Virus record (IMG/VR): IMGVR_UViG_3300034117_001582
Location: 124,001 to 188,000 of that record
Reading direction: 5' to 3' (one strand)
Length of the DNA: 64,000 nt
Shown: positions 1-64,000 of the stretch, piece by piece
How the letters are laid out: each line of letters opens with the position of its first letter
Numbering within the stretch: the first letter of the stretch is position 1
Position numbers and translations under genes: made by a program
The notes under the pieces: generated by a model
Database searches by the model: none
The model's input: the letters and a program-made list of their open reading frames with translations, nothing else
Told to the model about the DNA's origin: nothing

Positions 1-96
1 TTTGTATTTTGGATAATAATATGTATTTAAATTTTGAGTTGGCATTCTTTTTTTAGATAAATACTTTATATGAAGGTATTTATAGGTAAAGCCTGC

Positions 97-846
97 ATGA
101 AAACATATAAATATTCAACAAAAGAAAGAGCGGAAAGGGTTTCTAAAACTTTGGGATGTTCGGGTTCTCACTATCACAATGAGGATGGCGATAGAAAATA
201 TATGCCATGTAAGTCTCACAACATATTCTTATCTAAAACTAAAAAAAATAAAAAAGGGGAAGAACAAGAAGTCACCGAACTTGTTGATGCGGATGGTACG
301 TGGTTATCATCGAATACCCCAATATTAGATCCGGCAAGTACGGGTGTGGGCACAAAAACTATGGACCAAATCATACCGGCAGCAAGAAATCCAAGAGACC
401 CGTTGATGAGAGGGTGGTACGGTTATTATGGTGAAGGTCGTGTTAAAGAAGAAGACATGTCTAAAGCATTTGGATATAAGAATACAAAAAATATGGACGC
501 TAAAGAAACTCTTGATTACTTCAAAGATGAATTAGAAATGGATGATGAATCCGCCGAACACAGAGTTGAGGATGAATTTGGTAAAAGTCCCGAAAGAGAT
601 AAAAAATCTAAATTTAAAAACAAAAAAGGATTTGTTGGAAGACCAATACTTAAAGAAAAAGAAAGTGAAGATATTGCCGAAGACGTATTAGTTGATAAAG
701 AAACAAACGACCAAGAAAATATTAAGAAAAGAGTATTAGATATTAATCCACTTTTAGTTAGAAATATTAAGTCAATTAAAAAAATGGCAAAAGAAAATGG
801 AATAACCGTTAGGGAATTAATAATGATGTTAAAAGATGAACAGTAA
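97..846 (+). CDS. hypothetical phage protein with GCxGxHxH...YMPCxxH putative metal-binding motif
   Basis: ORF 70..846; ATG at 97 preferred because TATTTATA lies at 77-84; Cys/His motif near N-terminus. Confidence 0.7.
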   Translation: MKTYKYSTKERAERVSKTLGCSGSHYHNEDGDRKYMPCKSHNIFLSKTKKNKKGEEQEVTELVDADGTWLSSNTPILDPASTGVGTKTMDQIIPAARNPRDPLMRGWYGYYGEGRVKEEDMSKAFGYKNTKNMDAKETLDYFKDELEMDDESAEHRVEDEFGKSPERDKKSKFKNKKGFVGRPILKEKESEDIAEDVLVDKETNDQENIKKRVLDINPLLVRNIKSIKKMAKENGITVRELIMMLKDEQ

Positions 847-1288
847 TCTATACGATAGAATTGCAATCATACCGGATTCATTGGTTAAACACTTAAATGA
901 TTGTTTTGGATCAACTGAAGGTGATAATAATGTTGAGGGTTATAAAAGAAACCAAGATTTAAGAAAATCAAGAAAGGCAACATACCAACAAATTAAAAGA
1001 ATTAAAAGTTGGTTTGATAGTTATGGTGGAAATAAAGAAGACGCTCCATTTATATTAAATGGTGGTGATAGAATGCAACAATGGTGTGATGAGGTTTTAA
1101 GGGTTTGGAGAGACAACGATTTAAGTGGAAAAAAATTAAAAATGGATACAGGAATGCAAAACCAATTTTTAGATTCACACGAAAAAAATAGTTTTAACTT
1201 AAACGATAAACACGGAACAACCGTAGATGATTTAAAAGTTAACGAGGATGTTAATAAAATTAATAAACTAATGAAAAAAATAATATAA
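836..1288 (+). CDS. hypothetical phage protein
   Basis: 150-aa ORF overlapping upstream stop; IKRIKSWF...LNGG..M..W motif. Confidence 0.7.
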   Translation: MNSNLYDRIAIIPDSLVKHLNDCFGSTEGDNNVEGYKRNQDLRKSRKATYQQIKRIKSWFDSYGGNKEDAPFILNGGDRMQQWCDEVLRVWRDNDLSGKKLKMDTGMQNQFLDSHEKNSFNLNDKHGTTVDDLKVNEDVNKINKLMKKII

Positions 1289-1582
1289 ATGGCAAATCAA
1301 TCAGACAAGTTAGATTTTTCACAACCTGATAATGCGTTATCACAAATTGCTGAAGAACAAAGAAAAAAACTTTTCCCAAGAAATGACTTTAAACCTACTG
1401 ACCCATATTCGTCTGTTCATCCTGATGCAATTGCAAATGGTGATAAGATTGGTAGAGGAACTGGTGGTGACTTAGATATTTATAACCAACAAGCGGGAAC
1501 ATCAACAGACATTACAGAAAGAAAAGACGATTTAAAAGTTAATAAATTCTCATCTAATAACCCATACTACACGGTAACATGA
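1289..1582 (+). CDS. hypothetical protein
   Basis: 97-aa ORF abutting neighbours. Confidence 0.7.
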   Translation: MANQSDKLDFSQPDNALSQIAEEQRKKLFPRNDFKPTDPYSSVHPDAIANGDKIGRGTGGDLDIYNQQAGTSTDITERKDDLKVNKFSSNNPYYTVT

Positions 1583-2013
1583 AACTAGTTAGGAGTTTAA
1601 GTAAAGTAATTACTGAAGTGGCAGCTTTAGATAATGTTCAAAGTAGCATTAAACAAAAGAATATTATCACGATTAATTATGATGGTGACGAGTACGGTAA
1701 AGGTTATCGTGACGTTGAGCCAGTTTGCTTAGGAATTAGTAAAGCCGGTAATATGGTTTTAAGGGCTTGGGAAAGACAAGGGTCTTCACACTCTAATAAG
1801 GTTGATGGTAACCCAATTCCAGGATGGAGACTTTTTAGATTAGATAAAATATTGACTTATGCTTTACAAGGTGATAGTTTTACAGAAGTTAGACCTAAAT
1901 ATAACCCTAACGGTGATAGGTCAATGGAAAGAGTTATTTTAAATGCCGTATTTGATTACACACCAAATACAGATGACATAGAAAATATCGATAATATAGA
2001 AAATATAACATAA
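1579..2013 (+). CDS. stand-alone WYL-domain protein
   Basis: RDVEPVCLG...LRAW...GWRLFRLDKI matches the WYL pattern R.VEP..L...L.A...R.FRLDRI; no HTH. Confidence 0.75.
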   Translation: MKLVRSLSKVITEVAALDNVQSSIKQKNIITINYDGDEYGKGYRDVEPVCLGISKAGNMVLRAWERQGSSHSNKVDGNPIPGWRLFRLDKILTYALQGDSFTEVRPKYNPNGDRSMERVILNAVFDYTPNTDDIENIDNIENIT

Positions 2014-2014
2014 C

Positions 2015-2635
2015 ATGGGAGCAGCAGAGGACTTAATGCAAAGATTGGCAGTATCCAAAAAAATAATGGAGAAAACAGAAGGAATACAAAGGGGGGCAAT
2101 AGATTCAAGACATATTAATTCACCTAGAGTTGAGGAGTTTCAACCCGTACAAGGAAATTACAACATACCACAAGAATACTTACAGGAAAATTCAACACCT
2201 AAATCGTCATACGACGCAACAAAACCACTTGAGTCAGATAGAATTAAAAATTCAAAGTTACCTGACGAAATTAAACAATTAATGATTGAAAGACCAATTA
2301 TTCAACCGTCTTCATCATCACCAACAATTTCAAATGACATTATAGAAGGGGCACAAAGACTAATGAATATGAATTCAAGTAATAATACACAACAAAAAAA
2401 ACCTATTACTGAAAATGTAAAAACAAATAACGTTAGTTCTAATATTAATATGAATGAAATGAAATCAATAATTCGTGACGTTGTAAGAGATACGGTAAGA
2501 GATGTGGTTAGAGAAGAATTAAAAGATGCTGGAATGTTAGTGGAATCAACCACAGACTCAAATGAGGTAATACAATTTAAAGTGGGAAAACATCTATTTG
2601 TTGGTAGAGTAACTAAAGTTAAAAAACTAGCATAA
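2015..2635 (+). CDS. hypothetical protein
   Basis: 206-aa ORF in operon, followed by terminator. Confidence 0.7.
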   Translation: MGAAEDLMQRLAVSKKIMEKTEGIQRGAIDSRHINSPRVEEFQPVQGNYNIPQEYLQENSTPKSSYDATKPLESDRIKNSKLPDEIKQLMIERPIIQPSSSSPTISNDIIEGAQRLMNMNSSNNTQQKKPITENVKTNNVSSNINMNEMKSIIRDVVRDTVRDVVREELKDAGMLVESTTDSNEVIQFKVGKHLFVGRVTKVKKLA

Positions 2636-2654
2636 TTAAAATAATATTATATTT

Positions 2655-2684
2655 AAAATCCATCCTAATAGGGGTGGATTTTTT
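2655..2684 (+). terminator. intrinsic terminator
   Basis: AAAATCCATCCT-AAT-AGGGGTGGATTTTTT hairpin with T run. Confidence 0.7.
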
Positions 2685-2722
2685 GTTTTAATATGGTTAT
2701 GATTAATACAAATAGTTTTTAT

Positions 2723-3937
2723 ATGAGCAAAATTAGAGTATTAGTATTACCATCAGATAAGACGGGTGTTGGTAAGTTTAGAAGTATTGACCCACACGTA
2801 ATGTTACAAAATAACCACTCTGAAGATTTTCACGTGGATATTGATTATGAACCAAAAATTAACGATATAAACTATTGGAAACAATACGATATCGTACATT
2901 TCCATAGGACTATTGGTCAGGACTATGATAATTCAGTTAATCTAATCCAAAGACTTAATTCTTTAGGTCTCGTAACAATAATGGATTTGGATGATTATTG
3001 GTTACCAACAAAAGAACACCCTGTTCATCAAATGGTCTTACAAATGAAATTACATGAAAAAATCATGGCAAATTTAAAAGCCGCAAGTCATGTTACCACA
3101 ACAACATCGGTGTTTGCAACAGAAATTTCTAAGTTTAATAAAAATGTATATATTTTACCAAACGCAATTAATCCAAAAGAAGGACAATTTAATGTTAAAT
3201 CGGAAACTTCAGACAAATTAAGATTTGGTTGGTTAGGTGGTTCTTCTCACTTACACGATTTAAAGTTATTAGATGGGACTATTAGTAAATTGTCACAACA
3301 TAAAGATAAGTTTAGTATGTATCTTTGTGGTTTTGATATTAGAGGTACGGTAACTGAAATTAACCAACAAACAGGAGAACAAAAACAAAGAGATATTAAA
3401 CCTGAAGAAACGGTTTGGTCTCGATATGAAGAAATATTTACAGATAATTATAAAACGGTTGAACCTAAACATAAAGAATTTTTAATGTCATTTAAAGATG
3501 AGGAATATGTTTCGGATGTTTTACCATTCTATAATAGAATTTGGACTAAACCAGTAACAAGTTACGCAGCAAATTACAAATGGTTTGATGTGTCGTTAGC
3601 ACCAATTAAAAACCACATCTTTAATCGTGTTAAATCACAATTAAAAGTTATTGAGGCTGGTTTCCACAAAAAGGCGATTATCGCATCTAATGTTGGACCA
3701 TATACTATTGATTTAAAACACGGACTCAAAAATGGTGAATTTACTGACGGAAACGCACTATTAGTAGATGAAGCAAGAAACCATAGTGATTGGGCAAAAT
3801 ACATGAAAAAATTAATCGATAACCCTAATTGGGCATATGATTTAGGACAACGTTTGTATGAGACGGTAAAAGACACATACGACCTAAATAAAGTAACAAA
3901 AGACAGAGCTGAACTATATAAATCCTTAATAAAATGA
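2723..3937 (+). CDS. GT-B (GT4-like) glycosyltransferase
   Basis: DLDDYW, GWLGGSSH..DL, FNRVKSQLKVIEAG; start MSKIRV preferred over 2693. Confidence 0.8.
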   Translation: MSKIRVLVLPSDKTGVGKFRSIDPHVMLQNNHSEDFHVDIDYEPKINDINYWKQYDIVHFHRTIGQDYDNSVNLIQRLNSLGLVTIMDLDDYWLPTKEHPVHQMVLQMKLHEKIMANLKAASHVTTTTSVFATEISKFNKNVYILPNAINPKEGQFNVKSETSDKLRFGWLGGSSHLHDLKLLDGTISKLSQHKDKFSMYLCGFDIRGTVTEINQQTGEQKQRDIKPEETVWSRYEEIFTDNYKTVEPKHKEFLMSFKDEEYVSDVLPFYNRIWTKPVTSYAANYKWFDVSLAPIKNHIFNRVKSQLKVIEAGFHKKAIIASNVGPYTIDLKHGLKNGEFTDGNALLVDEARNHSDWAKYMKKLIDNPNWAYDLGQRLYETVKDTYDLNKVTKDRAELYKSLIK

Positions 3938-4662
3938 TAAACATACCTATTAACAAAATCCTATTTTTAGACATTGAAACCGTTGGCTTGTGTCGTAATT
4001 GGGAAGGATGTAAAGAAAATCACCCAAATATTGCAGAACAATTTGTAAAATATTTTGATTGGTTTTTAAAGCGTTTCCCTGAAGATAACGTAGAAACAGA
4101 TGGATTAGAGGAAGAACTACAAAAGATGAACGACGTTTATGAAAAACGTTCCGCACTTGTTCCAGAATTTGCAAAGATTGTTTGTGTTTCAATGGCGTTT
4201 ATGACTAAAGATGGTATTAAACAACAAACCTTTTCTAACCACGACGAAAAACAACTATTAATGGATGTTAGAGATTTATTGGATCGTTGCCACAAATTAG
4301 ATTTTTATCTATGTGGACACAACCTTAAAAACTTTGATATTCCAATGTTAGCGAAACGAATGATTATTAATGGAATTATGCCATCAAAGATTCTTCCTTC
4401 ATACGATACCAAACCGTGGGAAGTAAAAGCGATAGATACAAAAGAAATTTGGCAATACGGAGCATACACATCTATTGGTTCGTTGGATTTAGTTTGTTCT
4501 ACTATGGGTATCGATACACCAAAGGATGGACCAATTCATGGGGGAAATATTCATGAAGTTTATTGGAATAACCAAAGTAGATTAGATGAAATTTCAGAAT
4601 ATTGTGAAAAGGATGTTAAAGTATTAGTTGATTTCATAACAAAATTAAAAGAATTAAAATAA
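3934..4662 (+). CDS. PolB-like 3'-5' exonuclease (DEDD)
   Basis: FLDIET, GHNLKNFDIP, YCEKDV. Confidence 0.85.
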   Translation: MINIPINKILFLDIETVGLCRNWEGCKENHPNIAEQFVKYFDWFLKRFPEDNVETDGLEEELQKMNDVYEKRSALVPEFAKIVCVSMAFMTKDGIKQQTFSNHDEKQLLMDVRDLLDRCHKLDFYLCGHNLKNFDIPMLAKRMIINGIMPSKILPSYDTKPWEVKAIDTKEIWQYGAYTSIGSLDLVCSTMGIDTPKDGPIHGGNIHEVYWNNQSRLDEISEYCEKDVKVLVDFITKLKELK

Positions 4663-5273
4663 TGTTTAATAAAATTAAAGAAATAAAAAACCAAATGAAA
4701 ACGTTAAAGGACTTACAAGGTAAGTTTAATGATGTTGATATGTCAAACCCCCAAGCAATGTTAGAATCTATGGGGATTGATGTTGATGATTTACAAAAAC
4801 AATTTGACTCGGAATCACAAAGTATTGTTGATGCGAAAGTACCTTTACGGTTTATTAATGATAGTGAAAATGAAAATCCTGAATATGCGTATCAATCGGA
4901 TTCGGGATTTGATTTAAGATCGTCCGAAGTTATTTGGATACACCCTAATGATAGAAAATTAATATCTACTGGAATGAGATTTGATATTCCCGAAGGTTAT
5001 GAAATTCAAGTAAGATCCAAAAGTGGTTTAGCTTTAAATCAAGGTCTTATGGTTTTGAATTCACCGGGAACTGTGGATAGTGGTTATCAGGGGGAAATTA
5101 AAGTTATTATGTTTAATACCACAAACCAAAAGGTTAAAGTTGAAAAAGGTCAGAAAGTTGCTCAAGCGGTTCTTTGTCCTGTGGTTAGTGGTAAATGGGT
5201 AGATTTAATTAGAGTAGATAACATTAACAATAAAGACCGTAACTCAAATGGTTTCGGTAGTACAGGATTATGA
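4662..5273 (+). CDS. dut: trimeric dUTPase with ~55-aa N-terminal extension
   Basis: GFDL, RSKSGL, GTVDSGYQGE, AQ, RNSNGFGSTG motifs. Confidence 0.95.
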   Translation: MFNKIKEIKNQMKTLKDLQGKFNDVDMSNPQAMLESMGIDVDDLQKQFDSESQSIVDAKVPLRFINDSENENPEYAYQSDSGFDLRSSEVIWIHPNDRKLISTGMRFDIPEGYEIQVRSKSGLALNQGLMVLNSPGTVDSGYQGEIKVIMFNTTNQKVKVEKGQKVAQAVLCPVVSGKWVDLIRVDNINNKDRNSNGFGSTGL

Positions 5274-6733
5274 TAACAATAGGATTTTCAACAAGGAAAA
5301 CTAATCCAGAATTTGTGGATTACGTAAAAAACACATGTCAAATAAAAGACGTAGAAGTTATTGAAAAAGTTAATAATGGTGAAAAAAGTCTTTCAGAAGT
5401 TTATAATGAAATATTAAAAGAATCAAAAAATGATATTGTAATTTTATGTCACGATGATATTGAATTTGATACTAAAGGTTGGGGAAAAAAAATATTAAAA
5501 CATTTCCAAAATTCAGACTTTGGGATATTGGGAGTTGCAGGAACTACGGAGATGCCAGAAAGTGGTATGTGGTGGGAAGACAGACGAAAAATGTTAGGAA
5601 TTGTAAATCATAAAGACCAAGGCAAAAAATGGGAATCAAAGTATTCTAAAAGTTGGGGCGATGAAATAACCCAATGTTGTTTGGTGGATGGTTTATTTAT
5701 TGCAATTAATAAAACCAAAATAAAGAAAAATTTTGATGAGTCCGTTAAAGGGTTTCACTTTTATGATGTGTATTTTAGCACCAATAATTTTTTAGAGGAT
5801 GTTAAAATTGGTGTAATTTATAATGTTAGAATCACCCATAAATCTATTGGTAAAACAAATGAGACTTGGGAAGAAAATAAATTATTATATAAAGAAACAT
5901 ATAAGTCTAACTTACCACTTAAATCTAAAATTAATTTGGATTACGATATAAAAGAATTTAAATTCTTAAAAAAATACAATATTAAAATTGTAATTAATTC
6001 CGGTGAGAATATTGAATGGGTTGATGAGGTATTAAAAAAGATAGATTCATTTAATTTACCTAACTACTCTGTGAATTTAATCTCACATGAAAAAATAAGT
6101 GATGATATTAAAAAATACGAATCAGAAATAATAAAAATTTATGATGGGTTTTTTGATGAGTTATCCAAAAATTTATCAATATTAAAGTGGGAGGATGATT
6201 TTGTGTCAGAAAAAGATGATTTAATATTCTTTATCGATAAAAATGTAAAACTAATAAATAATATTTTTTCTTCTATGTGTAGAATACATCATACCGAAAG
6301 ACCTAATTTTGGTTGTGCGTTTCCTACATCTTTATATGAGAATCTTAGTATTTTTTCAACAAAAATAGATTACATAAGAAATGCAGATAATAATATTAAC
6401 ATTATTTTAAATGATAATAATTCATATTATAACGTAATGAGTGGGTATATGGAAAAGAACACAGCAAACTTTTCAGATGTTTTTGTAACAACACTTACTA
6501 ATTTGAAAAATAATGATTGGTTTGATATACAGTATAATACCAACACATGTTTTAATGATTTTTCCTTAAAATGTTTTTTAAGTAATAAAAAAACATACAT
6601 AGACACAGATTCGTTAGCGACTCAAACTTCTTTTTTAGATTCAGAAAAAATAAACCAAGATATAAACAAACTTTTAGCTAAGATGGTTGAAAATAAAAAA
6701 AGTGAAACATTAATAGGTGAAATGCGTGGTTAA
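5270..6733 (+). CDS. GT2-like glycosyltransferase with second degenerate GT-A-like domain
   Basis: SLSEVYN, LCHDD, GVAG, VDGLF, GFHFYD. Confidence 0.75.
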   Translation: MITIGFSTRKTNPEFVDYVKNTCQIKDVEVIEKVNNGEKSLSEVYNEILKESKNDIVILCHDDIEFDTKGWGKKILKHFQNSDFGILGVAGTTEMPESGMWWEDRRKMLGIVNHKDQGKKWESKYSKSWGDEITQCCLVDGLFIAINKTKIKKNFDESVKGFHFYDVYFSTNNFLEDVKIGVIYNVRITHKSIGKTNETWEENKLLYKETYKSNLPLKSKINLDYDIKEFKFLKKYNIKIVINSGENIEWVDEVLKKIDSFNLPNYSVNLISHEKISDDIKKYESEIIKIYDGFFDELSKNLSILKWEDDFVSEKDDLIFFIDKNVKLINNIFSSMCRIHHTERPNFGCAFPTSLYENLSIFSTKIDYIRNADNNINIILNDNNSYYNVMSGYMEKNTANFSDVFVTTLTNLKNNDWFDIQYNTNTCFNDFSLKCFLSNKKTYIDTDSLATQTSFLDSEKINQDINKLLAKMVENKKSETLIGEMRG

Positions 6734-7514
6734 AATAGTTTCAGGTTATTCGGATAAGGGAGGGTCAACAACAGCATTTATAAACCTAACCAATTTTTTT
6801 AATGATAATGGTATTGATTGTACATTTTATGGTCCACACGATTGGCATTTAAATAAATGTAAATCAGATTTATTAAAAAATGTAAAATACGATTCAGATG
6901 ATATTGTTATATTTCATTTTTTAGATTTGAAAGAAAGACCTAATGTTAAAAGGGTAATATTATCCTGTCATGAAAAATGGTGGTTCCCTGTTGGAAAAAT
7001 TACAAAATATTGGGACACTGTGGTTTTTTTACATGACCAACATAGAGATTACCATAAAGAATATACTGGCAACTTTGTAATTATTCCTAACCTAAAAGAA
7101 GACTTAAACGTATCAGATAAAACTAATGTAAAAAATATTGCAGGAATTATCGGGACAATAGAAGATAGAAAACAAACTCACGTTTCAATACAAAGAGCAT
7201 TAAAAGATAAGTGTGAAAAAATTTATCTATTTGGTCACGTTGGTGATGATAATTACTTTAATAATTACGTTAAACCATTACTCTTACCTAAAGTGATACA
7301 ATATGGTCACACAACTAATAAACAAGAGATGTATGACATGATAGGTAAAGTATATCACTCATCTAAAGGTGAGGTTGCGTGTTTAGTAAAAGATGAATGT
7401 TATTTAACAAACACTGAATTTTATGGTAATGAAGAAACCAATAATGAGGTATCTAAATTAACAAATAATGAGGTATTAATATTATGGAAAAAACTTTTTA
7501 ATTATGGAAATTGA
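6717..7514 (+). CDS. GT-B glycosyltransferase
   Basis: GGST N-terminal motif, IIGTIEDRKQTH, HSSKGEVACLVKDE; true start may be GTG at 6726. Confidence 0.65.
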   Translation: MKCVVKIVSGYSDKGGSTTAFINLTNFFNDNGIDCTFYGPHDWHLNKCKSDLLKNVKYDSDDIVIFHFLDLKERPNVKRVILSCHEKWWFPVGKITKYWDTVVFLHDQHRDYHKEYTGNFVIIPNLKEDLNVSDKTNVKNIAGIIGTIEDRKQTHVSIQRALKDKCEKIYLFGHVGDDNYFNNYVKPLLLPKVIQYGHTTNKQEMYDMIGKVYHSSKGEVACLVKDECYLTNTEFYGNEETNNEVSKLTNNEVLILWKKLFNYGN

Positions 7515-8076
7515 TAATTCAAACGGGTTTTGGCACCCAGATTTTGCCAAACAACATCACGTTCACAGTCAAAAAGTAAGTGACTGGGTTGTTAAATATT
7601 TATCTGAAGATAAAGAAACTACCGTATATGACTTTGGTTGTGGTATGGGTACATATTTAAATGATTTACACAAAAATGGTTTTAAAAACCTAATAGGTGT
7701 TGAAATGATTCCTCCAAAAAATGATTATCCGTTTGAGATTAAATCTCAAAATTTAGCGGAAAATTTTGATTTTGTGGTTAAGGGTAATGTCATTAGTTTA
7801 GAAGTTGGTGAACATTTACCACCACAACATATGGAGGTATATTTAAATAATATAACTTCACATTGTTCTAAATATCTAATCATTTCATGGGCTTTAAGAG
7901 GTCAAGGAGGTTATGGGCATTTTAATGAATTAAATAATGATGAAGTAATATCCCAAATTGAAAAATTTGGGTTTGAATACTTAAAAGAAGACTCTATGGA
8001 TGTTAGAAAAGATATTGAAGATGGGTATTGGTATTTTAGGAATTCAATAATGATTTTTAAAAAAATTAAATCATGA
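7504..8076 (+). CDS. class I SAM-dependent methyltransferase
   Basis: YDFGCGMG, SLEVGEH, GQGGYGHFN. Confidence 0.85.
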   Translation: MEIDNSNGFWHPDFAKQHHVHSQKVSDWVVKYLSEDKETTVYDFGCGMGTYLNDLHKNGFKNLIGVEMIPPKNDYPFEIKSQNLAENFDFVVKGNVISLEVGEHLPPQHMEVYLNNITSHCSKYLIISWALRGQGGYGHFNELNNDEVISQIEKFGFEYLKEDSMDVRKDIEDGYWYFRNSIMIFKKIKS

Positions 8077-8795
8077 GAATACACGCACACATATTATCAT
8101 GGAACGAAGAAAAAATACTTCCATTCACCCTCGATTATTATTCTTCATTTTGTGAGGAAATTTATATTCATGATAACATGTCAACCGATTCATCTGATGA
8201 GATATATAAAAAGTACCCAAAAGTAAAAGTATTAAAATGGAATAGTGACGAACAGATAAATGAAATGAACTACATAAACCTAAAAAATAACGAATATAAA
8301 AAACACAGTAGAGATAAAGGGGTTGATTGGGTTATTGTTTGTGATTGTGATGAATTATTATACCACCCTAATTTAATAGAAATTTTAGAAGAGTATAAAG
8401 AAACCGGTATTACGGTACCAAAAGTTTGTGGACATGATATGGTTAGTGAAATATTCCCCATTTATGACGGTGAGTTGATTACTAAAAAAATAAAAATAGG
8501 GTCAGATCGTTACCAACCCATGTGTAAAAATATTATATTTAATCCTAACGTTGATGTTAATTTTGGTGTGGGAGCACATAGTTTTTCATCATCAAATGGT
8601 ATTTTTTCTGAAAATGAAGATTTAAAATTACTACACTATAAATTTTTAGGCAAAGACTATGTAAAAAAACTTTATGTCGATAGAGCTAAAAGACTATCAG
8701 CATTTAATAAACAAAACAAGTTCGGAGAACATTACTTTAATTTACCTTTTAAATATATGGACGAGGTGTTAAGTAAAAACCAAGAAGTAATATGA
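8073..8795 (+). CDS. GT2-family glycosyltransferase
   Basis: WNEE..LP, DNMSTD, DCDE, LLHYK. Confidence 0.8.
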   Translation: MRIHAHILSWNEEKILPFTLDYYSSFCEEIYIHDNMSTDSSDEIYKKYPKVKVLKWNSDEQINEMNYINLKNNEYKKHSRDKGVDWVIVCDCDELLYHPNLIEILEEYKETGITVPKVCGHDMVSEIFPIYDGELITKKIKIGSDRYQPMCKNIIFNPNVDVNFGVGAHSFSSSNGIFSENEDLKLLHYKFLGKDYVKKLYVDRAKRLSAFNKQNKFGEHYFNLPFKYMDEVLSKNQEVI

Positions 8796-9619
8796 GAAAA
8801 ATTTTAGTTTCAGATTTTACAACAAAAGAAGTTCCTCATGGTGGATCAGAATGGGTAAATCAAGTTTTAATAGAACAATTAGGATTAGAGTTTGAATATT
8901 CACAAAACTTACAATCATTTGATTCAAATACTTTTTATATCATATCTAACATATCATTAATGAATCCTTCACTGGTTCGTCAAATACCTAATCTCAATTA
9001 TATTATAATTGAAAATGATTATAAAATTTGCCCGTCAAGACATCCTTGGCGTTACCCTGATAACATTATACCATTAAGTGATAGAATCAATTACGACTTA
9101 TATAGTAATGCGAAAGCGGTATTTGTTCAAACTACAGACCACATGAATGTTTATTTAAAAAATGATGTTAAGGCTAATTTTATAAATTTAGAATGTTCAA
9201 TATGGTCAGATTCGGATATCAAATTATTAAACGAGTTATCAGAAAAAAATAAAATAAAAAATGGTAAATATGGTGTCTATTATACAAATAACTGGATTAA
9301 AAACACACAAGGTAATTTAAAATATTGTAGTGAAAATAAATTACCATTCTCTATTATTAAAGAAAGTCACGATAGGGTTGAGTTTTTAGATAACCTATCT
9401 AAATGTGAGGGGTTAGTTTTCTACCCTTTAGCAAGAGAAACCTTTTGTAGATTGGTTGTTGAGGCTAAATGTATGGGACTTAAAGTCATTACCTCTAAGA
9501 ATTACGGAGCATCGTTAGAGACTTGGTTTGATGAGTTATCAGGTAAATCTTTAATTAGTTTTTTAGAGACAAAAACAAAAGAAAATATAAATAAAATAAA
9601 AAACTTTTTACAATTATGA
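8792..9619 (+). CDS. GT-B glycosyltransferase
   Basis: GGSE N-terminal motif; ETFCRLVVEAKCMG (EX7E). Confidence 0.7.
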   Translation: MRKILVSDFTTKEVPHGGSEWVNQVLIEQLGLEFEYSQNLQSFDSNTFYIISNISLMNPSLVRQIPNLNYIIIENDYKICPSRHPWRYPDNIIPLSDRINYDLYSNAKAVFVQTTDHMNVYLKNDVKANFINLECSIWSDSDIKLLNELSEKNKIKNGKYGVYYTNNWIKNTQGNLKYCSENKLPFSIIKESHDRVEFLDNLSKCEGLVFYPLARETFCRLVVEAKCMGLKVITSKNYGASLETWFDELSGKSLISFLETKTKENINKIKNFLQL

Positions 9620-10365
9620 AGGTAACCTTATTTACGGTTTTTTGGTTAAATGGTAATATTGAAAGAACCAGAAACGCCGCTTTTTCACAAATTAAACTTA
9701 AAAACCTTTGCAACTTTTTAAAAAAAAATGGAGTAGATGCCGATTTTTTTACGTTTGATTTTTCTATAAAAAAAACTATTGACTGTTCAGTCCACATGCC
9801 TTACAACCCATCCCAATACCATAGGTCAAAAAAAATGAACATGTCTATGAATCATATATTAAAAAAAAATAATTCAGACGTATTTTGCCAATTTGATTCT
9901 GATATTTTTTTAAATGAGGATAAGTATGTTGATTTTTTAAATCTTTTAAAAAATTTAAAAGATAATGAATTTTTTATTGCTCAAGTATTAGACATTTCTG
10001 AAAAATCTTTGGGTAATATAAACTTTGATTCGGTGGATGTTGATTTAAATGGTATTATAGTCACACCCAGAACCATTACAGGATTAGGTGCTGTGTTTAT
10101 AACACACACTAAAAACATAATTGAAGTTGGTGGGTTTGATGAAAGATTTGAAGTGTGGGGTGGTGAGGATGACGATTTAGCTGAGAGATTAATGAGACTA
10201 GGTAAATTAAGGAAGTTATGCCCATTCAATTACTATCACTTACCACATAAGTCTTTAGAGGCCGAATCTAAAAATAATATTAAATATCATGAACAGGTTA
10301 ACATAATAAGGTCTGACTCATCGAATATTAGACCTTCATTTATGAACAATTATAATATAAAATAA
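9616..10365 (+). CDS. GT2/GT7C galactosyltransferase-like protein
   Basis: DSD, GGFDERFEVWGGEDDD, YHLPH. Confidence 0.8.
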   Translation: MKVTLFTVFWLNGNIERTRNAAFSQIKLKNLCNFLKKNGVDADFFTFDFSIKKTIDCSVHMPYNPSQYHRSKKMNMSMNHILKKNNSDVFCQFDSDIFLNEDKYVDFLNLLKNLKDNEFFIAQVLDISEKSLGNINFDSVDVDLNGIIVTPRTITGLGAVFITHTKNIIEVGGFDERFEVWGGEDDDLAERLMRLGKLRKLCPFNYYHLPHKSLEAESKNNIKYHEQVNIIRSDSSNIRPSFMNNYNIK

Positions 10366-10367
10366 AT

Positions 10368-11627
10368 ATGAAAAAAATAATTAAATTTAATCCTTTATCA
10401 CTATTAACCCCCTTAAGGTTTGACATTAATGCTAAGATTTTTTACGCAAAACATAGAAATTTAAACTCCGAATACCCTAAAGAACTTTATTTAGAACATA
10501 TTCGCGTATGGAATGGATTTTTTGAGTCTTATCCTGAAAAAAATAAACCTGAAGATTTTATTAATTCATTTAATATCACTTTAGAGTCTATTTTAAGGTT
10601 TGGGTTTAAATCTCCTGAGAAAAATTATATACCGTTAAAAAACAATTCCCCATATAATGGGTCACATAGGGTGGCCGCCAGTATAGTTTCTGATGTTGAA
10701 ATTTATGGGATGGAGGATGATAGTAATGGACAACACATATGTGACTATAGATTTTTTAAACAAAAAGGACTTTCTGATGTTTATTTAGATGAAATGGCTT
10801 TAGAATATGTAAGAAATAAAAAAAACACATACACAATAAGTATTTTTTCGTCAGATAAAAAAGACCTATCATTAGCAGTAGAAACAATAAAAAAACATTC
10901 AAATATTGTTTACAACAAAGAAATAAACTTTACGGAGTTAGGTAAACATAATTACATAATAGAACTTTATAGGTTTGAAAAATGGATAGGTAATCACCAC
11001 TCAGAATACGGGGGAGCGAAACATAAAATGTCCAACTGTTTTAGAAATTCAAATAAAATACAACTATTTGTTGTGGAATGCGACAATATAGAAAAATTGT
11101 TATTATGTAAGAAAGAAATTAGAGATTACTACAAAGAAGAAAACCATTCTGTACATATTAACGATACTCAAGAAGAGACGTGGAGAATATGTTCAACGTT
11201 ATTAAATAAAAATTCTTTGTGGGTTATTAATAATGTAAAACAACCGAATTATGACAATTTTATTTCATTATTTAGTCAGTATCGGGACGAAATAAAAAAC
11301 CAAGATATTAATAAATTTTGTATTACGTCAAGTTCGGTCCTATCTCTTTTTTCAATTAGAGAATGTAACGACATTGATTTTATTACTACCGATGTTAGTT
11401 ATGTTGATAAGAAAGATGGTAATGTATCCAGTCACGAAAACCAATTAAAATATTACCCGTACCATAAAGACGATATAATTATAAACCCTAATTTACATTT
11501 TTATTTTATGGGTTATAAATTTACAACATTAGACGTATTAAAAAAAATGAAAGAGAGTAGAGGAGAACAAAAGGATAAAAATGACGTGTTATTAATAAAC
11601 GATTTTACAATAAAAAATAAAAAATAA
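10368..11627 (+). CDS. hypothetical glycan-locus protein (ParB-like GSHR motif, C-terminal NTase-like DID)
   Basis: NGSHRVAA; SSSVLSLFSIRECNDIDF. Confidence 0.5.
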   Translation: MKKIIKFNPLSLLTPLRFDINAKIFYAKHRNLNSEYPKELYLEHIRVWNGFFESYPEKNKPEDFINSFNITLESILRFGFKSPEKNYIPLKNNSPYNGSHRVAASIVSDVEIYGMEDDSNGQHICDYRFFKQKGLSDVYLDEMALEYVRNKKNTYTISIFSSDKKDLSLAVETIKKHSNIVYNKEINFTELGKHNYIIELYRFEKWIGNHHSEYGGAKHKMSNCFRNSNKIQLFVVECDNIEKLLLCKKEIRDYYKEENHSVHINDTQEETWRICSTLLNKNSLWVINNVKQPNYDNFISLFSQYRDEIKNQDINKFCITSSSVLSLFSIRECNDIDFITTDVSYVDKKDGNVSSHENQLKYYPYHKDDIIINPNLHFYFMGYKFTTLDVLKKMKESRGEQKDKNDVLLINDFTIKNKK

Positions 11628-11631
11628 AATA

Positions 11632-12486
11632 ATGAATAATAATAAAAAAATAAAAATAGGATTTACAGACTTTTGGGGTGGATTTAATCCAACAACAGAC
11701 CCCATATTTAGTTTATTACTAAACAAACATTACGATGTAATTTATGATAACATAAACCCTGATGTGTTATTTTTTAGTGTAGACGGGGACACACATAAAC
11801 AATATAATTGTAAAAAAATTCTATTCACTCCTGAAAATTTTTATTCTCATAGGTATCGACCTTTAGATTTTACATTAGGAGAGGATAACCTTTACAAATA
11901 TGCGGACTACAGTATAACAGGATTTGATACGGGTAATGAGAAAAATTTTAGATTACCTTGCTATATCAGAAGGTACGGCCATAATATTAAGGATACTATA
12001 AATGATAGAACGATACCTAAAAAATCTAAAAAGATTCTTTATCTACAAAGAAACTGCGTACAATTTAGAGACGAATTTGTTTTAAAATTACAAAAACACA
12101 TAGAAGTTGATTGTTTAGGTAATTGTATCAGAAATAAAAACATCGATGTAATCGATAAAATAGAATTTATGAAAGATTACAAATTTGTCATGTCTTTTGA
12201 GAACTCCTCCTACCCTGGATATAATACGGAAAAACTTGTCGATGGATTCATCTCTAAAACTATACCAATTTATTGGGGAGATACCAACGTAAATTCTGAC
12301 TATAACCCTAAATCTTTTTTAAGTTACCACGATTATAATAATCAAGACATATTAATTGAAAAAATATTAGAACTTGATAATGATGATTCTAAGTATAATC
12401 AAATGTTACTTGAGCAACCTATAATTAATTATAGCCTTTTTGATGAAAATAAATTGATTAATTTTTTAAACAAAATATTATTATGA
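11632..12486 (+). CDS. GT10 alpha-1,3-fucosyltransferase-like
   Basis: YKFVMSFENSSYPGYNTEKL...IPIYWG is the GT10 motif. Confidence 0.9.
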   Translation: MNNNKKIKIGFTDFWGGFNPTTDPIFSLLLNKHYDVIYDNINPDVLFFSVDGDTHKQYNCKKILFTPENFYSHRYRPLDFTLGEDNLYKYADYSITGFDTGNEKNFRLPCYIRRYGHNIKDTINDRTIPKKSKKILYLQRNCVQFRDEFVLKLQKHIEVDCLGNCIRNKNIDVIDKIEFMKDYKFVMSFENSSYPGYNTEKLVDGFISKTIPIYWGDTNVNSDYNPKSFLSYHDYNNQDILIEKILELDNDDSKYNQMLLEQPIINYSLFDENKLINFLNKILL

Positions 12487-12893
12487 TAAAAATATATTCA
12501 AAAGTAGACACAACAAAATTATTACATATTATAGTAAAAAAAGAAGATATGACACCAGGTAGACAAGATATTGTACCTGAAGAAAATTTTATACAGTGTT
12601 CTATATTAAATTTAGAAAAAGACAAAACATTTAGACCACATAAACACGTTTGGAAAAGAAGAGATATAGACGTAATTGCCCAAGAAAGTTGGGTTATTAT
12701 TCAAGGGAGTGTTAAATGTATTTTTTATGATTTAGACGATACAATTTTAGTCGAACATATATTAAACGTTGGTGATTCAAGTTTTACTTTAGAGGGCGGA
12801 CATAACTACTTGATTTTAGAAGAAAATACATTAATTTATGAATATAAAACAGGTCCTTATGAGGGCCAAATAAATGATAAAACTTTTATTTAA
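12483..12893 (+). CDS. cupin-fold sugar-modifying protein (WbuC-like)
   Basis: PHKH...QE...GGH...EYKTGPY. Confidence 0.65.
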   Translation: MIKIYSKVDTTKLLHIIVKKEDMTPGRQDIVPEENFIQCSILNLEKDKTFRPHKHVWKRRDIDVIAQESWVIIQGSVKCIFYDLDDTILVEHILNVGDSSFTLEGGHNYLILEENTLIYEYKTGPYEGQINDKTFI

Positions 12894-12894
12894 A

Positions 12895-13539
12895 ATGGAT
12901 AAAATTTTGATATATATAGGACTAAACAATGGTGTTGGGTTTTTAAATATAATAAAAAATGAAAATTTTGACAAATGTTATGGGTTTGAACCAATTCCTC
13001 ACTTATATGAAAAAGTAAAAAATGAACATATAAATAACCCAAAAGTTGAAATAATTAATGCCGCTGTAGTTGAGACAGAGGGCGAGTATGATTTTTATGT
13101 TAGTAAATTTAATGATATAATTGGGGACTCTTCTTCATTATTTCAAATAACAGAAGAATATAGAGAAATAACAGGTAATGACATACACACAGACAAAAAG
13201 ATAAAAGTTAAGGGTATAAATCTTAAAAAATTTTTGGAAGAAAAAAAAATAACTAATATTAAAAAATATGTTTCTGATGCCGAAGGAATGGATTATACAA
13301 TATTAAAAAGTATTAATAGTTTTCTTAATGAAAGAAGAATTGAATTTATACAAGTTGAGTCTATTTGTGATCACGTAATAAACGAAATTAGAGAAAATCA
13401 ACCGACTAACTACGAAAAAGATTTTGTTAATTTATTATCTAATAATTATGAATTATATAAAAAACAAGAAGGCAATTACAACCAAAAATCACCTAACCAT
13501 TGGGTGAACAGGGATTTATATTTTAAACTTAACCAATAA
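12895..13539 (+). CDS. FkbM-family methyltransferase
   Basis: YIGLNNG, GFEP, NAAV, SDAEGMD. Confidence 0.75.
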   Translation: MDKILIYIGLNNGVGFLNIIKNENFDKCYGFEPIPHLYEKVKNEHINNPKVEIINAAVVETEGEYDFYVSKFNDIIGDSSSLFQITEEYREITGNDIHTDKKIKVKGINLKKFLEEKKITNIKKYVSDAEGMDYTILKSINSFLNERRIEFIQVESICDHVINEIRENQPTNYEKDFVNLLSNNYELYKKQEGNYNQKSPNHWVNRDLYFKLNQ

Positions 13540-13543
13540 AAAA

Positions 13544-14158
13544 ATGAACGTTAATTTTGAAGTAGTTCAAGAATTTGAAAATAAAATATCAAAATTTTTT
13601 GGATCACCTTATGCCGTTGCGGTAGATAGTTGTACACATGGTATTGAGTTATGTTTAAGGTACACCAAAGAAACAAAAATAAATGTCCCAAAAAGAACAT
13701 ATTTGTCCGTTCCTTTTTTATCTGATAAAATGGGGTTAGAACGAGAATGGAAAGACGAGGAATGGGAAGATTATTATACTTTAAATTATGGTAATAAAAG
13801 AATAATTGACGCAGCAGTTCTTTGGAGAAAAGATAGTTATTTACCAAATACATTTATGTGTGTTAGTTTTCAGTATCAAAAACATCTTTCATTGGGTCGT
13901 GGCGGTATTATTTTATTAGATAATGAAGAAGACTATATTAAGTTAAAAAAAATGTCTTACGATGGTAGATTACCTAACATACCATGGAGAGATCAAGACA
14001 TTGAAACGGTAGGTTATCATTATTACATGACGCCAGAAACAGCACAACTAGGATTAAATAAATTACAAGAAGCTATCAACACACAACCAAAAAAATGGGT
14101 AGTTACAGATTGGCCCGACTTAACAAAAATGAAAATATTTAAAAACTATGATTTATAA
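13544..14158 (+). CDS. short DegT/DnrJ/EryC1/StrS PLP-dependent aminotransferase-like protein
   Basis: AVAVDSCTHG, IDAA, SFQYQKHL..GRGG. Confidence 0.8.
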   Translation: MNVNFEVVQEFENKISKFFGSPYAVAVDSCTHGIELCLRYTKETKINVPKRTYLSVPFLSDKMGLEREWKDEEWEDYYTLNYGNKRIIDAAVLWRKDSYLPNTFMCVSFQYQKHLSLGRGGIILLDNEEDYIKLKKMSYDGRLPNIPWRDQDIETVGYHYYMTPETAQLGLNKLQEAINTQPKKWVVTDWPDLTKMKIFKNYDL

Positions 14159-14408
14159 AATTTTTGATTCAGTATCATATGGACATATGGAACCATTAGT
14201 TCCCTTTACAAAAATTGCGGAATTTAATACACTTAATGAAGTAAGTGATTTTTTATCTAAATCTGATGAATCAATTAAATACTTTATTTGTGATAAAGAG
14301 AATAAAGTTTTATTTGAAAGTACTATGAAAATATTTGAGTCACCAGATAACGGTAAAACCATCTACGAAAGAGGGTATTTACAAAGAAATAAAAAACAAA
14401 TTAAATGA
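14148..14408 (+). CDS. hypothetical protein
   Basis: 86-aa coupled ORF with IFESPDNGKTIY motif. Confidence 0.6.
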   Translation: MIYKIFDSVSYGHMEPLVPFTKIAEFNTLNEVSDFLSKSDESIKYFICDKENKVLFESTMKIFESPDNGKTIYERGYLQRNKKQIK

Positions 14409-15385
14409 AACAGAAAAAAGCATTTATAACAGGAATTAATGGTCAAGATGGTAGTTATCTTGCGGAATATTTATTGTCTTTAGGATATGAAGTACATGGG
14501 ATGGTTAGAAGACATTCTATGGCCGAAAACCAAGACTCAAGACTTTTACACTTAACAAATGAAGTGACTACACATTATGGTGATTTATTAGATGTAGGAT
14601 CAATAGACAACATATTACAAAAAGTAATGCCTGATGAAATTTATAATATTGGGGCACAAAGTCACGTTAGGATTAGTTTTGAAATACCTCAATTTACCGT
14701 ACAATCAAATGCTCTCGGTGTACTAAACATATTAGAATCATATAGAAGAATATGTCCTAATGCTAAATTCTATCAGGCAAGTTCATCTGAGATGTTTGGT
14801 AATTGTGTAGATGATGATGGATTCCAAAGAGAAACCACACCAATGCACCCTGTTAGCCCTTATGGGTGTTCTAAATTATTTGGATACTCTATAGTTAGAA
14901 ATTATCGCAATGCGTACGGATTACATGCAACTAATGGTATTTTATTTAATCATGAATCGCCAAGAAGAGGTTCTAATTTTGTTACAAATAAAGTTGTTAA
15001 AACAGCAGTTAGAATTAAATTAGGGTTAGAAACTAAACTAGAGTTGGGTAATTTGGATTCTTATAGGGATTGGGGCCACTCTAAAGACTACGTTAGGGCA
15101 ATGCACGCGATTATTAATCACGAAAAACCGGAAGATTTTGTGGTATCAACAATGGAAACACATTCAGTTAGAGATATGACAAAATACGTATTTGACCAAT
15201 TAGGTATGGACTATAAAGATTATGTTACCCAAAATAATCTTTTTATTAGACCTGAGGAGCTTAAATACCTAAAAGGTGACTCTACCAAGGCTAGAGAAAT
15301 ATTTAAATGGTCTCCGGAATATACCTTTGAATCAATGCTAGATGAAATGATTAATTATTGGTTAGATTTTTATAAAAAATTATAA
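14405..15385 (+). CDS. gmd: GDP-mannose 4,6-dehydratase
   Basis: GINGQDGSYLAE, AQSHV, YQASSSE, SPYGCSK, FNHESPRRG, RDWGH. Confidence 0.95.
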   Translation: MKQKKAFITGINGQDGSYLAEYLLSLGYEVHGMVRRHSMAENQDSRLLHLTNEVTTHYGDLLDVGSIDNILQKVMPDEIYNIGAQSHVRISFEIPQFTVQSNALGVLNILESYRRICPNAKFYQASSSEMFGNCVDDDGFQRETTPMHPVSPYGCSKLFGYSIVRNYRNAYGLHATNGILFNHESPRRGSNFVTNKVVKTAVRIKLGLETKLELGNLDSYRDWGHSKDYVRAMHAIINHEKPEDFVVSTMETHSVRDMTKYVFDQLGMDYKDYVTQNNLFIRPEELKYLKGDSTKAREIFKWSPEYTFESMLDEMINYWLDFYKKL

Positions 15386-15386
15386 A

Positions 15387-15827
15387 ATGGATAAAAAAAT
15401 TGTTGGTATAACTTGTAGTACTTTTGACTTACTACACACAGGTCACATCATTATGTTAGAAGAATGTAAAAAACATTGTGATTATTTAATATGCGCATTA
15501 CAAAATGATCCAACAATAGATAGGCCTGAAAAAAATAAACCCGTACAATCTATCGTCGAAAGATATCTTCAATTAGATGCGGTTAAATATGTAGATAAGA
15601 TAATACCTTATAGCACGGAAGAAGAATTACAATCAATATTTGCATCCTTAGATTTGGATGTAAGAATTATTGGGGAAGAATATAAAGACACACAATTCAC
15701 GGCAAAAGACATTTGTCAAAAAAGGGGTATTAAATTGGTGTATAATAAAAGAGATCATGATTTCTCAACATCCAGTTTACGGCAAAGGATTTATAATCAA
15801 GAATCCACTAAACGATTTGTAAAATAA
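15387..15827 (+). CDS. glycerol-3-phosphate cytidylyltransferase-like (HIGH family)
   Basis: FDLLHTGH, R.HDFSTSSLR. Confidence 0.85.
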   Translation: MDKKIVGITCSTFDLLHTGHIIMLEECKKHCDYLICALQNDPTIDRPEKNKPVQSIVERYLQLDAVKYVDKIIPYSTEEELQSIFASLDLDVRIIGEEYKDTQFTAKDICQKRGIKLVYNKRDHDFSTSSLRQRIYNQESTKRFVK

Positions 15828-15830
15828 AAT

Positions 15831-16571
15831 ATGACGACAAGAAAAAAACCACAAACACAAACTGAAGATAATGAACAAAAACAAGTTTCTAAAAAAGATT
15901 TTATAAACTCAACAATTAAAAGAAAACAAAAAAGTAAATTTTTATCTGATAATCAAAAAGAATATTACGATTTACTGATTAATAATCAAATAACTATTTG
16001 TTCCGGACCTGCAGGTGTTGGTAAAAGTTATATTTCCATGAAGGCTGCCGTTGATTTATTAATGGACCCAAATAACTCATATGAAAAAATAATTATCGTT
16101 AGACCGGCAGTCGAAGCCGAAGAAAAATTAGGGTCATTACCTGGTAATTTAGAAGAAAAATTGGACCCGTATATTTTTCCTTCATATTATTTATTAAATA
16201 AGATTATAGGTAAGGAAGCAAGAGAAAAATTAAAAGAGGGTGAGGTTATTGAAGTATTTGCATTGGCCTACATGAGGGGTATGAATATAGACAACTCAAT
16301 TCTTATTTTTGAAGAGGCTCAAAATTCAACACCCAATCAAATGAAACTACTATTGACAAGAATAGGATTTAATAGTAAATTCTTTATATCAGGTGACTTG
16401 GAACAAACTGACAGGTATAAAGATAAAAAACAATCAGGACTTTATGACGCATTACAAAGGTTCAATAAAATACCAGATATTGGTATTTACGATTTTAAAA
16501 ATGCTAAAAACGTTAGAAATCCATTAATTAGTAAAATATTAGTCAAATACGATGAAGAAAATAGGGATTGA
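15831..16571 (+). CDS. phoH: PhoH-family ATPase
   Basis: GPAGVGKS, RPAVE, LGSLPG, AYMRG, EEAQN, LTRIG, GD..Q.D. Confidence 0.95.
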   Translation: MTTRKKPQTQTEDNEQKQVSKKDFINSTIKRKQKSKFLSDNQKEYYDLLINNQITICSGPAGVGKSYISMKAAVDLLMDPNNSYEKIIIVRPAVEAEEKLGSLPGNLEEKLDPYIFPSYYLLNKIIGKEAREKLKEGEVIEVFALAYMRGMNIDNSILIFEEAQNSTPNQMKLLLTRIGFNSKFFISGDLEQTDRYKDKKQSGLYDALQRFNKIPDIGIYDFKNAKNVRNPLISKILVKYDEENRD

Positions 16572-17208
16572 AATTAACGGGGTTTTAAGAGATACTATAA
16601 GTAAGTTTATTCAGTTATATGAAAAAAATATGATTGAAGAAAATGAAACGGAAAACAATTTAAAATCTTTTGATGTTGATATGTCCGGCAATACTGATTT
16701 AGTAATTGAGGAAGAAAATTTTAAATACGAAATAAAAAATGAAGTAACCAGTTTAAATTTAATGAATCATTTTAGTTTTAGAAATGAGGACGAACTATAC
16801 TCTTTTACTTATGAAGACTTTGCAATGCAAATCTTTGGTCATGCTGGATCCTCAGAAACTTTTACGTTTAATGATTTAAATGAAATATATTTAAAATATA
16901 GAGATAATAATGAATTATTAATTGTTTCGGATGAGATGGGTAGATCAAAACCGGCATCATTATTTTTCCTATCTAAGTTTGGGTGTCAGTTAGAAAAGGT
17001 AAAATTTTACTCAAATACGACAATTAATTCTATGTGGGACGAGGTAGACGTTTTACTTACGTCCAATCCTAACTTAATATTAGAAAAACCAAAAGATAAA
17101 ATTGTTGTGAAATACATAACAAACTATAATAAAAATATCAAATCTGATTATGAAATTGAAAAATTAAAAGATTTTGATGAAGTATTACAAAAATTAAAAA
17201 TATGTTAA
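16552..17208 (+). CDS. HAD/5'(3')-deoxyribonucleotidase-like protein, degenerate motif I
   Basis: IGIEINGVLRD in place of IxIDxDGVLxD; YN near C-terminus. Confidence 0.55.
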   Translation: MKKIGIEINGVLRDTISKFIQLYEKNMIEENETENNLKSFDVDMSGNTDLVIEEENFKYEIKNEVTSLNLMNHFSFRNEDELYSFTYEDFAMQIFGHAGSSETFTFNDLNEIYLKYRDNNELLIVSDEMGRSKPASLFFLSKFGCQLEKVKFYSNTTINSMWDEVDVLLTSNPNLILEKPKDKIVVKYITNYNKNIKSDYEIEKLKDFDEVLQKLKIC

Positions 17209-17492
17209 ATTTTTTAGGTGAAAATTACTATATAGATGTGAATGAATTAGAAGACCAAGTCAGTCTAATTAATTCTAAGTATTATACACCCCCACCTTCA
17301 GGAGAAACTGAAAATGAACAACAAATAAGTGTTACTAGATATGAAACTTTTAAAAGTTTAATTGAAGTCATACTTACCGAAAGAGAAGAATTAGATGAAA
17401 ATTTAGGTATACATGCTGCAAAAAATTTAACTATTCCCTTTAAGATTGCATTTAATACACTATTAATGAATAAAATAATAAAAACACTTTAA
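17202..17492 (+). CDS. hypothetical protein
   Basis: 96-aa coupled ORF. Confidence 0.65.
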   Translation: MLNFLGENYYIDVNELEDQVSLINSKYYTPPPSGETENEQQISVTRYETFKSLIEVILTEREELDENLGIHAAKNLTIPFKIAFNTLLMNKIIKTL

Positions 17493-17493
17493 A

Positions 17494-18561
17494 ATGGATT
17501 TAGAAAGAATACAAAAAATTGAAAAGTCTTTAGAAAAACTTAAAGATAAAACATCAAGAATTTATTTCTTGGTTCAAGACACTAAAGGAAACCCAATGGC
17601 GGGTATTAAGTATATTTACGATATGGCATTAACCCTAAAAAATAATGGGTACAATTGTATTATTATTCACGAAACAAAAGATTATCATGGTGTTTCTGAA
17701 TGGTTGGGTCAGGAATATATGGATATACCTCATCAAGAAATTGAAAGTCAGAACTTGGCATTATCCCCCGAAGATTTTGTGGTTATACCTGAAATTTACG
17801 GTCACGTAATGGAACAAATTAAAAATTTTCCGTGTGGTAAAATTGTATTATGTCAAGCGTATGATAATATGTTGGAAACTATGTCTCCTGGAGTTAATTG
17901 GTCTCAACATGGATTTTATAAATGTATTACTACCTCTGAAAGTCAGAAAAAAATGTTATCAGATATTATGAAAGGCACCTCTTTTGATATTCTTGAACCT
18001 TTTATTTATGAGAAATTCACTAAAAAAGAAAAACCTTCTAAACCAATTATCGCAATACACACAAGAGAACCAAGAAATACCGCAAAAATTATTAAAACAT
18101 TTTATTTAAAATATCCACAATATAGATGGATTACTTTTAGAGATATGAGAGGGATTAAACTTGATGATTTTGCTAAGTATTTAAAAGATTCTTATTTATC
18201 GGTTTGGGTTGATGATGAGTCATCATTTGGTACTTACCCATTAGAATGTATGGCAACAGGGACTCCAGTTGTTGGTAAAGTACCTAACATGAAACCTGAA
18301 TGGTTAACAGAAGAAAATGGTATTTGGACATATCAATTTAATGATATTGTAGAGATTATTGCAAACTATACCCAAAATTGGTTGGAAGATAATATTTCAG
18401 GTACTCTTTATGATAACATGGAATTAACCGCTAACATGTACAACCAAAAAAATAAATTTGAGACTGATGTTGTATCTATTTTTGATGAATATTTCTCAGT
18501 AAGGTCAAATTCATTTTCTGAACAATTAGAAAAAATAAACGTAACAGAAGAAAATAAGTAA
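17494..18561 (+). CDS. GT-B (GT4-like) glycosyltransferase
   Basis: VVIPE; SSFGTYPLECMATGTPVVG. Confidence 0.8.
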   Translation: MDLERIQKIEKSLEKLKDKTSRIYFLVQDTKGNPMAGIKYIYDMALTLKNNGYNCIIIHETKDYHGVSEWLGQEYMDIPHQEIESQNLALSPEDFVVIPEIYGHVMEQIKNFPCGKIVLCQAYDNMLETMSPGVNWSQHGFYKCITTSESQKKMLSDIMKGTSFDILEPFIYEKFTKKEKPSKPIIAIHTREPRNTAKIIKTFYLKYPQYRWITFRDMRGIKLDDFAKYLKDSYLSVWVDDESSFGTYPLECMATGTPVVGKVPNMKPEWLTEENGIWTYQFNDIVEIIANYTQNWLEDNISGTLYDNMELTANMYNQKNKFETDVVSIFDEYFSVRSNSFSEQLEKINVTEENK

Positions 18562-18563
18562 TT

Positions 18564-19373
18564 ATGGAAAAAGAAAAATTAGACGTATCGGTAATTTTAC
18601 CGATTAACTCATCAAAACAAAGAGATTTTGATATACTATTTGAAAGGGCCGTTAAATCATTACAAATACAATTAACAGACATTAATGAGTTGGTTATTGT
18701 TCATACAGATGAGGACGGTTTAAAGTCAAGATTAGAGGAATACGATTATAGTGGTATCACTGTTAATTTTATTGAAAATAAAGGTGATTTTGATTTTAGC
18801 TCACAAGTTAATTTAGGTGTTAAAAACGCAAAAAGTAAGTGGGTATCCATTTTAGAATTTGATGATGAATATTCAAGCATATGGTTTAAAAATGTTAATA
18901 GATTTATTAAGGCATATCCTGAAGTGGACGCATTTTTACCATTAGTAGTCGATACAGATGAAAAAGGTATGTTTGTTGGGTTCACAAATGAAGCAACATT
19001 TGCGGCAAGTTTAAATTCAGAAATCGGGTATCTAACAAATGATGTTTTAATGGCTTACCAAAATTTCCAATCAAGTGGTATGGTAATAAAAAAAGAAACA
19101 TATTTAGAAAACGGTGGGTTTAAATCTTCTATGAGATTAACATTTGTTTATGAATTCCTTTTACGATTAACTTACAACTCTGTAAATATTATGACCATTC
19201 CTAGAATTGGTTATAAACATATGAACTTAAGAGAAGGGTCAATTTTTTGGAATTATAAAAATGGTAACGAAAAGATTTCAGACAAAGAAGTTTCATTTTG
19301 GATTGAGTCGGCAAAAAAAGAACATTTCTTCACTTCAGATAGAAATATAAAGTTTGAACCTGAACAAGCTTAA
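18564..19373 (+). CDS. GT2 glycosyltransferase
   Basis: VSVILP, NLGV, ILEFDDE, GGF. Confidence 0.8.
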   Translation: MEKEKLDVSVILPINSSKQRDFDILFERAVKSLQIQLTDINELVIVHTDEDGLKSRLEEYDYSGITVNFIENKGDFDFSSQVNLGVKNAKSKWVSILEFDDEYSSIWFKNVNRFIKAYPEVDAFLPLVVDTDEKGMFVGFTNEATFAASLNSEIGYLTNDVLMAYQNFQSSGMVIKKETYLENGGFKSSMRLTFVYEFLLRLTYNSVNIMTIPRIGYKHMNLREGSIFWNYKNGNEKISDKEVSFWIESAKKEHFFTSDRNIKFEPEQA

Positions 19374-20128
19374 TGATTTTATCATCAGTAACAGAAAATG
19401 AAATAATTAACGAAACGCAAAAGACGGAAAAAAAACCAAAATTAACTACAAATTATTTTGATGTCCGTGAAGAAGAAGCGGTTAAAGCTTATTTAATAGC
19501 TGAAACCAAACAAGAAAAAGATTCAATATACAACGAGTTTCTTCGTAGTCCACTGGATAAAATGATAGAGTCAATTATTAGAAGATATAAGTTGTATAGA
19601 AAAGATATGACGTATATTGATATTCACGCAGATACACATTCTTTTTTAATGACAAAAGTTGATAAGTTTAAACCGGCAAAGAATAAAAAAGCATATTCTT
19701 ATTTTGGGACGATTTGTAAAAACTATTTGATGGGTCAAATATTGAAAGACCAAAAAGAAATGAATAGAAAAATATCTTATGAAGATATTTCTGCAACATT
19801 AGAAAATAGACCAGACATGGTTTATTATTTAGAGTTTGAAAAAATAGATGCTGAAAAAATTATAGATATATTTTTAGTTGATTTAAAAAATTATATTGAA
19901 AAAAACAATTTACCCGATAACGAAACAAAGATGGGTCACGCGTTAATTGATTTATTTGATGACTATGGTAATATTTTTATTGGTAACGATAATAATAAGT
20001 TTAATAAGAATATTGTTCTATTGACGTTAAGAGAAATGACAAATCTTAACACAAAAGAAATTAGAACATGTTTAAAAAAATATAAAACGGTTTATTTAGA
20101 TACGTTAAGAAGAATACATAATCAATAA
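19373..20128 (+). CDS. T4 gp55-like late-transcription sigma factor
   Basis: KFKPAKNKKAYSYFGTICKNYLM resembles the gp55 region-2 pattern (F..K...FAYFT.I); N-terminal NYF. Confidence 0.65.
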   Translation: MILSSVTENEIINETQKTEKKPKLTTNYFDVREEEAVKAYLIAETKQEKDSIYNEFLRSPLDKMIESIIRRYKLYRKDMTYIDIHADTHSFLMTKVDKFKPAKNKKAYSYFGTICKNYLMGQILKDQKEMNRKISYEDISATLENRPDMVYYLEFEKIDAEKIIDIFLVDLKNYIEKNNLPDNETKMGHALIDLFDDYGNIFIGNDNNKFNKNIVLLTLREMTNLNTKEIRTCLKKYKTVYLDTLRRIHNQ

Positions 20129-20144
20129 ACAAATATTTATTGTT

Positions 20145-20513
20145 ATGAGTAGAACAAGAAAAAAAGAAATATCCTTAAATAAGGATTCGGTTTTAGGGCT
20201 TATGCAAGAAATCTACAACGAACTTGTAGAGCAAAGAGCAACCGCAATTAGAATACAAAACAAAATGTTGGCACTGTTAAAAGACCCTGAAGATATGACA
20301 CTTATTGGTCCTGTCATTAAAGAACAACAAAAAATCATTAATGACACCATTGAAAAAAAGTTAACGTTATCTAAACTTCAGTCCACAATTTGGGAAAAAT
20401 CTAACAACACAAAAGAAGAAAGTTTCTCTTTGTCTGACATGGATGATGATTTACTACAAAATTTAATAAAGAAAGACGTAGACAATAGTCAAGGTCAAGG
20501 ATATAAAATGTAA
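20145..20513 (+). CDS. hypothetical coiled-coil protein
   Basis: 122 aa; TATTTAT at 20134-20140. Confidence 0.7.
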   Translation: MSRTRKKEISLNKDSVLGLMQEIYNELVEQRATAIRIQNKMLALLKDPEDMTLIGPVIKEQQKIINDTIEKKLTLSKLQSTIWEKSNNTKEESFSLSDMDDDLLQNLIKKDVDNSQGQGYKM

Positions 20514-20515
20514 TT

Positions 20516-22504
20516 ATGGGTTTAGATTTAAATAACGACTATGATAAGGCAAAGACTAAAATTAGTGCTTATCAAACAACTGTTGAGAACAAAAAAAACG
20601 ACCTTCGTCAAAAAAAAGAAAAAGCAAAAACTTCGTTAGATAAGAAAAAAAGTGATGTTATAAAACAATTAAATGAGTTAGATAAAGGAACAAACAATCT
20701 TAAAAACCAAGTAAAAAATGAAATAAAAAATCAACTTGAACAATTATTAGATTTATTTAAACAAACTCTACCACCAAAAGGTGGGGGTTCCTTATCAACA
20801 ATTAGTGGTTTTTTTTTACAGGCGGCGGAAAAAACAAAAGAACAGGTTAAAGGGCTTTTAGTTGAAGAAATCATTTCAACTATTGGGTGTTCAGAAGAAC
20901 AATCATACGAAGACAAATTAAATCAACCAATTTATATTAAAGTAAGTCAAATCGATTTATTTAAAAGATTAAAATTTTCACCCGATGATGATGATGCTAA
21001 ATATTATTACGAAAACGAACCAACAACTCCGGGAGCAATACCTAGCAGTACTAACAGGATACTTTATGAACGATTACAAAATTTAGGTCAATCTTATCAA
21101 ACGCAATTTAGTTCAGGATATAAGGGGGCGTCAGGACAAGATTTATTTGATGTCGAATATGTTCAGTTTTATCCGGCGGTTAACCCCACAAATTTTGGCG
21201 ACTATTTAAAAATAACTTTAAAACCGCAATTAAATAGTGCAACATCTGTTTCTGATTTTTTAACAGATTACTATGGTAGTATTGATGTTTTACAATTTGA
21301 TGTTTTATCTGCAGAATTAATGAATGCACTTACAGGAGTATTTGATTTTAGTATGAAAATAAGTAGTGATGAGATGAGGGAACAAAAAAAGTTTGACTTA
21401 ATATTAAAAAGAATTATGGGGGTTTGTACAGACCCAACAAAAAAAATAGATGTAAGTGGAGCCGCAAAATTAAGTGACGAAGATAATATTGACGATTCGT
21501 TCTTTGAGGTTTCAAATCAAGATTTAAGGTCCATAGAAAATGATATAAATAACAGACTTGCTGGCGTTGTTGAATTTGAAGATTGTGGTAACTTACAACT
21601 ACCTGTAAATGTTTTAGGTACAAGGCAAATTTTAGATGAGGTAATTACAAAAAAAGGTGAGTCAGGTAAAGTTGATAGGGTTCAACAAGCAATAGACGAA
21701 ATTGCAAACGACCCAAATTGGAAAAACTTAGTCCCTAAATTAGGTATTGATTTAAATATAAAGGCGTCTTTGGATACCAGTTTAATCACCCAATTACCAA
21801 AAATTGTTTTTAAAACTATCTTATCTCCAAAAGTAATGTTAGGGTTTTTAGTTATGGTTAAAGGAATTAGTAGTCAATTTTCAACACAATTAGATTCACT
21901 ATTTGATGATTTAGAAAATTTTATGAAAACCTTTAGAAAGTTTACCGTTAATTTTATGAGAAAAATTATGGCGATTTATGTTAAAGAACTTTTTGATATT
22001 GTTAAGAAAAACGTAAAATTGTTGGTAGAAAAAATATTAACCGATATTATTAAGGAAGCAAAAAACAAACAACTACAAATGTATTCGTCTATAGTCTATG
22101 CCTTACTAATTTTAGGTCAAGCATTTGTTGATTATAGAAACTGTAAAAGTGTTATTGATGAAATTTTAAAATTATTAAACCTTGCACTATCAAAAGGGGG
22201 TAGTGGGTTACCATTATTTGCATTGGCCGGTTCAAAATTATTAGGTGGTGTTTCTGACACTAGATCATTTGCAAATGCTATCGAAGGAATTCAAGCTGCA
22301 GGATTACCAACAGGGGATGCCCCTGACGGAGGACCAAACATGATGAACATGGCATTTATGGCTATGATTAAAGGACAAAATAAAGAACAAGCGGAAAATG
22401 GTAAAACTGAAATATTTATACCACCATTAACGGTAATTGTCCCACCATTTGGTGCAGGACCAGGAATAACTAAAGTGGCAAAAGGATATGGAAAATCATA
22501 TTAA
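20516..22504 (+). CDS. putative virion structural protein
   Basis: 662-aa ORF in operon with baseplate spike. Confidence 0.55.
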   Translation: MGLDLNNDYDKAKTKISAYQTTVENKKNDLRQKKEKAKTSLDKKKSDVIKQLNELDKGTNNLKNQVKNEIKNQLEQLLDLFKQTLPPKGGGSLSTISGFFLQAAEKTKEQVKGLLVEEIISTIGCSEEQSYEDKLNQPIYIKVSQIDLFKRLKFSPDDDDAKYYYENEPTTPGAIPSSTNRILYERLQNLGQSYQTQFSSGYKGASGQDLFDVEYVQFYPAVNPTNFGDYLKITLKPQLNSATSVSDFLTDYYGSIDVLQFDVLSAELMNALTGVFDFSMKISSDEMREQKKFDLILKRIMGVCTDPTKKIDVSGAAKLSDEDNIDDSFFEVSNQDLRSIENDINNRLAGVVEFEDCGNLQLPVNVLGTRQILDEVITKKGESGKVDRVQQAIDEIANDPNWKNLVPKLGIDLNIKASLDTSLITQLPKIVFKTILSPKVMLGFLVMVKGISSQFSTQLDSLFDDLENFMKTFRKFTVNFMRKIMAIYVKELFDIVKKNVKLLVEKILTDIIKEAKNKQLQMYSSIVYALLILGQAFVDYRNCKSVIDEILKLLNLALSKGGSGLPLFALAGSKLLGGVSDTRSFANAIEGIQAAGLPTGDAPDGGPNMMNMAFMAMIKGQNKEQAENGKTEIFIPPLTVIVPPFGAGPGITKVAKGYGKSY

Positions 22505-22505
22505 A

Positions 22506-22706
22506 ATGACTGATCAAGAAGTGTTAGACGTATTAAAAGCATATAAAAATAAATCCAATAAGGACCTTATGGGTGTTATGGATTTTTTACAAGGTGATTT
22601 TGAAAAAACTAAAGACTTGATTCTTAAGTTAACTTATCATTTAGATGAGACTGAAAAGTCATATAATAAAGTTTACGACGAATTTAAAAAAAGAATAAAT
22701 GGCTGA
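22506..22706 (+). CDS. hypothetical protein
   Basis: short coiled-coil ORF coupled to both neighbours. Confidence 0.6.
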   Translation: MTDQEVLDVLKAYKNKSNKDLMGVMDFLQGDFEKTKDLILKLTYHLDETEKSYNKVYDEFKKRING

Positions 22707-24270
22707 TAATTACCAAGATGGACAATTAATATTTTTTGGTACCTGTGTAGACGCTGAAGACCCGTCAATGCTTGGTAGAATTAGAGTTGAGCCGATTAAT
22801 CAAAACATTGAGGCAATAAATAATTCGGTTAAGGGGTTTGATGAAAACTCATCTGACCCGAATAAAAATGGTCCATGGTCACCATTAGACCCATATATTT
22901 ATTTACCACTATTACCTTACTTTGTTAACCAAGTACCAAAAAAAGGTGAGAATGTAATGTTGTTTTACTATAACAAAAATAGTCAAACAGATAAGAATAA
23001 ATTCTATATGTTGGGTACCTTTTCATCGCCAGCAACAATCAAACATGAAGATACCGCATCTTCTCAAACACGATTAATGGGTGGGTATTCTAACTCAACA
23101 AAAAGGTTACAACCAATTAAGAACCAAGATGGGACATACAAAGAAGAAAAATCTAAAGGAGTATTTGTTGAACCCGTAGATATCTCTTTGAATGGTAGGG
23201 ACTCTGCGGATCTTATTATAAAAGAAGATGAGGTTTTACTTAGGGCGGGTAAACACAAAAAATTTGCAACAGGTGAAATGCCAGTTGCAGATGATACAAG
23301 ATCATTTTTACAATTAAGTAAATATTATAGTAAAACCACATTTGGTGAGCCTGAAACCAAAACAAGACTAATTAAAAATGATATCCCAATTAAATATTTA
23401 ATTGAGTATGATGTGATTAATCCTGAAAATGGGTTTTCGGCGTTTACGTCAACAATTTATATATATTCTCTTAGAACTGACCAAAACGCATATCAAACGC
23501 TAAGCTCTAATTTTGATATTGATACGGATTTAGATTTAACCTCAACGACCGGAGGAACAAAACTTATTAGAGTTATAAACCTACCAATAGGTCTTAACCT
23601 AATAGAGCTAGCGTTACGAATTAATGAACAATTAAAAAGTATAATAACAAACCCATCGTCCGCACTATTAAGACCGGACATTAAATTAGGGGAACAATAT
23701 CCATTTTATTTTAGACCATCAAGAAGAATTCTTGATTTAGTTAGAAATTTCACGGGTTCAGGGGATTTAAATGCGTCGGCAAATATGGGATTATTAATGT
23801 TGTTAGTTAAACTTTCAGCAACTGACATAACACCAGGATATGGTTTAGTATTAGATGCTAAACTTTCACCTGAATTACCATTTAACATTAGAAAAGACAC
23901 CTTTGTACCATCAAAGTCAACATTAGAAAATAATAGTGTTGGTCTATTAGGTGCGTCACGATTATTTTTACTATCACACGATACCACAATACCAGGTAAG
24001 GATCCTGTAGATTTAAAAAATAGTGTCTATGGAATTGAATCCGAAACGATTGTTAACCAAATAGAACCTAATACCTCATCTATGGTTAGAGGTGAAGAAC
24101 TTTTGGAGTTAATGGAGTTAATCATTAGGTTCTGTGTTACTCACGTACATCCATATCCATTATTACCACCATCTTCAGTTACGTTAGACGGATTATCCAC
24201 AGATGATTTACTTGCTAAAATGCAAGGGGCATATCAAAAAGTTTTAAATAGCAATATTCGACTTAACTAA
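22699..24270 (+). CDS. baseplate hub/spike protein (gp5/gpV-like)
   Basis: N-terminal OB-fold D..DP..LGRIRV, VPKKGENV; C-terminal RGEEL...HVHP tip motif. Confidence 0.7.
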   Translation: MADNYQDGQLIFFGTCVDAEDPSMLGRIRVEPINQNIEAINNSVKGFDENSSDPNKNGPWSPLDPYIYLPLLPYFVNQVPKKGENVMLFYYNKNSQTDKNKFYMLGTFSSPATIKHEDTASSQTRLMGGYSNSTKRLQPIKNQDGTYKEEKSKGVFVEPVDISLNGRDSADLIIKEDEVLLRAGKHKKFATGEMPVADDTRSFLQLSKYYSKTTFGEPETKTRLIKNDIPIKYLIEYDVINPENGFSAFTSTIYIYSLRTDQNAYQTLSSNFDIDTDLDLTSTTGGTKLIRVINLPIGLNLIELALRINEQLKSIITNPSSALLRPDIKLGEQYPFYFRPSRRILDLVRNFTGSGDLNASANMGLLMLLVKLSATDITPGYGLVLDAKLSPELPFNIRKDTFVPSKSTLENNSVGLLGASRLFLLSHDTTIPGKDPVDLKNSVYGIESETIVNQIEPNTSSMVRGEELLELMELIIRFCVTHVHPYPLLPPSSVTLDGLSTDDLLAKMQGAYQKVLNSNIRLN

Positions 24271-24292
24271 GTATTTATATAAAAAAGTTAAT

Positions 24293-25771
24293 ATGTCAAT
24301 TTATAAATCTTACTTAGATAAGTCTGATACGATAATTTACAACTCATATACAAATACAGGTAGAAACCCAATTGTAGAGTTATTCTATGGTCGTGCAAAC
24401 AACACATCGGCACCAATAGGGTTTAGTCGTCACCTTTTTAGTTTAGATTTAACAGGTCTAACACAAAACATTTCTCAAGGTATTATTTCAACTAATTGTG
24501 GAGGTTCTTTAACACACACATTAAGAATGACCAACACATCCTTTTTTGATAAGGATTTATTAAACGATACAACATCACAAGGTAGAAGAAGAGCAACATC
24601 ATTTGATTTAGTATTATTAAGGATTCCAAAATATTCAGGCACAACAGGTTCTATTCAAAGTTGGGATAGTGGTGTTGGTTATGATTATTATGATTTTGGT
24701 GTTACAAATTTAAATGATAGGTCATTTTCAACAAGACCAACAAATTGGTTTGAAAGAACAACAATTGACGATTGGTCGACACCAGGTATTTACGATAACA
24801 CAAACTCAATATCGGGATTAACAGGATTAAGATATAGTGCATTAACAGTTGTCGATACACAACATTTTGAATTTGGTAATGAAAATATTGAATTTGATAT
24901 GACAACGGAAATTAATAATATTCTAAGTGGAAGTTTAACCGGAGTTACTGGTTGGATTATTGCTTATTACCCCCAAGTTGAAAACTTGTCAGGAATGAGT
25001 GAAAATTACTCTGTGGGGTTCTTTTCCCCTCACACACAGACATTCTATGAGCCGTTCTTAGAAACGTCCTACAATGACTTAATTTTGGACAATAGAAACG
25101 ATTTCTATGCAGGAAACAATAACAATTTATATTTGTATGTATACGAAAATGGAAATGCAATTAATTTAGACTCTAACCCTACCGTCGATCTTTTAGATGG
25201 TAATGGTGCTGCAATTATTCCGTTTACCGGACTATCAACTTGTAAAGTAACCAAAGGAGTATATAAAGTATCAATAAATAATCTAACAGGTGTCACTACT
25301 CCTTGTTTATATTATGATTTGTGGAAAGGGTTATCGATTAATGGTGTTAGTATAACAAATGTTGAAAACGAAGTTGTTGTTTTAGCAAAAAACGGTAACT
25401 ACAAAATAGGTACAACGACTGAAACTCCTAAAATTTATGGTTTTAGTTTTGATGGAATTAAACAAAATGAAAAAATCTTAAATACCGATATTAGAAAAGT
25501 TAATCTAACGATTAAAAAGGCTTACACATCAAAAGAAATTTTAGATAATATTGAAGCATATTATAGAATATATGTTAGAGAAGGGGCAAATACAGAAGTT
25601 CAAGTTCAAGATTGGACAAGGGTTAATAAAACTACCGATAGTTATTACTTTATGTTTGATACAACGGATAAAATACCTAATGAATATTTTGTAGATATTA
25701 AAGTGATTTCAGACAGAAATACAGATACTTATAAAAGAGAACTACAGTTCCAAATTGTTAATAAAAAATAG
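24293..25771 (+). CDS. putative virion structural protein
   Basis: Ser/Thr/Gly-rich beta-type protein after TATTTATA. Confidence 0.55.
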   Translation: MSIYKSYLDKSDTIIYNSYTNTGRNPIVELFYGRANNTSAPIGFSRHLFSLDLTGLTQNISQGIISTNCGGSLTHTLRMTNTSFFDKDLLNDTTSQGRRRATSFDLVLLRIPKYSGTTGSIQSWDSGVGYDYYDFGVTNLNDRSFSTRPTNWFERTTIDDWSTPGIYDNTNSISGLTGLRYSALTVVDTQHFEFGNENIEFDMTTEINNILSGSLTGVTGWIIAYYPQVENLSGMSENYSVGFFSPHTQTFYEPFLETSYNDLILDNRNDFYAGNNNNLYLYVYENGNAINLDSNPTVDLLDGNGAAIIPFTGLSTCKVTKGVYKVSINNLTGVTTPCLYYDLWKGLSINGVSITNVENEVVVLAKNGNYKIGTTTETPKIYGFSFDGIKQNEKILNTDIRKVNLTIKKAYTSKEILDNIEAYYRIYVREGANTEVQVQDWTRVNKTTDSYYFMFDTTDKIPNEYFVDIKVISDRNTDTYKRELQFQIVNKK

Positions 25772-25773
25772 TT

Positions 25774-26232
25774 ATGAAAAATTTAGACAGATTAATTAAA
25801 CAAGTTTTAAGAGAAGATAAAGAGTCCTCAAGATATATGTTCTTTTCTAATTTAGAACAAATGAAAAGACAATGTGAAATATTATTAGATATGGACCACA
25901 ATATGGTTGAGGATATTTTAGATCATGGTCACGATTGGGCTCAAGACCATATATCAGAAGCCAAAAACAATATGGACCAAGTTTTTGATTTTTTAATGAA
26001 TGAGACGGAAAGAGATGGTATGGAAATGTCTATGAATGTTGATGATAATATGATGATGTCTGAAGGAAGAAAAAAAACAGGAACACCTCTTTGTGCAAGA
26101 GGTAAGGCATCAGCAAAGGCAAAATATGACGTGTACCCAAGTGCTTATAGTAATGGCCATGCTGTCCAAGTATGTAAAGGTAAAATAAAAGGTCTTGATG
26201 GTAAAAGACATTGTTCAGGAGCTTATTGTTAA
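25774..26232 (+). CDS. hypothetical protein (LIKQVLRE leader; C-terminal YPSAY Cys motif)
   Basis: ORF; CARGK..AK.KYDVYPSAY.NG.AV..C. Confidence 0.65.
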   Translation: MKNLDRLIKQVLREDKESSRYMFFSNLEQMKRQCEILLDMDHNMVEDILDHGHDWAQDHISEAKNNMDQVFDFLMNETERDGMEMSMNVDDNMMMSEGRKKTGTPLCARGKASAKAKYDVYPSAYSNGHAVQVCKGKIKGLDGKRHCSGAYC

Positions 26233-26948
26233 AGACTACTTAAAACATTTTTAATCACAAATTCTAAGGACTCATTTTGGGTCCTTTTCTTTTTTGGTTT
26301 GTATGAAGTCATAACAGGTTTTTGTCCTTTACCTGTTTGAGTATCCTTTTTTTCTGCTTTTCTTTTTTGTGCACACGCAGCCTTTTTAGCAGAATCAGAC
26401 ATTTTACCAGCAACTCCAGCAGCTCTACATTTAGGGTATGATTTACTATCAGCATCTGGTCGTCCACAAGGGGGATGTTTACCGTCAACTTTACTACATA
26501 TATTAACCCAAGGACCTTTTGGTTGAGAGGACCCTTTAGGTTTTTTCTTTGTACCAAACCACACCGCCAAATCTTCAGTTAAAATATTATCTAATTCAAC
26601 CCACTCTTTAATTGGTACTATTTTGGTTTTTTTACCCGGGTATCGATTGATTGGGTTACCGTCACCATCACTTAAAGTTGCGTTAGGGTGATTTTTAATA
26701 TAATTATATATTTTATCGGCAACTCTTTCTTCTTTACCTATTTGTTTTTTATTTCTTTCCATTTTACCATCGTAAGAATCATACGCTAAATCAGGACTTT
26801 TGTATTTAGATACGTCAACATTGAACGGTGCTAATACATTAGGTTTGAAATACCTTTCACCCGGTAAAAGTGGTGCAACATAACTACCCCTACTACCACT
26901 TGTGGATGTTGCCTCCTTTAAAATATTTTTAATAGTCCTTTCAATCAT
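26229..26948 (-). CDS. hypothetical protein (IKNILKE leader; WF..WV..CGR..YPKC motif)
   Basis: start MIERTIK at 26948, immediately downstream of TATTTATA (26952-26959, minus strand). Confidence 0.7.
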   Translation of the reverse strand: MIERTIKNILKEATSTSGSRGSYVAPLLPGERYFKPNVLAPFNVDVSKYKSPDLAYDSYDGKMERNKKQIGKEERVADKIYNYIKNHPNATLSDGDGNPINRYPGKKTKIVPIKEWVELDNILTEDLAVWFGTKKKPKGSSQPKGPWVNICSKVDGKHPPCGRPDADSKSYPKCRAAGVAGKMSDSAKKAACAQKRKAEKKDTQTGKGQKPVMTSYKPKKKRTQNESLEFVIKNVLSSL

Positions 26949-26971
26949 ATCTATAAATATCCAACTAAACA

Positions 26972-26998
26972 AAAAAAGGGACAATAAATTGTCCCTTT
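26972..26998 (-). terminator. intrinsic terminator after major capsid gene
   Basis: AAAGGGACAAT-AA-ATTGTCCCTTT hairpin with T run on minus strand. Confidence 0.8.
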
Positions 26999-27021
26999 AG
27001 TGTTATTCTTTAAGCTTTTGA

Positions 27022-28830
27022 TTATCTCAATTCTCTTAAATCGAATGTTCTAACACCATCTACGGTAATTCTTCCGTAAAAACGGTTGTTCACCATTTTT
27101 TTCGCGTATCTTGTCATTATTCCTTTAATCGGAGTAAAGTTGAACGGATTGTACATTGTAGGTGTTAATTGTAGAGGTACGTACGGTGCGTAAACATAAC
27201 CTGTATCAAGTAATGACGTTCCTTTGTGTCCTAACAATACTGTGTTTGCTGGGAAGTAAGGGTCACGGTATACTTGGTAACGTCCTGCTAATGTACCAAC
27301 TCTTTCAATACCCATGTTGTATTGGTCTTGTTCAGGAGCTGCGTTAGATACGTGGAAGTATTCTAAATCATCAAAGATTGCAGATATTTCAGAAGATACA
27401 ACGATCCAGTTAGCACCACCTCTCAAAGTAGATTTGTGGATTTGTGCTGAAATTTGGTTAATCGCAGTCAACAAAGTTTGGTTCCAATCTTTTTGAGTGT
27501 ATTGTGTTAATGGGTTAGCTGAAGTACCTCTTTTCCATCCGTTGTAATCCCAACGTAAGTTCCAAGCCGCACCTTTACGTAAGTCACGTAAAATTTCACG
27601 GTCAATTTCAGCCGCCACTTGTTCAGACAATAAAGCTGTTAATTCAGCTTCAGCATCGATGTTATGGAATGCAGAAACGTCTTGTGCTAATTCAGGAGAC
27701 CATTGTGCTCTTAGTTTTCTTTCAGTTACAGAAACCGTTACCGAATCTAAATCAAAAGAAACCTCACCGATTTGGTCTTCAAATTCCATTTCTTTGTAAA
27801 CTCTGTATTTAGCGGTAAATTGTGTGTTAACAGCCGTAGTACCTGTCACTAATGCCGGAATAGTATATCCAGAATATCCGTCCATAGAGTTAGATGTTAC
27901 TGAACAAGGAACTTGAGTATCAACTTCTATGTAGATAAGACCATCTTGAGAACAGATATCATCGTATGATCCACCATTACCTGTTCCAGGGAATGTTGTT
28001 GGTTGTTGTGTTCCGTATTGTATAATACCTTTACCATATTTTTGAGTAACAATTCTAAATAATAGGTTACCAGAACCTAAACCTGAGAATGCTCCACCTG
28101 CTGTAGTAACAGCATTAATTTTTAAGTCAGAAAGGAATGCTTCGTTATCCATCACTTGACCATCAGGACCGATTAATTTTCCAGCCCCACCGTTTGTAAA
28201 TCCAGATAAAACAACTAATACTTTTCTGTATTCAAGTCCTGTTCCGTATCCTGAAATCGATAAATTACCACCATTCCAAGCTACTGTTGTAGCACTTGCA
28301 GTTATTGCAGAGAAAGTACCTTTAGAGTAATCAAATAAACCTGGAGGGTCTAATGATGGCTCATTACCTTCGTAAAATCTGTCATAAAGATTTTTATCAG
28401 TTGCTGAATACCCATCACCGTAAGCTCCACCATTCACAGCACCAATAGGTCCGTAATGTGTACCACCTTCAGTTGGATCTTGTCCGTTTTGGTAATTTTG
28501 AATTTTAGGTACAAAGTAGAACAATTTACCAATTGGTAAGTTCATTGCTTGTACAGAAACTAAGTCGTTAGCCAATAATTTAGAGAATACTCGTCTTACG
28601 ATAGGAAATACTACCGTTTCGAATGAACCTGAACTATCTGTTGACGCCGCTTCGTTAATCAAATGTGACGCTTGATTTTCATACAATTGCGCCATATTTT
28701 CTTTAATGTGACCTTTAAGGCCATCTAGGAACCCTAATTTGTCCCATTTGTTAATTGTGTCTTCTTTGATAACTTTAAGGTGTTTTAACCCTATGTTACC
28801 AACTAGACCTGATTCTAATAATGCTCCCAT
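27022..28830 (-). CDS. major capsid protein (T4 gp23-like)
   Basis: P.VRRVF, VSVQAM..P.G, RKLRAQWSPELAQD, EIDREI, YAPYVPL, FTPIKGIMTRY. Confidence 0.95.
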   Translation of the reverse strand: MGALLESGLVGNIGLKHLKVIKEDTINKWDKLGFLDGLKGHIKENMAQLYENQASHLINEAASTDSSGSFETVVFPIVRRVFSKLLANDLVSVQAMNLPIGKLFYFVPKIQNYQNGQDPTEGGTHYGPIGAVNGGAYGDGYSATDKNLYDRFYEGNEPSLDPPGLFDYSKGTFSAITASATTVAWNGGNLSISGYGTGLEYRKVLVVLSGFTNGGAGKLIGPDGQVMDNEAFLSDLKINAVTTAGGAFSGLGSGNLLFRIVTQKYGKGIIQYGTQQPTTFPGTGNGGSYDDICSQDGLIYIEVDTQVPCSVTSNSMDGYSGYTIPALVTGTTAVNTQFTAKYRVYKEMEFEDQIGEVSFDLDSVTVSVTERKLRAQWSPELAQDVSAFHNIDAEAELTALLSEQVAAEIDREILRDLRKGAAWNLRWDYNGWKRGTSANPLTQYTQKDWNQTLLTAINQISAQIHKSTLRGGANWIVVSSEISAIFDDLEYFHVSNAAPEQDQYNMGIERVGTLAGRYQVYRDPYFPANTVLLGHKGTSLLDTGYVYAPYVPLQLTPTMYNPFNFTPIKGIMTRYAKKMVNNRFYGRITVDGVRTFDLRELR

Positions 28831-28870
28831 TTTTATTTTTTTTTAAATTGAGTTTATTTTATTTTATTTA

Positions 28871-30421
28871 TTACATTTTTGACATCAAATCTCTCATTCT
28901 CATGAATTGAGGATTTTCGTACGTTTTACTTTCGATTAAATTTGAAGCGGAACCGTTAGATGGTGCTTTAGATACTTGTCTCTGAATAGATTCAGTTACA
29001 ATTTCATTAGACCCCTTACTTCCGTCCAATTCATTTTTAATTGTTTTGTAAAGTGATTTAGATTCTTTAATAGATTCTGCGTTATCGAATCTTCTAAGAA
29101 TATTTATTTTTTCTTGTTTTGTTGTTGAGTGTTCTGTGAACAATCTTGTTGAGTACGCCAAGTTTGAATTAAATACTGCCACTTCATTTAATTTGTTTCT
29201 AAAGAAATCTAAAGCTTTTTTGTATTCTTCATTTTTCTCTCTTAACAAATTCATTTCTTTGGAGACTCCTTCGTTAGTTGGTCTAACTTTCATTTTAGGT
29301 AATCCTCTTCCTGGATAATTTCTACTTCCGTTTCCTAATGTTCTTGAAGCTTCTGTAGTTTCACCTGGCATTTCGTCATATGTAGACATATCGTCTTCCA
29401 TATAATCACCTTCCTGCGTTTCATCATCAAACCCTTCGTAGAATTCTTCATCATCCTCATACATTGCTGTTTCAGTATACATTTCATCTTCGTATTCGTC
29501 TTCGTACATTTCAGATTCAGTAACTCCGTGTTTGATTTTACCAAAAGAAAATTTAGGACCTCTACCTGTTTTTTCAGATTTAGAACCACCTTTCATGTTG
29601 TCTTTAAATCCTTTGTTGTTAACAGATGATTTTTTAAATGCTGACTTCATGCTTCCAAAACCAATTCCTACCGGCTTCATTGATTCTTGAACTTCAAGTT
29701 CGTAAACAACTTCATCCTCGTCTTCGTCTTCATACATTTCATACATTTCGTCATCCTCTTCATACATTTCGTCATCCTCTTCATACATTTCGTCATCCTC
29801 TTCGTACATTTCGTCATCCTCTTCGTACATTTCAGAATTCTTTTCATCCTCTTCAAAGACTAATTCATAGATAACACTCTCGTTTGCTGTGTCCATTGGC
29901 ATCGCTTCTATATTATTTGATTCTCCACCTAAACTAATCATGTAGTCGTTGTTTGTGTTGGTATCGGTTAAATGAATATTATCACCATCTTTTTTAATAA
30001 TGATTCCATCTTCATCACCCATAGCCTTCCAAACCTTTAATACTTCTTCAGGAGATGATCCTGTCATGTCTAATGGTGGCATTTCGTCTTCGTTATCTGC
30101 AGGTCCTTCAGTTCCCATAGCGGAGAAATCAATTTCTTCTCCATCTACATCAACCTCAGCATCTACTTCTGTTTCCTCTGTACCGTCTTCTGTGTCTTCA
30201 ACGTCAATGTCACCCTCAGGTGCCATTTCGTCTCCTTGTTCTGGTTGTTCGTACAAAGATTTTTTTCTTGGGCCGTTTAAGGACTCCCTTACTAATTCAC
30301 TGATTTCTTGCTTCATGGTTGAAGCAAGTATTCCTTTTGCGTTTTCACTGATAGCTTCTTCAATCGACTTCATTTGTAATAAAGCCTCTTCTACTATCGA
30401 ATTGTTTTTGTTTAAACTCAT
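28871..30421 (-). CDS. prohead scaffold/core protein
   Basis: very acidic with coiled-coil C-terminus; lies between protease and MCP. Confidence 0.75.
   Translation of the reverse strand: MSLNKNNSIVEEALLQMKSIEEAISENAKGILASTMKQEISELVRESLNGPRKKSLYEQPEQGDEMAPEGDIDVEDTEDGTEETEVDAEVDVDGEEIDFSAMGTEGPADNEDEMPPLDMTGSSPEEVLKVWKAMGDEDGIIIKKDGDNIHLTDTNTNNDYMISLGGESNNIEAMPMDTANESVIYELVFEEDEKNSEMYEEDDEMYEEDDEMYEEDDEMYEEDDEMYEMYEDEDEDEVVYELEVQESMKPVGIGFGSMKSAFKKSSVNNKGFKDNMKGGSKSEKTGRGPKFSFGKIKHGVTESEMYEDEYEDEMYTETAMYEDDEEFYEGFDDETQEGDYMEDDMSTYDEMPGETTEASRTLGNGSRNYPGRGLPKMKVRPTNEGVSKEMNLLREKNEEYKKALDFFRNKLNEVAVFNSNLAYSTRLFTEHSTTKQEKINILRRFDNAESIKESKSLYKTIKNELDGSKGSNEIVTESIQRQVSKAPSNGSASNLIESKTYENPQFMRMRDLMSKM
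29737..29833 (-). repeat. 21-bp tandem repeat encoding EMYEEDD (x4+)
   Basis: TACATTTCGTCATCCTCTTC(A/G) repeated. Confidence 0.9.
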
Positions 30422-30522
30422 TTGTAAATTGCAATGCGTTATCGTTTATTTACAGATAAATATACCGACATAGTAAAAAATTTACTATTTTACTCGATAT
30501 AAACAAAAAAAAATATTATGCA

Positions 30523-30557
30523 CAAAAAAAGGGACACGTAATTTGTATCCCTTTTTT
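30523..30557. terminator. intrinsic terminator, possibly bidirectional
   Basis: AAAAAAAGGGACAC-GTAATTT-GTATCCCTTTTTT. Confidence 0.7.
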
Positions 30558-30574
30558 AATAATTTTTGATGATA

Positions 30575-30784
30575 TTACTCAATAACTTCATCAATTTTAC
30601 TTTCACTGATAGATGTAATTCGCCATGCCATAGAGTAGTTTTCGTAAACCTTTGTTACTTTTGCTTCAATGTCGGTTGGTGAATAACCTTTAACCAATTT
30701 TTCTTCTCTTTGTTTTTTAACCTTTCCGGTTTCAGTATCAACCATGTCTGTGGTGATCTTTGTTACAAAATACTTTTCGTCCAT
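30575..30784 (-). CDS. DUF4494-like small protein
   Basis: GKVKK..E..LV...S.TD.EA.V...I..I.ESKI.EV resembles Bacteroidota DUF4494. Confidence 0.55.
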   Translation of the reverse strand: MDEKYFVTKITTDMVDTETGKVKKQREEKLVKGYSPTDIEAKVTKVYENYSMAWRITSISESKIDEVIE

Positions 30785-30798
30785 TTTTAATTGTTTTT

Positions 30799-31509
30799 TT
30801 ATTTACCTAAATAATCGGATAATCTTCTCATTAAGTCAACAGATTTATCCATACCTGAACCTAAAACTTCAATATTATTATTTTCTTCTAATTTTTCTTC
30901 ATACGTTGGTCTATCTTCTTTATTCAAATAAAGATAAGCTCCAGGTGTTGATGGTGATGACACTAAGTCAAAACAAATTAATTCAAAATCCCCCTGTACT
31001 TCATTTTGTTCTCCTTGTTTAACCAAAGAACCAACACCACGAGAAGAAACCCCCATTGTGACACCTTGTCTCATAAGGTTTGCTGCAACATCACCCTTAG
31101 ACGTTACAATCCCTCTTTCGTGGAAACCTGGACTTGTTAGTAATTTGACTTTACCCATTAGAACATTACCTTCCCACCACATGTCCGTGATAAGGTGTGC
31201 TACTCGATCTAAATCAATCAAGGAAGATTCAGGGTGATTTAATTCTGATATAGACATACCACGTTTAATAACTTCTTGGTATTTTTCAGCTTCTCTTTTT
31301 AATATTTTTTCAGGGTAAACTCTACCATTTCTATTTGGAACTCCATACTTCTGTAAGGTTGCATAAAATACAAACGGTTTAGAGTGTTCTAATTGTCCAT
31401 AAGATTCTTTAATAACATCTGAATTTCTTACTTCATTTGGGTTGATGATTCCAGCATCCCACTCAACTAATATTCCTTTACCAGTATCATTTGGTCCTAA
31501 TATTCTCAT
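30799..31509 (-). CDS. prohead protease (T4 gp21-like)
   Basis: NRNGRVYP, ELNHP, GVSSRGVGS, DLVSSPSTPGA. Confidence 0.92.
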   Translation of the reverse strand: MRILGPNDTGKGILVEWDAGIINPNEVRNSDVIKESYGQLEHSKPFVFYATLQKYGVPNRNGRVYPEKILKREAEKYQEVIKRGMSISELNHPESSLIDLDRVAHLITDMWWEGNVLMGKVKLLTSPGFHERGIVTSKGDVAANLMRQGVTMGVSSRGVGSLVKQGEQNEVQGDFELICFDLVSSPSTPGAYLYLNKEDRPTYEEKLEENNNIEVLGSGMDKSVDLMRRLSDYLGK

Positions 31510-31530
31510 AGTATATTTTTATGATAAATA

Positions 31531-31980
31531 TTAGTCATTTATGAATTCTTTTGTTTTTGTCTTACTTAATATAAAATACTTACTATTTTTTAAGTCATCT
31601 TTATATATTGAACCAAGAATTCTTTTAATTTTGTCCCTTAAAATTAATGATTTAAAATCCATTGTTTGGTTATGTACAAATAAAGTAATTTCAAGATTTA
31701 AAAAACTTTTTTTATTTTTTTGTATCCCACTTGTACGTAAGTCCAAATCGACAATTTGTTTTCTTTCAAAAGTTTGGTTATCAACAACCTCTAATAATGT
31801 ATGTTGTATTTGTCTTTTTATTTCCCCAATTAGTTTTGTCCAATTTTGGTCTTCTTGTATCGGCTCAATCCACGTTTGTAATATTATGTAAACTGATTTA
31901 AAATTTTTTGAGTCAACTGTTCCGTAGTAACATTTTGCATCATCAAATACATTTAGTTTTGATGTTTTTCCTTTTTTCAT
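31531..31980 (-). CDS. hypothetical protein
   Basis: 149-aa ORF. Confidence 0.65.
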   Translation of the reverse strand: MKKGKTSKLNVFDDAKCYYGTVDSKNFKSVYIILQTWIEPIQEDQNWTKLIGEIKRQIQHTLLEVVDNQTFERKQIVDLDLRTSGIQKNKKSFLNLEITLFVHNQTMDFKSLILRDKIKRILGSIYKDDLKNSKYFILSKTKTKEFIND

Positions 31981-32087
31981 TCTTCATACCTTATCTGTTT
32001 ATTGTTTTTATAATGGTAAGTGAAAAAATAAGATTTGTCAAAATTCAAAAAAGTTTGTATATTTATATATAAAAACAAGAAAAATTT

Positions 32088-32282
32088 ATGATTATAGTTA
32101 AGGTAAAAAATGCGGGGTCAATTGAACAAGCGCTTAAGCAATATAAGTTTAAGATTAATAAAACAAAACAATTACAAAAATTAAGAGAACGTCAAGAATT
32201 TACCAAAAAATCAGTTAAAAAAAGAGGACAGAATAAAAAATCAATTTACCAACAAAAAAAGAAGTCTCAATTAGAATCTTGA
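32088..32282 (+). CDS. rpsU: ribosomal protein bS21
   Basis: SIEQALKQYKFK..K..LRERQEFTKKSVKKR...K..Y; 64 aa, basic. Confidence 0.9.
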   Translation: MIIVKVKNAGSIEQALKQYKFKINKTKQLQKLRERQEFTKKSVKKRGQNKKSIYQQKKKSQLES

Positions 32283-32578
32283 TTATCTTCAGTTTTATCT
32301 TCAACGTTATCTAATTTTTTTTCCTTTTGTATTTGATGTAGGATATATCCTGAAATTCCAAACTCAATAGATGCCCACATAACAATATCAGTCATAGATA
32401 AGTCTGGGTATTTCTTTAAAAGAAAAAAAACCATTCCCCATTGTGCCACTATAAAGGCTATTCCTGATTCAAGCCTTTTTTTAGAAAAAAATGATGGTTT
32501 GTGTGAGTATATTCTTATAATTTCAGTAATACCCTTTTTTATGTTTCCCCAACCAAAAAAGAATTTCCTGTTACTCAT
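32267..32578 (-). CDS. small two-TM membrane protein, holin-like
   Basis: two hydrophobic segments and a charged C-terminus. Confidence 0.45.
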   Translation of the reverse strand: MSNRKFFFGWGNIKKGITEIIRIYSHKPSFFSKKRLESGIAFIVAQWGMVFFLLKKYPDLSMTDIVMWASIEFGISGYILHQIQKEKKLDNVEDKTEDNQDSN

Positions 32579-33303
32579 AACCCTTGATTTAACTTTCTTA
32601 ACTGGTAAAGATTATATTTGTCGTATTTAGACTCACTGATTTTTTTGATAGTATTTTCAATAGTATCTTTTAAATCGTTTTCTTTTGATTCGTTTAAAGA
32701 TGTTTTCAAATTAGAAATAACATTTTCTTTTAATGTATCAATTTCTAATTTAATACTCTTATCACTTAAAGACGATAATTCAATTAATTCTTTTCTTTCG
32801 GATTCACTAATATTTGAAAGTTCTTTATTTAACCTATCATTGGCAACCCTTAACATAGTTTTAAGTGGTAGGTTAATAGATTCTTTAATTTTTAATTTAT
32901 CTTCAGAAATTATTGTATTAATAATTCTTTTTTTAGATTCTAAAACCGTTTCTAAATTTTTAATTGACTTATTATAGATTGTAACATCAATATCCTTGTA
33001 ATTGTTTACAGATTTTTTAACAATAGACGATATCCATTCGTCAACATTTTTTAAAGAACGTTCGTTATTTTCAATTAATATTTGTGAGTACTCAATAGAC
33101 TCATTAATATAGTCAGTAGCAATATCATTACTTAATCCCTTCTTTTTAGATAAATCATCATATATATAATACAATTCTGATAAGTCCTTATTTTCTAAAA
33201 CCATAGTTTTTAATTGTGACATATATGTTTTAAATTCAGGTTTACCGTATAACCCAATTGAGGCTTTCTCTATTTTTGTTTTAATTGTTCCGAACGTGTT
33301 CAT
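32575..33303 (-). CDS. hypothetical head-module protein
   Basis: 242 aa, downstream of portal, own TATTTATA. Confidence 0.65.
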   Translation of the reverse strand: MNTFGTIKTKIEKASIGLYGKPEFKTYMSQLKTMVLENKDLSELYYIYDDLSKKKGLSNDIATDYINESIEYSQILIENNERSLKNVDEWISSIVKKSVNNYKDIDVTIYNKSIKNLETVLESKKRIINTIISEDKLKIKESINLPLKTMLRVANDRLNKELSNISESERKELIELSSLSDKSIKLEIDTLKENVISNLKTSLNESKENDLKDTIENTIKKISESKYDKYNLYQLRKLNQGL

Positions 33304-33327
33304 AGTGTTTTTATTTATAAATATTTA

Positions 33328-35139
33328 CTAACTCAGTAAATCCTTCAACTTGTCGTTGATTTCTGTTAATGAGTTTCTTCCTTTCGCTAAATCCATATAA
33401 TCACTACCCCCAAATAAATGGTCTTCTAATAGCATATTTAAATCATTTTTATTAAACCCTTCAGGGGTTACTCCACCGCCAGGAGGGGCGTCAGGGGGAG
33501 GTGCTTCAGCTCCACCACCCATATCAGGCATTCCACCCATGTCACCACCAGCACCACCAGCATCAGCTCCAGCTTCACCCGCAGGCTCACTTTCTTTTTT
33601 ACCATATAGTTTATCTATATTATCAAATAGACCTGTTTTAGTGATAACTTCAGCAGTTTTACCTAATTCTGCAGACACCGCTCTCTCAACTCTTTGTTGT
33701 TGTAAATCCAATCTGATTTCTTCATCTGAGAACCCTAAGATATGTTTCTTAGCCCAAGATGCAGATACAGGTGCTACCGTGTTTGGAATTTCAGCAACCG
33801 CATCTTTATATAATGTTATCTTTTCTTTCCATAATTCAATACCCAATAAGTCGGATTGTTTTGATGGGTTATGTAATCCTAACGTAAAGTTTGTTAATTC
33901 ATCCTCAAACCCTAATAGAAAAAGGTGAATGATTGCTATTTTATTTAATTCGGCAATCATACACTTTTGAATTCTGTTGATTGTTCTTGCAAAACGAATA
34001 TCTAATAATGATAAGTTTTTACCATCACCAACAGCCTCTTCAAATCCTAAATATGCTTTAGGAATTCTTAATGCCGTAACTAATTTCTTTTGAATATACT
34101 CAATATCCGCAATCTCCGCCAAGTTTGTTCCACCAGGTAACGTTTCAATTGGGTTGGTTGCTGCTGCATCCCTAACAGGGATAAAATAATCTTGATCTAC
34201 CGCCAATTGGTTATATCTCATATCAACATTACCTGTTTGGGGGTCTGAAATTTGGTCTCTTTTAAATTTACTTGCAACTCTTTGTACGTATGGGTCGACA
34301 TCTTTATCGTCCATGTTTCCAACAAATACTTTAAACACTCTTCTTTCAGGTGCTCTTGATACACGATAAATTAACATCGCATCTTCTGATAATAAAAGTT
34401 GTTTCCAAATACGACGTGATTTTTCTAACATAGAGGTACCATATGGAAGTTTTCTGTCGTCACCTAAAATTCTAAAGTGAGCAACCTCCCATGTGTTAAA
34501 TTCCATATTCTTTTCTTTCCAAGTAAATTTCAAAGCATCATTCTCCATTTCTTGTGAATACTTGTCAGGTTGGAATCTCATACCCTTTTCCAATCTTTCT
34601 ATTTGAATGTTAGGTAATTGTTGACAACCAACGATTCCTTTTTCTGGATCCAATTTTAAATAAACAAAGTTATCACCAAACTTACATGTGTTTCTTGTCC
34701 ACATTGGTAGGTTTGTGCTAATATCTAATTTATTATTAAACAAATCGGCCAATACTGATTTTATTCTTTTTGACTCTGAATAAATTTGTAATATATGTCC
34801 GTCTTTATCTGGTGTTGTAGATTCTTCACCGTAGATATCTAACGCCGCTGAAATTTCAGGAGTATATTCCATACTTTCGTAGTCATAATATGAGGCCAAC
34901 CTTGTTGGTTCATAATAAACCGCTTGTTGGTATAAATTGCCCTCAACCTTTTGCCATTGTTTACCAATGTACATTGTTTGCTGTGATTGTAGTTTTTCCC
35001 TTTCAAACTCAGCCTTATCTGTTGTTTTTAATAGTTCTTTTTTGTCGAACTTAAAGACAGGTGATTGTTGGTCCAAAGTGGCATTAGGTCCAAAAACCTT
35101 ACCTAACCTTTGCCATACCGTCATTTTATCTTGTGCCAT
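33328..35139 (-). CDS. portal protein (T4 gp20-like)
   Basis: PEISAALD, EDAMLIYRVSRAPERRVF, DYFIP, IETLPGG.NL. Confidence 0.93.
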   Translation of the reverse strand: MAQDKMTVWQRLGKVFGPNATLDQQSPVFKFDKKELLKTTDKAEFEREKLQSQQTMYIGKQWQKVEGNLYQQAVYYEPTRLASYYDYESMEYTPEISAALDIYGEESTTPDKDGHILQIYSESKRIKSVLADLFNNKLDISTNLPMWTRNTCKFGDNFVYLKLDPEKGIVGCQQLPNIQIERLEKGMRFQPDKYSQEMENDALKFTWKEKNMEFNTWEVAHFRILGDDRKLPYGTSMLEKSRRIWKQLLLSEDAMLIYRVSRAPERRVFKVFVGNMDDKDVDPYVQRVASKFKRDQISDPQTGNVDMRYNQLAVDQDYFIPVRDAAATNPIETLPGGTNLAEIADIEYIQKKLVTALRIPKAYLGFEEAVGDGKNLSLLDIRFARTINRIQKCMIAELNKIAIIHLFLLGFEDELTNFTLGLHNPSKQSDLLGIELWKEKITLYKDAVAEIPNTVAPVSASWAKKHILGFSDEEIRLDLQQQRVERAVSAELGKTAEVITKTGLFDNIDKLYGKKESEPAGEAGADAGGAGGDMGGMPDMGGGAEAPPPDAPPGGGVTPEGFNKNDLNMLLEDHLFGGSDYMDLAKGRNSLTEINDKLKDLLS

Positions 35140-35179
35140 AATCTTTTTTTACTTAAATAATAGTGTTAGTTGTAGTAAA

Positions 35180-36958
35180 TTAAACTCTTCCTCCACCGAA
35201 TAACCATAAATACTTTTCATAATCGCTTTTGGATGCTTCTTGTCTACCATAATTCATGTTATTATAGGTGTTGGCGGGTAATCCAGGATTGAAATTTTGA
35301 GAACTATCTTTAAATGTATTTTTTTCGGTAGTCCAAGATTCCAACATCGCCTTTGTTTGTTCTGTTGCCTTTTCTAATTGTGCAAAAGAAGTTTCACCAA
35401 CAAACACAGCCATAGCAAATGCCATGATTAAGTCATCGTGTTGTCCTTTTTGGTGGTCGGGTCTACCATTTACATAAACAAACGTATTCAGTTCGTTAAA
35501 TAGTCTTTGTGACCTTAACGCAAAATCAAATCTTAATGCCTCTTCAAACGCTTGAATTATTAAAATACGTTTTGAATTAAAGTTAATCCCCGGTATTTTG
35601 TCTTGCGATTTTGGATCCCATTTCCATTTATCCGCAGGGTTAACACCATCTATGTATAGATTTTTATATCCTAATTCTTGTAATTTTCTTGAGGTGGATA
35701 CTCCCATACCACCAGTAATATCAGTAACAATAAATGAGTTATACATTGTCGCCCATTTAAACGCAATTTCCGCCAATACATCCGGTGGGACTTTTCCTAT
35801 ATATTCTAATACTTGTTCTCTAGCATCAAAATCAATAATAGATATGGTACTAAAATCTTCACTATCCCCTCTTGAAACGTCAACACCCATTATATATCGA
35901 TGTCCTTCTACTGGTTCTTTCCATTGCCAAATCGATCCACCCATAAATTTGTTTTCAGGCTCCTTAATATGGTTTTCTTTAATTTTTTTCATGGTTTCGG
36001 AAGGAATAACACTATCCCCCGAACCTAAAAAGTTACATTCAAGTTCTTGTGAAATTTTTCTTTTATCGAACTTTAATTTTTTAGCCATTGACTCAAACCA
36101 AGAACTATAAGGTTTATACCCCTCGTTTTCAACTTTTAATTTAATCTCTTTAAAATCCCTGTCACCTACTTTAATGTCTGAATAATCTAATATGATTTCA
36201 CTATCATTATAATCGCCTCTATTTAACATGTAATGAACAATATCATTACATTTAATAAGTTTTAAATCTTTAGAATAACGTGGGTCACGAAACCAATACA
36301 TTTCAGTAATCCTAAAGTCATTCATACCTTTAATGGCCTGACTAAATATTGAATAGTAGATTGGGTCAAACCCGTTTGGAGTTGAAATAACAATTACCTT
36401 ACCACCTGTAGATAGAGACGCCATACAAGCAGACCAAAAGTCTTCATCGGCGTTAATGTATGCTGCCTCATCAAATATTAATATTGTTGGTGTATAACCA
36501 CGCAAAGCATCCTTTGATGTTGCAACTGCCTTAACCTCACATCCATTTGTTAATTTAAAATGTCTTTGTGAGTTCTTTTCGGTAGAAAAGGTAACACCTA
36601 ACCAAGATGGCCATTGGTCAACAAACGCTCTAACCTTATTTCCCATTTCTTGGGCGGTGTCCATTTTGTTTGCAATAATTAGAATTTTTTCTGGTTTTGA
36701 TTTTTTAGCAAACACTAATCTTTTTGATGCCCAAGCAGACGTTACGGTAGATACTCCAGCCTGACGATACTTTAATGCGATATTTTCCTCACAAGTATCG
36801 TAATCCTTAACCAACGTAACTTGGTCATTAAATAATTCTAATGGTACGTATTTAGATTGTGTGTTATCGTAAGTTTGTAGATAGGTTTTAAGTGCGTACG
36901 GAGTATCGTTTATACACTTAGCATACTCTAATAATATTTGTTCTTTTGATAAAGACAT
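35180..36958 (-). CDS. terminase large subunit (gp17-like)
   Basis: KYRQAGVST, LIFDEAA, ISTPNG, QELEC.F, GVDVSRG, HDDLIMA. Confidence 0.93.
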   Translation of the reverse strand: MSLSKEQILLEYAKCINDTPYALKTYLQTYDNTQSKYVPLELFNDQVTLVKDYDTCEENIALKYRQAGVSTVTSAWASKRLVFAKKSKPEKILIIANKMDTAQEMGNKVRAFVDQWPSWLGVTFSTEKNSQRHFKLTNGCEVKAVATSKDALRGYTPTILIFDEAAYINADEDFWSACMASLSTGGKVIVISTPNGFDPIYYSIFSQAIKGMNDFRITEMYWFRDPRYSKDLKLIKCNDIVHYMLNRGDYNDSEIILDYSDIKVGDRDFKEIKLKVENEGYKPYSSWFESMAKKLKFDKRKISQELECNFLGSGDSVIPSETMKKIKENHIKEPENKFMGGSIWQWKEPVEGHRYIMGVDVSRGDSEDFSTISIIDFDAREQVLEYIGKVPPDVLAEIAFKWATMYNSFIVTDITGGMGVSTSRKLQELGYKNLYIDGVNPADKWKWDPKSQDKIPGINFNSKRILIIQAFEEALRFDFALRSQRLFNELNTFVYVNGRPDHQKGQHDDLIMAFAMAVFVGETSFAQLEKATEQTKAMLESWTTEKNTFKDSSQNFNPGLPANTYNNMNYGRQEASKSDYEKYLWLFGGGRV

Positions 36959-36961
36959 TCA

Positions 36962-37633
36962 TTATCCTTTTCTTTTATTCAACGACTTTAATAATTCACC
37001 TTTCGTCGTGTGTGCAGGTAAATGGTTTTGAATAAGTAACATAATACTTTCTTCTATTTTTTTAACATCGTCTTTCTTTTCCGTTTTTTTAGGTAATCCT
37101 TTGTGTTTTGTTGATGCAAAATCTTTTAAATCTTTTTTAGACATTTCTTTTGACATGTCTTGAACTTTTTTAGAAACCTTAGATTTTGGTGTATCACCCC
37201 TTTTAACTGAAAGGGCTAAGCCCATAATTTTTTGTTGTTGTTTAGAAACTGCCTTTTCATTTACCTCTCCTTCATCCATACCATCAGGTCCTTGTTTTTG
37301 GATTGGGTCTTCATCATCTTCACCTTTAGTCACATCAGACACATCCTCTTCTTCAGATTCTTTAAATTCATTTTCTGTTTGTGTAATAACGGTTTTACCA
37401 CCTTCATTTGATACGGTAGCATTCCCAACAGGCATTTTAGCACCAGAAGGTAATTCAGTAACTTTTGACGTTACGGTTTTTTCAATTGGTTTTGGTTGCT
37501 CTTCAATCTCAACTTTAGATTTTTTTACTTTTTCATATAAAACTCCAATTTGTTTTGAAGTTAATTTTTCAATCGTAGTAATCGAAAACCCTTCATTTAA
37601 AAGTCTCGCTAATTTAGGATTCATATGTTTCAT
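36962..37633 (-). CDS. hypothetical protein with DUF3008-like motif
   Basis: AVSKQQQKIMG.A...KRG...MSKKDLKDFASTKHKGLP. Confidence 0.6.
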   Translation of the reverse strand: MKHMNPKLARLLNEGFSITTIEKLTSKQIGVLYEKVKKSKVEIEEQPKPIEKTVTSKVTELPSGAKMPVGNATVSNEGGKTVITQTENEFKESEEEDVSDVTKGEDDEDPIQKQGPDGMDEGEVNEKAVSKQQQKIMGLALSVKRGDTPKSKVSKKVQDMSKEMSKKDLKDFASTKHKGLPKKTEKKDDVKKIEESIMLLIQNHLPAHTTKGELLKSLNKRKG

Positions 37634-38018
37634 CTTGTACTAAATTTTTTTCCCATTTTAATACGATATCTTTCTCGTATAACTTATTTTCAACAGATTC
37701 AATACTTTCTCCGTATTGAAACACTAATCTTTTTCCTTCGTAATTTTCAGGTTTTTCCCAACCTAACGCAATTACACCATCAACCGAGTCATACATTCCA
37801 AAAAAATCAGAATTTTGTATTAAGTCTAATTCTATTTCAGAATTTTTTAAAACCCCAACCCTTTTAATAAATTCAACCTTTGGTGGTGTTGGTTTACCAT
37901 TTGCTGGTTCACTATCCCATTCTTCACCATAAACATCATCAACATCAGAAAATATAAACTCATATATATTATCACCCTTAAAATTAGGGCCTAACTCGTT
38001 TATAAATACTAATATCAT
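37614..38018 (-). CDS. hypothetical protein
   Basis: 134-aa coupled ORF. Confidence 0.65.
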   Translation of the reverse strand: MILVFINELGPNFKGDNIYEFIFSDVDDVYGEEWDSEPANGKPTPPKVEFIKRVGVLKNSEIELDLIQNSDFFGMYDSVDGVIALGWEKPENYEGKRLVFQYGESIESVENKLYEKDIVLKWEKNLVQDETYES

Positions 38019-39409
38019 ATAGTTCTTCCGTTTGGTGTAACTTTAACTTCTTTACCGTTAACAATTAAAACTAAATTCTGTTTATTTGTTTTTCCAATAA
38101 ATCTTGTATTTGCATATCCTTCAAAAAGACTTAACGCCTTTTGTTCTTGTGCAGTAGTAACTGAAAAATTAACTAAATCTTTTTTTTGTTCAATTTTTTG
38201 TAGTTTTTTACCCAAATAGTCCATTTTAGTTTTATGTTCTATAATTGGTTTTTCTTCTGTTTTAATGTTAAAATAATTGGATAATAGTCTATCTATTTTT
38301 GATTCGGAAAAAATTGAATCCATAACGTTTTGGTATCCTTCTTTTGGTTCTTCGATTTCGGCTCCCATACCACCTTCATCACCCATTTCAGGTTCAATTT
38401 CCGGTCCCATATCACCCATATCACCCATATCACCCATATCTTCACCAGATAAATCTAGTTCACCTTCACCTTCGGTTCCATATTCGTCGTCAAACCCTTC
38501 AATTTTATCTACAATTTCTTCTCTATCATCATCATCTAAATTTTTCATATCAATTGCAGATATGATTGAATTAATAACATATTTAATATCTTGAGAATCC
38601 ATTCCCTTATCTTTATCTAATGAACGAATTTTTTGACTTAATTTTCCGGTTAGTTTTTGAATCATTTTTAAACTCATTGGACCAACCTCTTCATCTGAAT
38701 CAATACCTTCTTCGTCACCCATTGGTGGCATTCCCATATCCGGTGCCGGTGGCATTCCCATATCCGGTGCCGGTGGCATTCCTTCTCCTTCAGGTGCCGG
38801 TGGCATTCCTTCTCCTTCAGGTGCCGGTGGCATTCCTTCTCCTTCAGGTGCCGGTGGCATTCCTTCTCCTTCAGGTGCCGGTGGCATTCCCATATCAGGT
38901 GCCGGTGGCATTCCCATATCAGGTGCCGGTGGCATTCCCATATCCGGTGCCGGTGGCATTCCCATATCCGGTGCCGGTGGGGGTAAATCATCACCAGGAA
39001 CAGATTCAGGTGCCGCAGGGGCTTTAGGTGTTTTTAATATGAATTTTTTTTTTGATTGTTCCCCTATTAACGGAACTTCAAAAACATTACCTTCGTTTCT
39101 ATTAACTTCAGAAACAACTAAATTAAGTTTTTTCATTGCGTCAGCATAAGAACGATAGTGTTTTCTACTTCTCATCGGTTCTGAATAATCCAAATTGGAC
39201 TCATTCAACCCCTTTTTAATGATATATCCTGTTTTTTCTTTTACTATACCATAAAGGTTTCCATCAGCAAGACGGATAGTATAATTTGTAGTAGACAAAT
39301 CATTTATTTCTTGTCTAGGAACTTCTTTGTATTTGGCAATTTCCATAATACGTCTTAATTTATCCATTCCTTCTAATTTCTCACTACCTATTGGTTTGAT
39401 ATCTCCCAT
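38015..39409 (-). CDS. hypothetical protein with Pro-rich repeats
   Basis: 464 aa; PPAPDMGM / PPAPEGEGM repeats. Confidence 0.7.
   Translation of the reverse strand: MGDIKPIGSEKLEGMDKLRRIMEIAKYKEVPRQEINDLSTTNYTIRLADGNLYGIVKEKTGYIIKKGLNESNLDYSEPMRSRKHYRSYADAMKKLNLVVSEVNRNEGNVFEVPLIGEQSKKKFILKTPKAPAAPESVPGDDLPPPAPDMGMPPAPDMGMPPAPDMGMPPAPDMGMPPAPEGEGMPPAPEGEGMPPAPEGEGMPPAPEGEGMPPAPDMGMPPAPDMGMPPMGDEEGIDSDEEVGPMSLKMIQKLTGKLSQKIRSLDKDKGMDSQDIKYVINSIISAIDMKNLDDDDREEIVDKIEGFDDEYGTEGEGELDLSGEDMGDMGDMGDMGPEIEPEMGDEGGMGAEIEEPKEGYQNVMDSIFSESKIDRLLSNYFNIKTEEKPIIEHKTKMDYLGKKLQKIEQKKDLVNFSVTTAQEQKALSLFEGYANTRFIGKTNKQNLVLIVNGKEVKVTPNGRTI
38724..38979 (-). repeat. 24/27-bp tandem repeats encoding PPAPDMGM and PPAPEGEGM (about 10 units)
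   Basis: GGTGCCGGTGGCATTCC recurring. Confidence 0.9.
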
Positions 39410-39421
39410 TTTATATTAATT

Positions 39422-39610
39422 TTAATTGTTTAATCCATTAAATCCACCAATAGCAACCGCGTTACATTGTAAATTAGTTGTATTTGTTACACTTCCATAA
39501 TCGGGTTTAGGGGCTGTAAATGTAACTACATTTCCTGCGGATGTACCAGAACCTGGTAAAAACCCAACTATTGTTGTGGTGTAATAAGATGTACAAGCTG
39601 TTGTTGGCAT
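39422..39610 (-). CDS. small Thr/Gly-rich putative virion protein
   Basis: 62 aa; TATTTATA upstream (39623-39630). Confidence 0.6.
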   Translation of the reverse strand: MPTTACTSYYTTTIVGFLPGSGTSAGNVVTFTAPKPDYGSVTNTTNLQCNAVAIGGFNGLNN

Positions 39611-39654
39611 AATATTTTTTTATATAAATATACGGATAATTTGTATTTTTATTT

Positions 39655-40404
39655 TTATTTTAAATTTTCTTGCTCTAAAGATAATTTTTTATCTGCAATT
39701 TTATTTTTAAAGTCCTCAAGTTTAGAAATATACCCGTTTCTTCTTAGATATTTAAACACTAAATTCTCATAAGAAAACTCTCCTTCTTTTTTAAGACCAC
39801 AAGCTCTATACTTTCTTAATTTTTCCTTATACTTCTTAACGAGTTTAATTGCCTCCCCTAAATCTTCATCTTTAGCGTTCTCTAAAACCCCATCAATAAT
39901 ATCCATCCATTGTTGTGATTTATCTTTTAATTTTTTTTCGTCAATTGTGAAGTTTTCTTTTTCAGGTACTCTAACCCATTTATTGTTTAAAATTGAGTAT
40001 GATCCGGCACTTTCTTCCGATTCATTAATGTCTTGAGCGAATAACTCAGTTTCAAACCCTTTGATTCTTATATCGTGGGCGGCATTGAATACCGTTTTTT
40101 TAAGTCTAAACAGTTCTTTATGTAGTTCAACATCCCCACCAAATTCTTTTGGGTCATATAAAATATGAATATCAAAATCTGAAAACTCACTCCAATTATA
40201 TCCGGCTAATGATCCAATAAAAATTATATCGTGTACAAAAAAATCATAATCCAAATAATCTATGAATAATTGTGCAACCTTAAGTAATCGTTTTCTTATT
40301 TCAGGTTTTAGTTTGTAATCACCTTCATTAGGTTCGTCCCATATATCAGGATTTAATTCGTCTTGTAAGTAAAAACTATTAATGATTTTTTTATCGTTCA
40401 TCAT
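39655..40404 (-). CDS. Pol-beta superfamily nucleotidyltransferase
   Basis: IFIGSLAGYNWSEFSDFDIHI (GS...DxD), later ELFAQD. Confidence 0.75.
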   Translation of the reverse strand: MMNDKKIINSFYLQDELNPDIWDEPNEGDYKLKPEIRKRLLKVAQLFIDYLDYDFFVHDIIFIGSLAGYNWSEFSDFDIHILYDPKEFGGDVELHKELFRLKKTVFNAAHDIRIKGFETELFAQDINESEESAGSYSILNNKWVRVPEKENFTIDEKKLKDKSQQWMDIIDGVLENAKDEDLGEAIKLVKKYKEKLRKYRACGLKKEGEFSYENLVFKYLRRNGYISKLEDFKNKIADKKLSLEQENLK

Positions 40405-40421
40405 ACATATAAATACCTATG

Positions 40422-40676
40422 TTATTCTGTTTCTTCTATTTTTTTGTACTTGTACTGTTTTGCAATATCAGTATTAAAGTATTTTCCTTGTGATTCTGCC
40501 AATCTAAATTGTGCATATGTTTTGTGTGGAACATCTTCATATTCGTATATAATTCCGTTTTTGAATGTTGCCATTAATTTATTAGTTTCGCTATCGTATT
40601 CAGTTTTAACTAAATTTGAAGATTCGATTTCACAAATTATTTTTGTTCCGTCTATTGTTGTTCTTTTAATCGCCAT
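40422..40676 (-). CDS. KTSC-domain protein
   Basis: SSNL...YD..T..L...FKNG..YEY.DVP...Y..F..AES.GKYFN..I. Confidence 0.9.
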   Translation of the reverse strand: MAIKRTTIDGTKIICEIESSNLVKTEYDSETNKLMATFKNGIIYEYEDVPHKTYAQFRLAESQGKYFNTDIAKQYKYKKIEETE

Positions 40677-40977
40677 TTGGGTTTGGTTTTCTTAATGGGG
40701 TTATGTCATCTATATGACGAAGTTTATCCATAACATAATAATGAACTTTAGTTCCGTCAACATCAAAACCGTAATCTTTAATTGTTTGGTCTATTTCTCT
40801 AACCAATGGTGGTAATTCAGAATGTAAAAACATTAAATCTTGCGGATAATATGGTGGTTTTTCAATATCCTTTTCTGTCCACCCTTCTTTTTGAAAAATT
40901 TTTCTCATTTTAAAGTAAATTTCCTCTAAATTTTTTGTTAGCTGCAAAGCATCTGCAAATTTTTCCCATGACTCCAT
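40666..40977 (-). CDS. hypothetical protein
   Basis: 103 aa; TATTTATA upstream (40981-40988). Confidence 0.65.
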   Translation of the reverse strand: MESWEKFADALQLTKNLEEIYFKMRKIFQKEGWTEKDIEKPPYYPQDLMFLHSELPPLVREIDQTIKDYGFDVDGTKVHYYVMDKLRHIDDITPLRKPNPNGD

Positions 40978-41089
40978 AACTATAAATATAACTAAAAAAA
41001 AAACTAAAGAATATTGGGGTATGGTTAAAACAATTAAAAGATTGATTATTTAACTACTTATGTTTAATATTTTCTAAAAACAATTTGAT

Positions 41090-43135
41090 ATGATAGATTC
41101 GGCGGACGGAACAGAAAAACCAAAAAACAAAAACCAAGACGGTTCAGGAAAAACACCAGTTTTAGATAACTTTTCAAGGGATTTAATTAAATTGGCGGAA
41201 GAAGGGAAATTAGATCCGGTTATTGGTCGTGAGGATGAAATAAATAGAATAGCTCAAATACTTTCAAGACGCAAGAAAAATAACCCAATTATTTTAGGTG
41301 AACCTGGTTGTGGTAAAACTGCAATTGTGGAAGGGTTGGCTAAGAAGATTTTTGAAGGTGATTGCCCACAAAATTTAGCAAATAAAAGAATTGTTTCTTT
41401 GGATATGACCTCAATTGTTGCGGGGACAAAATATCGCGGTCAATTTGAGGAAAGAATGAAAGTAATAATTGAAGAATTATACGCAAACCCTGATATCATT
41501 ATTTTCATAGATGAAATCCATACAATGATTGGTGCAGGTAATTCATCAGGATCTATGGATGCGTCAAACATATTCAAACCAGCACTTTCTCGTGGTGAAT
41601 TACAATGTATTGGAGCGACAACATTAGAAGAATATAGAAAGAACATTGAAAAGGACGGAGCATTAGAAAGACGTTTCCAAAAAGTGATTGTGGACCCATC
41701 AACAAAAGAAGAAACATTAATAATATTACAAAACTCAAAAGATAGGTACGAAAAACACCACAAAGTATCCTACAGTGATGATATTTTAAAACTATGTGTT
41801 GAGTTGGCGGATAGATATATTACCGATCGCGAATTCCCTGATAAAGCATTTGATATTATTGATGAGGTTGGTGCTCGTTCGCAGGTGGAAATTAAACTAC
41901 CTGAAATTATTGAGGATTTAAAAAAACAAGCACAACTAATTAAAGAAGAAAAGTTGGATGTGATTAACAAACAAAAATATGAGGAGGCTGCAAATCTTCG
42001 TGACAAAGAAAGAAAAATATTAGCCTATTTGGCAAAAGAAAAAGAAAACTTTGAAAATAATAGAGACCAAAATAAAAGGGTAGTAACCGAAGATGTTGTT
42101 TATGATGTTGTTTCGTTAATGACAAAAATACCAATTAACAAAATTACAAGCGATGAAACACAACAATTAATCACATTAAAAGAAACTTTATCGACTAAAG
42201 TTATTGGTCAAGAGGACGCGGTAGCAAAAATATCAAGATCTATCCAAAGAAATAAAGTAGGATTAAGTGACCCTAAAAAACCAATTTTTAGTGGTTTATT
42301 AATTGGTAATTCAGGTGTTGGTAAAACGGAATTAGCAAAACAATTGGCAAAACATATGTTTAATAGTGAAGATGCACTTATCAGATTAGATATGAGTGAA
42401 TTTTCAGATAAAATTGCGACATCAAAATTAACAGGTACCTCACCAGGTTATGTTGGATATGAAGATGGTTCACCATTCTTAAACAAAATTAAAAATAAAC
42501 CTTATTCAGTTATTCTTTTAGATGAGATTGAAAAGGCTCACCCTGAAATCTTTAACGTATTTTTACAAATGTTAGATGAAGGGTTTTTAACTGATGGTCA
42601 CGGAAGAAAAATCAACTTTAAAAATTGTATTATATTAATGACTTCTAATGTTGGTACTAGAGTCGTACAAGATTTTGGTACTGGCGTTGGTTTTACCACA
42701 AGTACAAAAATTGAAAGACGTGAGGATGAAATAAAATCAGTTTTAGAAAAAGAATTATTTAAAAAGTTTGCACCTGAATTTATAAATAGGTTTGATGACA
42801 TTGTATATTTCAAAGACTTAAACGAAGAAGACTTATTAAAAATTGTTGATTTGGAACTTAACAAATTCTATGAGAGAATTGGTCAATTAGAGTTTCAAGT
42901 TGAGGTTGACGATACTTTGAAAAAACACTTAACTGAAGTTGGTACTGACACTAGATTTGGGTCTCGTATTCTAAAACGTACCGTTCAAAAGTGGGTGGAT
43001 GATGCAATTACGGAAAAGATTTTAACTGATAATCCAGAAAAGGGATCAACTTTTATTCTAACATACAATGAAAAGGATAAAAAGACTGACGTTAAAATAA
43101 AAAAACCAACAAAAAGAAAAACAAAATCACAATAA
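41090..43135 (+). CDS. clpC: ClpC-like AAA+ ATPase lacking N-terminal Clp repeats
   Basis: GEPGCGKT/FIDEIH, UVR-type M domain, GNSGVGKT/LLDEIEKAH, GYVG pore loop, VGF ClpP-docking loop. Confidence 0.88.
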   Translation: MIDSADGTEKPKNKNQDGSGKTPVLDNFSRDLIKLAEEGKLDPVIGREDEINRIAQILSRRKKNNPIILGEPGCGKTAIVEGLAKKIFEGDCPQNLANKRIVSLDMTSIVAGTKYRGQFEERMKVIIEELYANPDIIIFIDEIHTMIGAGNSSGSMDASNIFKPALSRGELQCIGATTLEEYRKNIEKDGALERRFQKVIVDPSTKEETLIILQNSKDRYEKHHKVSYSDDILKLCVELADRYITDREFPDKAFDIIDEVGARSQVEIKLPEIIEDLKKQAQLIKEEKLDVINKQKYEEAANLRDKERKILAYLAKEKENFENNRDQNKRVVTEDVVYDVVSLMTKIPINKITSDETQQLITLKETLSTKVIGQEDAVAKISRSIQRNKVGLSDPKKPIFSGLLIGNSGVGKTELAKQLAKHMFNSEDALIRLDMSEFSDKIATSKLTGTSPGYVGYEDGSPFLNKIKNKPYSVILLDEIEKAHPEIFNVFLQMLDEGFLTDGHGRKINFKNCIILMTSNVGTRVVQDFGTGVGFTTSTKIERREDEIKSVLEKELFKKFAPEFINRFDDIVYFKDLNEEDLLKIVDLELNKFYERIGQLEFQVEVDDTLKKHLTEVGTDTRFGSRILKRTVQKWVDDAITEKILTDNPEKGSTFILTYNEKDKKTDVKIKKPTKRKTKSQ

Positions 43136-43161
43136 AATTTTTTAATTGTTAAAAAGTTTCT

Positions 43162-43169
43162 TATCTTTG
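43162..43169 (+). promoter_or_regulatory. Bacteroidota sigmaA -7 element
   Basis: TATCTTTG matches TAnnTTTG, 15 nt before ATG at 43185. Confidence 0.6.
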
Positions 43170-43184
43170 TAGAAATATTATAAA

Positions 43185-44219
43185 ATGAATATAGATAAAT
43201 TTAAGGAACTTCTTTCAGTGCCGTCAAAGACATATCAAGAAGAAGATATGGTTGAGCACATCTGCAACGAGTTAGACTCGATTGAGGGTGTTATGTATTA
43301 TCGAGACGAGATGATGAATGTCTACGCAACTAAAGGTGTGTTAGAGGAAGGTGAATACTACCCTATGTTCATTGCACATACAGATACCGTACACACAAAG
43401 ATTGATAAAATTGTTGTTAAAGAAGAAAAACTTAAACGACCAAATACCTTTGGAAAAACTTTTGATGATACCTTAGTTGATGTTTTAAAGGCATATGATG
43501 AAGAAGGGAACCCAACAGGTATTGGTGGTGACGATAAATGTGGGATTTTTATTTGTTTAGAATTACTTAAACAATTAGACAAAGTAAAAGTTGGTTTGTT
43601 TGTGTCTGAAGAAACGGGTTGTCACGGATCATCAAAATGTGATGAGAGTTTTTTAACAGATGTTGGTTATATTACCCAGTATGACGCCCCTGGTAATCAC
43701 CTAATTTCCGAGATTTGCTCGGGAGTTCGTTTGTTTGAAAGAGATAGTGAATTCTTTGAAAAAAGTATTTCAGTAATCGAAGCAGCATTTGGAAATGAAA
43801 TGTTAGTTCAATCACACCCATATACTGATGTATCACAATTAAAGAAAAAGATTGACGTTTCTTGCATCAACATGTCTTGTGGTTACTACAACATGCACAC
43901 AAAAGAAGAATTCATTTCAATTGATGATGTTGAACGTGCAATTGAGGCAGGAAAAAATATGGTTTTTATCTTGGGATTAAATAAACACCAATACGAATAC
44001 AAACCAATTGTTTATACTAATAAAACAATTATGAATTCTTTAGTGGAGGAAGATTTTGATGAGGATATTATCCATCAGTTAGAAACTATCGATGTTGAGG
44101 AAAATAAAGATGGTATCACCATTATTGATCCGTTTGATGGGAATGCTATGTTTATCAATGATGATGATTTGGTTTACTTATATGATATCATTAAAGAAAG
44201 ATTACTTAAAAAATATTAA
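43185..44219 (+). CDS. M20/M28-type zinc peptidase/hydrolase
   Basis: AHTDTVH, GGDDKCG, SEETGC, YD, NMHT..E. Confidence 0.8.
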   Translation: MNIDKFKELLSVPSKTYQEEDMVEHICNELDSIEGVMYYRDEMMNVYATKGVLEEGEYYPMFIAHTDTVHTKIDKIVVKEEKLKRPNTFGKTFDDTLVDVLKAYDEEGNPTGIGGDDKCGIFICLELLKQLDKVKVGLFVSEETGCHGSSKCDESFLTDVGYITQYDAPGNHLISEICSGVRLFERDSEFFEKSISVIEAAFGNEMLVQSHPYTDVSQLKKKIDVSCINMSCGYYNMHTKEEFISIDDVERAIEAGKNMVFILGLNKHQYEYKPIVYTNKTIMNSLVEEDFDEDIIHQLETIDVEENKDGITIIDPFDGNAMFINDDDLVYLYDIIKERLLKKY

Positions 44220-45364
44220 TCCGTTCTATAATCCATTGGGTCAAATAGACTCTCGTTGTATACCATATTTAGAATATCATCAATATACGATTCACCATAT
44301 TTTACGTTGTACGTTTTTGAGTCCCTAAGTGCATATTTGACTTTAAGCGTTTCTTTATCAACGGATTTAATCAATAATGTGACGTTACTATTTGGGACTT
44401 TAACGTATTTATCAAAACCAACCGTTGTGTTAATCTTATCAATTACTGAAAAATACTTTTCTAATGTTCCTTCATTATAGTCCTCAAGTACCCTATCTTT
44501 AAAACTTTCTAAATCGTTATCTACATTGTGGTCAAACGATCCATGAAATGCTTCATCGTCCCAAACATTATATTGTATTTCATAATATTCAGGTAAGTGT
44601 GATATCCGTTCTTTTGATATTGCCAAAAATAATAAATCAAGAAGACTATCACCTTCAGTACCAAAACGTGGATATAACATAATGGCATCTCCCCAATGTA
44701 ATTTATATTTCCAAAAACAATGTCTTTCAGAATAATTTTCAATACCAACAGGAGACAAACAATTACAATATGCGTCTTCAATGTATTTTTCAATACCACC
44801 CTCAACCGCAGCCACTTCAGCATCTACATACGACATTGTTATATCATCAGATATTCTAGTATCTACTTGGTCTAAAAATGAGCCTACCCTATCCACACCG
44901 TCACCACCAAACACCTGTAATTTACCATCCGGGCGCTTATTAAAAGCAGTTAAAAGTCCTGGTTGAACTATTTTTGCAACATCATAAATAATTTGTAAAT
45001 GATCCGATGTTAATGCTTCAACAATAACACCCTCTCTCCAATCATCGTAGGATCTATCATCAAAATCCCAAGTCCAACTTCTTCTATACATAGAATCATA
45101 ATATCCGGCCTCGTAATAAGAATCACTACCTTCTTCACCATACTCTTCAGGAAAAAAGAATCTCAAATATTCTTCTAACCCATCAAACGTAAACATTAAA
45201 CCGTCTTGTTCTACAGTAATAACGTCACTAAAATCATTACCTTCAGAATTAAAAAACTCTACGTCGTAAGGACTGATTTTTTTTTTATTAAGTGCAAGAA
45301 TTTTTTGAAAGTCATTTAACTCTTCTTCTTCCTCTTGTTCAAAAATCCTTAAAATTTTTTTCAT
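44216..45364 (-). CDS. acidic hypothetical protein
   Basis: start MKKILRIFEQ at 45364, next to TATTTATA (45370-45377); the longer ORF would overlap the tmRNA. Confidence 0.7.
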   Translation of the reverse strand: MKKILRIFEQEEEEELNDFQKILALNKKKISPYDVEFFNSEGNDFSDVITVEQDGLMFTFDGLEEYLRFFFPEEYGEEGSDSYYEAGYYDSMYRRSWTWDFDDRSYDDWREGVIVEALTSDHLQIIYDVAKIVQPGLLTAFNKRPDGKLQVFGGDGVDRVGSFLDQVDTRISDDITMSYVDAEVAAVEGGIEKYIEDAYCNCLSPVGIENYSERHCFWKYKLHWGDAIMLYPRFGTEGDSLLDLLFLAISKERISHLPEYYEIQYNVWDDEAFHGSFDHNVDNDLESFKDRVLEDYNEGTLEKYFSVIDKINTTVGFDKYVKVPNSNVTLLIKSVDKETLKVKYALRDSKTYNVKYGESYIDDILNMVYNESLFDPMDYRTD

Positions 45365-45429
45365 ATATTTATAAATATATTGTTTAATAGAAAGAATTAT
45401 CTTATCTTTACAATAGTTCTTTGATATAT

Positions 45430-45849
45430 GGGGGTGTTTTTGGATTTGACAGGTATTGGCTGAAGACAAAGGGCACGTGGGGACTGAATTAATCTCCTTA
45501 AAAACTGATTCATTTTTACAGACGGCAACGTTTTGAACAACCTTGAGACTTTGGGACTTATCTCAACTCAAGAAGTTACTGTAGCTTAATTTAAGCACGG
45601 TAACGGGGGGTCGGTCAGACATATAACCTAGCAACAGAAGTCGTTGACGAGTTGGTTTTCACTCTAAAAGAAAACAGCGGTCTCGTTCAGAGGTCTACCG
45701 TAATAAAAGTGAACTCGACACAGTTATTGGTGACAATGTCAAAATAGGAACCAAATATTTCGGAAGGTATGACAAACCTTGACCTAAACGTGTAGTCCTT
45801 ATCTGACAGGATAGACTGGACCGGAGTTCGAAACTCCGCACCTCCACCA
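45430..45849 (+). ncRNA. ssrA: tmRNA; predicted tag (A)GNVLNNLETLGLISTQEVTVA at 45524-45589
   Basis: GGGGGTG/CACCTCC-ACCA acceptor stem with G3:U, GGATTTGAC D-loop region, T arm CGGAG-TTCGAAA-CTCCG, pk1 at 45479-45512 followed by open tag frame. Confidence 0.93.
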
Positions 45850-45852
45850 TTT

Positions 45853-45880
45853 AAACCTCATCTTAGGATGGGGTTTTTTT
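45853..45880 (+). terminator. terminator after tmRNA
   Basis: AAACCTCATC-TTAG-GATGGGGTTTTTTT. Confidence 0.8.
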
Positions 45881-45931
45881 ATGCACTATAATTATATTTT
45901 AGTGTTGTGTGAATATTATATTTTAGTGCAC

Positions 45932-45965
45932 AAAAAAACCCACCAAAAGGTAGGTTTTGTTTTTT
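45932..45965 (-). terminator. terminator for minus-strand genes
   Basis: AAAAAAACCCACC-AAAA-GGTAGGTTTT. Confidence 0.65.
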
Positions 45966-46812
45966 AAAGATTTCTTGTATTTTTTCGTATCGACTCTTGA
46001 ATCAATTTATCTAATTTGTGATTATTATATTCTTCAATCTTTAATGACTTTAAAACCGCTTCACCACCAGCACCAACAGCCTTTTCAACTGTGCTTGACA
46101 TCATTTTAACAACGGCAGGAGCTAAAAACTTATAAGATGCTGATAAGAATTTTTTAAAGTTTGAACCAACATTATCAAACTTTGATTTTTCATCCGGAGT
46201 CACCTTTGGGCCATAAAGTTTATGACAATATCTAAAAACTTTATTTTCATCTTTAGACATGACCCTTGCAATATCCTTTTGTGCTTTAAGGTCCTTATCT
46301 TTCATTTGGGATTGGTAACCCTTAAGTCTTACCTCAAAACTTTTCCATATTTCACCACAATTTTGTTTAATTTTTTCTGTTAGGCCTTCAGGTGTCGGTG
46401 TGGTGGTTGTAGTTCCGGTCGGAGGTGTCGCACCAGTCGGAGTTGTAGTTCCGGTTGGTGGTGTAGTTCCGGTTGGTGGTGTAGTTCCTGTTGGTGTTGG
46501 TGTAGTTCCTGTTGGTGTTGGTGTGGTTCCTGTTGGTGTTGGTTGACCTTCTGCCGTTGCAGGAGCTGCAGTCGATTTGGTAAATAATTTATTTATTGCT
46601 TCTATACCCTTTGGATTTGTTTGTGTTTTCCAATTATTGGTACCTTTAGTTGCGTACTCAACTTTATCTCCGGTTTTTCTATATTGGTAAGAGTCTCCAT
46701 TACCACCTTGTACAACTTCTTGCTCTACTAAATACAACCTTTTAGTTGCATTTTCATGCAAATTAATAATTCTATTTTTTTCCTCTTGGGATAATTCAAA
46801 TAAATTTTTCAT
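45964..46812 (-). CDS. putative head-internal protein with PTGTT linker
   Basis: leader ELSQEEKNRIINLHE...LVEQ; Pro/Thr/Gly repeats at ~46390-46545. Confidence 0.6.
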   Translation of the reverse strand: MKNLFELSQEEKNRIINLHENATKRLYLVEQEVVQGGNGDSYQYRKTGDKVEYATKGTNNWKTQTNPKGIEAINKLFTKSTAAPATAEGQPTPTGTTPTPTGTTPTPTGTTPPTGTTPPTGTTTPTGATPPTGTTTTTPTPEGLTEKIKQNCGEIWKSFEVRLKGYQSQMKDKDLKAQKDIARVMSKDENKVFRYCHKLYGPKVTPDEKSKFDNVGSNFKKFLSASYKFLAPAVVKMMSSTVEKAVGAGGEAVLKSLKIEEYNNHKLDKLIQESIRKNTRNL

Positions 46813-46819
46813 GCGTTTT

Positions 46820-47974
46820 TTAATAATAAATACTTTTATATTTTAATTTTTTCTTTGTTGTGTAAAAATAGTTTTCATTTGTTGTTTGCCCTGTGGTCGT
46901 AACTTGTGTTTCAGTTTGCCCTGTGGTCGTAACTTGTGTTTCAGATTGACTAATTGCCTCAAGTTCTGTTTGTGCTTGTTGAATCGCATCTTTACCTTTT
47001 GACATATCTGCTTTTAATTTTTTCTTTGCCCAAGAATCCCCTTGAGAAATTAATTTGTTAACGTTTGCAAATTTTTCAATCGCTTTTGGTAAAAACTTTT
47101 TTACGATATCGTATATTTTTGGCATTTTTTTAATTGATTCTACTGCCTGTGAAATTCCAGACGACATAATGTTTTTAAGCGGTTGTAAAAATTTCGTAAG
47201 ATAACCATTAGATAATAACGCAAAAATATCAATCAATAACAACATCCAACTACCCTTTCCACTTATGGCCATATAAGCATCATATATGGTTAAAGCTCCC
47301 CACGCTACCGTAGTGGCAATTGCTCCTATACCTGTAAAACTTAAAAATTTTTGTACAAGGGCACCCATAGGACTATTTAATGCGTTTCTTAAACCTGCAA
47401 AAAACTTATCAAACCCCGTTTTTTTTATTTTTTCGGCAACTTGGTCATCAGATAAAGTTTGTTGTGTTACTGACTGTCCACCATTAAATGGTATTTTTTT
47501 TTCAATCTCTTTAGATAGTTCACCTTCAGCACCGTACCATTGTTCAGTATTTTTTAATCTCCACGCATATTTTTTTTCTCCACTTTCAAAATATAATTTA
47601 AAGTCGTATTGTGGATTTGTTTTTATATCAATTTGTTCTGTTTTTTGGGTTTCTGATTGTTCTAAAATAAAATTTTTAAAATTTTTAAATTGTGAGTCGG
47701 TAAATATTTTGATATTTTCTTCATTTTCTAAAATGAGGTTATTTAAGTTTTTTTTACTATACTCCAAAATCTTTTTCTTTGGGTATCCAATAGATTTTAA
47801 ATTATCCTCTATTAGTTTTTGAACGTATTTTTTTTGTTCGTATTTACCTTTTATAAAACAACCAAAAGTTGCATCACAAATTCTTTTTTGAAATTCTAAC
47901 GACTCATTTATTGATGAAGTATTTAATTTTTTTGATAACTCTTTTAATTGGTTGTCCGTTAAAATAATTTTCAT
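46820..47974 (-). CDS. putative head-internal/ejection protein with hydrophobic hairpin
   Basis: leader IILTDNQLKE..INES; hydrophobic stretch TGIGAIATTVAWGAL...MLLLIDIFALL; exact 30-bp duplication at 46884-46943. Confidence 0.6.
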   Translation of the reverse strand: MKIILTDNQLKELSKKLNTSSINESLEFQKRICDATFGCFIKGKYEQKKYVQKLIEDNLKSIGYPKKKILEYSKKNLNNLILENEENIKIFTDSQFKNFKNFILEQSETQKTEQIDIKTNPQYDFKLYFESGEKKYAWRLKNTEQWYGAEGELSKEIEKKIPFNGGQSVTQQTLSDDQVAEKIKKTGFDKFFAGLRNALNSPMGALVQKFLSFTGIGAIATTVAWGALTIYDAYMAISGKGSWMLLLIDIFALLSNGYLTKFLQPLKNIMSSGISQAVESIKKMPKIYDIVKKFLPKAIEKFANVNKLISQGDSWAKKKLKADMSKGKDAIQQAQTELEAISQSETQVTTTGQTETQVTTTGQTTNENYFYTTKKKLKYKSIYY

Positions 47975-48002
47975 TAATTTTTTTTTTATTTATATAAATA
48001 TC

Positions 48003-48186
48003 CGTATATTTGTAATTATACAAACATTCCTTCCATATTCAGATTTTAGAAAATCTTGATAACAAACGATTAGGTAAAAAACTTGTTGATGATTATAAGA
48101 TATTTTGGAAGGTATGACAAGCCTTGACCTAAACGTGTAGTCCTTATCTGACAGGCTGGACAGGATCGGAGTTCAAATCTCCACCA
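48003..48186 (+). pseudogene. chimeric remnant: 5' end of the glycosylase gene fused to the 3' end of tmRNA
   Basis: 48003-48100 resembles 48582-48690 (ATG changed to ATA, ~11-nt deletion); 48100-48186 resembles 45755-45849 with 34 nt identical. Confidence 0.9.
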
Positions 48187-48194
48187 TTTAAAAA

Positions 48195-48225
48195 CAAAAA
48201 CCCCTCTTTTGGAGGGGTTTGTTTT
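48195..48225. terminator. intrinsic terminator, likely bidirectional
   Basis: AAAACCCCTC-TTTTG-GAGGGGTTT. Confidence 0.75.
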
Positions 48226-48226
48226 A

Positions 48227-48514
48227 TTACCATTTAGGGCATTGCAATAATTTGGATTTAAATATAGGGCTTTTTGCACTATGTTTTTGTAACATTCTTT
48301 TTAATTTACGTAAATTTCTACCTTTAAATTTACGGATGTTATCACCAAGTTTGTCGATTAATCTTTTTAAACCGTTTGCATCATTTTCATCCACATCATC
48401 AAGTTCATCGTCTACTTCCATTTCAATGTCCCCTGAAATTTCTTCTTGTTCTCTAATCACTCGTCTAACGATGCGAGATAAATCAGACTCTGTTAATCTT
48501 ACAATTCTGTTCAT
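48227..48514 (-). CDS. small protein with VRLTESDL.RIV.RVI.EQ leader
   Basis: 95 aa; TATTTATA at 48552-48559. Confidence 0.7.
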   Translation of the reverse strand: MNRIVRLTESDLSRIVRRVIREQEEISGDIEMEVDDELDDVDENDANGLKRLIDKLGDNIRKFKGRNLRKLKRMLQKHSAKSPIFKSKLLQCPKW

Positions 48515-48583
48515 AATTTTTTTTTAATTTTTTTTATTTATTATCTTTCCATATAAATATATCGTACTTTAAAAAAAGATTCG

Positions 48584-48591
48584 TATATTTG
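48584..48591 (+). promoter_or_regulatory. Bacteroidota sigmaA -7 element
   Basis: TATATTTG 5 nt before ATG; second copy at 48005-48012. Confidence 0.6.
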
Positions 48592-48596
48592 TAATT

Positions 48597-49103
48597 ATGC
48601 AAACATTTCTTCCATACTCAGATTTTAGAAAATCTTTAGAATCTCTTGATAACAAACGATTAGGTAAACAACGCGTTGAGGCTTATCAGATAATTTCAGC
48701 AATTACGGGTCGACCAAAAAAGAACGGACAACCTTATAAAGGGTGGATATCTCACCCATGTTCGGTAATGTGGAAAGACTATGTGAATGCGCTTAAACTA
48801 TACTACAACGATTGTATTGATGTGTGGGTGTCTCGTGGTTTTAAAAACACAATGCAACATGAACACATTGAAGGTGAGTTTGTTTTACCTCATTGGTTGG
48901 GTGATGAAGAGTTTCATTCATCACATAGATCTAATCTATTACGTAAGGATTTTGATTATTATACAAAACACGGGTGGTTAGATAACCCTGACGACCCATA
49001 CGTGTGGATGGATAATCAAGGATTGTGGTACAAACAAATTGCTGGTACTAAAGAAAGGATTTATTATAAACCAAATATTATATTAGAATCCGTTGGTTGT
49101 TGA
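48597..49103 (+). CDS. pyrimidine-dimer DNA glycosylase/EndoV-like (MSMEG_6728 family)
   Basis: MQTFLPY..F..S...LD.KRLGKQRVE..QI, HP...MW, SHRSNLLRKD. Confidence 0.85.
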   Translation: MQTFLPYSDFRKSLESLDNKRLGKQRVEAYQIISAITGRPKKNGQPYKGWISHPCSVMWKDYVNALKLYYNDCIDVWVSRGFKNTMQHEHIEGEFVLPHWLGDEEFHSSHRSNLLRKDFDYYTKHGWLDNPDDPYVWMDNQGLWYKQIAGTKERIYYKPNIILESVGC

Positions 49104-49928
49104 ATTATAGAAAACCAATCCTGTTACGTTAGTTGTTTTTGAGATAGTTGGGGTTGAGTAATTAAATGTCATTACATCACCTCCACCCTGTTCTCCAAAT
49201 TGTATTCTGATTGGATAATAAGTCTCCGCGGTTAATGATGCAGTTCCTGACCGTTCTTGATTTGCGTGTAAACCCCCATTTTTTACTGTCGCATTTAAAG
49301 TAGTAAACCCTGTTATCGCAATATCACCGATCCACATATATGAAGCATCATCCGATGACGTAAAGAATGCGTAGGTTTCCGTTGTTGTTGGTTTGAAATA
49401 ACCTAACCATTGACAACTAAAATTAGATCCATCATCTTGGGCTGGTTCAAATATAGAAGTGGTTTGTACTGATGTTGCCGGATTTCCACCTACCGATGCC
49501 GGAGTTGCAGTTGCAAAGAAACTAACGTTATCGGCAAAATATCCAGAGTAGGTTGTTTTAAATACACCAGCAGTATAAGGTAAAACCCAAGAAGTCCAAT
49601 ACCCATTTGTAGTTAAATACGATGAACACTGAGTAGTTCCGGTAAATGTTTGATTAAATACAGAATTAACTAAATTAATAAATGATTGGTCTGTTTTTAA
49701 TTTTGACCTTGAAAATCTAATATAAGCTGGCACATTGTCAGGGTTAGGTTGATTTCCACTAGTGTTTGGTCTACAAATAACATATCCTAAATCTTCATCG
49801 GGACCATTCCACCATCTAGGGTTTCCAGTAAATCCTGATGATGGCGTACCAACGGCCAATGAACCAATTTGTGTTGTTCCTGATATCGTTGAACCTGTGT
49901 TATATGCGAAAGGTCTTGCAGTTGCCAT
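49083..49928 (-). CDS. PA14-domain virion protein
   Basis: FSCQWLGYF.P....Y.F...SDDAS..WI, NGGLH, YPIRIQFGE.GG. Confidence 0.8.
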   Translation of the reverse strand: MATARPFAYNTGSTISGTTQIGSLAVGTPSSGFTGNPRWWNGPDEDLGYVICRPNTSGNQPNPDNVPAYIRFSRSKLKTDQSFINLVNSVFNQTFTGTTQCSSYLTTNGYWTSWVLPYTAGVFKTTYSGYFADNVSFFATATPASVGGNPATSVQTTSIFEPAQDDGSNFSCQWLGYFKPTTTETYAFFTSSDDASYMWIGDIAITGFTTLNATVKNGGLHANQERSGTASLTAETYYPIRIQFGEQGGGDVMTFNYSTPTISKTTNVTGLVFYNSTTNGF

Positions 49929-49957
49929 TATTGTTGTTTAACAATAAATACCAGTAA

Positions 49958-50884
49958 CTAAACTATTTCCAATACCTTATTATAAACGGCAAAGATTGTT
50001 GGGTGACACTCAAATGTTTCTTTTCTTTCTAAACAATTAACAAGTGAAGGTATACCTTGTATTGATTGCCATTCTCTAACTCCGTATTTAATATCTGAAG
50101 CACAATGTAAACCACAACCACCAAGAACATAATGGTATTTATAACCTTGATTATTTTTTCTATATGGTGCTCTAAATTGAGGGTGTATTGAACTTCCAAG
50201 TTGAATAATTTCTGAGTCTGTTGTTCCTGCTAAATGAAGTAATCCTGAATCCATAGTAATGAAACACATTGCACCATTAATTAACCACCATGTTTGAGAT
50301 AAGGTTGTTTGGTTCATTAAATTCAAACCAATATCAATATTAAAATTAAAAACGGGTTTATCCACATTTGAACCACCAAGTTCTGATGAATCTTTTCCAA
50401 CAGAAATAACGGCAATACCTCTTTCATTTAATAGTTTTGTTAACATTTGCCATTTTTTTGCATCCCAAGTTCTTGAATTCCAATTTTGAACAGGGTGAAT
50501 TAAAACATATTTTTCAGGTAATCCTTCAATTGATTCTACCTCATCAGGAAAATAGTCCATTGACATTTCATCTTTGGTCAACATAAAACCTAAATTAACC
50601 GCATGAAATTGTCTAATATCCATTGCATTATGTTTATAACAAACACCGTTTGGGTGATACCCAATATTAAAGGATTGAAATACTTCATAATCATTTTTAA
50701 TGTCGTCTGTAATTTCATTAAAAATATTATCTACATAAGGATTGTTTTTAAAAATTTCTGGTTGGTTTGTTGCTACTGATATTTTTTTACCGTAAGAATT
50801 ATAAAGTTTTCTTAAAGTGGGTGTTACCGCTAAGGTATCACCTAACGCTCTACATCCTAACACATCAACACAAACATCTTTCAT
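49958..50884 (-). CDS. GT9 (heptosyltransferase-like) glycosyltransferase with C-terminal Cys cluster
   Basis: LGDTL..TP, MDSGLLHLAG, CGLHC...C...FEC. Confidence 0.85.
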   Translation of the reverse strand: MKDVCVDVLGCRALGDTLAVTPTLRKLYNSYGKKISVATNQPEIFKNNPYVDNIFNEITDDIKNDYEVFQSFNIGYHPNGVCYKHNAMDIRQFHAVNLGFMLTKDEMSMDYFPDEVESIEGLPEKYVLIHPVQNWNSRTWDAKKWQMLTKLLNERGIAVISVGKDSSELGGSNVDKPVFNFNIDIGLNLMNQTTLSQTWWLINGAMCFITMDSGLLHLAGTTDSEIIQLGSSIHPQFRAPYRKNNQGYKYHYVLGGCGLHCASDIKYGVREWQSIQGIPSLVNCLERKETFECHPTIFAVYNKVLEIV

Positions 50885-50935
50885 TCTATAATAATATGAA
50901 CTTCACAAATAAACTAAATGTTTTATTTTTATGTT

Positions 50936-53900
50936 ATGGAAAAAACTAAAATAGTCCTCATAAGTTCGTATTGTGATACCGAAGAAAAAATTGACGTTCT
51001 AATAAATACCATCAAAACCATTAAGAGTTACAATTTAGATGTAATGGTAAATAGTCCTTTACCTTTACCTTCAGATGTAATAAATATGTGTGATTTTTAT
51101 GTGCAAACAAAAGAAAACCCATTACTTAATTGGCCCGAAAAATCTGTTATGTCTTGGGCAAGATACATTGGAAAGGATAGGGAAATTGTAGTTAAAAGAT
51201 CGGTAATTGATTATGGGTGGGCAGCACTTTACCAAACTAAAAAATTATCTGAATATGCGTTAACATATGACTATGACAGATATTATCATATTATATATGA
51301 TACGGAAATTGATGATACGGTGGTTTCTACTTTTTTATCGGATAAAAAATGTAACTTTTTTCCATTTCACGAACACAAAGTTAGTTTACATTTAATTGCG
51401 TTAGATAGAGAAAACCTATTGAAATTTTCAAATCTAATAACTTTTGATAGTTACCTTAAATTTAATTGTATTGTTGAGAACTGGCTTTACAACACTCTAA
51501 TTAATAGTGATATGAATTATAAAATTGAATTAGAAAAAATTGATGATTTAATATTATTCCATAAAGACGAAAATTTATTTGACTACTCCGACATTAATGG
51601 TTTAGTTTTTTTCATAGTTAAAGATGTTGTAAATAATGATGAGGTTTGTTTATATTTTTACAATAATAAAGAAAAAATAAATGTTTTAATTACCGTAGAT
51701 GGTGTCGAGTCCTCTTATGATATATCCAATAGGGATATCATTAATTTAGGGTTTAAACCATACAATATAAAAAATGTTTTAATATCTTATGATGGAATAT
51801 CATCGGATATAACAGAAAAAATAAAAAATATTATCCACAATGTTATTGAAATTATTATGAATAAATCAAAAATTAAACTATTATATCTTACACCACACCT
51901 ATCAACAGGTGGAATGCCTCAATTTGTATTAAAAAGAATTCAAGAACTCCAAAAATACAAAGACCAAATTGAAATATTTTTGGTTGAGTATTCTCAGTTT
52001 AGTAACACATACGTTGTCCAACGAGATAAAATAATTAATCTATTAGGTGAAGGTCATTTTTTTAGTTTAGGTGATACAACCGATACAAAAAGAAAATATG
52101 AGCTAATTGATATTATTAAAAACAATAATATTGATATTGTTCATTCAGAAGAAATGTTAGAAGGATTTGAAAGTTTTAATAAAATTCCACTACCATTGTT
52201 AAATCAACTTTATTCAAATGATAGGACTTGGAAAATGGTTGAGACTTGTCATAATGTTTGGTTTAACCCACAAACACATAAAAAGTTCAATCCTGAAGCG
52301 TATTGTTTTGTTACCCCTTATCATTTAAAGGAAACGTTTTTAAATGAAACACCAATTAAGTTTTTATCTCTATACCCAATTGAGAATAAGGTAACTAAAA
52401 TTTTAGAGGAGAATGAAATCTATGGTGATTTTAATCAAGTACCACTTATTGAAAAAATTAAAGTAAGAAATGAACTTGGTTTGGATATGTTTAAAACTCA
52501 CGTACTTAATGTTGGGTTATGGACAAGTGGTAAAAATCAAGGTGAAGGTGTTGAGGTTGCAAGAGAATTAATTGACTCAAACCCAGATATTGAATTCCAT
52601 TTTATTGGGAACCAAGCTCCAAACTTTGAGGACTATTGGGGTCCAATAATGAATAATTTACCATCAAACGTAAAAGTATGGGGTGAGCGTAATGACGTTG
52701 AAAAATTCATGGCGGCTTGTGATGTTTTAATGTTTAACTCAACTTGGGAATGTAATCCGTTGGTTGTTAGAGAATCAATCAACTATGGAATGAAAATACT
52801 TGCAAGAGATTTACCACAATACATGGGTATGTTTGATGGATATATAACACCAATAGAAGGTGATGTTAAAAACATATCAAAACAATTGGTTGGACTTATC
52901 AAAAATAAGGACGTTTATAAAATATTACCTGATGATACATTTGGTGAAGATTTATTAAATTTTTATAACGCAGTTACAAATATAAAAATTACCCAAAACA
53001 AACCATTAACCAAAGATTATACTTTTGTTAGACATTATGTTAATCAACCTTATTTTGAGGTACAAGGAACCACAGAAAACAAATTGAACATTAAATATTA
53101 TGATGATAACAATAATGTTAATTATCAGAACGAATTATCAATTAATAGTTGGGTTAAATTAAATAAAGAATACTTTATTAAATGGAGAACAACGGTTGAA
53201 GAAAATGGTGAAATTATTTACGATGAGACTTTAAATTTAAAAGATAAACGAGTATATATTTCTTTTGGATCAAAATCATTAGGAGATACAATGGCTTGGA
53301 TTCCTTATTGTGAGGTATTTAGAAAAAAACATGGTTGTCAACTTATAGTATCAACATTCCTTAATAGTTTGTTTAAAGACCAATATCCTGAGATTGAATT
53401 TGTTGAACCTGGTGATTTGGTAACTAATATACACGCACAATATAGATTAGGTTGGCATTATACAAGTGAAGGGGTTTACGATAATAACAAACACCCATTT
53501 GATTTTAAGAAAATGCCATTACAAAAAACGGCAACTGACATCTTAGGTTTAGATTATGAAGAAGTTAGACCACTATTAAAATTACCTAACACACCTAAAA
53601 AGAAAAAAGTTGGTATTGGGTTTCACTCAACCGCACAATCAAAATATTGGAACAACCCTGACGGATGGCAAGCAGTTGTTGACCACCTTAATACTTTAGG
53701 TTATGAATGTATGATCTACTCTAAAGAAGGTGACGGATACATGAATAACCATTACCCTAAAGGTGTAACCATTTTTAAAGGAGGTAACTTACAAGAAGTA
53801 ATTGACGACCTATCAGAATGTGAGTTCTTTATTGGTCTCGGATCAGGATTATCTTGGTTAGCTTGGGCTTGTAAATTACCTGTCGTTTTGATTTCAGGAT

Positions 53901-55411
53901 TTAGTGAAAAATGGGCGGAAACAACATTAGACACATATAGAGTTATTAATGAAAGTGTTTGTCACGGATGTTTTAACTCAGATAGATTAGATGCCGGTGA
54001 TTGGAATTGGTGTCCACTACATAAGAACACAGATCGGATGTTTGAATGTACAAAAGAAATAAGTTCCGGTATGGTTATTAAAGAAATAAATAAAATAATT
54101 AACAAAGAATCTAATAGTGATTTAGTTACTATTATATTGTCCCACGCAAACACAAAAGAAAAAAGAAAAATTTTAATAGAACATTTAAAAACAATTAATA
54201 CAAAAATACTACTATCAACAAATTACCCAATTGATGATGAAATTAAAGTTTTATGTGATTACGTCATATATGATGAGGATAACCCAATATTATTGAAGGA
54301 GGATTTTAATAAGTATAACGTGTCTTTTTATTTTTATAGTGTCAGAAAAGGGGTTGAGGTAAGGGAATCCTTTGATTATGAACACGGGTACGCTGTTTAT
54401 AAATTAATACAAAACGGATTAACTGAATCAAAAAAATTAGGATTTAAATATTCTCATATTATAAATTACGATTATTTAATAAACAAAAACACATTACAAG
54501 ATAACTATAAATTATTAGAAAATTACGATTCCGTATTTTATAGATATAAAAATAAATCATATACGCAAGACTCATACTGTACTGGATTTTTTACAGGAAA
54601 AATAGATAAGTTAATTAAACCATTTACCCACTATAACACAAAAGACGAATATTATAATTATGACGGGTATAATAAAATATTAGAAATAATAACAAAAGAT
54701 GCGGTAAAAAAACAAAACTTAAAAGTTAAAGAACTTTTTTATGAAGACTTAAAGGAAACATCAATTGTTAATAGAGTAGACGATAACCACAAAAATAACA
54801 AAGAAGTAATGGAAGAAAACGAATTCAAAAAAATAAGTGATTATTATAATTGCGATAAAACATCCACACACACATACCATAACGTCTATTCAAAAATATT
54901 TGAAGGGATAAGAGATGAGGTATTTTCGTTATTAGAAATCGGAATTCATGAGGGAGCATCTTTAAATGTTTGGAGAGACTATTTGAAGAATGCTAATATA
55001 TATGGTTTAGATATCAATAGGGAATTTTCACATGATAGGGGTCATATTTTTAAAGGAGACCAAAATAACTTATTTGATTTAGAAAAAATCACATCAGAAA
55101 TAAAAAGTTGTAAAGTCATAATTGATGATGCTTCCCATAATCCACAACATCAAATTAAAACCTTTAATTATCTTTTTGAGAATTTATTAGAAGATGGTGG
55201 GTACTATATTATTGAAGACGTTGAAACGTCGTATTGGGATCCATTATCTGAATTATATGGGTATGAAATTGGTTATTTAAATGTTGTTGATTATTTTAGT
55301 AAATTAACACATAATGTTAATTACAAATACAATGGATTTAATAATACTTTAAAAATTGAAAGCATTTTATTTACATCAAATTGTATTGTGATAAAAAAAT
55401 TAATGAAATAA
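50936..55411 (+). CDS. multidomain glycosyltransferase: GT-A-like, GT4, TibC/Aah-type O-heptosyltransferase, GT-A-like, methyltransferase
   Basis: PHLSTGGMPQ / ECNPLVVRES (GT4); SLGDTMAW.PY, GLGSGLSWLAWA, ISGFS, YRVIN..CHGC..C..FEC (TibC); LLEIGI, IIDDASH, GGYYIIEDV (MTase). Confidence 0.85.
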   Translation: MEKTKIVLISSYCDTEEKIDVLINTIKTIKSYNLDVMVNSPLPLPSDVINMCDFYVQTKENPLLNWPEKSVMSWARYIGKDREIVVKRSVIDYGWAALYQTKKLSEYALTYDYDRYYHIIYDTEIDDTVVSTFLSDKKCNFFPFHEHKVSLHLIALDRENLLKFSNLITFDSYLKFNCIVENWLYNTLINSDMNYKIELEKIDDLILFHKDENLFDYSDINGLVFFIVKDVVNNDEVCLYFYNNKEKINVLITVDGVESSYDISNRDIINLGFKPYNIKNVLISYDGISSDITEKIKNIIHNVIEIIMNKSKIKLLYLTPHLSTGGMPQFVLKRIQELQKYKDQIEIFLVEYSQFSNTYVVQRDKIINLLGEGHFFSLGDTTDTKRKYELIDIIKNNNIDIVHSEEMLEGFESFNKIPLPLLNQLYSNDRTWKMVETCHNVWFNPQTHKKFNPEAYCFVTPYHLKETFLNETPIKFLSLYPIENKVTKILEENEIYGDFNQVPLIEKIKVRNELGLDMFKTHVLNVGLWTSGKNQGEGVEVARELIDSNPDIEFHFIGNQAPNFEDYWGPIMNNLPSNVKVWGERNDVEKFMAACDVLMFNSTWECNPLVVRESINYGMKILARDLPQYMGMFDGYITPIEGDVKNISKQLVGLIKNKDVYKILPDDTFGEDLLNFYNAVTNIKITQNKPLTKDYTFVRHYVNQPYFEVQGTTENKLNIKYYDDNNNVNYQNELSINSWVKLNKEYFIKWRTTVEENGEIIYDETLNLKDKRVYISFGSKSLGDTMAWIPYCEVFRKKHGCQLIVSTFLNSLFKDQYPEIEFVEPGDLVTNIHAQYRLGWHYTSEGVYDNNKHPFDFKKMPLQKTATDILGLDYEEVRPLLKLPNTPKKKKVGIGFHSTAQSKYWNNPDGWQAVVDHLNTLGYECMIYSKEGDGYMNNHYPKGVTIFKGGNLQEVIDDLSECEFFIGLGSGLSWLAWACKLPVVLISGFSEKWAETTLDTYRVINESVCHGCFNSDRLDAGDWNWCPLHKNTDRMFECTKEISSGMVIKEINKIINKESNSDLVTIILSHANTKEKRKILIEHLKTINTKILLSTNYPIDDEIKVLCDYVIYDEDNPILLKEDFNKYNVSFYFYSVRKGVEVRESFDYEHGYAVYKLIQNGLTESKKLGFKYSHIINYDYLINKNTLQDNYKLLENYDSVFYRYKNKSYTQDSYCTGFFTGKIDKLIKPFTHYNTKDEYYNYDGYNKILEIITKDAVKKQNLKVKELFYEDLKETSIVNRVDDNHKNNKEVMEENEFKKISDYYNCDKTSTHTYHNVYSKIFEGIRDEVFSLLEIGIHEGASLNVWRDYLKNANIYGLDINREFSHDRGHIFKGDQNNLFDLEKITSEIKSCKVIIDDASHNPQHQIKTFNYLFENLLEDGGYYIIEDVETSYWDPLSELYGYEIGYLNVVDYFSKLTHNVNYKYNGFNNTLKIESILFTSNCIVIKKLMK

Positions 55412-55502
55412 TAGATGGTGTTGATATTAAGTGGGATATATGGAATGACCATTTTATTGAATACTATAGTGAAGTGATTGTTTATATGGATAACAGATAA
55501 AT

Positions 55503-56018
55503 TTATCCATTAGCGGCCTTTATCCACTCACAAGTTAAAAAATCGGAAGTACTAACAACAGAACCTGCCACAATTAAATATTGATTAACCGTCCAATTTA
55601 TTGATAAAGTAGAAAATCCTGTTGTATAGTTAGCAACACCAATATCATCTCTCGCACCAATAGTTGAATTAATCGCTATTGTTGCATTTCCTGTTCCTGC
55701 GGCAACATTTATTGCCAATCTTCTATATAACTGAGCCGCTCTTGTGGCAGTAGCAACTGATGTATTTGTGGCAACTAAAGTCGCACCAACAAGTGTTGCG
55801 GATGTGTTAACATAAAAATAAAAACTAAATGCGTTGTTAGCCGCACTTTTTGTAACGCAAGTTTCTATTGTAACAATATCATCAGCAACAAATGTGTTCG
55901 CCGGTATTAAAATAGAATGAATTAAAGTTATAGATGTGGAGTTTACACTTCCTGTTTGTGTGGTAGATGTAACTACCGCGTATTTTTTTCCCACATTAAA
56001 TCCGTCTATTTTAGCCAT
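55503..56018 (-). CDS. fibre-associated beta protein, paralog 3
   Basis: MAKIDGFN, IPANTF, INWTV..Y.I.AG. Confidence 0.65.
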   Translation of the reverse strand: MAKIDGFNVGKKYAVVTSTTQTGSVNSTSITLIHSILIPANTFVADDIVTIETCVTKSAANNAFSFYFYVNTSATLVGATLVATNTSVATATRAAQLYRRLAINVAAGTGNATIAINSTIGARDDIGVANYTTGFSTLSINWTVNQYLIVAGSVVSTSDFLTCEWIKAANG

Positions 56019-56529
56019 TTGTAATTCTTATCCATTGACAGTTTATGTTATCGGCTGCGTTGTCAACATCACCCGCCAATATAATATAACTATCTACAGT
56101 CCAATTTATTGCTAAAGAACTTGGGATTGTGGTTAAAGCAGCATTATATATATAATCTTGATTAACATCTACAGTATTCAACAATACATTAGTCCCATTT
56201 CCTGACCCATCTGACACCATAATACTAAGCCTTCTTACAAAAAGTATTGCAGTTATGGTTGCAGTAACTCCTATGTTTTCGGCAATTTGAACCGGAGTTG
56301 TTAAATCGTCAGTATTGTTCCAATATAATCTTACATTTGAAACCGCATTAGTTCCTGTTTTTTTTACAAAAGATTCAAGTTTAACGACATCAAAAGTTTT
56401 AAATGTATTTGCTGGAACAAAAATAGAACCTAACTTAACTTCCGTTAACGAGGATGTAGTTGATTGAGGTGTTGTCAAACTTATTGTCTGAAACGGACTA
56501 TACATGTTGAACCCATTAATTTTTGCCAT
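56011..56529 (-). CDS. fibre-associated beta protein, paralog 2
   Basis: MAKINGFN, VPANTF, YWN.TDDLTTP, INWTVDSYIILAG. Confidence 0.65.
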   Translation of the reverse strand: MAKINGFNMYSPFQTISLTTPQSTTSSLTEVKLGSIFVPANTFKTFDVVKLESFVKKTGTNAVSNVRLYWNNTDDLTTPVQIAENIGVTATITAILFVRRLSIMVSDGSGNGTNVLLNTVDVNQDYIYNAALTTIPSSLAINWTVDSYIILAGDVDNAADNINCQWIRITNG

Positions 56530-56792
56530 TACAAGTCGTATACATAATTTATAAAGTCTTGAGAAACCAAAAATGAAATATTGTCAATAGTTACATCTCT
56601 AACTTTGAAAAAAATAATGTTTCCGTCAAGTTCAATTGAAACGTCTTCATCATTATTTGTAAAATATCCTTTTTGACCATTTTCATCTTCAATTAAAAAT
56701 GTTAAAGTTCTTGGGATATCTAAAAAAGAAGACCCCTCTTCTGAATCAATTTTTTTAACCAACGTGTTTCTTTTTTTTTCTAACTGTATCAT
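56529..56792 (-). CDS. hypothetical protein, possibly fibre chaperone
   Basis: 87 aa between paralogs. Confidence 0.55.
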   Translation of the reverse strand: MIQLEKKRNTLVKKIDSEEGSSFLDIPRTLTFLIEDENGQKGYFTNNDEDVSIELDGNIIFFKVRDVTIDNISFLVSQDFINYVYDL

Positions 56793-56796
56793 ATCT

Positions 56797-57303
56797 TTAA
56801 TTACTTACTTTTAAAAATTCTGTTCTAACACCTGTCCCTGTTCCACAAAATCCGGCCAATATAATGTATGAATCCACTGTCCAATTTAGTGCGACGGTAG
56901 ATAAAGCAAAACTTGCAGCCGTAAAATCAGAATCATGCGCGGTTCCTGTTCCATAAATTTTAGAACCATTTCCTGTCCCATTTGCAACAATTACTGACAA
57001 CCTTCTATTTTGACCATAAAATATACTTGTGTTCAAAAGACTTCTTACGGTTAATTGTATTGGTGTTGTTAAATCGTCAGTTTCATTCCAATATAAAGTT
57101 GTTGAATAATTTCCTGACGTTAAACCTGTTAATTTGGTTTGCCATTCTATATGTAAAATATCACCAGCAGCAAAAGTATTTGCAGGAACATAAACAGATG
57201 TAATTTTAGTTGTTGACGCCGCATTAACATAATTACTTGGTGTGCCATTAGTTGAAACAACTTGTTTATTATTATAAAAATCAAATCCGTTAAATTTACT
57301 CAT
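56797..57303 (-). CDS. fibre-associated beta protein, paralog 1
   Basis: MSKFNGFD, VPANTF, YWNETDDLTTP, LNWTVDSYIILAG. Confidence 0.65.
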   Translation of the reverse strand: MSKFNGFDFYNNKQVVSTNGTPSNYVNAASTTKITSVYVPANTFAAGDILHIEWQTKLTGLTSGNYSTTLYWNETDDLTTPIQLTVRSLLNTSIFYGQNRRLSVIVANGTGNGSKIYGTGTAHDSDFTAASFALSTVALNWTVDSYIILAGFCGTGTGVRTEFLKVSN

Positions 57304-57307
57304 ATAA

Positions 57308-60300
57308 TTAAATTTCTACCCAACTATTATCAGGATTAAAATAAATTGTTTCATTAGTCCCATCCAAACTATAACCAATTATTCTTATTATATCACCACT
57401 TCCTGAAGGTGCCGTTGTTGTTATACCTCCTGCGGTTGTTGAAACATATAAAATATCACCTGTGGTTGTTGTGAATCCTGAATTTCTAATATATCCGTTT
57501 ATTAACATACCACTCGTCGTTCCCGTACCTAACGCAAATGCTAACATTCCTGTGGAGCCTGATGCAAAATCCGCATCTGCCGCAACCCAAGCCCCTGAAC
57601 TATTATAGTAATATAGATTACCCGCAGTTAATGACCCCGTACCAAAAGTCACAATATCACCATAACCTGAAACTGAAGATGTTAATCCTGTTACGGGGTT
57701 ATGTATGAATTGGTAATCACCTCTAACATCTATTTTTCTTGATGGAGATGCGGTACCAATACCAACATTTGTTCCATCATCAAAAATAGTACTTGTGCTT
57801 GATAATGTTGATGTTGTTTGCCATTTAACGGCATAATTGGCTGTTCCTGATCCTACAAAAGAAGTTCCAGAAGTACCGTTAGTTCCGCTTGTACCATTTG
57901 TACCGTTGGTTCCTGATGTTCCATTCGTACCATTTGTACCTGACGTGCCATTTGTTCCTGAAGTTCCATTGGTTCCCGATGTTCCGTTTAATCCATTGTA
58001 AACCCACGATATTGTATAGGTCTGAGCCGAAAAAGAACCATTTCCAACAACATTGGTTAAATCAAATTGGTATACAGATCCCGAAACTGAAATACCGTTT
58101 ACAGCCCAAATACCAATAATATTATTACTACCAACTTTAGTCACTTGTAAATAAACAGTATTTCCTGATGATTGTATTGAATCAATTGCCGAAAACCAAG
58201 CCGAGTAATTAACACTGTTAATGTCGGTGGTATTAATGTAAATAATGGTTGTTGCTGATATTGTTGCGGAATCACTATTAAACTTTGTTTCGATAGGGCC
58301 ACCACCTAGTTTCCAGAAATCCCATCTACCTGAGTTTGACCCGTCATTACCATAAATCCCACTAGTTCCGTTAGTTCCATTCGTACCACTTGTTCCTCTT
58401 GTGCCTGAAGTGCCGTTGGTCCCTGAAGACCCATTAGTTCCTGATGTACCATTAGTTCCTGAAGTACCATTAGTTCCTGATGTACCATTAGTTCCTGAAG
58501 TACCATTAGTACCATTTAGTCCATTAAAGACCCACGAAACAGTATACGTAGCCTGATCGGTTAAAGCCCCTGAACCAGTGACAAAACTAAGCCCTATATC
58601 CCAATATGTGGTATTATCCGTCATACCTGTTATATCATAGATTCCAATTACACTATTATTACCTAATTCTGTTATTTGTAGATAACCTTTATTACCCGCC
58701 GATTTTAAAACGGCACAGGCATCAAACCAATCGTAATAATCTATTGTATTAATATCTACAACATTAATAGAAATATATGAAATTGTTGATATTATTTGTG
58801 TGTCAGGAACAAAGTATGTCGAAACAGGACTTCCAGGTACAGTTCCTTCATTATACCATCTTCCACTATTTGAACCATCATTACCCACTTTTCCAGTATT
58901 TCCATTATTTCCTGAAGTTCCATCAGTTCCTGAAGTTCCATCAGTTCCTGAAGTTCCTGCCTGTGCCATTAATGCCCAATTACCACTAAATGGAGGAGTT
59001 GGTATCCCCGTATTACCATTTATTAATGAAATATAAGAACTACCGGCAAATTGAACGACATCATTTATATTGTAAGTGGACATTAAGTTCCATGAACCTT
59101 GCCAATTAAATGAAATGCCACTAGTTCCGTTAGTACCTGATGTTCCGTTAGTACCTGATGTTCCATTTGTTCCATTAGTACCGTTAGTTCCTGAAGTACC
59201 ATTAGTCCCCGAAGTTCCATTTGTACCATTAGTACCATTAGTACCTGAGGTTCCATTTGTACCATTAGTACCTGAAGTTCCATTCGTTCCGCTTGTACCA
59301 TTAGTTCCATTCGTTCCGCTTGTACCATTAGTTCCATTCGTTCCAGATGTTCCTGAAGTTCCATTTGTCCCACTTGATCCATTAGTTCCATTCGTACCTG
59401 AAGTTCCATTTGTACCCGAAGTTCCATTTGTACCATTTGTTCCCGAAGTCCCGTTTGTTCCTGATGTTCCGTTTGTACCATTCGTTCCTGAAGTACCTGA
59501 TGTTCCATTGGTCCCTGAAGTTCCGTTTGTACCAGAAGTCCCATTTGTACCGTTCATTCCTGAAGTCCCATTAGTACCATTGGTTCCTGAAGTACCATTT
59601 GTTCCGCTAGTGCCATTTGTCCCTGAGGTACCATTCGTTCCACTAGTTCCGTTTGTCCCGTTCGTTCCACTTGTTCCGTTAGTTCCAGATGTCCCATTTG
59701 TTCCGTTAGTTCCACTAGTGCCGTTGGTACCATTTGTACCATTAGTTCCTGAAGTCCCATTAGTACCGCTAGTTCCATTTGTACCATTTGTTCCTGATGT
59801 TCCATTTGTGCCGTTAGTTCCGCTCGTACCATTTGTCCCACTTGTACCGTTGGTACCATTCGTTCCTGAAGTTCCATTTGTTCCGCTAGTCCCGTTTGTT
59901 CCCGATGTTCCATTTGTACCGTTAGTTCCTGAAGTACCATTTGTTCCGCTCGTACCATTAGTCCCTGAAGTACCGTTGGTTCCATTTGTGCCGTTTGTCC
60001 CTGAAGTCCCGTTAGTACCGTTCGTTCCCGAAGTTCCATTTGTTCCATTAGTTCCTGATGTGCCGTTTGTTCCTGAAGTTCCATTAGTCCCTGATGTTCC
60101 ATTAGTACCGTTAGTTCCGTTAGTACCAGATGTTCCATTCGTTCCTGAGGTTCCATTTGTTCCATTAGTACCATTCGTTCCTGAAGTTCCATTAGTACCA
60201 TTCGTACCGCTAGTGCCATTTGTGCCGCTAGTTCCATTAGTCCCCGACGTACCATTTGTTCCATTGGTACCTGATGTTCCATTGGTACCGCTAGTTCCAT

Positions 60301-63300
60301 TCGTGCCGTTTGTTCCCGACGTTCCATTAGTACCGTTCGTCCCTGAAGTTCCGTTTGTACCATTCGTTCCTGAAGTTCCGTTGGTACCTGAAGTTCCATT
60401 CGTACCGTTGGTACCACTTGAACCATTTGTTCCCGAAGTTCCATTAGTCCCGTTAGTCCCATTAGTACCTGAAGTTCCGTTTGTACCTGAAGTTCCGTTT
60501 GTACCATTAGTACCCGATGTTCCATTTGTTCCTGAAGTTCCATTTGTACCTGAAGTCCCGTTAGTACCTGAGGTTCCATTGGTGCCTGATGTTCCGTTAG
60601 TACCTGAAGTCCCATTTGTTCCATTTGTACCTGAGGTGCCGTTTGTTCCTGAAGTCCCGTTTGTTCCGTTAGTTCCACTTGTACCATTCGTACCTGAAGT
60701 CCCATTAGTTCCTGAAGTTCCGTTTGTACCATTAGTACCTGATGTACCATTAGTTCCTGAAGTTCCGTTTGTACCACTAGTACCTGATGTACCATTAGTT
60801 CCAGATGTTCCGTTCGTACCATTTGTACCTGATGTTCCGTTAGTACCTGACGTACCATTAGTACCTGAAGTTCCGTTTGTACCTGATGTACCATCAGTCC
60901 CATCAACACCAGAAAGTCCACTAGATCCATTCGTACCATTCGTTCCAGATGTGCCATTTGTACCCGAAGTTCCATTTGTACCATTTGTTCCCGAAGTCCC
61001 GTTTGTTCCTGAAGTTCCGTTGGTACCATTAGTCCCGTTTGTTCCCGATGTACCATTTGTGCCGCTAGTACCGTTTGTTCCATTTGTGCCGCTAGTACCA
61101 TTCGTACCGTTGGTTCCATTTGTCCCTGATGTACCATTTGCTCCACTTGTACCATTTGTACCTGAAGTTCCATTTGTTCCATTTGTGCCTGACGTTCCGT
61201 TTGTACCGTTTGTCCCCGAAGTTCCATTTGCTCCGCTAGTTCCATTAGTCCCGTTGGTACCACTTGAACCATTTGTACCTGAAGTTCCATTTGTTCCGTT
61301 AGTCCCTGATGTGCCATTTGTTCCCGAAGTTCCATTAGTACCGTTGGTTCCATTCGTCCCATTTGTTCCTGATGTTCCATTTGTTCCGTTTGTACCTGAA
61401 GTACCATTTGTACCTGAAGTTCCATTTGTACCTGAAGTTCCGGCAGATGTTAATAAATTTGTACCGACACCCGCAGCACATGCGGTTATGTCAAGAAACG
61501 CACCTCTTGCAGTACCACCTTGTTCAAAAAACCTAATTCTATCTTGCCATATGTCAAAAGTGACCCCTGTACCTGAAATGGTAGTGTTAGTTACAGGTTT
61601 GTTTAATAGGATTTCCCCACCTTCATCACCAGCCTGATACAATACACTTAATTTTGTACCATCAAATGTTAAAAGAGATTCGGCAACTATTCCTCCTGAT
61701 CCGTTTGACGTTAAAACTTGATTATCTGAACCTGGTACTGCAGGTGATGATCCACTTGTTCCGTTTGTTCCGCTCGTACCATTAGTGCCTGAAGTTCCAT
61801 TTGTTCCGTTTGTACCTGAAGTTCCATTAGTTCCTGACGATCCATTTGTACCATTTGTTCCTGAAGTTCCGTTGGTCCCGCTCGTACCATTTGTACCATT
61901 TGTACCTGAAGTTCCATTAGTTCCGTTAGTTCCGCTAGTACCATTAGTACCGCTAGTACCATTCGTACCTGATGTTCCGTTTGTCCCATTTGTTCCCGAA
62001 GTTCCATTTGTACCTGAAGTCCCGTTCGTACCATTTGTTCCTGATGTTCCATTAGTCCCTGATGTTCCGTTTGTTCCATTAGTCCCTGAAGTTCCATTCG
62101 TTCCATTAGTTCCGCTAGTCCCATTTGTACCTGAAGTCCCGTTGGTTCCATTAGTACCATTCGTCCCTGAAGTGCCATTTGTGCCGCTAGATCCATTAGT
62201 CCCAGAAGTTCCGCTAGTACCGTTAGTGCCTGAAGTACCATCTGTACCTGATGTTCCCGCAATAAATGGTGATAATGAAGTGGTTACCTGAGCAATTGTT
62301 GCATCTTCAAAATAACAAGTCATTGTTTTTGCACCTAATGAGGTTGCATAGAACTTAACGACTATTCTATCACTAATATTTACCGTTGTTGCGGGTACAG
62401 GTACAGAAAATAAATAAAGCTCCACAAGCGTACCGTCGCTAATGGGGTGGGGTGCCGCACTATTTGATCCAATTAAAGTTTCAGTACCACCTGTTGTTCT
62501 AATATATATATCAGCATATAATTTTGGAGTACCACCATTGGAGCTCATACTAACGTAATTCTCAAAGTTCCAGTTTCCTGCGGGTATTGTGGTTATTCCT
62601 GGATCACCAATAATTGTTGAAAATGAACCTATTAGTTGTGTTCCAGCACCTGTTGCCGTTAATGTTGTTCCGGCACCTATCACTATGTTTCTATCCATTA
62701 CATAGTAAGTTGGAATTGTAGATGCGGATGAAGGGTTAAAATAATAAACTAAACCTGTTGAAAATCCATTCACCCCTGAAGTTCCATTAGTACCGCTGGT
62801 TCCGTTCGTTCCATTTGTACCTGATGTTCCATTGGTCCCTGATGTTCCATTCGTCCCGTTTGTTCCCGATGTACCATTCGTTCCGTTAGTACCTGAGGTT
62901 CCATTCGTTCCGCTAGTTCCATTTGTTCCTGAAGTCCCATTTGTACCATTTGTTCCGTTTGTTCCACTAGTCCCATCTGTTCCGTTAGTCCCCGATGTTC
63001 CGTTGGTTCCATTAGTCCCGCTAGTACCATTGGTACCTGATGTTCCTGAAGTTCCATTTGTACCTGACGTTCCATTTGCACCATTTGTTCCCGAAGTCCC
63101 ATTTGTACCATTAGTCCCATTTGTACCATTAGTTCCTGATGTTCCATTAGTCCCCGATGTGCCATTTGTTCCATTAGTTCCTGATGTACCATTAGTACCG
63201 TTAGTTCCTGAAGTCCCGTTAGTTCCTGAAGTCCCGTTTGTGCCATTTGTTCCTGACGTTCCGTTAGTTCCACTTGTACCATTGGTACCTGATGTTCCGT

Positions 63301-64000
63301 TAGTTCCATTAGTACCATTAGTACCATTAGTTCCTGAAGTACCATTTGTACCTGATGTACCATTCGTACCATTTGTTCCACTAGTACCATTTGTTCCCGA
63401 AGTTCCATTAGTTCCATTCGTACCTGAAGTACCTGATGTTCCATTGGTCCCTGAAGTTCCGTTTGTACCAGAAGTCCCTGAAGTACCATTTGTACCGTTA
63501 GTTCCACTTGTACCATTTGTTCCGTTAGTGCCCGATGTTCCATTAGTACCTGAAGTACCGTTTGTTCCGTTAGTTCCTGAGGTACCATTCGTTCCCGAAG
63601 TTCCATTTGTACCATTGGTTCCGCTAGTTCCGTTTGTTCCATTAGTACCTGAAGTTCCATTAGTTCCTGACGTACCATTTGTACCGTTTGTTCCCGAAGT
63701 ACCGTTTGTTCCCGAAGTACCATTTGTTCCTGATGTTCCATTAACCCCCGATATGCCACTTGTACCATTTGTTCCTGATGTTCCATTTGTACCATTTGTT
63801 CCGCTAGTACCATTCGTACCTGAAGTTCCGTTCGTTCCATTTGTACCTGAAGTGCCGTTTGTTCCATTAGTTCCTGATGTCCCATTTGTACCATTCGTTC
63901 CATTTGCTCCGCTAGTACCATTTGTACCCGAAGTTCCATCAGTACCATTAGTTCCGTTAGCACCTGAAGTACCATTTGTTCCGCTAGTACCATCCGTTCC
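57308..64000 (-). CDS. giant collagen-like (Gly-Thr-Asn/Gly-Thr-Ser) fibre protein, 5'-truncated (>2200 aa)
   Basis: the frame of the 1821-aa ORF stays open upstream of the GTG at 62773 (...GTSGVNGF) with GTN/GTS repeats to the window edge; interspersed globular domains; NVGIGT.SP fibre motif. Confidence 0.85.
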   Translation of the reverse strand, partial: GTDGTSGTNGTSGANGTNGTDGTSGTNGTSGANGTNGTNGTSGTNGTNGTSGTNGTNGTSGTNGTSGTNGTNGTSGTNGTSGISGVNGTSGTNGTSGTNGTSGTNGTNGTSGTNGTSGTNGTNGTSGTNGTNGTSGTNGTSGTNGTNGTSGTNGTSGTNGTNGTSGTNGTNGTSGTSGTNGTSGTNGTSGTSGTNGTNGTSGTNGTSGTNGTNGTSGTNGTSGTNGTNGTNGTNGTSGTNGTSGTNGTSGTNGTNGTSGTNGTSGTNGTNGTSGTNGTNGTSGTNGTSGTNGTNGTNGTNGTSGTNGANGTSGTNGTSGTSGTNGTSGTNGTNGTSGTNGTDGTSGTNGTNGTNGTSGTNGTSGTNGTSGTNGTNGTSGTNGTNGTSGTNGTSGTNGTNGTSGTNGTSGVNGFSTGLVYYFNPSSASTIPTYYVMDRNIVIGAGTTLTATGAGTQLIGSFSTIIGDPGITTIPAGNWNFENYVSMSSNGGTPKLYADIYIRTTGGTETLIGSNSAAPHPISDGTLVELYLFSVPVPATTVNISDRIVVKFYATSLGAKTMTCYFEDATIAQVTTSLSPFIAGTSGTDGTSGTNGTSGTSGTNGSSGTNGTSGTNGTNGTNGTSGTNGTSGTNGTNGTSGTNGTNGTSGTNGTSGTNGTNGTSGTNGTSGTNGTNGTSGTNGTSGTNGTSGTNGTNGTSGTNGTNGTSGTNGTSGTNGTNGSSGTNGTSGTNGTNGTSGTNGTSGTNGTSGSSPAVPGSDNQVLTSNGSGGIVAESLLTFDGTKLSVLYQAGDEGGEILLNKPVTNTTISGTGVTFDIWQDRIRFFEQGGTARGAFLDITACAAGVGTNLLTSAGTSGTNGTSGTNGTSGTNGTNGTSGTNGTNGTNGTNGTSGTNGTSGTNGTNGTSGTNGSSGTNGTNGTSGANGTSGTNGTNGTSGTNGTNGTSGTNGTSGANGTSGTNGTNGTNGTSGTNGTNGTSGTNGTSGTNGTNGTNGTSGTNGTSGTNGTNGTSGTNGTSGTNGTNGSSGLSGVDGTDGTSGTNGTSGTNGTSGTNGTSGTNGTNGTSGTNGTSGTSGTNGTSGTNGTSGTNGTNGTSGTNGTSGTNGTSGTNGTNGTSGTNGTSGTNGTNGTSGTNGTSGTNGTSGTNGTSGTNGTSGTNGTSGTNGTNGTSGTNGTSGTNGTNGTNGTSGTNGSSGTNGTNGTSGTNGTSGTNGTNGTSGTNGTNGTSGTNGTNGTSGTNGTSGTNGTNGTSGTNGTSGTNGTSGTNGTNGTSGTNGTNGTNGTSGTNGTSGTNGTNGTNGTSGTNGTSGTNGTSGTNGTNGTSGTNGTNGTSGTNGTNGTNGTSGTNGTSGTNGTSGTNGTNGTSGTNGTSGTNGTSGTNGTNGTSGTNGTSGTNGTNGTSGTNGTNGTSGTNGTSGTNGTNGTNGTSGTNGTNGTSGTNGTSGTNGTNGTSGTNGTSGTNGTSGTNGTSGTNGTNGTSGMNGTNGTSGTNGTSGTNGTSGTSGTNGTNGTSGTNGTSGTNGTNGTSGTNGTSGTNGTNGSSGTNGTSGTSGTNGTNGTSGTNGTNGTSGTNGTSGTNGTNGTSGTNGTNGTNGTSGTNGTSGTNGTNGTNGTSGTNGTSGTNGTSGISFNWQGSWNLMSTYNINDVVQFAGSSYISLINGNTGIPTPPFSGNWALMAQAGTSGTDGTSGTDGTSGNNGNTGKVGNDGSNSGRWYNEGTVPGSPVSTYFVPDTQIISTISYISINVVDINTIDYYDWFDACAVLKSAGNKGYLQITELGNNSVIGIYDITGMTDNTTYWDIGLSFVTGSGALTDQATYTVSWVFNGLNGTNGTSGTNGTSGTNGTSGTNGTSGTNGSSGTNGTSGTRGTSGTNGTNGTSGIYGNDGSNSGRWDFWKLGGGPIETKFNSDSATISATTIIYINTTDINSVNYSAWFSAIDSIQSSGNTVYLQVTKVGSNNIIGIWAVNGISVSGSVYQFDLTNVVGNGSFSAQTYTISWVYNGLNGTSGTNGTSGTNGTSGTNGTNGTSGTNGTNGTSGTNGTSGTSFVGSGTANYAVKWQTTSTLSSTSTIFDDGTNVGIGTASPSRKIDVRGDYQFIHNPVTGLTSSVSGYGDIVTFGTGSLTAGNLYYYNSSGAWVAADADFASGSTGMLAFALGTGTTSGMLINGYIRNSGFTTTTGDILYVSTTAGGITTTAPSGSGDIIRIIGYSLDGTNETIYFNPDNSWVEI
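59120..61440 (-). repeat. main block of 9-bp degenerate GTN/GTS repeats (others at ~57870-57990, 58360-58520, 61755-62258, 62775-64000)
   Basis: period-9 pattern of GTWCC-containing units with synonymous variation. Confidence 0.95.

What the first reader, a model, noticed from the sequence alone, without database searches (positions are those of the whole stretch)
41090..45849. Phage tag-and-degrade module: tmRNA with long non-canonical tag near N-domain-less ClpC and a Zn peptidase
Seen: three plus-strand genes within 5 kb: ClpC (VGF ClpP loop retained, no N-terminal Clp repeats), an M20/M28 peptidase and a tmRNA. Known: N-domains mediate adaptor control of ClpC, and ssrA tags route proteins to Clp proteases. 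Inference: an adaptor-independent unfoldase hijacks host ClpP and reads the phage's own tag, giving an orthogonal ribosome-rescue, proteolysis and amino-acid recycling pathway. It could counter defences that cleave tRNA or mRNA.
Basis: inference. Interest (0 to 1): 0.75.

Follow-up and report, generated by a model that had tools for sequence, protein, structure and literature searches.

The report
Jumbo-phage tmRNA beside N-less ClpC
A 292-kb freshwater jumbo phage carries a real, expressed ribosome-rescue RNA (tmRNA) that writes its own conserved 21-residue tag, next to a ClpC unfoldase without its regulatory N-domain and an aminopeptidase; the parts are real and stay linked in this phage lineage, but nothing yet shows that the phage ClpC reads the phage tag.

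Summary
Window 41090-45849 holds three plus-strand genes. The first is a ClpC that lacks only the N-domain; its ATPase, pore-loop, M-domain and VGF ClpP-loop motifs are intact. The second is an MH-clan (M42/M20-like) aminopeptidase with all metal ligands. The third is a 420-nt tmRNA (Rfam 95 bits; ARAGORN misses it).

The tag is GNVLNNLETLGLISTQEVTVA. Across about 50 relatives, six tag positions (V3, L4, G11, L12, V18, A21) vary only synonymously, so the tag is translated and selected as a peptide. It is unlike the 9-10-residue ...LAA tags of Bacteroidota. A freshwater metatranscriptome holds the tmRNA, ending at its CCA end.

The phage is T4-like and probably a 'moraphage' of Flavobacteriia. 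It has no ClpP and no SmpB, so it must use the host's. A sister lineage does encode ClpP. The gene order is kept in all 53 relatives that reach the site, but so are the flanks. Outside the lineage, N-less phage ClpCs sit without a nearby tmRNA.

A phage proteostasis toolkit is well supported. The specific 'ClpC reads the phage tag' link is plausible (about 0.25-0.3) and untested.

The parts
41090..43135 (+). N-domain-less ClpC (681 aa). It has two AAA+ modules, a short M-domain and the GVGF ClpP-docking loop at residues 532-535. The D1 Walker A reads GEPGCGKT, with Cys where bacteria have Val.
   Evidence: In the tree it lies inside a 100/100-supported Bacteroidota ClpC clade. Bacteroidota ClpCs have about 205 residues before the LDPV motif, against 40 here.
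43185..44219 (+). MH-clan metallo-aminopeptidase (M42/M20-like catalytic domain, 344 aa) with a C-terminal extension of about 80 residues that the sister lineage lacks.
44216..45364 (-). Conserved 382-aa protein of unknown function. Its true start is the ATG at 45364; the 417-aa ORF listed by the tool starts at an upstream TTG. It diverges fast: 40-48% identity where ClpC is 85-90%.
   Evidence: Alignment A1. AF2 pLDDT 88. No fold match in PDB or the ESM Atlas. No Pfam, PHROG or NCBIfam hit.
45430..45849 (+). One-piece tmRNA, 420 nt, with acceptor stem GGGGGUG/CACCUCC (G3:U70), a T-arm and an encoded CCA.
   Evidence: 95 bits. Compensatory acceptor-stem changes in relatives. A metatranscriptome contig covers 45483-45847 and ends in sequencing adapter at the 3' end.
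45524..45589 (+). Tag reading frame: resume codon GGC, 21 codons (GNVLNNLETLGLISTQEVTVA), and a TAA stop in the helix-5 loop.
   Evidence: Rfam alignment. 50 tags, 16 nucleotide variants and 8 peptides, with only synonymous variation at V3, L4, G11, L12, V18 and A21.
45853..45876 (+). Intrinsic-terminator-like hairpin plus T-run directly after the tmRNA.

Best explanation
This is part of the proteostasis toolkit of a T4-like freshwater jumbo phage, probably a 'moraphage' of Flavobacteriia/Bacteroidota.

Shown:
- The tmRNA is genuine and present in environmental RNA.
- Its 21-residue tag is selected as a peptide and differs from Bacteroidota tags.
- The ClpC is a Bacteroidota-type ClpC that lost only its N-domain and keeps every catalytic, pore and ClpP-docking motif.
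- The aminopeptidase has an intact active site.
- The phage lacks ClpP and SmpB.

Inferred:
- Host AlaRS charges the tmRNA (G3:U70), and the tmRNA works with host SmpB to free ribosomes stalled on broken mRNAs in the infected cell.
- The tmRNA appends a phage-specific degron.
- The N-less ClpC cannot take N-domain-dependent adaptor or phospho-arginine input. It docks on host ClpP as a phage-controlled unfoldase.
- The aminopeptidase helps turn the released peptides into amino acids.
- Which protease reads the tag is open. Phage ClpC with host ClpP is the leading single candidate (about 0.25-0.3), ahead of host ClpXP, Lon, FtsH or Tsp.
For: - tmRNA: Rfam 95 bits. G3:U70 is kept in both acceptor-stem types found in the clade, with compensatory changes.
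- Tag: purely synonymous variation at six tag codons, including four different Leu codons at L4.
- Expression: an RNA-library contig at depth 17.9 with one mismatch, ending in adapter at the tmRNA 3' end. Neighbouring genes lie at depth 0-9.
- ClpC: aligns to solved ClpC residues 145-816. Motifs are invariant in 121 clade proteins, and the loop matches Bacteroidota DFGxGVGF.
- Origin: the clade sits inside a 100/100 Bacteroidota ClpC clade.
- Partners: no ClpP, SmpB or ClpS in the 99%-complete genome. A sister-lineage phage has ClpP at 197 bits. The huge phage LR756502 combines an N-less ClpC with two strong ClpPs and SmpB.
- Peptidase: fold and ligands.
- Other chaperones: a DnaJ elsewhere in the genome.
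- Linkage: the order clpC, peptidase, orf382, tmRNA is kept in all 53 relatives that reach the site, including ones at 64% ClpC identity.
- Established knowledge (my own, not tested here): E. coli ClpA without its N-domain still degrades ssrA-tagged substrates with ClpP, so an N-less class I Clp ATPase can read a C-terminal tag through its pore.
Against: - There is no direct evidence of tag recognition by any protease.
- The flanking genes (KTSC protein, orf249) are equally syntenic, so the linkage may be plain collinearity.
- About half of the relatives have 0.4-5 kb of unrelated ORFs between clpC and the peptidase.
- The tmRNA is a separate unit behind a divergent gene.
- Outside the lineage, N-less phage ClpCs lack an adjacent tmRNA: in LR756508 the nearest tmRNA hits lie about 40 and 360 kb away, LR756502 has none over the cut-off, and L207/L208 have none within 10 kb.
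- Tag classes are shuffled across ClpC subgroups and acceptor-stem types.
- In Firmicutes, ClpC needs N-domain-dependent adaptors to assemble (my own knowledge), so an N-less ClpC with an intact M-domain could be poorly active on its own.
- The host is not identified directly.
Confidence: 0.55

Rival explanations
1. The functions are independent and the genes are neighbours by descent. The tmRNA only keeps ribosomes free during infection, and host proteases (ClpXP, Lon, FtsH, Tsp) read its tag. The N-less ClpC with host ClpP has other clients, such as host or defence proteins or phage regulatory and assembly proteins. The peptidase is a general amino-acid scavenger.
For: - Whole-region collinearity, including unrelated flanks.
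- Indel hot spot between clpC and the peptidase.
- N-less ClpCs in other large phages without a nearby tmRNA, beside HSP20, PhoH and tRNA arrays.
- Phages known to carry a tmRNA (the Bxz1 group and phage G, PMC4131195) do not appear in the listed organism and host tallies of the ClpC search against phage records, though 11 organism classes were not shown.
- No tag-ClpC covariation.
- The clp ATPase and 'putative peptidase' are core genes of the moraphage lineage, and tmRNA is not mentioned there (PMC12619734).
Against: - The whole 21-residue tag is conserved and unlike host-type tags. That is odd if the host ...LAA-reading proteases were the readers.
- The cluster order survives down to 64% ClpC identity, even with the peptidase inverted.
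Confidence: 0.35
2. The N-less ClpC works without ClpP. It would act as a chaperone or disaggregase for phage assembly, together with the phage DnaJ and host DnaK, or as a decoy that occupies and blocks host ClpP.
For: - The gene sits next to T4-like head genes (prohead protease, portal, terminase).
- The phage encodes DnaJ.
- Other N-less phage ClpCs sit near HSP20.
- The main clade has no ClpP.
Against: - The [V/L]GF ClpP-docking loop is conserved in all 121 clade proteins.
- The M-domain is the short ClpC type, not the long ClpB type that couples to DnaK.
- The sister lineage carries a true ClpP.
Confidence: 0.08
3. The tmRNA is a decoy or sensor. It would titrate host SmpB or block host trans-translation without productive tagging.
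For: A phage 'tmRNA' that is only a tRNA-like domain (phage DS6A) has been proposed to act by titrating SmpB (PMC4131195). One relative (L061) has an internally deleted copy.
Against: - The tag frame is under peptide-level purifying selection.
- The full tmRNA architecture is retained, with the resume codon and the stop in the helix-5 loop.
Confidence: 0.03

Closest known systems
Phage-encoded tmRNAs: mycobacteriophage Bxz1 group, Bacillus phage G (PMC4131195), and huge phages with tmRNA and SmpB (PMC7162821)
   Same: A large phage carries its own one-piece tmRNA with a tRNA-like domain and a tag frame.
   Different: - The tag is 21 residues, ends in VTVA, is unlike the presumed host phylum's tags and is conserved as a peptide across a large lineage.
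- The phage has no SmpB.
- ARAGORN, the tool used in the huge-phage survey, does not find it.
- It sits 2.3 kb from an N-less ClpC.
Bacterial ClpC (Bacteroidota ClpC; solved S. aureus and B. subtilis ClpC, e.g. 6em9, 3j3s)
   Same: 46-59% identity over D1, M-domain and D2. Same pore loops and the same VGF ClpP loop. The tree places it inside Bacteroidota ClpC.
   Different: - The whole N-domain is missing (about 145 residues plus linker).
- The D1 Walker A carries Cys instead of Val.
- Some relatives carry a split intein at that Cys.
E. coli ClpA lacking its N-domain (established biochemistry, from my own knowledge)
   Same: A class I Clp ATPase without its N-domain that can still feed ClpP and recognise C-terminal ssrA tags, free of ClpS control.
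   Different: That is a laboratory truncation of ClpA. Here the truncation is natural, of ClpC type and phage-encoded. Its activity is untested.
Mycoplasma ssrA tag and Lon specificity switch (from my own knowledge: Gur and Sauer 2008)
   Same: A long, non-LAA tmRNA tag that evolved to be read by a different protease. It is the model for an orthogonal tag-protease pair.
TET/M42 aminopeptidases and PepT (M20B)
   Same: The MH-clan fold and a complete set of co-catalytic metal ligands. In cells, TET-type enzymes finish off peptides made by ATP-dependent proteases.
   Different: - Sequence similarity is very low (Pfam 27 bits).
- No clear M20 lid or M42 PDZ-like domain.
- There is an extra C-terminal domain of about 80 residues.
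- The oligomeric state is unknown.
'Moraphages', 200-307 kb freshwater jumbo phages of predicted Flavobacteriia hosts (PMC12619734)
   Same: - Size and habitat.
- T4-like morphogenesis genes.
- Core genes annotated as Clp ATPase, 'putative peptidase' and 'lysine-tRNA ligase' (the KTSC protein here).
- DnaJ.
   Different: Membership is inferred from gene content only. That paper does not mention a tmRNA, the loss of the ClpC N-domain or the tag.

Membership tests
tmRNA (Rfam RF00023) | Covariance-model score above the curated gathering score over the full model | tested here: met
   95 bits against 47, model positions 1-374. Relatives score 70-102 bits.
tmRNA (Rfam RF00023) | tRNA-Ala-like domain: 7-bp acceptor stem with G3:U70, a T-arm and a 3' CCA | tested here: met
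   GGGGGUG/CACCUCC-A-CCA. G3:U70 is kept in both stem types of the clade, with compensatory changes in L024 and L082.
tmRNA (Rfam RF00023) | Internal tag reading frame after pseudoknot 1, ending in the helix-5 loop, and actually decoded | tested here: met
   Frame fixed by the Rfam alignment. Variation is synonymous only at six codons across 16 nucleotide variants. Decoding itself is inferred from selection, not observed.
tmRNA (Rfam RF00023) | The RNA is made | tested here: met
   A freshwater metatranscriptome contig covers 45483-45847 with one mismatch, at depth 17.9, and ends in adapter at the 3' end. Relatives' tmRNAs reach depth 40-119 in another run. DNA carry-over cannot be fully excluded.
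tmRNA (Rfam RF00023) | SmpB partner | tested here: not met
   The phage genome has no SmpB, nor do relatives G001 and G002. Host SmpB must serve. Compatibility is not testable here.
ClpC (class I Clp/Hsp100 unfoldase of ClpP) | Two AAA+ modules with Walker A/B and pore loops | tested here: met
   Invariant in 121 clade proteins.
ClpC (class I Clp/Hsp100 unfoldase of ClpP) | Short coiled-coil M-domain (ClpC type, not the long ClpB type) | tested here: met
   A single continuous alignment with S. aureus and B. subtilis ClpC through the M-domain. ClpB structures align only in two separate pieces.
ClpC (class I Clp/Hsp100 unfoldase of ClpP) | ClpP-docking loop ([V/I/L]-G-[F/L]) | tested here: met
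   GVGF at residues 532-535. [V/L]GF is found in all 121 clade proteins, and the context is the same as in Bacteroidota ClpC.
ClpC (class I Clp/Hsp100 unfoldase of ClpP) | N-terminal Clp_N repeat domain (adaptor and phospho-arginine docking) | tested here: not met
   The alignment starts at ClpC residue 145. There are 40 residues before the LDPV motif, against about 205 in Bacteroidota ClpCs. No upstream ORF could supply the domain.
ClpC (class I Clp/Hsp100 unfoldase of ClpP) | Works with a ClpP | not testable with these tools
   This genome has no ClpP. The sister lineage has one at 197 bits.
MH-clan metallopeptidase (M42/M20/M28) | Aminopeptidase alpha/beta fold | tested here: met
   Foldseek probability 1.0 to PhTET1, TmPep1050, PepT and the DapE catalytic domain, with TM about 0.5.
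MH-clan metallopeptidase (M42/M20/M28) | Co-catalytic metal ligands (H, D, bridging D, E, D/E, H) plus the catalytic Glu | tested here: met
   H65, D67, D116/D117, E142-E143, D167 and H238 are invariant in 26 sequences. The GGDDKCG and YYNMH motifs align with PepT. Residue roles are assigned by motif, not by structure superposition.
MH-clan metallopeptidase (M42/M20/M28) | Family-specific second domain (M20 lid/dimerisation domain or M42 PDZ-like domain) | tested here: inconclusive
   The catalytic core is about 265 residues. The sister lineage has only 276 aa. The extra C-terminal beta/alpha unit at 295-343 has no assigned counterpart.
ssrA-tag to Clp proteolysis pathway ('tag and degrade') | The tag is a degron read by a specific AAA+ protease | not testable with these tools
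   There is only indirect evidence: a hydrophobic C-terminus (VTVA) and whole-tag conservation. The complex prediction gave no answer.
ssrA-tag to Clp proteolysis pathway ('tag and degrade') | Genomic coupling of tmRNA and unfoldase beyond common descent | tested here: not met
   They are linked only within this lineage, where the flanks are collinear too. Other N-less phage ClpCs have no tmRNA nearby.

The most novel reading that the evidence does not exclude
A virus-encoded orthogonal degron system. The phage tmRNA writes a 21-residue tag that host ...LAA-reading proteases ignore. The adaptor-free, N-less phage ClpC, docked on hijacked host ClpP, reads the tag specifically. The phage thereby gains private control of clearing stalled-ribosome products and recycling their amino acids in Bacteroidota cells.
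Probability: 0.25. Interest if true: 0.8.

Novelty: new variant of a known kind. Interest (0 to 1): 0.55.

Why it matters
Phage tmRNAs and phage Clp-type ATPases are each known, but what a phage gains from writing its own tag has never been worked out. This case offers a short, conserved, clearly non-host tag. It also offers one obvious candidate reader, a naturally N-less ClpC that keeps its ClpP loop, in an abundant freshwater phage lineage with more than 500 IMG/VR contigs. That makes the question directly testable with three purified components.

If the pairing holds, it would be a natural orthogonal tag-protease pair for Bacteroidota. It would also be a new mode of host takeover, combining ClpP hijack with private quality control.

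Independently of that, these tmRNAs escape ARAGORN. Surveys of phage translation genes that rely on ARAGORN will therefore under-count this kind of tmRNA.

Tried and rejected
- Megablast of the region and blastn of the tmRNA against 50,697 phage records found no match.
- BLAST of the tmRNA against 401 Bacteroidota genomes matched only the 30-nt T-arm and acceptor end, so no donor or host could be named.
- ARAGORN found nothing, even at a relaxed threshold.
- orf382 had no hit in Pfam, PHROGs, NCBIfam, PDB sequences, Foldseek-PDB, the ESM Atlas by shape or the ESM Atlas by features.
- The complex prediction of ClpC(1-350), tag and orf382 scored 0.00 with the verdict 'no answer'. It counts neither for nor against binding.
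- I tested the idea that phages lost the N-domain independently several times. The free tree separates the huge phage L084 from this clade, but the AU test does not reject their monophyly (p = 0.159), so I make no claim.
- The sigma-70 promoter scan found fewer sites than the shuffles (28 against a mean of 38) and is uninformative for a Bacteroidota-type host.
- I looked for more rescue or repair genes that would back the anti-defence idea. RtcB, RF-1/ArfB, ClpS and HSP20 are all absent.
- I rejected the idea that the tmRNA is a host fragment. It lies in a 99%-complete viral record beside T4-like portal, terminase and prohead-protease genes.


Full report
**What the window is.** The window is bases 124001-188000 of a 291,867-bp IMG/VR virus record judged 99% complete. 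Genome GC is 31.8%. Just upstream of the finding, on the minus strand, lie a T4-type prohead core protease (S77), a gp20-like portal and a T4-type large terminase. The genome also carries eight tRNAs and a DnaJ. By size, freshwater origin and gene content it fits the 'moraphages' (PMC12619734). Those are 200-307 kb aquatic jumbo phages with predicted Flavobacteriia hosts. Their core genes include a Clp ATPase, a 'putative peptidase', a 'lysine-tRNA ligase' VOG (the KTSC protein here) and DnaJ/DnaK. This assignment is an inference from gene content. That paper does not mention tmRNA.

**Observation.** ORF 41090-43135 (+) encodes 681 aa. It aligns in one piece to S. aureus ClpC residues 145-816 (E 3e-201) and to B. 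subtilis ClpC 155-798, while ClpB structures align only in two pieces. The protein is therefore ClpC-type with the short M-domain, and only the N-domain is missing. Both Walker A/B pairs, the KYRG and GYVG pore loops and GVGF at 532-535 are present. The next gene upstream is divergent, so no separate N-domain ORF exists.

ORF 43185-44219 (+) is an MH-clan aminopeptidase:
- Pfam gives weak M42/M20 hits.
- PHROG 4191 scores 2e-36.
- Two PepT motifs match.
- The AF2 model (pLDDT 80) hits TET/M42 aminopeptidases, PepT and the DapE catalytic domain at Foldseek probability 1.0.
- H65, D67, D116/117, E142, E143, D167 and H238 are invariant.

Rfam places a full-length tmRNA at 45430-45849 (+) with 95 bits against a gathering score of 47. 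ARAGORN finds nothing.

The homologue alignment puts its start at 45364, giving 382 aa. The model is confident (pLDDT 88), but no fold or family match was found anywhere.

**The tmRNA and its tag.**
- The acceptor stem is GGGGGUG/CACCUCC, followed by ACCA, so the G3:U70 alanine identity pair and the CCA are encoded.
- The Rfam alignment fixes the frame: GGC resume codon at 45524, 21 codons, and TAA in the helix-5 loop. The peptide is GNVLNNLETLGLISTQEVTVA.
- In 50 tags from relatives there are 16 nucleotide variants but only 8 peptides.
- V3, L4 (four different Leu codons), G11, L12, V18 and A21 vary only synonymously.
- The consensus is G-[ND]-V-L-x-[NK]-[LM]-x-x-[LV]-G-L-[IVL]-x-x-x-[EQ]-[VL]-T-V-A.

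This pattern is the signature of a translated frame under purifying selection on the whole peptide. It argues against a decoy role, and it argues that something recognises more than a C-terminal tripeptide.

Tags from sampled Bacteroidota genomes are 9-10 residues and end in LAA or MAA, for example GENNYALAA, GESNYAMAA and ADNYGYALAA. Apart from 30 nt of the T-arm and acceptor end, the phage tmRNA has no BLAST-level relative in 401 Bacteroidota genomes.

The clade holds two acceptor-stem types (GGGGGUG and GGGCCUA). Both keep G3:U70, show compensatory changes, and occur with the same tag peptides, so the RNA is mosaic.

In freshwater metatranscriptomes, one run has a 385-nt contig on 45483-45847 with a single mismatch at depth 17.9. 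It runs into Illumina adapter at the 3' end of the tmRNA. Another run holds relatives' tmRNAs at depth 40-119. The protein genes lie at depth 0-9. These are assembled contigs from RNA libraries, so DNA carry-over cannot be ruled out. The depth contrast and the discrete 3' end nevertheless favour a real RNA.

**Origin and state of the ClpC.**
- IMG/VR holds 513 contigs with a relative. The best 80 are 83-100% identical, plus two at 64%.
- The protein database shows the same roughly 680-aa form throughout.
- All 121 clade proteins checked keep GEPGCGKT, KYRG, GNSGVGKT, PGYVG and a [V/L]GF loop in the same DFGxG context as Bacteroidota ClpC.
- The nearest bacterial proteins are from Chitinophagales, Saprospirales and Bacteroidales (49-59% identity). 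Each of them has about 205 residues before the LDPV motif, against 40 here.
- In a maximum-likelihood tree the phage clade lies inside a 100/100-supported Bacteroidota ClpC clade.
- Two huge phages also have N-less ClpCs: LR756502 (642 kb) and LR756508 (484 kb). LR756501 (735 kb) has an N-domain.
- One or several N-domain losses cannot be told apart (AU p = 0.159).
- About ten of the 150 best 50%-identity representatives are N-less. The two whose contexts could be read lie among phage-like genes.

An N-less ClpC is thus a recurrent phage form.

**Partners.** The genome has no ClpP, SmpB or ClpS, and a 96%-complete relative also lacks ClpP and SmpB. The sister-lineage contig has 64% ClpC identity, the same cluster and a 22-residue tag. 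It encodes a genuine ClpP (197 bits) about 20 kb from its tmRNA. LR756502 combines an N-less ClpC with two strong ClpPs and SmpB. The conserved docking loop points the same way. Together these observations favour a ClpP-dependent role, with host ClpP used in the main clade.

**Is it a module?**

For:
- The order clpC, peptidase, orf382 (-), tmRNA is found in all 53 relatives whose contig reaches the site. That includes the 64% lineage, where the peptidase is inverted.

Against:
- The flanking KTSC gene and orf249 are just as conserved.
- About half of the relatives have 0.4-5 kb of unrelated ORFs without Pfam hits between clpC and the peptidase.
- No terminator separates clpC and the peptidase in this phage, but the tmRNA has its own terminator and lies behind a divergent gene.
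- Tag classes do not follow ClpC subgroups.
- Outside the lineage, N-less ClpCs have no tmRNA within 10 kb. LR756508 has tmRNA hits about 40 and 360 kb away, and LR756502 has none over the cut-off.
- No RNA-repair or alternative rescue genes back the anti-defence idea.
- A structure-prediction test of ClpC(1-350), tag and orf382 gave no answer.

**Conclusion.** The parts and their individual roles are well supported. They plausibly serve one flow: rescue, tag, unfold and degrade, then trim to amino acids, borrowing host SmpB, AlaRS and ClpP. It is compatible with the established fact (my own knowledge) that N-less ClpA still degrades ssrA-tagged proteins. It also parallels the Mycoplasma switch of tag specificity to Lon.

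Phage tmRNAs are already known (PMC4131195, PMC7162821), and the Clp ATPase and peptidase are listed as core moraphage genes (PMC12619734). The new points are the tag, its selection, the N-domain loss and the association. I found no paper that connects a phage tmRNA with a phage ClpC.

Noticed in passing
window 48100-48182 (copy) and 45964-48195 (insert): An 83-nt, 90%-identical copy of the tmRNA 3' part (45755-45837) lies 2.3 kb downstream. It lacks 8 nt of the acceptor strand and has its own terminator at 48198-48220. The 98%-related phage L022 lacks window 45964-48195, which holds two minus-strand ORFs of 282 and 384 aa with no family. This looks like an element inserted at the tmRNA 3' end that left the old end behind, as genomic islands do at bacterial ssrA. 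No integrase was found. L013 has a similar extra 3' copy 540 nt downstream.
   Followed up: partly
L068:9995-10285 and 10313-12526; also L066, L069-L071, L075, L080: In several relatives clpC is split into two ORFs exactly at the D1 Walker A (GEPG|CGKT). The first ORF ends with a fragment of about 24 residues beginning CVLGDTWIE. The second begins with about 140 residues ending ...VVSHN before CGKT. This looks like an atypical naturally split intein with a short N-fragment. It would explain the Cys in the clade's Walker A. It has not been checked with an intein profile.
   Followed up: partly
window 45430-45849; L061:16307-16519; L066 (G002:51761-52156): ARAGORN misses this whole group of tmRNAs even at a relaxed threshold, so ARAGORN-based phage surveys would not count them. 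The clade has two acceptor-stem types combined freely with the tag variants. L061 has an internally deleted copy (model 1-131 joined to 326-405). The L066 copy seems interrupted in the T-arm and scores 45 bits, below the cut-off.
   Followed up: partly
L205:3443-4117 (G001:97443-98117): The sister-lineage phage encodes a true ClpP (197 bits). It sits directly after two tRNA-Leu genes and an HNH endonuclease. The main clade, including this genome, has none.
   Followed up: partly
L206 (LR756502.1 362000-376000); L084:4037-4443: The 642-kb huge phage with an N-less ClpC has a sigma factor, a ClpP-like protein (95 bits) and SmpB (168 bits) within 4.5 kb, beside a tRNA array. A GOLLD RNA (275 bits) plus a tRNA lie 6 kb upstream of its N-less ClpC. 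Another N-less phage ClpC (L208) sits 5 kb from an array of 15 tRNAs and a TROVE/Ro60-like gene.
   Followed up: partly
window 40422-40676 (-), 39655-40404 (-), 40666-40977 (-): Three conserved genes are transcribed divergently from clpC. One is an 84-aa KTSC-domain protein (61 bits), probably the 'lysine-tRNA ligase' core VOG of moraphages. One is a 249-aa PHROG 36119 protein with a faint Pol-beta nucleotidyltransferase hit. The third is a 103-aa protein of unknown function. Their functions are unknown.
   Followed up: no
between clpC and the peptidase in relatives, e.g. L051:11981-16967, L041:12087-17175, L022:12104-13055: There is an indel hot spot here. Between 0.4 and 5 kb of extra ORFs on both strands are inserted in about half of the relatives. 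One carries DUF2927; the rest have no Pfam family.
   Followed up: partly
genome G000:C1:33907-34086 (outside the window): The phage encodes a J-domain protein (DnaJ, 91 bits, 334-aa ORF), so it carries further chaperone machinery besides ClpC.
   Followed up: no
window 43058-43221: The A-rich, Lys-rich end of clpC draws very high contig depth (70-256) in the metatranscriptomes. This comes from poly-A-like reads and is an artefact, not expression.
   Followed up: no

What the first reader, a model, noticed from the sequence alone, without database searches (positions are those of the whole stretch)
45755..48690. Fossil tandem duplication between tmRNA 3' end and glycosylase 5' end forms a gene-capture locus
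Seen: the unit [tmRNA 3' end, terminator, minus-strand leader-bearing gene(s), TATTTATA/TATATTTG divergent promoters, glycosylase 5' end] occurs twice. The junction at ~48100 joins the glycosylase start to the tmRNA tail through ATA(A)TTT-like microhomology. The cargo differs between units (45964-47974 versus 48227-48514). This resembles attL/attR at a tmRNA, but no integrase is present. Inference: a recombination hotspot where late-expressed cassettes are gained and lost.
Basis: partly seen in the sequence, partly recalled or inferred. Interest (0 to 1): 0.65.

Follow-up and report, generated by a model that had tools for sequence, protein, structure and literature searches.

The report
Recombination scar in phage cassette hotspot
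In an uncultured 292-kb jumbo phage, two alternative versions of a variable gene slot between its tmRNA gene and a DNA-repair glycosylase gene were joined head to tail by an old illegitimate recombination. This left a dead glycosylase start fused to a dead tmRNA tail, a real but fairly ordinary footprint of how large phages swap accessory genes.

Summary
The tmRNA 3' end (45755-45837) recurs at 48100-48182 at 90% identity. The promoter plus glycosylase 5' end (48568-48696) recurs at 47989-48106 at about 81-88% identity. The inner copies are dead and directly abutted.

The same junction occurs in six other independent assemblies that differ by 4-11% in sequence, so it is real, fixed and old.

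In about 40 related phage contigs the left block (ClpB, M42 peptidase, orf382, tmRNA) is constant. The tmRNA-to-glycosylase interval ranges from 57 bp to 4.65 kb, with about 24 gene arrangements.

Both parental arrangements exist as separate genomes: tmRNA-A1-A2-glycosylase (L103, L100, L095) and tmRNA-B-like-glycosylase (L106-L108). The window is these two stacked by illegitimate recombination at a short microhomology. Comparable stacking scars occur in L004, L006 and L028, and L024 differs from L025 by one repeat-flanked cassette.

No integrase is present in the genome, so an att-site reading is rejected.

In relatives, Seg-like GIY-YIG or HNH homing endonuclease genes sit at the tmRNA 3' end, which gives a plausible but unproven source of breaks. 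"Late expression" rests only on a shared upstream motif. Cargo functions remain unknown.

This is a new member of a known kind: hyperplastic-region shuffling or segmental duplication.

The parts
45430..45849 (+). Intact phage tmRNA gene. Its last 95 nt (45755-45849) are repeat copy 1.
   Evidence: Rfam RF00023, 95 bits, full length 1-374. The acceptor stem with a G3.U pair and the CCA end can be read directly. A conserved 21-codon tag frame ending VTVA is present in relatives.
45856..45880 (+). Intrinsic terminator after the tmRNA (term1): a 7-bp stem followed by a T run.
   Evidence: Read from the sequence. The same hairpin follows the tmRNA in L004 and L006. A second copy of it marks the stacking joint in L004.
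45932..45956 (-). Minus-strand terminator hairpin at the 3' end of cargo gene A1.
   Evidence: Read from the sequence. It is part of inverted repeat I3. In L004 the homologous hairpin serves the B gene.
45964..46812 (-). Cargo gene A1, 282 aa. It has an N-terminal helix motif (SQEEKNRIINLH) and a Thr/Pro-rich repeat linker. Function unknown.
   Evidence: ORF. No Pfam or PHROG match. It lies next to A2 in the hapA relatives L103, L100 and L095.
46820..47974 (-). Cargo gene A2, 384 aa, with a hydrophobic central region. Function unknown.
   Evidence: ORF. No family match. Homologues of 68-96% identity lie directly beside an intact glycosylase in L095-L105. More distant members of the same cluster are in L004, L010, L011 and L028.
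47975..48017 (.). Intergenic region of unit 1 (hapA type, 43 nt). It carries TATTTATA on the minus strand (47993-48000) ahead of A2, and a TAnnTTTG box on the plus strand (48005-48012).
   Evidence: It is 100% conserved among the strains that carry the junction. It matches the A2-glycosylase intergenic region of L103 and L105 in length and sequence.
48018..48099 (+). Dead 5' fragment of the glycosylase gene: ATA start, 11-nt deletion, premature stop.
   Evidence: Alignments. It diverges faster between strains (91.5-92.7% identity) than the live copy does (98-100%).
48100..48186 (+). Dead 3' fragment of the tmRNA, from position -94 to the CCA end, lacking 8 nt of the acceptor strand. The joint with the glycosylase fragment lies in the ATATTT string at 48100-48105.
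   Evidence: Less decayed copies of the junction in L084 and L087 read ...TATCAGATATTTCGGAAGG. Identity between strains is 89-96%, against 98.9% for the live tmRNA 3' end.
48190..48225 (.). Bidirectional terminator hairpin (term2) serving gene B.
   Evidence: Read from the sequence. The same hairpin follows the extra tmRNA fragment in L006.
48227..48514 (-). Cargo gene B, 95 aa. It has the N-terminal leader MNRIVRLTESDLSRIVRRVIRE followed by an acidic and then a basic tail. Function unknown.
   Evidence: ORF. No family match. The leader family has at least 14 members in this genome. An 86%-identical homologue in L004 lies next to the tmRNA. A 58% homologue lies between an intact tmRNA and the glycosylase in L106-L108.
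48515..48596 (.). Intergenic region of unit 2 (hapB type, 82 nt). It carries TATTTATA on the minus strand (48552-48559) ahead of B, and a TAnnTTTG box (48584-48591) 5 nt before the glycosylase ATG.
48597..49103 (+). Intact pyrimidine-dimer DNA glycosylase gene. Its first 100 nt are repeat copy 2.
   Evidence: Pfam PF03013, E 4.8e-20. 163 relatives were found in viral contigs.

Best explanation
The slot between the phage tmRNA gene and the divergently promoted glycosylase gene is a hyperplastic accessory-gene region of a freshwater jumbo-phage lineage. Related phages carry alternative, self-contained arrangements of this slot. Each has its own terminator, one to several cargo genes, and its own intergenic promoter region.

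In an ancestor of this phage, one illegitimate (unequal) recombination joined two copies of the locus, from co-infecting or sister genomes. One copy was hapA (tmRNA, term1, A1, A2, intergenic region, glycosylase), broken about 100 nt into the glycosylase. The other was hapB (tmRNA, term2, B, intergenic region, glycosylase), broken 94 nt before the tmRNA 3' end. The joint used a 4-7 nt ATA/TTTC microhomology.

The product keeps one intact tmRNA on the left and one intact glycosylase on the right, and carries both cargo sets. The two internal gene fragments have been decaying since.

Shown:
- the repeats and the junction;
- persistence of the junction in diverged strains;
- faster decay of the inner copies;
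- hypervariability of the slot;
- both parental arrangements existing separately;
- comparable scars in other relatives;
- absence of an integrase.

Inferred:
- that the event was a single step between different arrangements;
- that double-strand breaks made by homing endonucleases that home to the tmRNA 3' end stimulate these events;
- that the cargo genes are late-expressed and possibly capsid-targeted proteins.
For: Repeats and junction.

The same junction is present in L005, L084, L085, L087 and L088 (L086 holds only the right-hand part), at 89-100% identity. Inner copies evolve faster than the live copies, and the A2 promoter region is 100% conserved.

The left block is constant: the M42 peptidase start to tmRNA end distance is about 2.63-2.68 kb in the five loci checked. 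The tmRNA-to-glycosylase interval ranges from 57 to 4654 bp with more than 20 cargo protein clusters.

hapA exists alone. L103, L104 and L105 (A2 92% identical), L100-L102 (72%) and L095-L099 (68%) have A2 42-43 nt from an intact glycosylase. Their intergenic sequence matches unit 1 of the window, not unit 2.

hapB exists alone. L106-L108 have a full tmRNA, a B-like gene, then the glycosylase.

Independent stacking scars in relatives:
- L028 is an L020-type unit plus an L010-type unit that starts at +3 of the tmRNA end.
- L004 has a duplicated tmRNA terminator between B and a 630-aa gene.
- L006 has a 72-78 nt extra tmRNA tail.
- L024 and L025 are 99.3-99.9% identical but differ by one 0.8-0.9 kb cassette flanked by 65-nt repeats.

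No PF00589 or PF00239 recombinase is found in the genome.

Seg-like GIY-YIG genes (phrog_314, E 1e-32; tblastn to Seg-like genes of T4-like phages down to E 8e-32) and HNH-type genes (phrog_3322, E 1e-19) sit right after the tmRNA in 11 of 30 relatives. In the GIY-YIG loci the encoded CCA end is replaced.

Against: A microhomology of 4-7 nt is weak evidence in DNA of about 30% G+C.

The dead tmRNA tail belongs to the same allele group as the resident tmRNA. The second parent was therefore a very close relative, or the same genome, and a plain tandem duplication followed by cargo replacement cannot be excluded.

The phages that carry the junction have no endonuclease gene in this slot, and the window genome has no homologue of the relatives' tmRNA-slot endonuclease genes. 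The geometry is also awkward. A cut in the T-psi-C arm, at about -26 to -12, does not by itself explain second-unit start points at -94 (window) and about -77 (L006).

Clustering of breakpoints near the tmRNA end could simply reflect survival of the products with the shortest repeats.

The hapB-only contigs carry a B homologue of only 58% identity. No reads could be examined.
Confidence: 0.78

Rival explanations
1. A true intragenomic tandem duplication of one unit (tmRNA tail, cargo, glycosylase start). The cargo, terminator and intergenic region of one unit were later replaced by homologous exchange with another arrangement.
For: The dead tmRNA tail is closest to the resident tmRNA allele (90-92% identity). 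Allelic replacement clearly happens here. L087 carries a different tmRNA allele and L084/L085 a different orf382 allele, yet all three have the same junction. SegB-type amplification makes identical tandem units (PMC13096335).
Against: It needs two events. The second would require crossovers confined to the 95-nt and roughly 125-nt repeats. Each unit carries a complete, cargo-specific intergenic region and terminator that match free-standing arrangements in other contigs, which a single stacking event explains directly.
Confidence: 0.18
2. Site-specific integration of a mobile element into the tmRNA 3' end, with the two tmRNA-tail copies acting as attL and attR, as in bacterial tmRNA islands.
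For: There is a direct repeat of the tmRNA 3' end. tmRNA genes are classic integration sites (PMC12595487).
Against: No tyrosine or serine recombinase is present in the 292-kb genome. The inner tmRNA copy abuts a glycosylase gene fragment, which an att mechanism does not produce. The repeat is about 95 nt and decayed, not a short exact core. The stretch between the two tmRNA copies is collinear with a normal allele of the same phage locus.
Confidence: 0.02
3. Assembly artefact: a metagenome assembler chained two strain variants of the locus.
For: The record is a metagenome-assembled virus, and strain variants of this locus do coexist in nature.
Against: The same junction, the same 11-nt and 8-nt deletions and many substitutions occur in at least five further assemblies from different samples and sources (JGI, ENA), with 4-11% divergence. 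The joint has only about 7 nt of overlap.
Confidence: 0.02

Closest known systems
Hyperplastic regions of T4-like phages, shuffled through conserved promoter/terminator motifs (PeSLs; Comeau, Arbiol and Krisch 2014, PMC4122927)
   Same: Variable accessory genes are packed between conserved core genes. Cassette boundaries fall at terminator hairpins and promoter sequences that recur elsewhere in the genome. Near-identical phages differ by single cassettes, as L024 and L025 do.
   Different: This is a different phage lineage, and the left border is a tmRNA gene. The recurring elements here are terminator hairpins, a TATTTAT(A/T) box and a 70-nt leader-coding sequence, not the PeSL early-promoter stem-loop. 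The window's joint is illegitimate, lying inside two genes, rather than motif-mediated.
SegB-driven inheritance and tandem amplification of the T4/T6 tRNA region (Brok-Volchanskaya 2008, PMC2330249; Chihara 2026, PMC13096335)
   Same: A free-standing GIY-YIG endonuclease gene sits beside tRNA-like genes. Tandem units are joined through microhomology between a tRNA-gene end and a neighbouring gene, leaving a truncated gene copy at the joint. Relatives of this phage carry Seg-like genes at the tmRNA 3' end.
   Different: The genome with the scar has no endonuclease gene in the slot. The two units carry different cargo. The event is ancient and fixed rather than a reversible laboratory amplification. 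The target would be a tmRNA rather than a tRNA. No cleavage has been shown.
Integrase-borne genomic islands at bacterial tmRNA genes (e.g. Zhao 2025, PMC12595487)
   Same: There is a direct repeat of the tmRNA 3' end with foreign cargo between the copies.
   Different: There is no integrase, no short exact core repeat, the host replicon is a phage, and the second repeat is made of the downstream gene.
T-even internal proteins with a conserved capsid-targeting sequence and diverse bodies (reviewed in PMC3012670)
   Same: A short conserved N-terminal leader is followed by unrelated bodies. The genes sit in variable loci. The genome has a T4 gp21-type prohead protease, and the leader ends in (I/L/V)-x-E, the T4 cleavage-site type.
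   Different: The leader is unrelated in sequence and about twice as long. Packaging, cleavage and injection are untested. A1 and A2 carry other leader types.

Membership tests
tmRNA (Rfam RF00023) | Full-length match above the gathering score, with a tRNA-like acceptor and T arm, and a tag reading frame | tested here: met
   45430-45849 scores 95 bits against a 47-bit cut-off, model positions 1-374. The G3.U pair and CCA end are read directly. The tag frame is conserved in about 25 relatives. The copy at 48100-48186 is only a 3' fragment without the acceptor strand and is not a member.
Pyrimidine-dimer DNA glycosylase (Pfam PF03013) | Domain match above the curated cut-off in an open frame | tested here: met
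   48597-49103 scores 72.2 bits against a 23-bit cut-off. The copy at 48018-48099 is a broken 5' fragment.
Segmental duplication or allele stacking by illegitimate recombination | Head-to-tail repeat of both unit ends, with a novel joint linking the right end of unit 1 to the left end of unit 2 | tested here: met
   The glycosylase +100 position is joined to tmRNA position -94 at 48099/48100.
Segmental duplication or allele stacking by illegitimate recombination | Short microhomology at the joint | tested here: inconclusive
   ATA/TTTC, 4-7 nt, is clearest in L084 and L087. This is too short to exceed chance in AT-rich DNA.
Segmental duplication or allele stacking by illegitimate recombination | Parental single-unit arrangements exist | tested here: met
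   hapA is seen in L095-L105 and hapB in L106-L108.
Hyperplastic region (T4-like sense) | Conserved flanking core genes with variable content among relatives, including near-identical ones | tested here: met
   The interval ranges from 57 to 4654 bp across about 24 arrangements while the left block is constant. L024 and L025 are 99.3-99.9% identical apart from one cassette.
Hyperplastic region (T4-like sense) | Cassette borders at recurring promoter/terminator motifs | tested here: met
   Duplicated terminators are present in L004 and L028, a 65-nt promoter-like repeat and a 111-nt leader repeat in L024, and leader DNA repeats across the genome. The window's own joint is not at such a motif.
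Integrase-mediated island at a tmRNA gene | Tyrosine or serine recombinase encoded in or near the element | tested here: not met
   No PF00589 or PF00239 match is found in the whole genome, while the control genomes were positive.
Integrase-mediated island at a tmRNA gene | Flanking repeats consist only of the tmRNA 3' core | tested here: not met
   The inner tmRNA copy is fused to a glycosylase fragment, and there is a second repeat pair made of glycosylase sequence.
Homing-endonuclease-driven rearrangement (SegB-like) | Free-standing endonuclease gene at the site | tested here: not met
   There is none in the window's slot, and the genome has no homologue of the relatives' slot endonuclease genes. 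Such genes are present at the homologous site in 11 of 30 relatives. Two unrelated GIY-YIG genes lie elsewhere in the genome.
Homing-endonuclease-driven rearrangement (SegB-like) | Enzyme cleaves the endonuclease-free allele near the joint | not testable with these tools
   This needs a cleavage assay.
Capsid-targeted internal proteins (T4 type) | Conserved N-terminal leader ending in a prohead-protease site, with a gp21-type protease encoded | tested here: met
   The leader HMM finds 14 ORFs at E of 2e-5 or better, nearly all ending in (I/L/V)-x-E. PF03420 scores 88.5 bits at window 30931-31350.
Capsid-targeted internal proteins (T4 type) | Protein present in virions and N-terminally processed | not testable with these tools
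   This needs virion proteomics.

The most novel reading that the evidence does not exclude
In this jumbo-phage lineage the 3' end of the phage-encoded tmRNA is a homing site for Seg-like GIY-YIG and HNH endonucleases. Their breaks repeatedly stack and delete cassettes beside it. The cassettes encode leader-bearing proteins that a T4-type prohead protease processes and that are packaged and injected. On this reading the locus is a natural, fossilised 'genomic accordion' that diversifies an injected, possibly anti-defence, arsenal.
Probability: 0.22. Interest if true: 0.65.

Novelty: new member of a known kind. Interest (0 to 1): 0.38.

Why it matters
It gives a clean natural example of how accessory genes accumulate in a large phage. 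Both parental arrangements and several independent parallels are in hand. Whole alternative alleles of a variable slot are stacked by unequal recombination and can later be lost again. It also flags a phage tmRNA gene as a recurrent border and a probable homing site, extending the tRNA-SegB picture to tmRNA. Finally, it points to a large, undescribed family of leader-bearing proteins that may be virion cargo. None of this overturns current views of phage genome plasticity.

Tried and rejected
- ARAGORN found no tmRNA. Rfam did.
- BLASTN of the locus against 50,697 deposited phages gave only three weak glycosylase hits, so no annotated close relative is available.
- Pfam, PHROGs and the ESM Atlas gave no function for A1, A2 or B.
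- A literature search for the leader motif found nothing relevant.
- Exact-pattern scans for the junction found only the L005 contig in viral contigs and nothing in metagenome contigs.
- The att-site/integrase reading is rejected, as is assembly artefact.
- A search for the donor lineage of the dead fragments by nucleotide similarity was inconclusive, because most of their differences are unique decay.
- A weak Rfam match over the dead tmRNA tail (rimP leader, 27.5 bits, E 0.58) was dismissed as chance.
- Only genetic code 11 was used.

Full report
**Context.** The window is positions 124001-188000 of a 291,867-bp IMG/VR virus record. CheckV rates it 99% complete and it has about 30% G+C. It encodes a tail sheath and a T4 gp21-type prohead protease, so it is a jumbo myovirus-like phage. 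No deposited phage is close to it at the DNA level.

**The observation.** Rfam finds a full tmRNA at 45430-45849 (95 bits). ARAGORN does not find it. Pfam identifies 48597-49103 as a pyrimidine-dimer glycosylase. The repeat finder and a whole-genome self-BLAST show that the last roughly 95 nt of the tmRNA recur at 48100-48186, at 90% identity over 83 nt (E 2e-24). About 30 nt of promoter plus the first 100 nt of the glycosylase recur at 47989-48106, at 81-88% identity (E 1e-27).

The inner copies touch at 48099/48100. The glycosylase fragment has ATA instead of ATG and an 11-nt deletion that creates a stop. The tmRNA fragment lacks 8 nt of the acceptor strand. Unit 1 carries two minus-strand genes, A1 (282 aa) and A2 (384 aa). 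Unit 2 carries one, B (95 aa).

**Is it real and old?** L005, from another metagenome, is 100% identical across 6 kb including both repeats. Contigs found through close homologues of B come from four further JGI and ENA samples and are 89-96% identical to the window. L084, L085, L087 and L088 contain the same joint with the same two deletions; L086 begins within the dead tmRNA tail, so it does not reach the joint. In these strains the dead glycosylase fragment still starts with ATG, and the joint reads ...TATCAGATATTTCGGAAGG. This shows the ATA/TTTC microhomology more clearly than the window does.

Between strains, the dead fragments are 89-96% identical. The corresponding live sequences are 98-100% identical, and the 43-nt promoter region of A2 is 100% identical. 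So the joint is a fixed fossil under relaxed constraint, not an assembly error.

**The locus in relatives.** A search with the glycosylase returned 80 viral contigs. In 37 of them the block ClpB-like ATPase, M42 peptidase, orf382 and tmRNA lies upstream, with near-constant spacing. The distance from the tmRNA end to the glycosylase ATG ranges from 57 bp (L016, L041) to 4654 bp (L024). About 24 different arrangements and more than 20 cargo protein clusters occur. They include:
- secreted proteins and lipoproteins;
- a rhomboid protease;
- minus-strand genes that share an N-terminal leader;
- in 11 of 30 loci, a free-standing endonuclease gene immediately after the tmRNA.

The endonuclease genes are of two kinds. 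One is a GIY-YIG/NUMOD3 gene (phrog_314, E 1e-32; 31-39% identical to Seg-like genes of T4-like phages, E down to 8e-32). The other is an HNH/EndoVII-type gene (phrog_3322, E 1e-19). In the GIY-YIG loci the encoded CCA end of the tmRNA is replaced by the insert. L011 keeps a footprint of that insert without the gene.

**Origin of the window's structure.** Homologues of A2 at 92%, 72% and 68% identity lie on contigs L103-L105, L100-L102 and L095-L099. There A2 is 42-43 nt from an intact glycosylase, followed by an A1-like gene, the tmRNA and orf381. The intergenic sequence of these contigs matches the window's unit 1 intergenic region, not that of unit 2. Their glycosylase has none of the decay changes of the dead fragment.

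Conversely, L106-L108 carry a full tmRNA, then a B-like gene (58% identical), then the glycosylase. Both single-unit arrangements therefore exist in nature. The window equals hapA cut 100 nt into the glycosylase, joined to hapB cut 94 nt before the tmRNA end.

The simplest history is one unequal, illegitimate recombination between two copies of the locus that carried different cargo. A tandem duplication of one unit followed by cargo replacement needs an extra event and constrained crossovers. It cannot be excluded, because the dead tmRNA tail belongs to the same allele group as the live one.

**Parallel scars.**
- L028 is an L020-type unit (tmRNA, terminator, lipoprotein gene, partial intergenic region) followed by an L010-type unit that begins 3 nt after the tmRNA end, with a 30-nt terminator repeat.
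- L004 belongs to the same roughly 92%-identity clade as the window but lacks A1, A2 and the joint. It has tmRNA, term1, B, a second exact copy of term1, a 630-aa relative of A2, then the glycosylase.
- L006 has a 72-78 nt extra tmRNA tail followed by the same term2 hairpin as the window.
- L024 and L025 are 99.3-99.9% identical but differ by one cassette flanked by 65-nt promoter-like repeats.
- L087 has swapped its tmRNA allele, and L084/L085 their orf382 allele, while keeping the joint.

The second-unit start points lie at -94, about -77, +3 and +3 relative to the tmRNA end.

**Mechanism and its limits.** No tyrosine or serine recombinase is encoded anywhere in the genome, and one repeat pair is glycosylase sequence. 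The att-site model is therefore rejected.

Two known processes fit. One is shuffling of hyperplastic regions through recurring promoter/terminator motifs (PMC4122927). The other is break-stimulated unequal recombination near tRNA-like genes. T4 SegB recognises the T-psi-C stem-loop (PMC2330249) and drives tandem amplification with microhomology joints and a truncated gene at the joint (PMC13096335).

Seg-like genes at the tmRNA end in relatives make endonuclease breaks an attractive driver. However, the junction-bearing phages have no such gene in the slot. A cut in the T arm does not by itself explain the -94 and -77 start points. Survival of short-repeat products could also produce the clustering. 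I rate endonuclease involvement in this particular event at roughly one in three.

**Cargo and expression.** A1, A2 and B have no family or structural assignment. B belongs to a family of at least 14 genes in this genome that share only a 22-24 residue leader ending in (I/L/V)-x-E. The leader is conserved at the DNA level at 75-86%. With a gp21-type protease present, this resembles the capsid-targeting sequences of T-even internal proteins (PMC3012670), but that is analogy only.

All three cargo genes are preceded by TATTTAT(A/T). The motif lies upstream of 91 of 358 ORFs, against 34 in the reverse-orientation control, and those ORFs include the tail sheath and tube genes. The glycosylase instead has a TAnnTTTG box 5 nt before its ATG.

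**Verdict.** The feature is real and well explained. It is a member of known kinds of phage genome plasticity. Its value lies in the unusually complete comparative record and in the leads it gives: tmRNA as a homing site, and the leader-bearing protein family.

Read-level tests could not be run. No step needed referral.

Noticed in passing
window 45430-45849 and the tmRNA genes of L004-L062: The phage tmRNA encodes an unusually long tag frame of 21 codons, GNVLNNLETLGLISTQEVTVA, ending VTVA. The frame is conserved, with conservative changes, in about 25 related phages. ARAGORN does not detect the gene. In L061 the tmRNA is only 213 nt, with an internal deletion that cuts the tag frame.
   Followed up: partly
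window 41090-45849: A ClpB-like AAA+ ATPase (41090-43135), an M42/M20 peptidase (43185-44219), a 382-aa ORF (44216-45364, minus strand) and the tmRNA form a block conserved in 37 related contigs. This may be a phage-encoded protein-quality-control module. The ClpB/peptidase junction is a second variable slot: 49 nt here, and 0.7-2.4 kb in L009, L010 and L020.
   Followed up: partly
G000:C1 227000-240000, plus scattered sites (53276, 10071, 252722, 267518); window 48227-48514: At least 14 genes share only an N-terminal leader, M-[KA]-R-[IV]-[IV]-R-L-T-E-[SR]-D-L-x-R-I-V-[KR]-R-[VI]-[IL]-x-E, followed by unrelated bodies. Dozens more ORFs start with other recurrent helix motifs, such as MKIIITESQ..., ...SEEEKxxIxxMH... 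and ...LLEDIKRFKxM.... No literature or family match was found.
   Followed up: partly
window 30931-31350 (-): A T4 gp21-type prohead protease (PF03420, 88.5 bits). Its known site type, (L/I)-x-E, matches the end of the leaders above.
   Followed up: no
window 48584-48591 and 10 other ORF starts in the genome: A TAnnTTTG box lies 4-5 nt upstream of the ATG. This is the -7 element type of Bacteroidota promoters. It suggests leaderless mRNAs and a Bacteroidota host. The signal peptides and lipoprotein motifs of cargo genes in relatives fit that host.
   Followed up: no
window 57308-64000 (the ORF continues to genome position 190067): A 2919-aa minus-strand ORF made of hundreds of diverged internal repeats in a region of raised G+C (0.40-0.45). 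It is probably a fibre or other repetitive structural protein.
   Followed up: no
L084/L085 (orf382 region) and L087 (tmRNA): Strains that share the junction at 89-92% overall identity have had single neighbouring genes replaced by alleles only about 62-65% identical. This indicates frequent gene-sized homologous exchange with distant relatives.
   Followed up: partly
G000:C1 209272-209499 (+) and 254839-255084 (-): Two GIY-YIG domain genes lie elsewhere in the window's own genome. They are unrelated at the BLAST level to the endonuclease genes found in the tmRNA slot of relatives.
   Followed up: no

What the first reader, a model, noticed from the sequence alone, without database searches (positions are those of the whole stretch)
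45524..45589. tmRNA tag of 21 residues ending TVA
Seen: a resume codon GGC 12 nt after pk1 gives GNVLNNLETLGLISTQEVTVA*. Known: typical tags are about 10 residues ending in (Y/F)ALAA, and Bacteroidota tags start with G. The extra amphipathic segment VLNNLETLGLI could be an adaptor or unfoldase docking site.
Basis: partly seen in the sequence, partly recalled or inferred. Interest (0 to 1): 0.6.

Follow-up and report, generated by a model that had tools for sequence, protein, structure and literature searches.

The report
Phage tmRNA with conserved long tag
A 292-kb phage carries its own ribosome-rescue RNA (tmRNA) whose 21-residue tag ending in TVA is real, conserved across more than 100 related phage sequences and absent from cellular genomes, and it always lies beside a phage ClpC-type unfoldase and a peptidase, which suggests but does not prove a phage-owned tagging and degradation module.

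Summary
Window 45430-45849 (+) is a complete one-piece tmRNA (Rfam RF00023, 95 bits). It lies in a 291,867-bp phage genome that has no SmpB, ClpP, AlaRS, RNase R or Lon. The GGC at 45524 is the resume codon. It lies 11 nt after pk1, has the frame-setting A at -4, and its frame ends at a UAA at the tip of helix 5. Among 109 distinct related phage tmRNAs this frame always gives a 21-22-residue peptide (40 variants, consensus G[ND]V[LF]x[NK][LM]xxxGL[ILV]xxxxxxVA). Its variability pattern is that of a coding region, and the other frames are not conserved. The corrected tag pattern hits at least 120 viral contigs and none of 185,579 species-representative bacterial and archaeal genomes. ARAGORN misses or mis-calls most members. 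The "amphipathic" label is not supported. New context: all 45 tag-found loci with enough flank have, 1-5 kb upstream, a ClpC-type double-ring unfoldase with no N-domain but an intact ClpP-docking (V/I)GF loop, plus an M20/M42 exopeptidase. The most likely reading is a phage-specific degron. That the phage ClpC-like protein reads it is an inference from linkage only. Long tags and phage tmRNAs are both known, so this is a new variant of a known kind.

The parts
45430..45849 (+). One-piece tmRNA gene, including the encoded CCA end
   Evidence: Rfam RF00023, 95 bits, model positions 1-374. Homologues found in 155 related viral loci, 109 distinct sequences.
45430..45436 (+). Acceptor stem 5' strand GGGGGUG. 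It pairs with CACCUCC at 45839-45845 and includes G3.U70, the alanine identity pair.
   Evidence: G1-C, G2-C and G3.U are invariant in 91 of 91 distinct sequences. Pairs 4-7 show several compensatory pair types.
45479..45512 (+). Pseudoknot pk1: stem 1 is GGGGA 45479-83 with UCUCC 45493-97; stem 2 is UGAAUUA 45485-91 with UGAUUCA 45506-12
   Evidence: Rfam alignment. Each pair is formed in 57 to 73 of the sequences that have both bases (66-73 per pair), with some compensatory changes.
45513..45523 (+). Single-stranded spacer with the frame-setting nucleotides: A at -4 (45520), C at -5, C at -1
   Evidence: The spacer is 10-11 nt in 73 of 73 sequences. Position -4 is A in 73 of 73, and -5 and -1 are always C or U. 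In E. coli A86 (-4) is the main frame determinant, and U85C is tolerated but U85A is not (PMC2481249).
45524..45589 (+). Tag reading frame: GGC resume codon, 21 codons (GNVLNNLETLGLISTQEVTVA), UAA stop at 45587-89
   Evidence: There are 40 peptide variants, all 21-22 residues. Synonymous switches include Arg14 AGA/CGT and Leu12 TTA/CTT/CTA/CTC/TTG.
45575..45604 (+). Helix 5 hairpin, formed by the last tag codons and the sequence after the stop, with UAA at its tip
   Evidence: Rfam alignment. Folding each sequence alone gives this hairpin in 83 of 84 distinct sequences, with compensatory variants such as GCUUA/UAAGC and GCCUA/UAGGC.
45822..45838 (+). T-arm of the tRNA-like domain (CGGAG UUCGAAA CUCCG)
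   Evidence: Covarying pairs.
45853..45883 (+). Intrinsic terminator of the tmRNA gene
   Evidence: 10-bp stem followed by a T-run.
41090..43135 (+). ClpC-type double-ring AAA+ unfoldase, 681 aa, with no N-terminal adaptor domain. It has an M-domain coil, both pore loops and a GVGF ClpP-docking loop.
   Evidence: PHROG 4871 and Pfam AAA/AAA_2/ClpB_D2-small. Best solved match is S. aureus ClpC 6em9, E = 3e-201, residues 9-680 against 145-816, with GVGF aligned to FAGF. Motifs are invariant in 88 homologues. Present upstream of the tmRNA in 45 of 45 tag-found loci.
43185..44219 (+). Di-metal exopeptidase of the M20/M42 (PepT/TET) type, 344 aa
   Evidence: Pfam M42 and M20, PHROG 4191. Invariant H65xD67, D116/D117, E142-E143, D167, H238. 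Model pLDDT 80; Foldseek matches PepT and TET aminopeptidases at E = 1e-9 to 1e-6. Present in 45 of 45 loci.
44216..45364 (-). Conserved 382-aa protein of unknown fold between the peptidase and the tmRNA. Optional part of the cluster; membership in the module is unproven.
   Evidence: Present in 97 of 157 loci. No family hit. Model pLDDT 88 without any fold match.
48100..48192 (+). Decayed duplicate of the tmRNA 3' end, which brackets a 2.3-kb insert
   Evidence: 90% identical to 45755-45837, plus the exact repeat CTCCACCATTTAAA. It lacks 8 nt of the acceptor strand and has its own terminator at 48198-48220.

Best explanation
This is a working phage-encoded tmRNA. Inferred from established tmRNA biology: host AlaRS charges it, host SmpB and EF-Tu deliver it to stalled ribosomes, and translation resumes at GGC 45524. 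The stalled polypeptide then receives Ala plus GNVLNNLETLGLISTQEVTVA, and the ribosome terminates at the UAA at the tip of helix 5. Shown here: the RNA architecture, the reading frame, and selection on the peptide. The tag is a C-terminal signal specific to this phage lineage, and by analogy with all studied tmRNA tags it is most likely a degron. My preferred reader, which is an inference from gene linkage only, is the phage's own ClpC-type unfoldase encoded 2.3 kb upstream. This protein lacks the adaptor-binding N-domain and so would have to engage the tag directly. It keeps the (V/I)GF loop needed to dock on host ClpP. The adjacent M20/M42 exopeptidase would then trim the released peptides to amino acids. 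The net effect would be to free ribosomes and recycle truncated proteins during infection. My confidence is about 0.95 that this is a tmRNA with this 21-residue frame, about 0.7 that the tag is a degron, and about 0.3 that the phage ClpC-like protein is its reader.
For: tmRNA identity: Rfam 95 bits over the full model; G1-C, G2-C and G3.U invariant in 91 of 91, with compensatory changes in acceptor pairs 4-7, helix 2 and the T-arm; pk1 and helix 5 supported; its own terminator. Frame: resume codon 10-11 nt after pk1, and A at -4 in 73 of 73, matching the E. coli rules (PMC2481249); the stop lies at the tip of helix 5 in 83 of 84. Selection on the peptide: 109 distinct RNAs give 40 peptides, all 21-22 residues, with G1, V3, G11, L12, V20 and A21 invariant, codon-position entropy 3 > 1 > 2, and multi-base synonymous switches; other frames are not conserved; the tag region is as conserved as the tRNA-like domain and more so than pk2-4. 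Phage-specific: at least 120 viral contigs against 0 of 185,579 species genomes. Dependence on the host: no SmpB, ClpP, AlaRS, RNase R or Lon in a genome CheckV rates 99% complete. Link to the protease genes: 45 of 45 tag-found loci with at least 5 kb upstream carry the ClpC-like gene (49-92% identity) and the peptidase; the trio stays adjacent although the peptidase gene is inverted in one clade and the 382-aa ORF is optional. The unfoldase looks active and able to dock ClpP: both Walker A/B pairs and both pore loops are essentially invariant and (V/I)GF is conserved in 88 homologues, and none has an N-domain. Precedent for a tag co-evolving with a different protease: Mycoplasma and Lon.
Against: The link to the ClpC-like protein rests on synteny within one phage clade, where shared ancestry alone keeps many genes adjacent. 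The three genes are not one operon: an opposite-strand ORF lies between them here, and the peptidase is inverted in another clade. Related huge phages carry a ClpC-like gene without any tmRNA (LR756502, LR745206) or with a distant tmRNA and an unrelated tag (LR756508), so the unfoldase does not need this tag. The phage has no ClpP, so any proteolysis depends on a host ClpP of unknown compatibility. The host is not identified. A hydrophobic C-terminal ...VA could equally be read by host ClpXP, Lon or FtsH.
Confidence: 0.55

Rival explanations
1. The tag is a degron for host proteases (ClpXP, Lon or FtsH), and the neighbouring ClpC-like and peptidase genes are unrelated passengers. The phage simply supplies extra tmRNA to keep ribosomes free, and its tag drifted to a form that the host machinery still accepts.
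For: The phage has no ClpP, Lon or SmpB, so it depends on host machinery anyway. The C-terminus is small and hydrophobic (...VA), and the tag starts with G like the Bacteroides tag GETNYALAA. Other huge phages have a ClpC-like gene without a linked tmRNA. Phage tmRNAs have been proposed to maintain the hijacked translation machinery (PMC9004378).
Against: Drift does not explain strict conservation of a 21-residue peptide with invariant G1, V3, G11, L12, V20 and A21 across 40 variants. The tag lacks the terminal di-alanine that ClpX reads. No cellular genome among 185,579 species carries this tag, so no host is known to have machinery tuned to it. Complete linkage to an unfoldase gene, 45 of 45.
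Confidence: 0.3
2. The tag is not a degradation signal. It might shield rescued polypeptides from host proteolysis, route them elsewhere, or occupy or inhibit a host adaptor or protease.
For: The tag has no ALAA end. The conserved internal motif GL[ILV], 8-10 residues from the C-terminus, is not needed for a simple C-terminal degron.
Against: Every tmRNA tag tested so far is a degron, including the long Mycoplasma one. The genes next to it are an unfoldase and a peptidase. No phage protein carries a similar motif that would point to a binding partner.
Confidence: 0.1
3. Translation resumes elsewhere and the real tag is short: ATF* in the +1 frame, or an internal start as in ARAGORN's ATEQVTVA call.
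For: ARAGORN proposes ATEQVTVA or ATEEVTVA for some relatives. GCA, the commonest resume codon, overlaps GGC in the +1 frame.
Against: The +1 frame gives ATF*, AMC* or ATYLITFQWLV* in different relatives, so it is not conserved. The internal codon is TCA in this window and Arg, Ser, Ala or Lys elsewhere. It lies about 50 nt from pk1, whereas the resume codon is expected about 12 nt away. Codons 1-13 show peptide-level selection. A at -4 is invariant relative to GGC.
Confidence: 0.02
4. The gene is an inactive relic, kept only as an attachment site for mobile DNA or as a decoy for SmpB through its tRNA-like domain, and the tag is irrelevant.
For: The 3' end is duplicated around a 2.3-kb insert. 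TLD-only tmRNA-like genes exist in phages (DS6A, PMC4131195; LR756508). One relative has a deleted mini form.
Against: Compensatory changes maintain every helix, and the tag frame is intact in 109 of 109 distinct full-length sequences. A relic or a TLD decoy would not conserve the peptide.
Confidence: 0.03

Closest known systems
Canonical bacterial tmRNA (SsrA): E. coli ANDENYALAA, Bacteroides GETNYALAA
   Same: One-piece architecture with the G3.U70 acceptor stem, T-arm, pk1, A at -4, resume codon 10-12 nt after pk1, stop in helix 5, and an encoded CCA. The Gly first codon matches Bacteroides.
   Different: The tag is twice as long, has no Y/F-ALAA end and no terminal di-alanine, and carries a conserved internal GL[ILV] motif. 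It is encoded by a phage that has no SmpB. This tag family is absent from 185,579 cellular species genomes.
Mycoplasma/Mesoplasma ssrA tag with Lon
   Same: A long (27-residue) non-canonical tag that co-evolved with a protease other than ClpXP (PMC8403727). This is the best functional analogy for a tag and protease pair that diverged together.
   Different: That pair is cellular and Lon-based, and its tag is rich in aromatic residues. Here the candidate reader is a phage ClpC-type unfoldase, the tag has no aromatic residues in most variants, and the pairing is untested.
Previously reported phage tmRNAs: mycobacteriophage Bxz1 group, Bacillus phage G, Melnitz-like two-piece tmRNAs, huge-phage tmRNAs
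   Same: tmRNA genes carried by large phages. The roles proposed for them are upkeep of translation or tagging for amino-acid recycling (PMC4131195, PMC9004378, PMC7162821).
   Different: Those surveys relied on ARAGORN, which finds only 25 of the 205 fetched loci of this family (155 with a complete tmRNA) and calls their tags inconsistently. I found no report of a conserved phage-specific tag or of linkage to a phage unfoldase. No DNA match in the 50,697-record phage collection.
ClpC (S. aureus 6em8/6em9, B. subtilis ClpC/MecB)
   Same: A single continuous alignment over D1, the M-domain region and D2, E = 3e-201. Both Walker A/B pairs, the pore loops, and the ClpP-docking tripeptide at the same position.
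   Different: It lacks the roughly 144-residue N-domain that binds adaptors such as MecA and McsB (adaptor roles from my own knowledge). It is encoded by a phage, with no ClpP partner in the same genome.

Membership tests
tmRNA (Rfam RF00023, one-piece) | Covariance-model score above the gathering threshold over the full model | tested here: met
   95 bits against 47, model positions 1-374.
tmRNA (Rfam RF00023, one-piece) | tRNA-like domain: 7-bp acceptor stem with G3.U70, T-arm, discriminator A plus CCA | tested here: met
   G3.U in 91 of 91; compensatory changes in pairs 4-7 and in the T-arm; the window encodes ACCA.
tmRNA (Rfam RF00023, one-piece) | pk1 followed by a single-stranded spacer with A at -4 and a resume codon about 12 nt downstream | tested here: met
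   Spacer 10-11 nt and A at -4 in 73 of 73. The rule comes from PMC2481249.
tmRNA (Rfam RF00023, one-piece) | Short ORF with no start codon, ending at a stop in or near the loop of helix 5, conserved as a peptide | tested here: met
   The hairpin spans the stop in 83 of 84; codon-position signature and 40 variants of 21-22 residues.
tmRNA (Rfam RF00023, one-piece) | Pseudoknots pk2-pk4 between helix 5 and the 3' strand of helix 2 | tested here: inconclusive
   The region has the right length, but the Rfam alignment there has low posterior probability, it is the most variable part, and I did not test its pairings.
tmRNA (Rfam RF00023, one-piece) | Alanylation, SmpB binding and tagging activity | not testable with these tools
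   No SmpB or AlaRS in the phage.
Canonical ssrA degron (ClpX-type, ...ALAA) | C-terminal di-alanine preceded by a hydrophobic residue | tested here: not met
   All variants but one end in [TVAS]VA and one ends in VAY. The di-alanine rule is from PMC9601184.
ClpC-type class I AAA+ unfoldase | Two AAA+ modules with Walker A/B motifs and pore loops | tested here: met
   GEPGxGKT, FIDEIH, KYRGQFE, GxxGVGKT, LxDEIEK and GYVG are invariant or nearly so in 89 sequences.
ClpC-type class I AAA+ unfoldase | ClpP-docking (V/I/A)GF loop in D2 | tested here: met
   GVGF aligns with FAGF of S. aureus ClpC; [VIML]GF is present in all 89 sequences (V in 81). That this tripeptide docks ClpP is from my own knowledge.
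ClpC-type class I AAA+ unfoldase | N-terminal repeat domain (adaptor and phospho-arginine binding) | tested here: not met
   The alignment starts at ClpC residue 145. Stop-to-stop frames are at most about 730 codons in 116 loci. I therefore call it ClpC-like and do not file it as a full member.
M20/M42 (clan MH) di-metal exopeptidase | MH-clan fold with the His-x-Asp, Asp, Glu-Glu, Asp/Glu and His ligand set | tested here: met
   Foldseek matches PepT 3gb0 at E = 1.4e-9 and TET aminopeptidases at about 1e-8. Invariant H65xD67, D116/117, E142-E143, D167, H238. Assigning these residues as ligands is by pattern and was not checked by superposition.

The most novel reading that the evidence does not exclude
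A widespread clade of large environmental phages, probably infecting Bacteroidota, carries a self-contained, orthogonal tagging and degradation module. Its own tmRNA writes a 21-residue degron that no cellular genome encodes. An N-domain-less ClpC-type unfoldase reads that degron directly and feeds host ClpP. An M20/M42 exopeptidase finishes the job. Together these would let the phage decide the fate of every rescued polypeptide independently of the host's SsrA, ClpX and SspB system.
Probability: 0.3. Interest if true: 0.8.

Novelty: new variant of a known kind. Interest (0 to 1): 0.6.

Why it matters
Phage tmRNAs have so far been treated as annotation items, and why a virus should carry one is an open question. 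This family provides a clear handle on it. The tag peptide is itself under selection, which means the phage cares about the fate of rescued proteins and not only about freeing ribosomes. The tag is phage-specific. It also travels with an unfoldase and a peptidase. If the pairing holds, it would be the first viral degron and unfoldase pair. It would also be a ready-made orthogonal degradation tag for synthetic biology, comparable to the Mesoplasma ssrA and Lon pair. The practical lesson holds either way: ARAGORN-based surveys miss or mis-call these genes, so phage tmRNAs and unusual tags are under-counted.

Tried and rejected
1. ARAGORN on the window and on a cut-out found nothing. Across the 205 fetched loci (155 with a complete tmRNA) it called a tmRNA in 25, with inconsistent tags. 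I rejected its calls as a guide to the frame.
2. Searches used a mistyped 67-letter pattern with one N too many, so they are void. The error was found and the scans were repeated correctly. This used both genome-contig scans, so I could not fetch bacterial loci or handles to compare host tmRNAs directly.
3. The tmRNA has no DNA match in the 50,697-record phage collection.
6. RNAalifold on the whole-length alignment and on the short pk1 and helix 5 alignments gave little or nothing. I replaced it with pair counts on the named stems and with single-sequence folds.
7. Amphipathic-helix test of the tag: negative.
8. Search for phage proteins that end like the tag or contain its motif: none, and only 2 of 562 ORFs end in VA, about the number expected by chance.
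9. The 382-aa ORF next to the tmRNA was tested as a possible adaptor. It has no family, no atlas hit and no fold match, so it remains unexplained.
10. Complex prediction was not run. The tag (21 residues) is below the tool's 30-residue guidance, and a hexameric unfoldase exceeds its size limit.
11. The large protein searches were not used.
12. Host assignment is circumstantial only: 1 of 266 genes has a Shine-Dalgarno-like motif, and TAnnTTTG occurs 27 times against 18.2 +/- 4.3 expected, clustered 11-40 nt upstream of starts.

Full report
WHAT IS THERE. The window is part of a single 291,867-bp virus record with 31.8% G+C, rated 99% complete by CheckV. It carries eight tRNA genes elsewhere. 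Rfam's tmRNA model matches window 45430-45849 on the + strand over its whole length at 95 bits, against a gathering score of 47. This is the only true tmRNA in the genome. The sequence starts GGGGGUG and ends CACCUCCACCA, which gives a 7-bp acceptor stem with the G3.U70 alanine identity pair and an encoded CCA. An intrinsic terminator follows at 45853-45876. ARAGORN reports nothing here.

THE TAG AND ITS FRAME. The Rfam alignment places the consensus resume codon on GGC 45524-45526. It also shows a 27-nt insertion inside the tag template relative to the consensus. Four independent lines support this frame.

(i) Position. pk1 (45479-45512) ends 11 nt before GGC, and the spacer is 10-11 nt in 73 of 73 distinct relatives. 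In E. coli the distance is 12 nt (PMC2481249).

(ii) Frame-setting nucleotides. The base at -4 is A in 73 of 73, and -5 and -1 are always pyrimidines. In E. coli, A86 at -4 is the main frame determinant and is almost universal, and U85 tolerates C but not A.

(iii) The stop codon. UAA lies at the tip of helix 5 (45575-45604), and the same hairpin forms over the stop in 83 of 84 distinct sequences. Compensatory variants include GCUUA/UAAGC and GCCUA/UAGGC.

(iv) Selection on the peptide, described next.

RELATIVES. The neighbouring ATPase gene has 513 relatives in viral contigs. Nearly every fetched locus with enough flank has a tmRNA homologue downstream. This set was not selected through the tag. 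It gave 35 distinct tmRNAs and 9 tag peptides, all 21-22 residues, whereas frames +1 and +2 give ATF*, AMC*, ATYLITFQWLV* and similar unconserved strings. An earlier mistyped pattern makes void.

In total there are 109 distinct tmRNAs and 40 tag peptides. The consensus is G[ND]V[LF]x[NK][LM]xxxGL[ILV]xxxxxxVA. G1, V3, G11, L12, V20 and A21 are invariant. Several of these positions were fixed by the search pattern, but they are also invariant in the unselected set.

Column entropy by codon position is 0.55, 0.17 and 0.71 bits in the unselected set and 0.80, 0.43 and 1.13 in the full set. Synonymous switches need two or three base changes at some codons, for example Arg14 AGA/CGT and Leu12 TTA/CTT/CTA/CTC/TTG. 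The tag template (0.69-0.70 bits per column) is as conserved as the tRNA-like domain and pk1. It is clearly more conserved than the spacer (1.21), the 3' strand of helix 5 (1.18) and pk2-pk4 (1.05).

THE RNA IS MAINTAINED AS A tmRNA. In 91 distinct sequences G1-C, G2-C and G3.U never change. Acceptor pairs 4-7, helix 2 and the T-arm show many compensatory pair types, for example GGGGGUG/CACCUCC, GGGCCUA/UAGGUCC and GGGUCCG/CGGAUCC. The pk2-pk4 region aligned poorly, and I did not test its pairings.

WHY ARAGORN FAILS, AND THE SHORT-TAG RIVAL. Over the 205 fetched loci, 155 of which yielded a complete tmRNA, ARAGORN called a tmRNA in 25. Among the 20 calls I printed, it gave the full 21-mer in 2 loci, ATEQVTVA or ATEEVTVA from an internal GCA (codon 14) in 14, and far-downstream frames in 4. 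The internal start is not credible. Codon 14 is TCA in this window and Arg, Ser, Ala or Lys elsewhere. It lies about 50 nt from pk1. The thirteen codons before it are under peptide-level selection. Surveys that rely on ARAGORN, such as PMC7162821 and PMC9004378, would under-count or mis-read this family.

WHAT THE PHAGE BRINGS AND WHAT IT BORROWS. The genome has no SmpB, ClpP, AlaRS, RNase R or Lon. Charging, delivery to the ribosome and any ClpP-based proteolysis must therefore use host proteins. This is an inference from established tmRNA biology.

The phage does encode two relevant proteins, 2.3 kb upstream on the same strand. The first is a 681-aa double-ring AAA+ protein (41090-43135). 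Its best solved relatives are S. aureus and B. subtilis ClpC, at E = 3e-201 in a single stretch, residues 9-680 against 145-816. It has no N-domain. Stop-to-stop frames in 116 loci never exceed about 730 codons. It keeps the M-domain region, both Walker A/B pairs and both pore loops (KYRGQFE and GYVG). A GVGF aligns with the FAGF loop of S. aureus ClpC, and (V/I)GF is conserved in 88 homologues. That this loop docks ClpP comes from my own knowledge of Clp ATPases.

The second protein is a 344-aa peptidase (43185-44219). It has weak Pfam M42 and M20 hits and invariant H65xD67, D116/117, E142-E143, D167 and H238. Its model (pLDDT 80) matches PepT and the tetrahedral TET aminopeptidases.

LINKAGE. 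Among loci found through the tag pattern, and so independently of the ATPase, 45 of the 45 with at least 5 kb upstream of the tmRNA have the ClpC-like gene on the same strand 1-5 kb upstream, at 49-92% identity, together with the peptidase. The trio stays adjacent through rearrangements. In a diverged clade the peptidase gene is inverted, the 382-aa ORF between peptidase and tmRNA is present in only 97 of 157 loci, and insertions stretch the distance.

There are caveats. All of these phages are one clade, so shared ancestry may be enough to explain the linkage. The closest database phages with a ClpC-like gene (55% identity) are huge uncultured phages. Two of them have no tmRNA. A third has a tmRNA 360 kb away, with an unrelated tag of about 36 residues by my reading.

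MECHANISM. Shown: a maintained tmRNA, its frame, a peptide under selection, phage specificity, and linkage to an apparently active unfoldase able to dock ClpP and to an exopeptidase. Inferred: the tag is a degron, as are all tested tags, including the 27-residue Mycoplasma tag read by Lon (PMC8403727). It lacks the terminal di-alanine that ClpX recognises (PMC9601184), so it is likely to be read by something other than a canonical ClpX site. The adaptor-less ClpC-like protein is the obvious candidate, and the peptidase would complete the recycling to amino acids. An amino-acid recycling role for phage tmRNAs has been suggested before without evidence (PMC9004378). I put about 0.3 on the ClpC pairing and about 0.3 on host proteases alone.

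THE 'AMPHIPATHIC' CLAIM. The helical hydrophobic moment of residues 1-14 does not exceed that of shuffled versions for four representative tags (P = 0.41-0.88). No phage ORF carries the tag motif, and C-terminal VA is not enriched.

HOST. The host is unknown. Circumstantial signs point to Bacteroidota. The first tag residue is Gly, as in Bacteroides GETNYALAA. Shine-Dalgarno-like motifs are almost absent, with 1 of 266 genes having one. There is a modest excess of TAnnTTTG clustered close upstream of starts. That these last two features are typical of Bacteroidota is from my own knowledge.

COMPARISON AND NOVELTY. Phage tmRNAs are known: mycobacteriophages and Bacillus phage G (PMC4131195), about 2.3% of isolate phages (PMC9004378), and huge phages (PMC7162821). 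Long tags are also known, for example in Mycoplasma. As far as my searches reach, three things are new: a conserved, phage-specific tag family, its invisibility to the standard detection tool, and its constant association with an N-domain-less ClpC-type unfoldase and an exopeptidase. I rate it a new variant of a known kind, with interest 0.6.

LIMITS. Viral contigs may be redundant across samples, so I counted distinct sequences only. The absence from cellular genomes applies to 21-codon tags that fit my pattern, in one genome per species.

Noticed in passing
window 45755-45855 and 48100-48192 (insert 45850-48099): The last ~95 nt of the tmRNA gene are repeated 2.34 kb downstream (90% identity, plus the exact repeat CTCCACCATTTAAA). 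The downstream copy has lost 8 nt of the acceptor strand and keeps its own terminator (48198-48220). The pair brackets two minus-strand ORFs, 45964-46812 and 46820-47974, which occur in only 4-5 of 157 related loci. This looks like the attL/attR arrangement of islands that integrate into tmRNA 3' ends (compare PMC12595487), but inside a phage genome and with no recognisable integrase. L013 has a similar remnant 546 nt downstream of its tmRNA.
   Followed up: partly
L061:12307-12519: A natural mini-tmRNA of about 213 nt. It keeps the tRNA-like domain, pk1 and a truncated tag (GNVLDNLSVVGLN*), then joins directly to the 3' strand of helix 2. Helix 5 and pk2-pk4 are deleted.
   Followed up: partly
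L068:6001-8496 (also L069-L071, L075, L080, L120): In some relatives the ClpC-like gene carries a ~0.5-kb insertion exactly in the D1 Walker A loop (GEPG^CVLGDTW...VVSHN^CGKT), with intein-type junction residues. In L068 the frame stops about 24 residues into the insert and restarts at a Met, which suggests a naturally split intein with a very short N-fragment.
   Followed up: partly
LR756508.1 92434-92880 (L209) and 414804-414915 (L212): A 484-kb uncultured huge phage has a tmRNA (72 bits) whose tag I read as about 36 residues, starting with G and ending PAAV. It also has a separate 112-nt gene that matches only the tRNA-like domain of tmRNA (58 bits), like the TLD-only gene of mycobacteriophage DS6A. 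Long non-canonical tags may be common in huge phages.
   Followed up: partly
window 44219-45364 (-): A 382-aa acidic protein between the peptidase and the tmRNA is conserved in 97 of 157 loci. It gives a confident model (pLDDT 88) but has no Pfam, PHROG, NCBIfam, atlas or PDB fold match (best VIA Z 6.0, on generic helical bundles).
   Followed up: yes
window 46390-46560 (-, inside ORF 45964-46812): Eight or more tandem copies of an 18-21-nt unit form a repetitive low-complexity linker in one of the insert's ORFs.
   Followed up: no
whole genome (G000): Only 1 of 266 predicted genes has a Shine-Dalgarno-like motif within 20 nt of its start. TAnnTTTG occurs 27 times in upstream windows against 18.2 +/- 4.3 expected, mostly 11-40 nt before the start. 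A repeated intergenic element holding TATATTTG lies at 47989-48019 and 48568-48598. These are hints of a Bacteroidota host.
   Followed up: partly
window 49083-49928 (-), 49958-50884 (-), 50918-55411 (+): Downstream neighbours are a PA14/GLEYA-domain protein, a family-9 glycosyltransferase (heptosyltransferase-like), and a 1497-aa protein with a C-terminal methyltransferase-like region.
   Followed up: no
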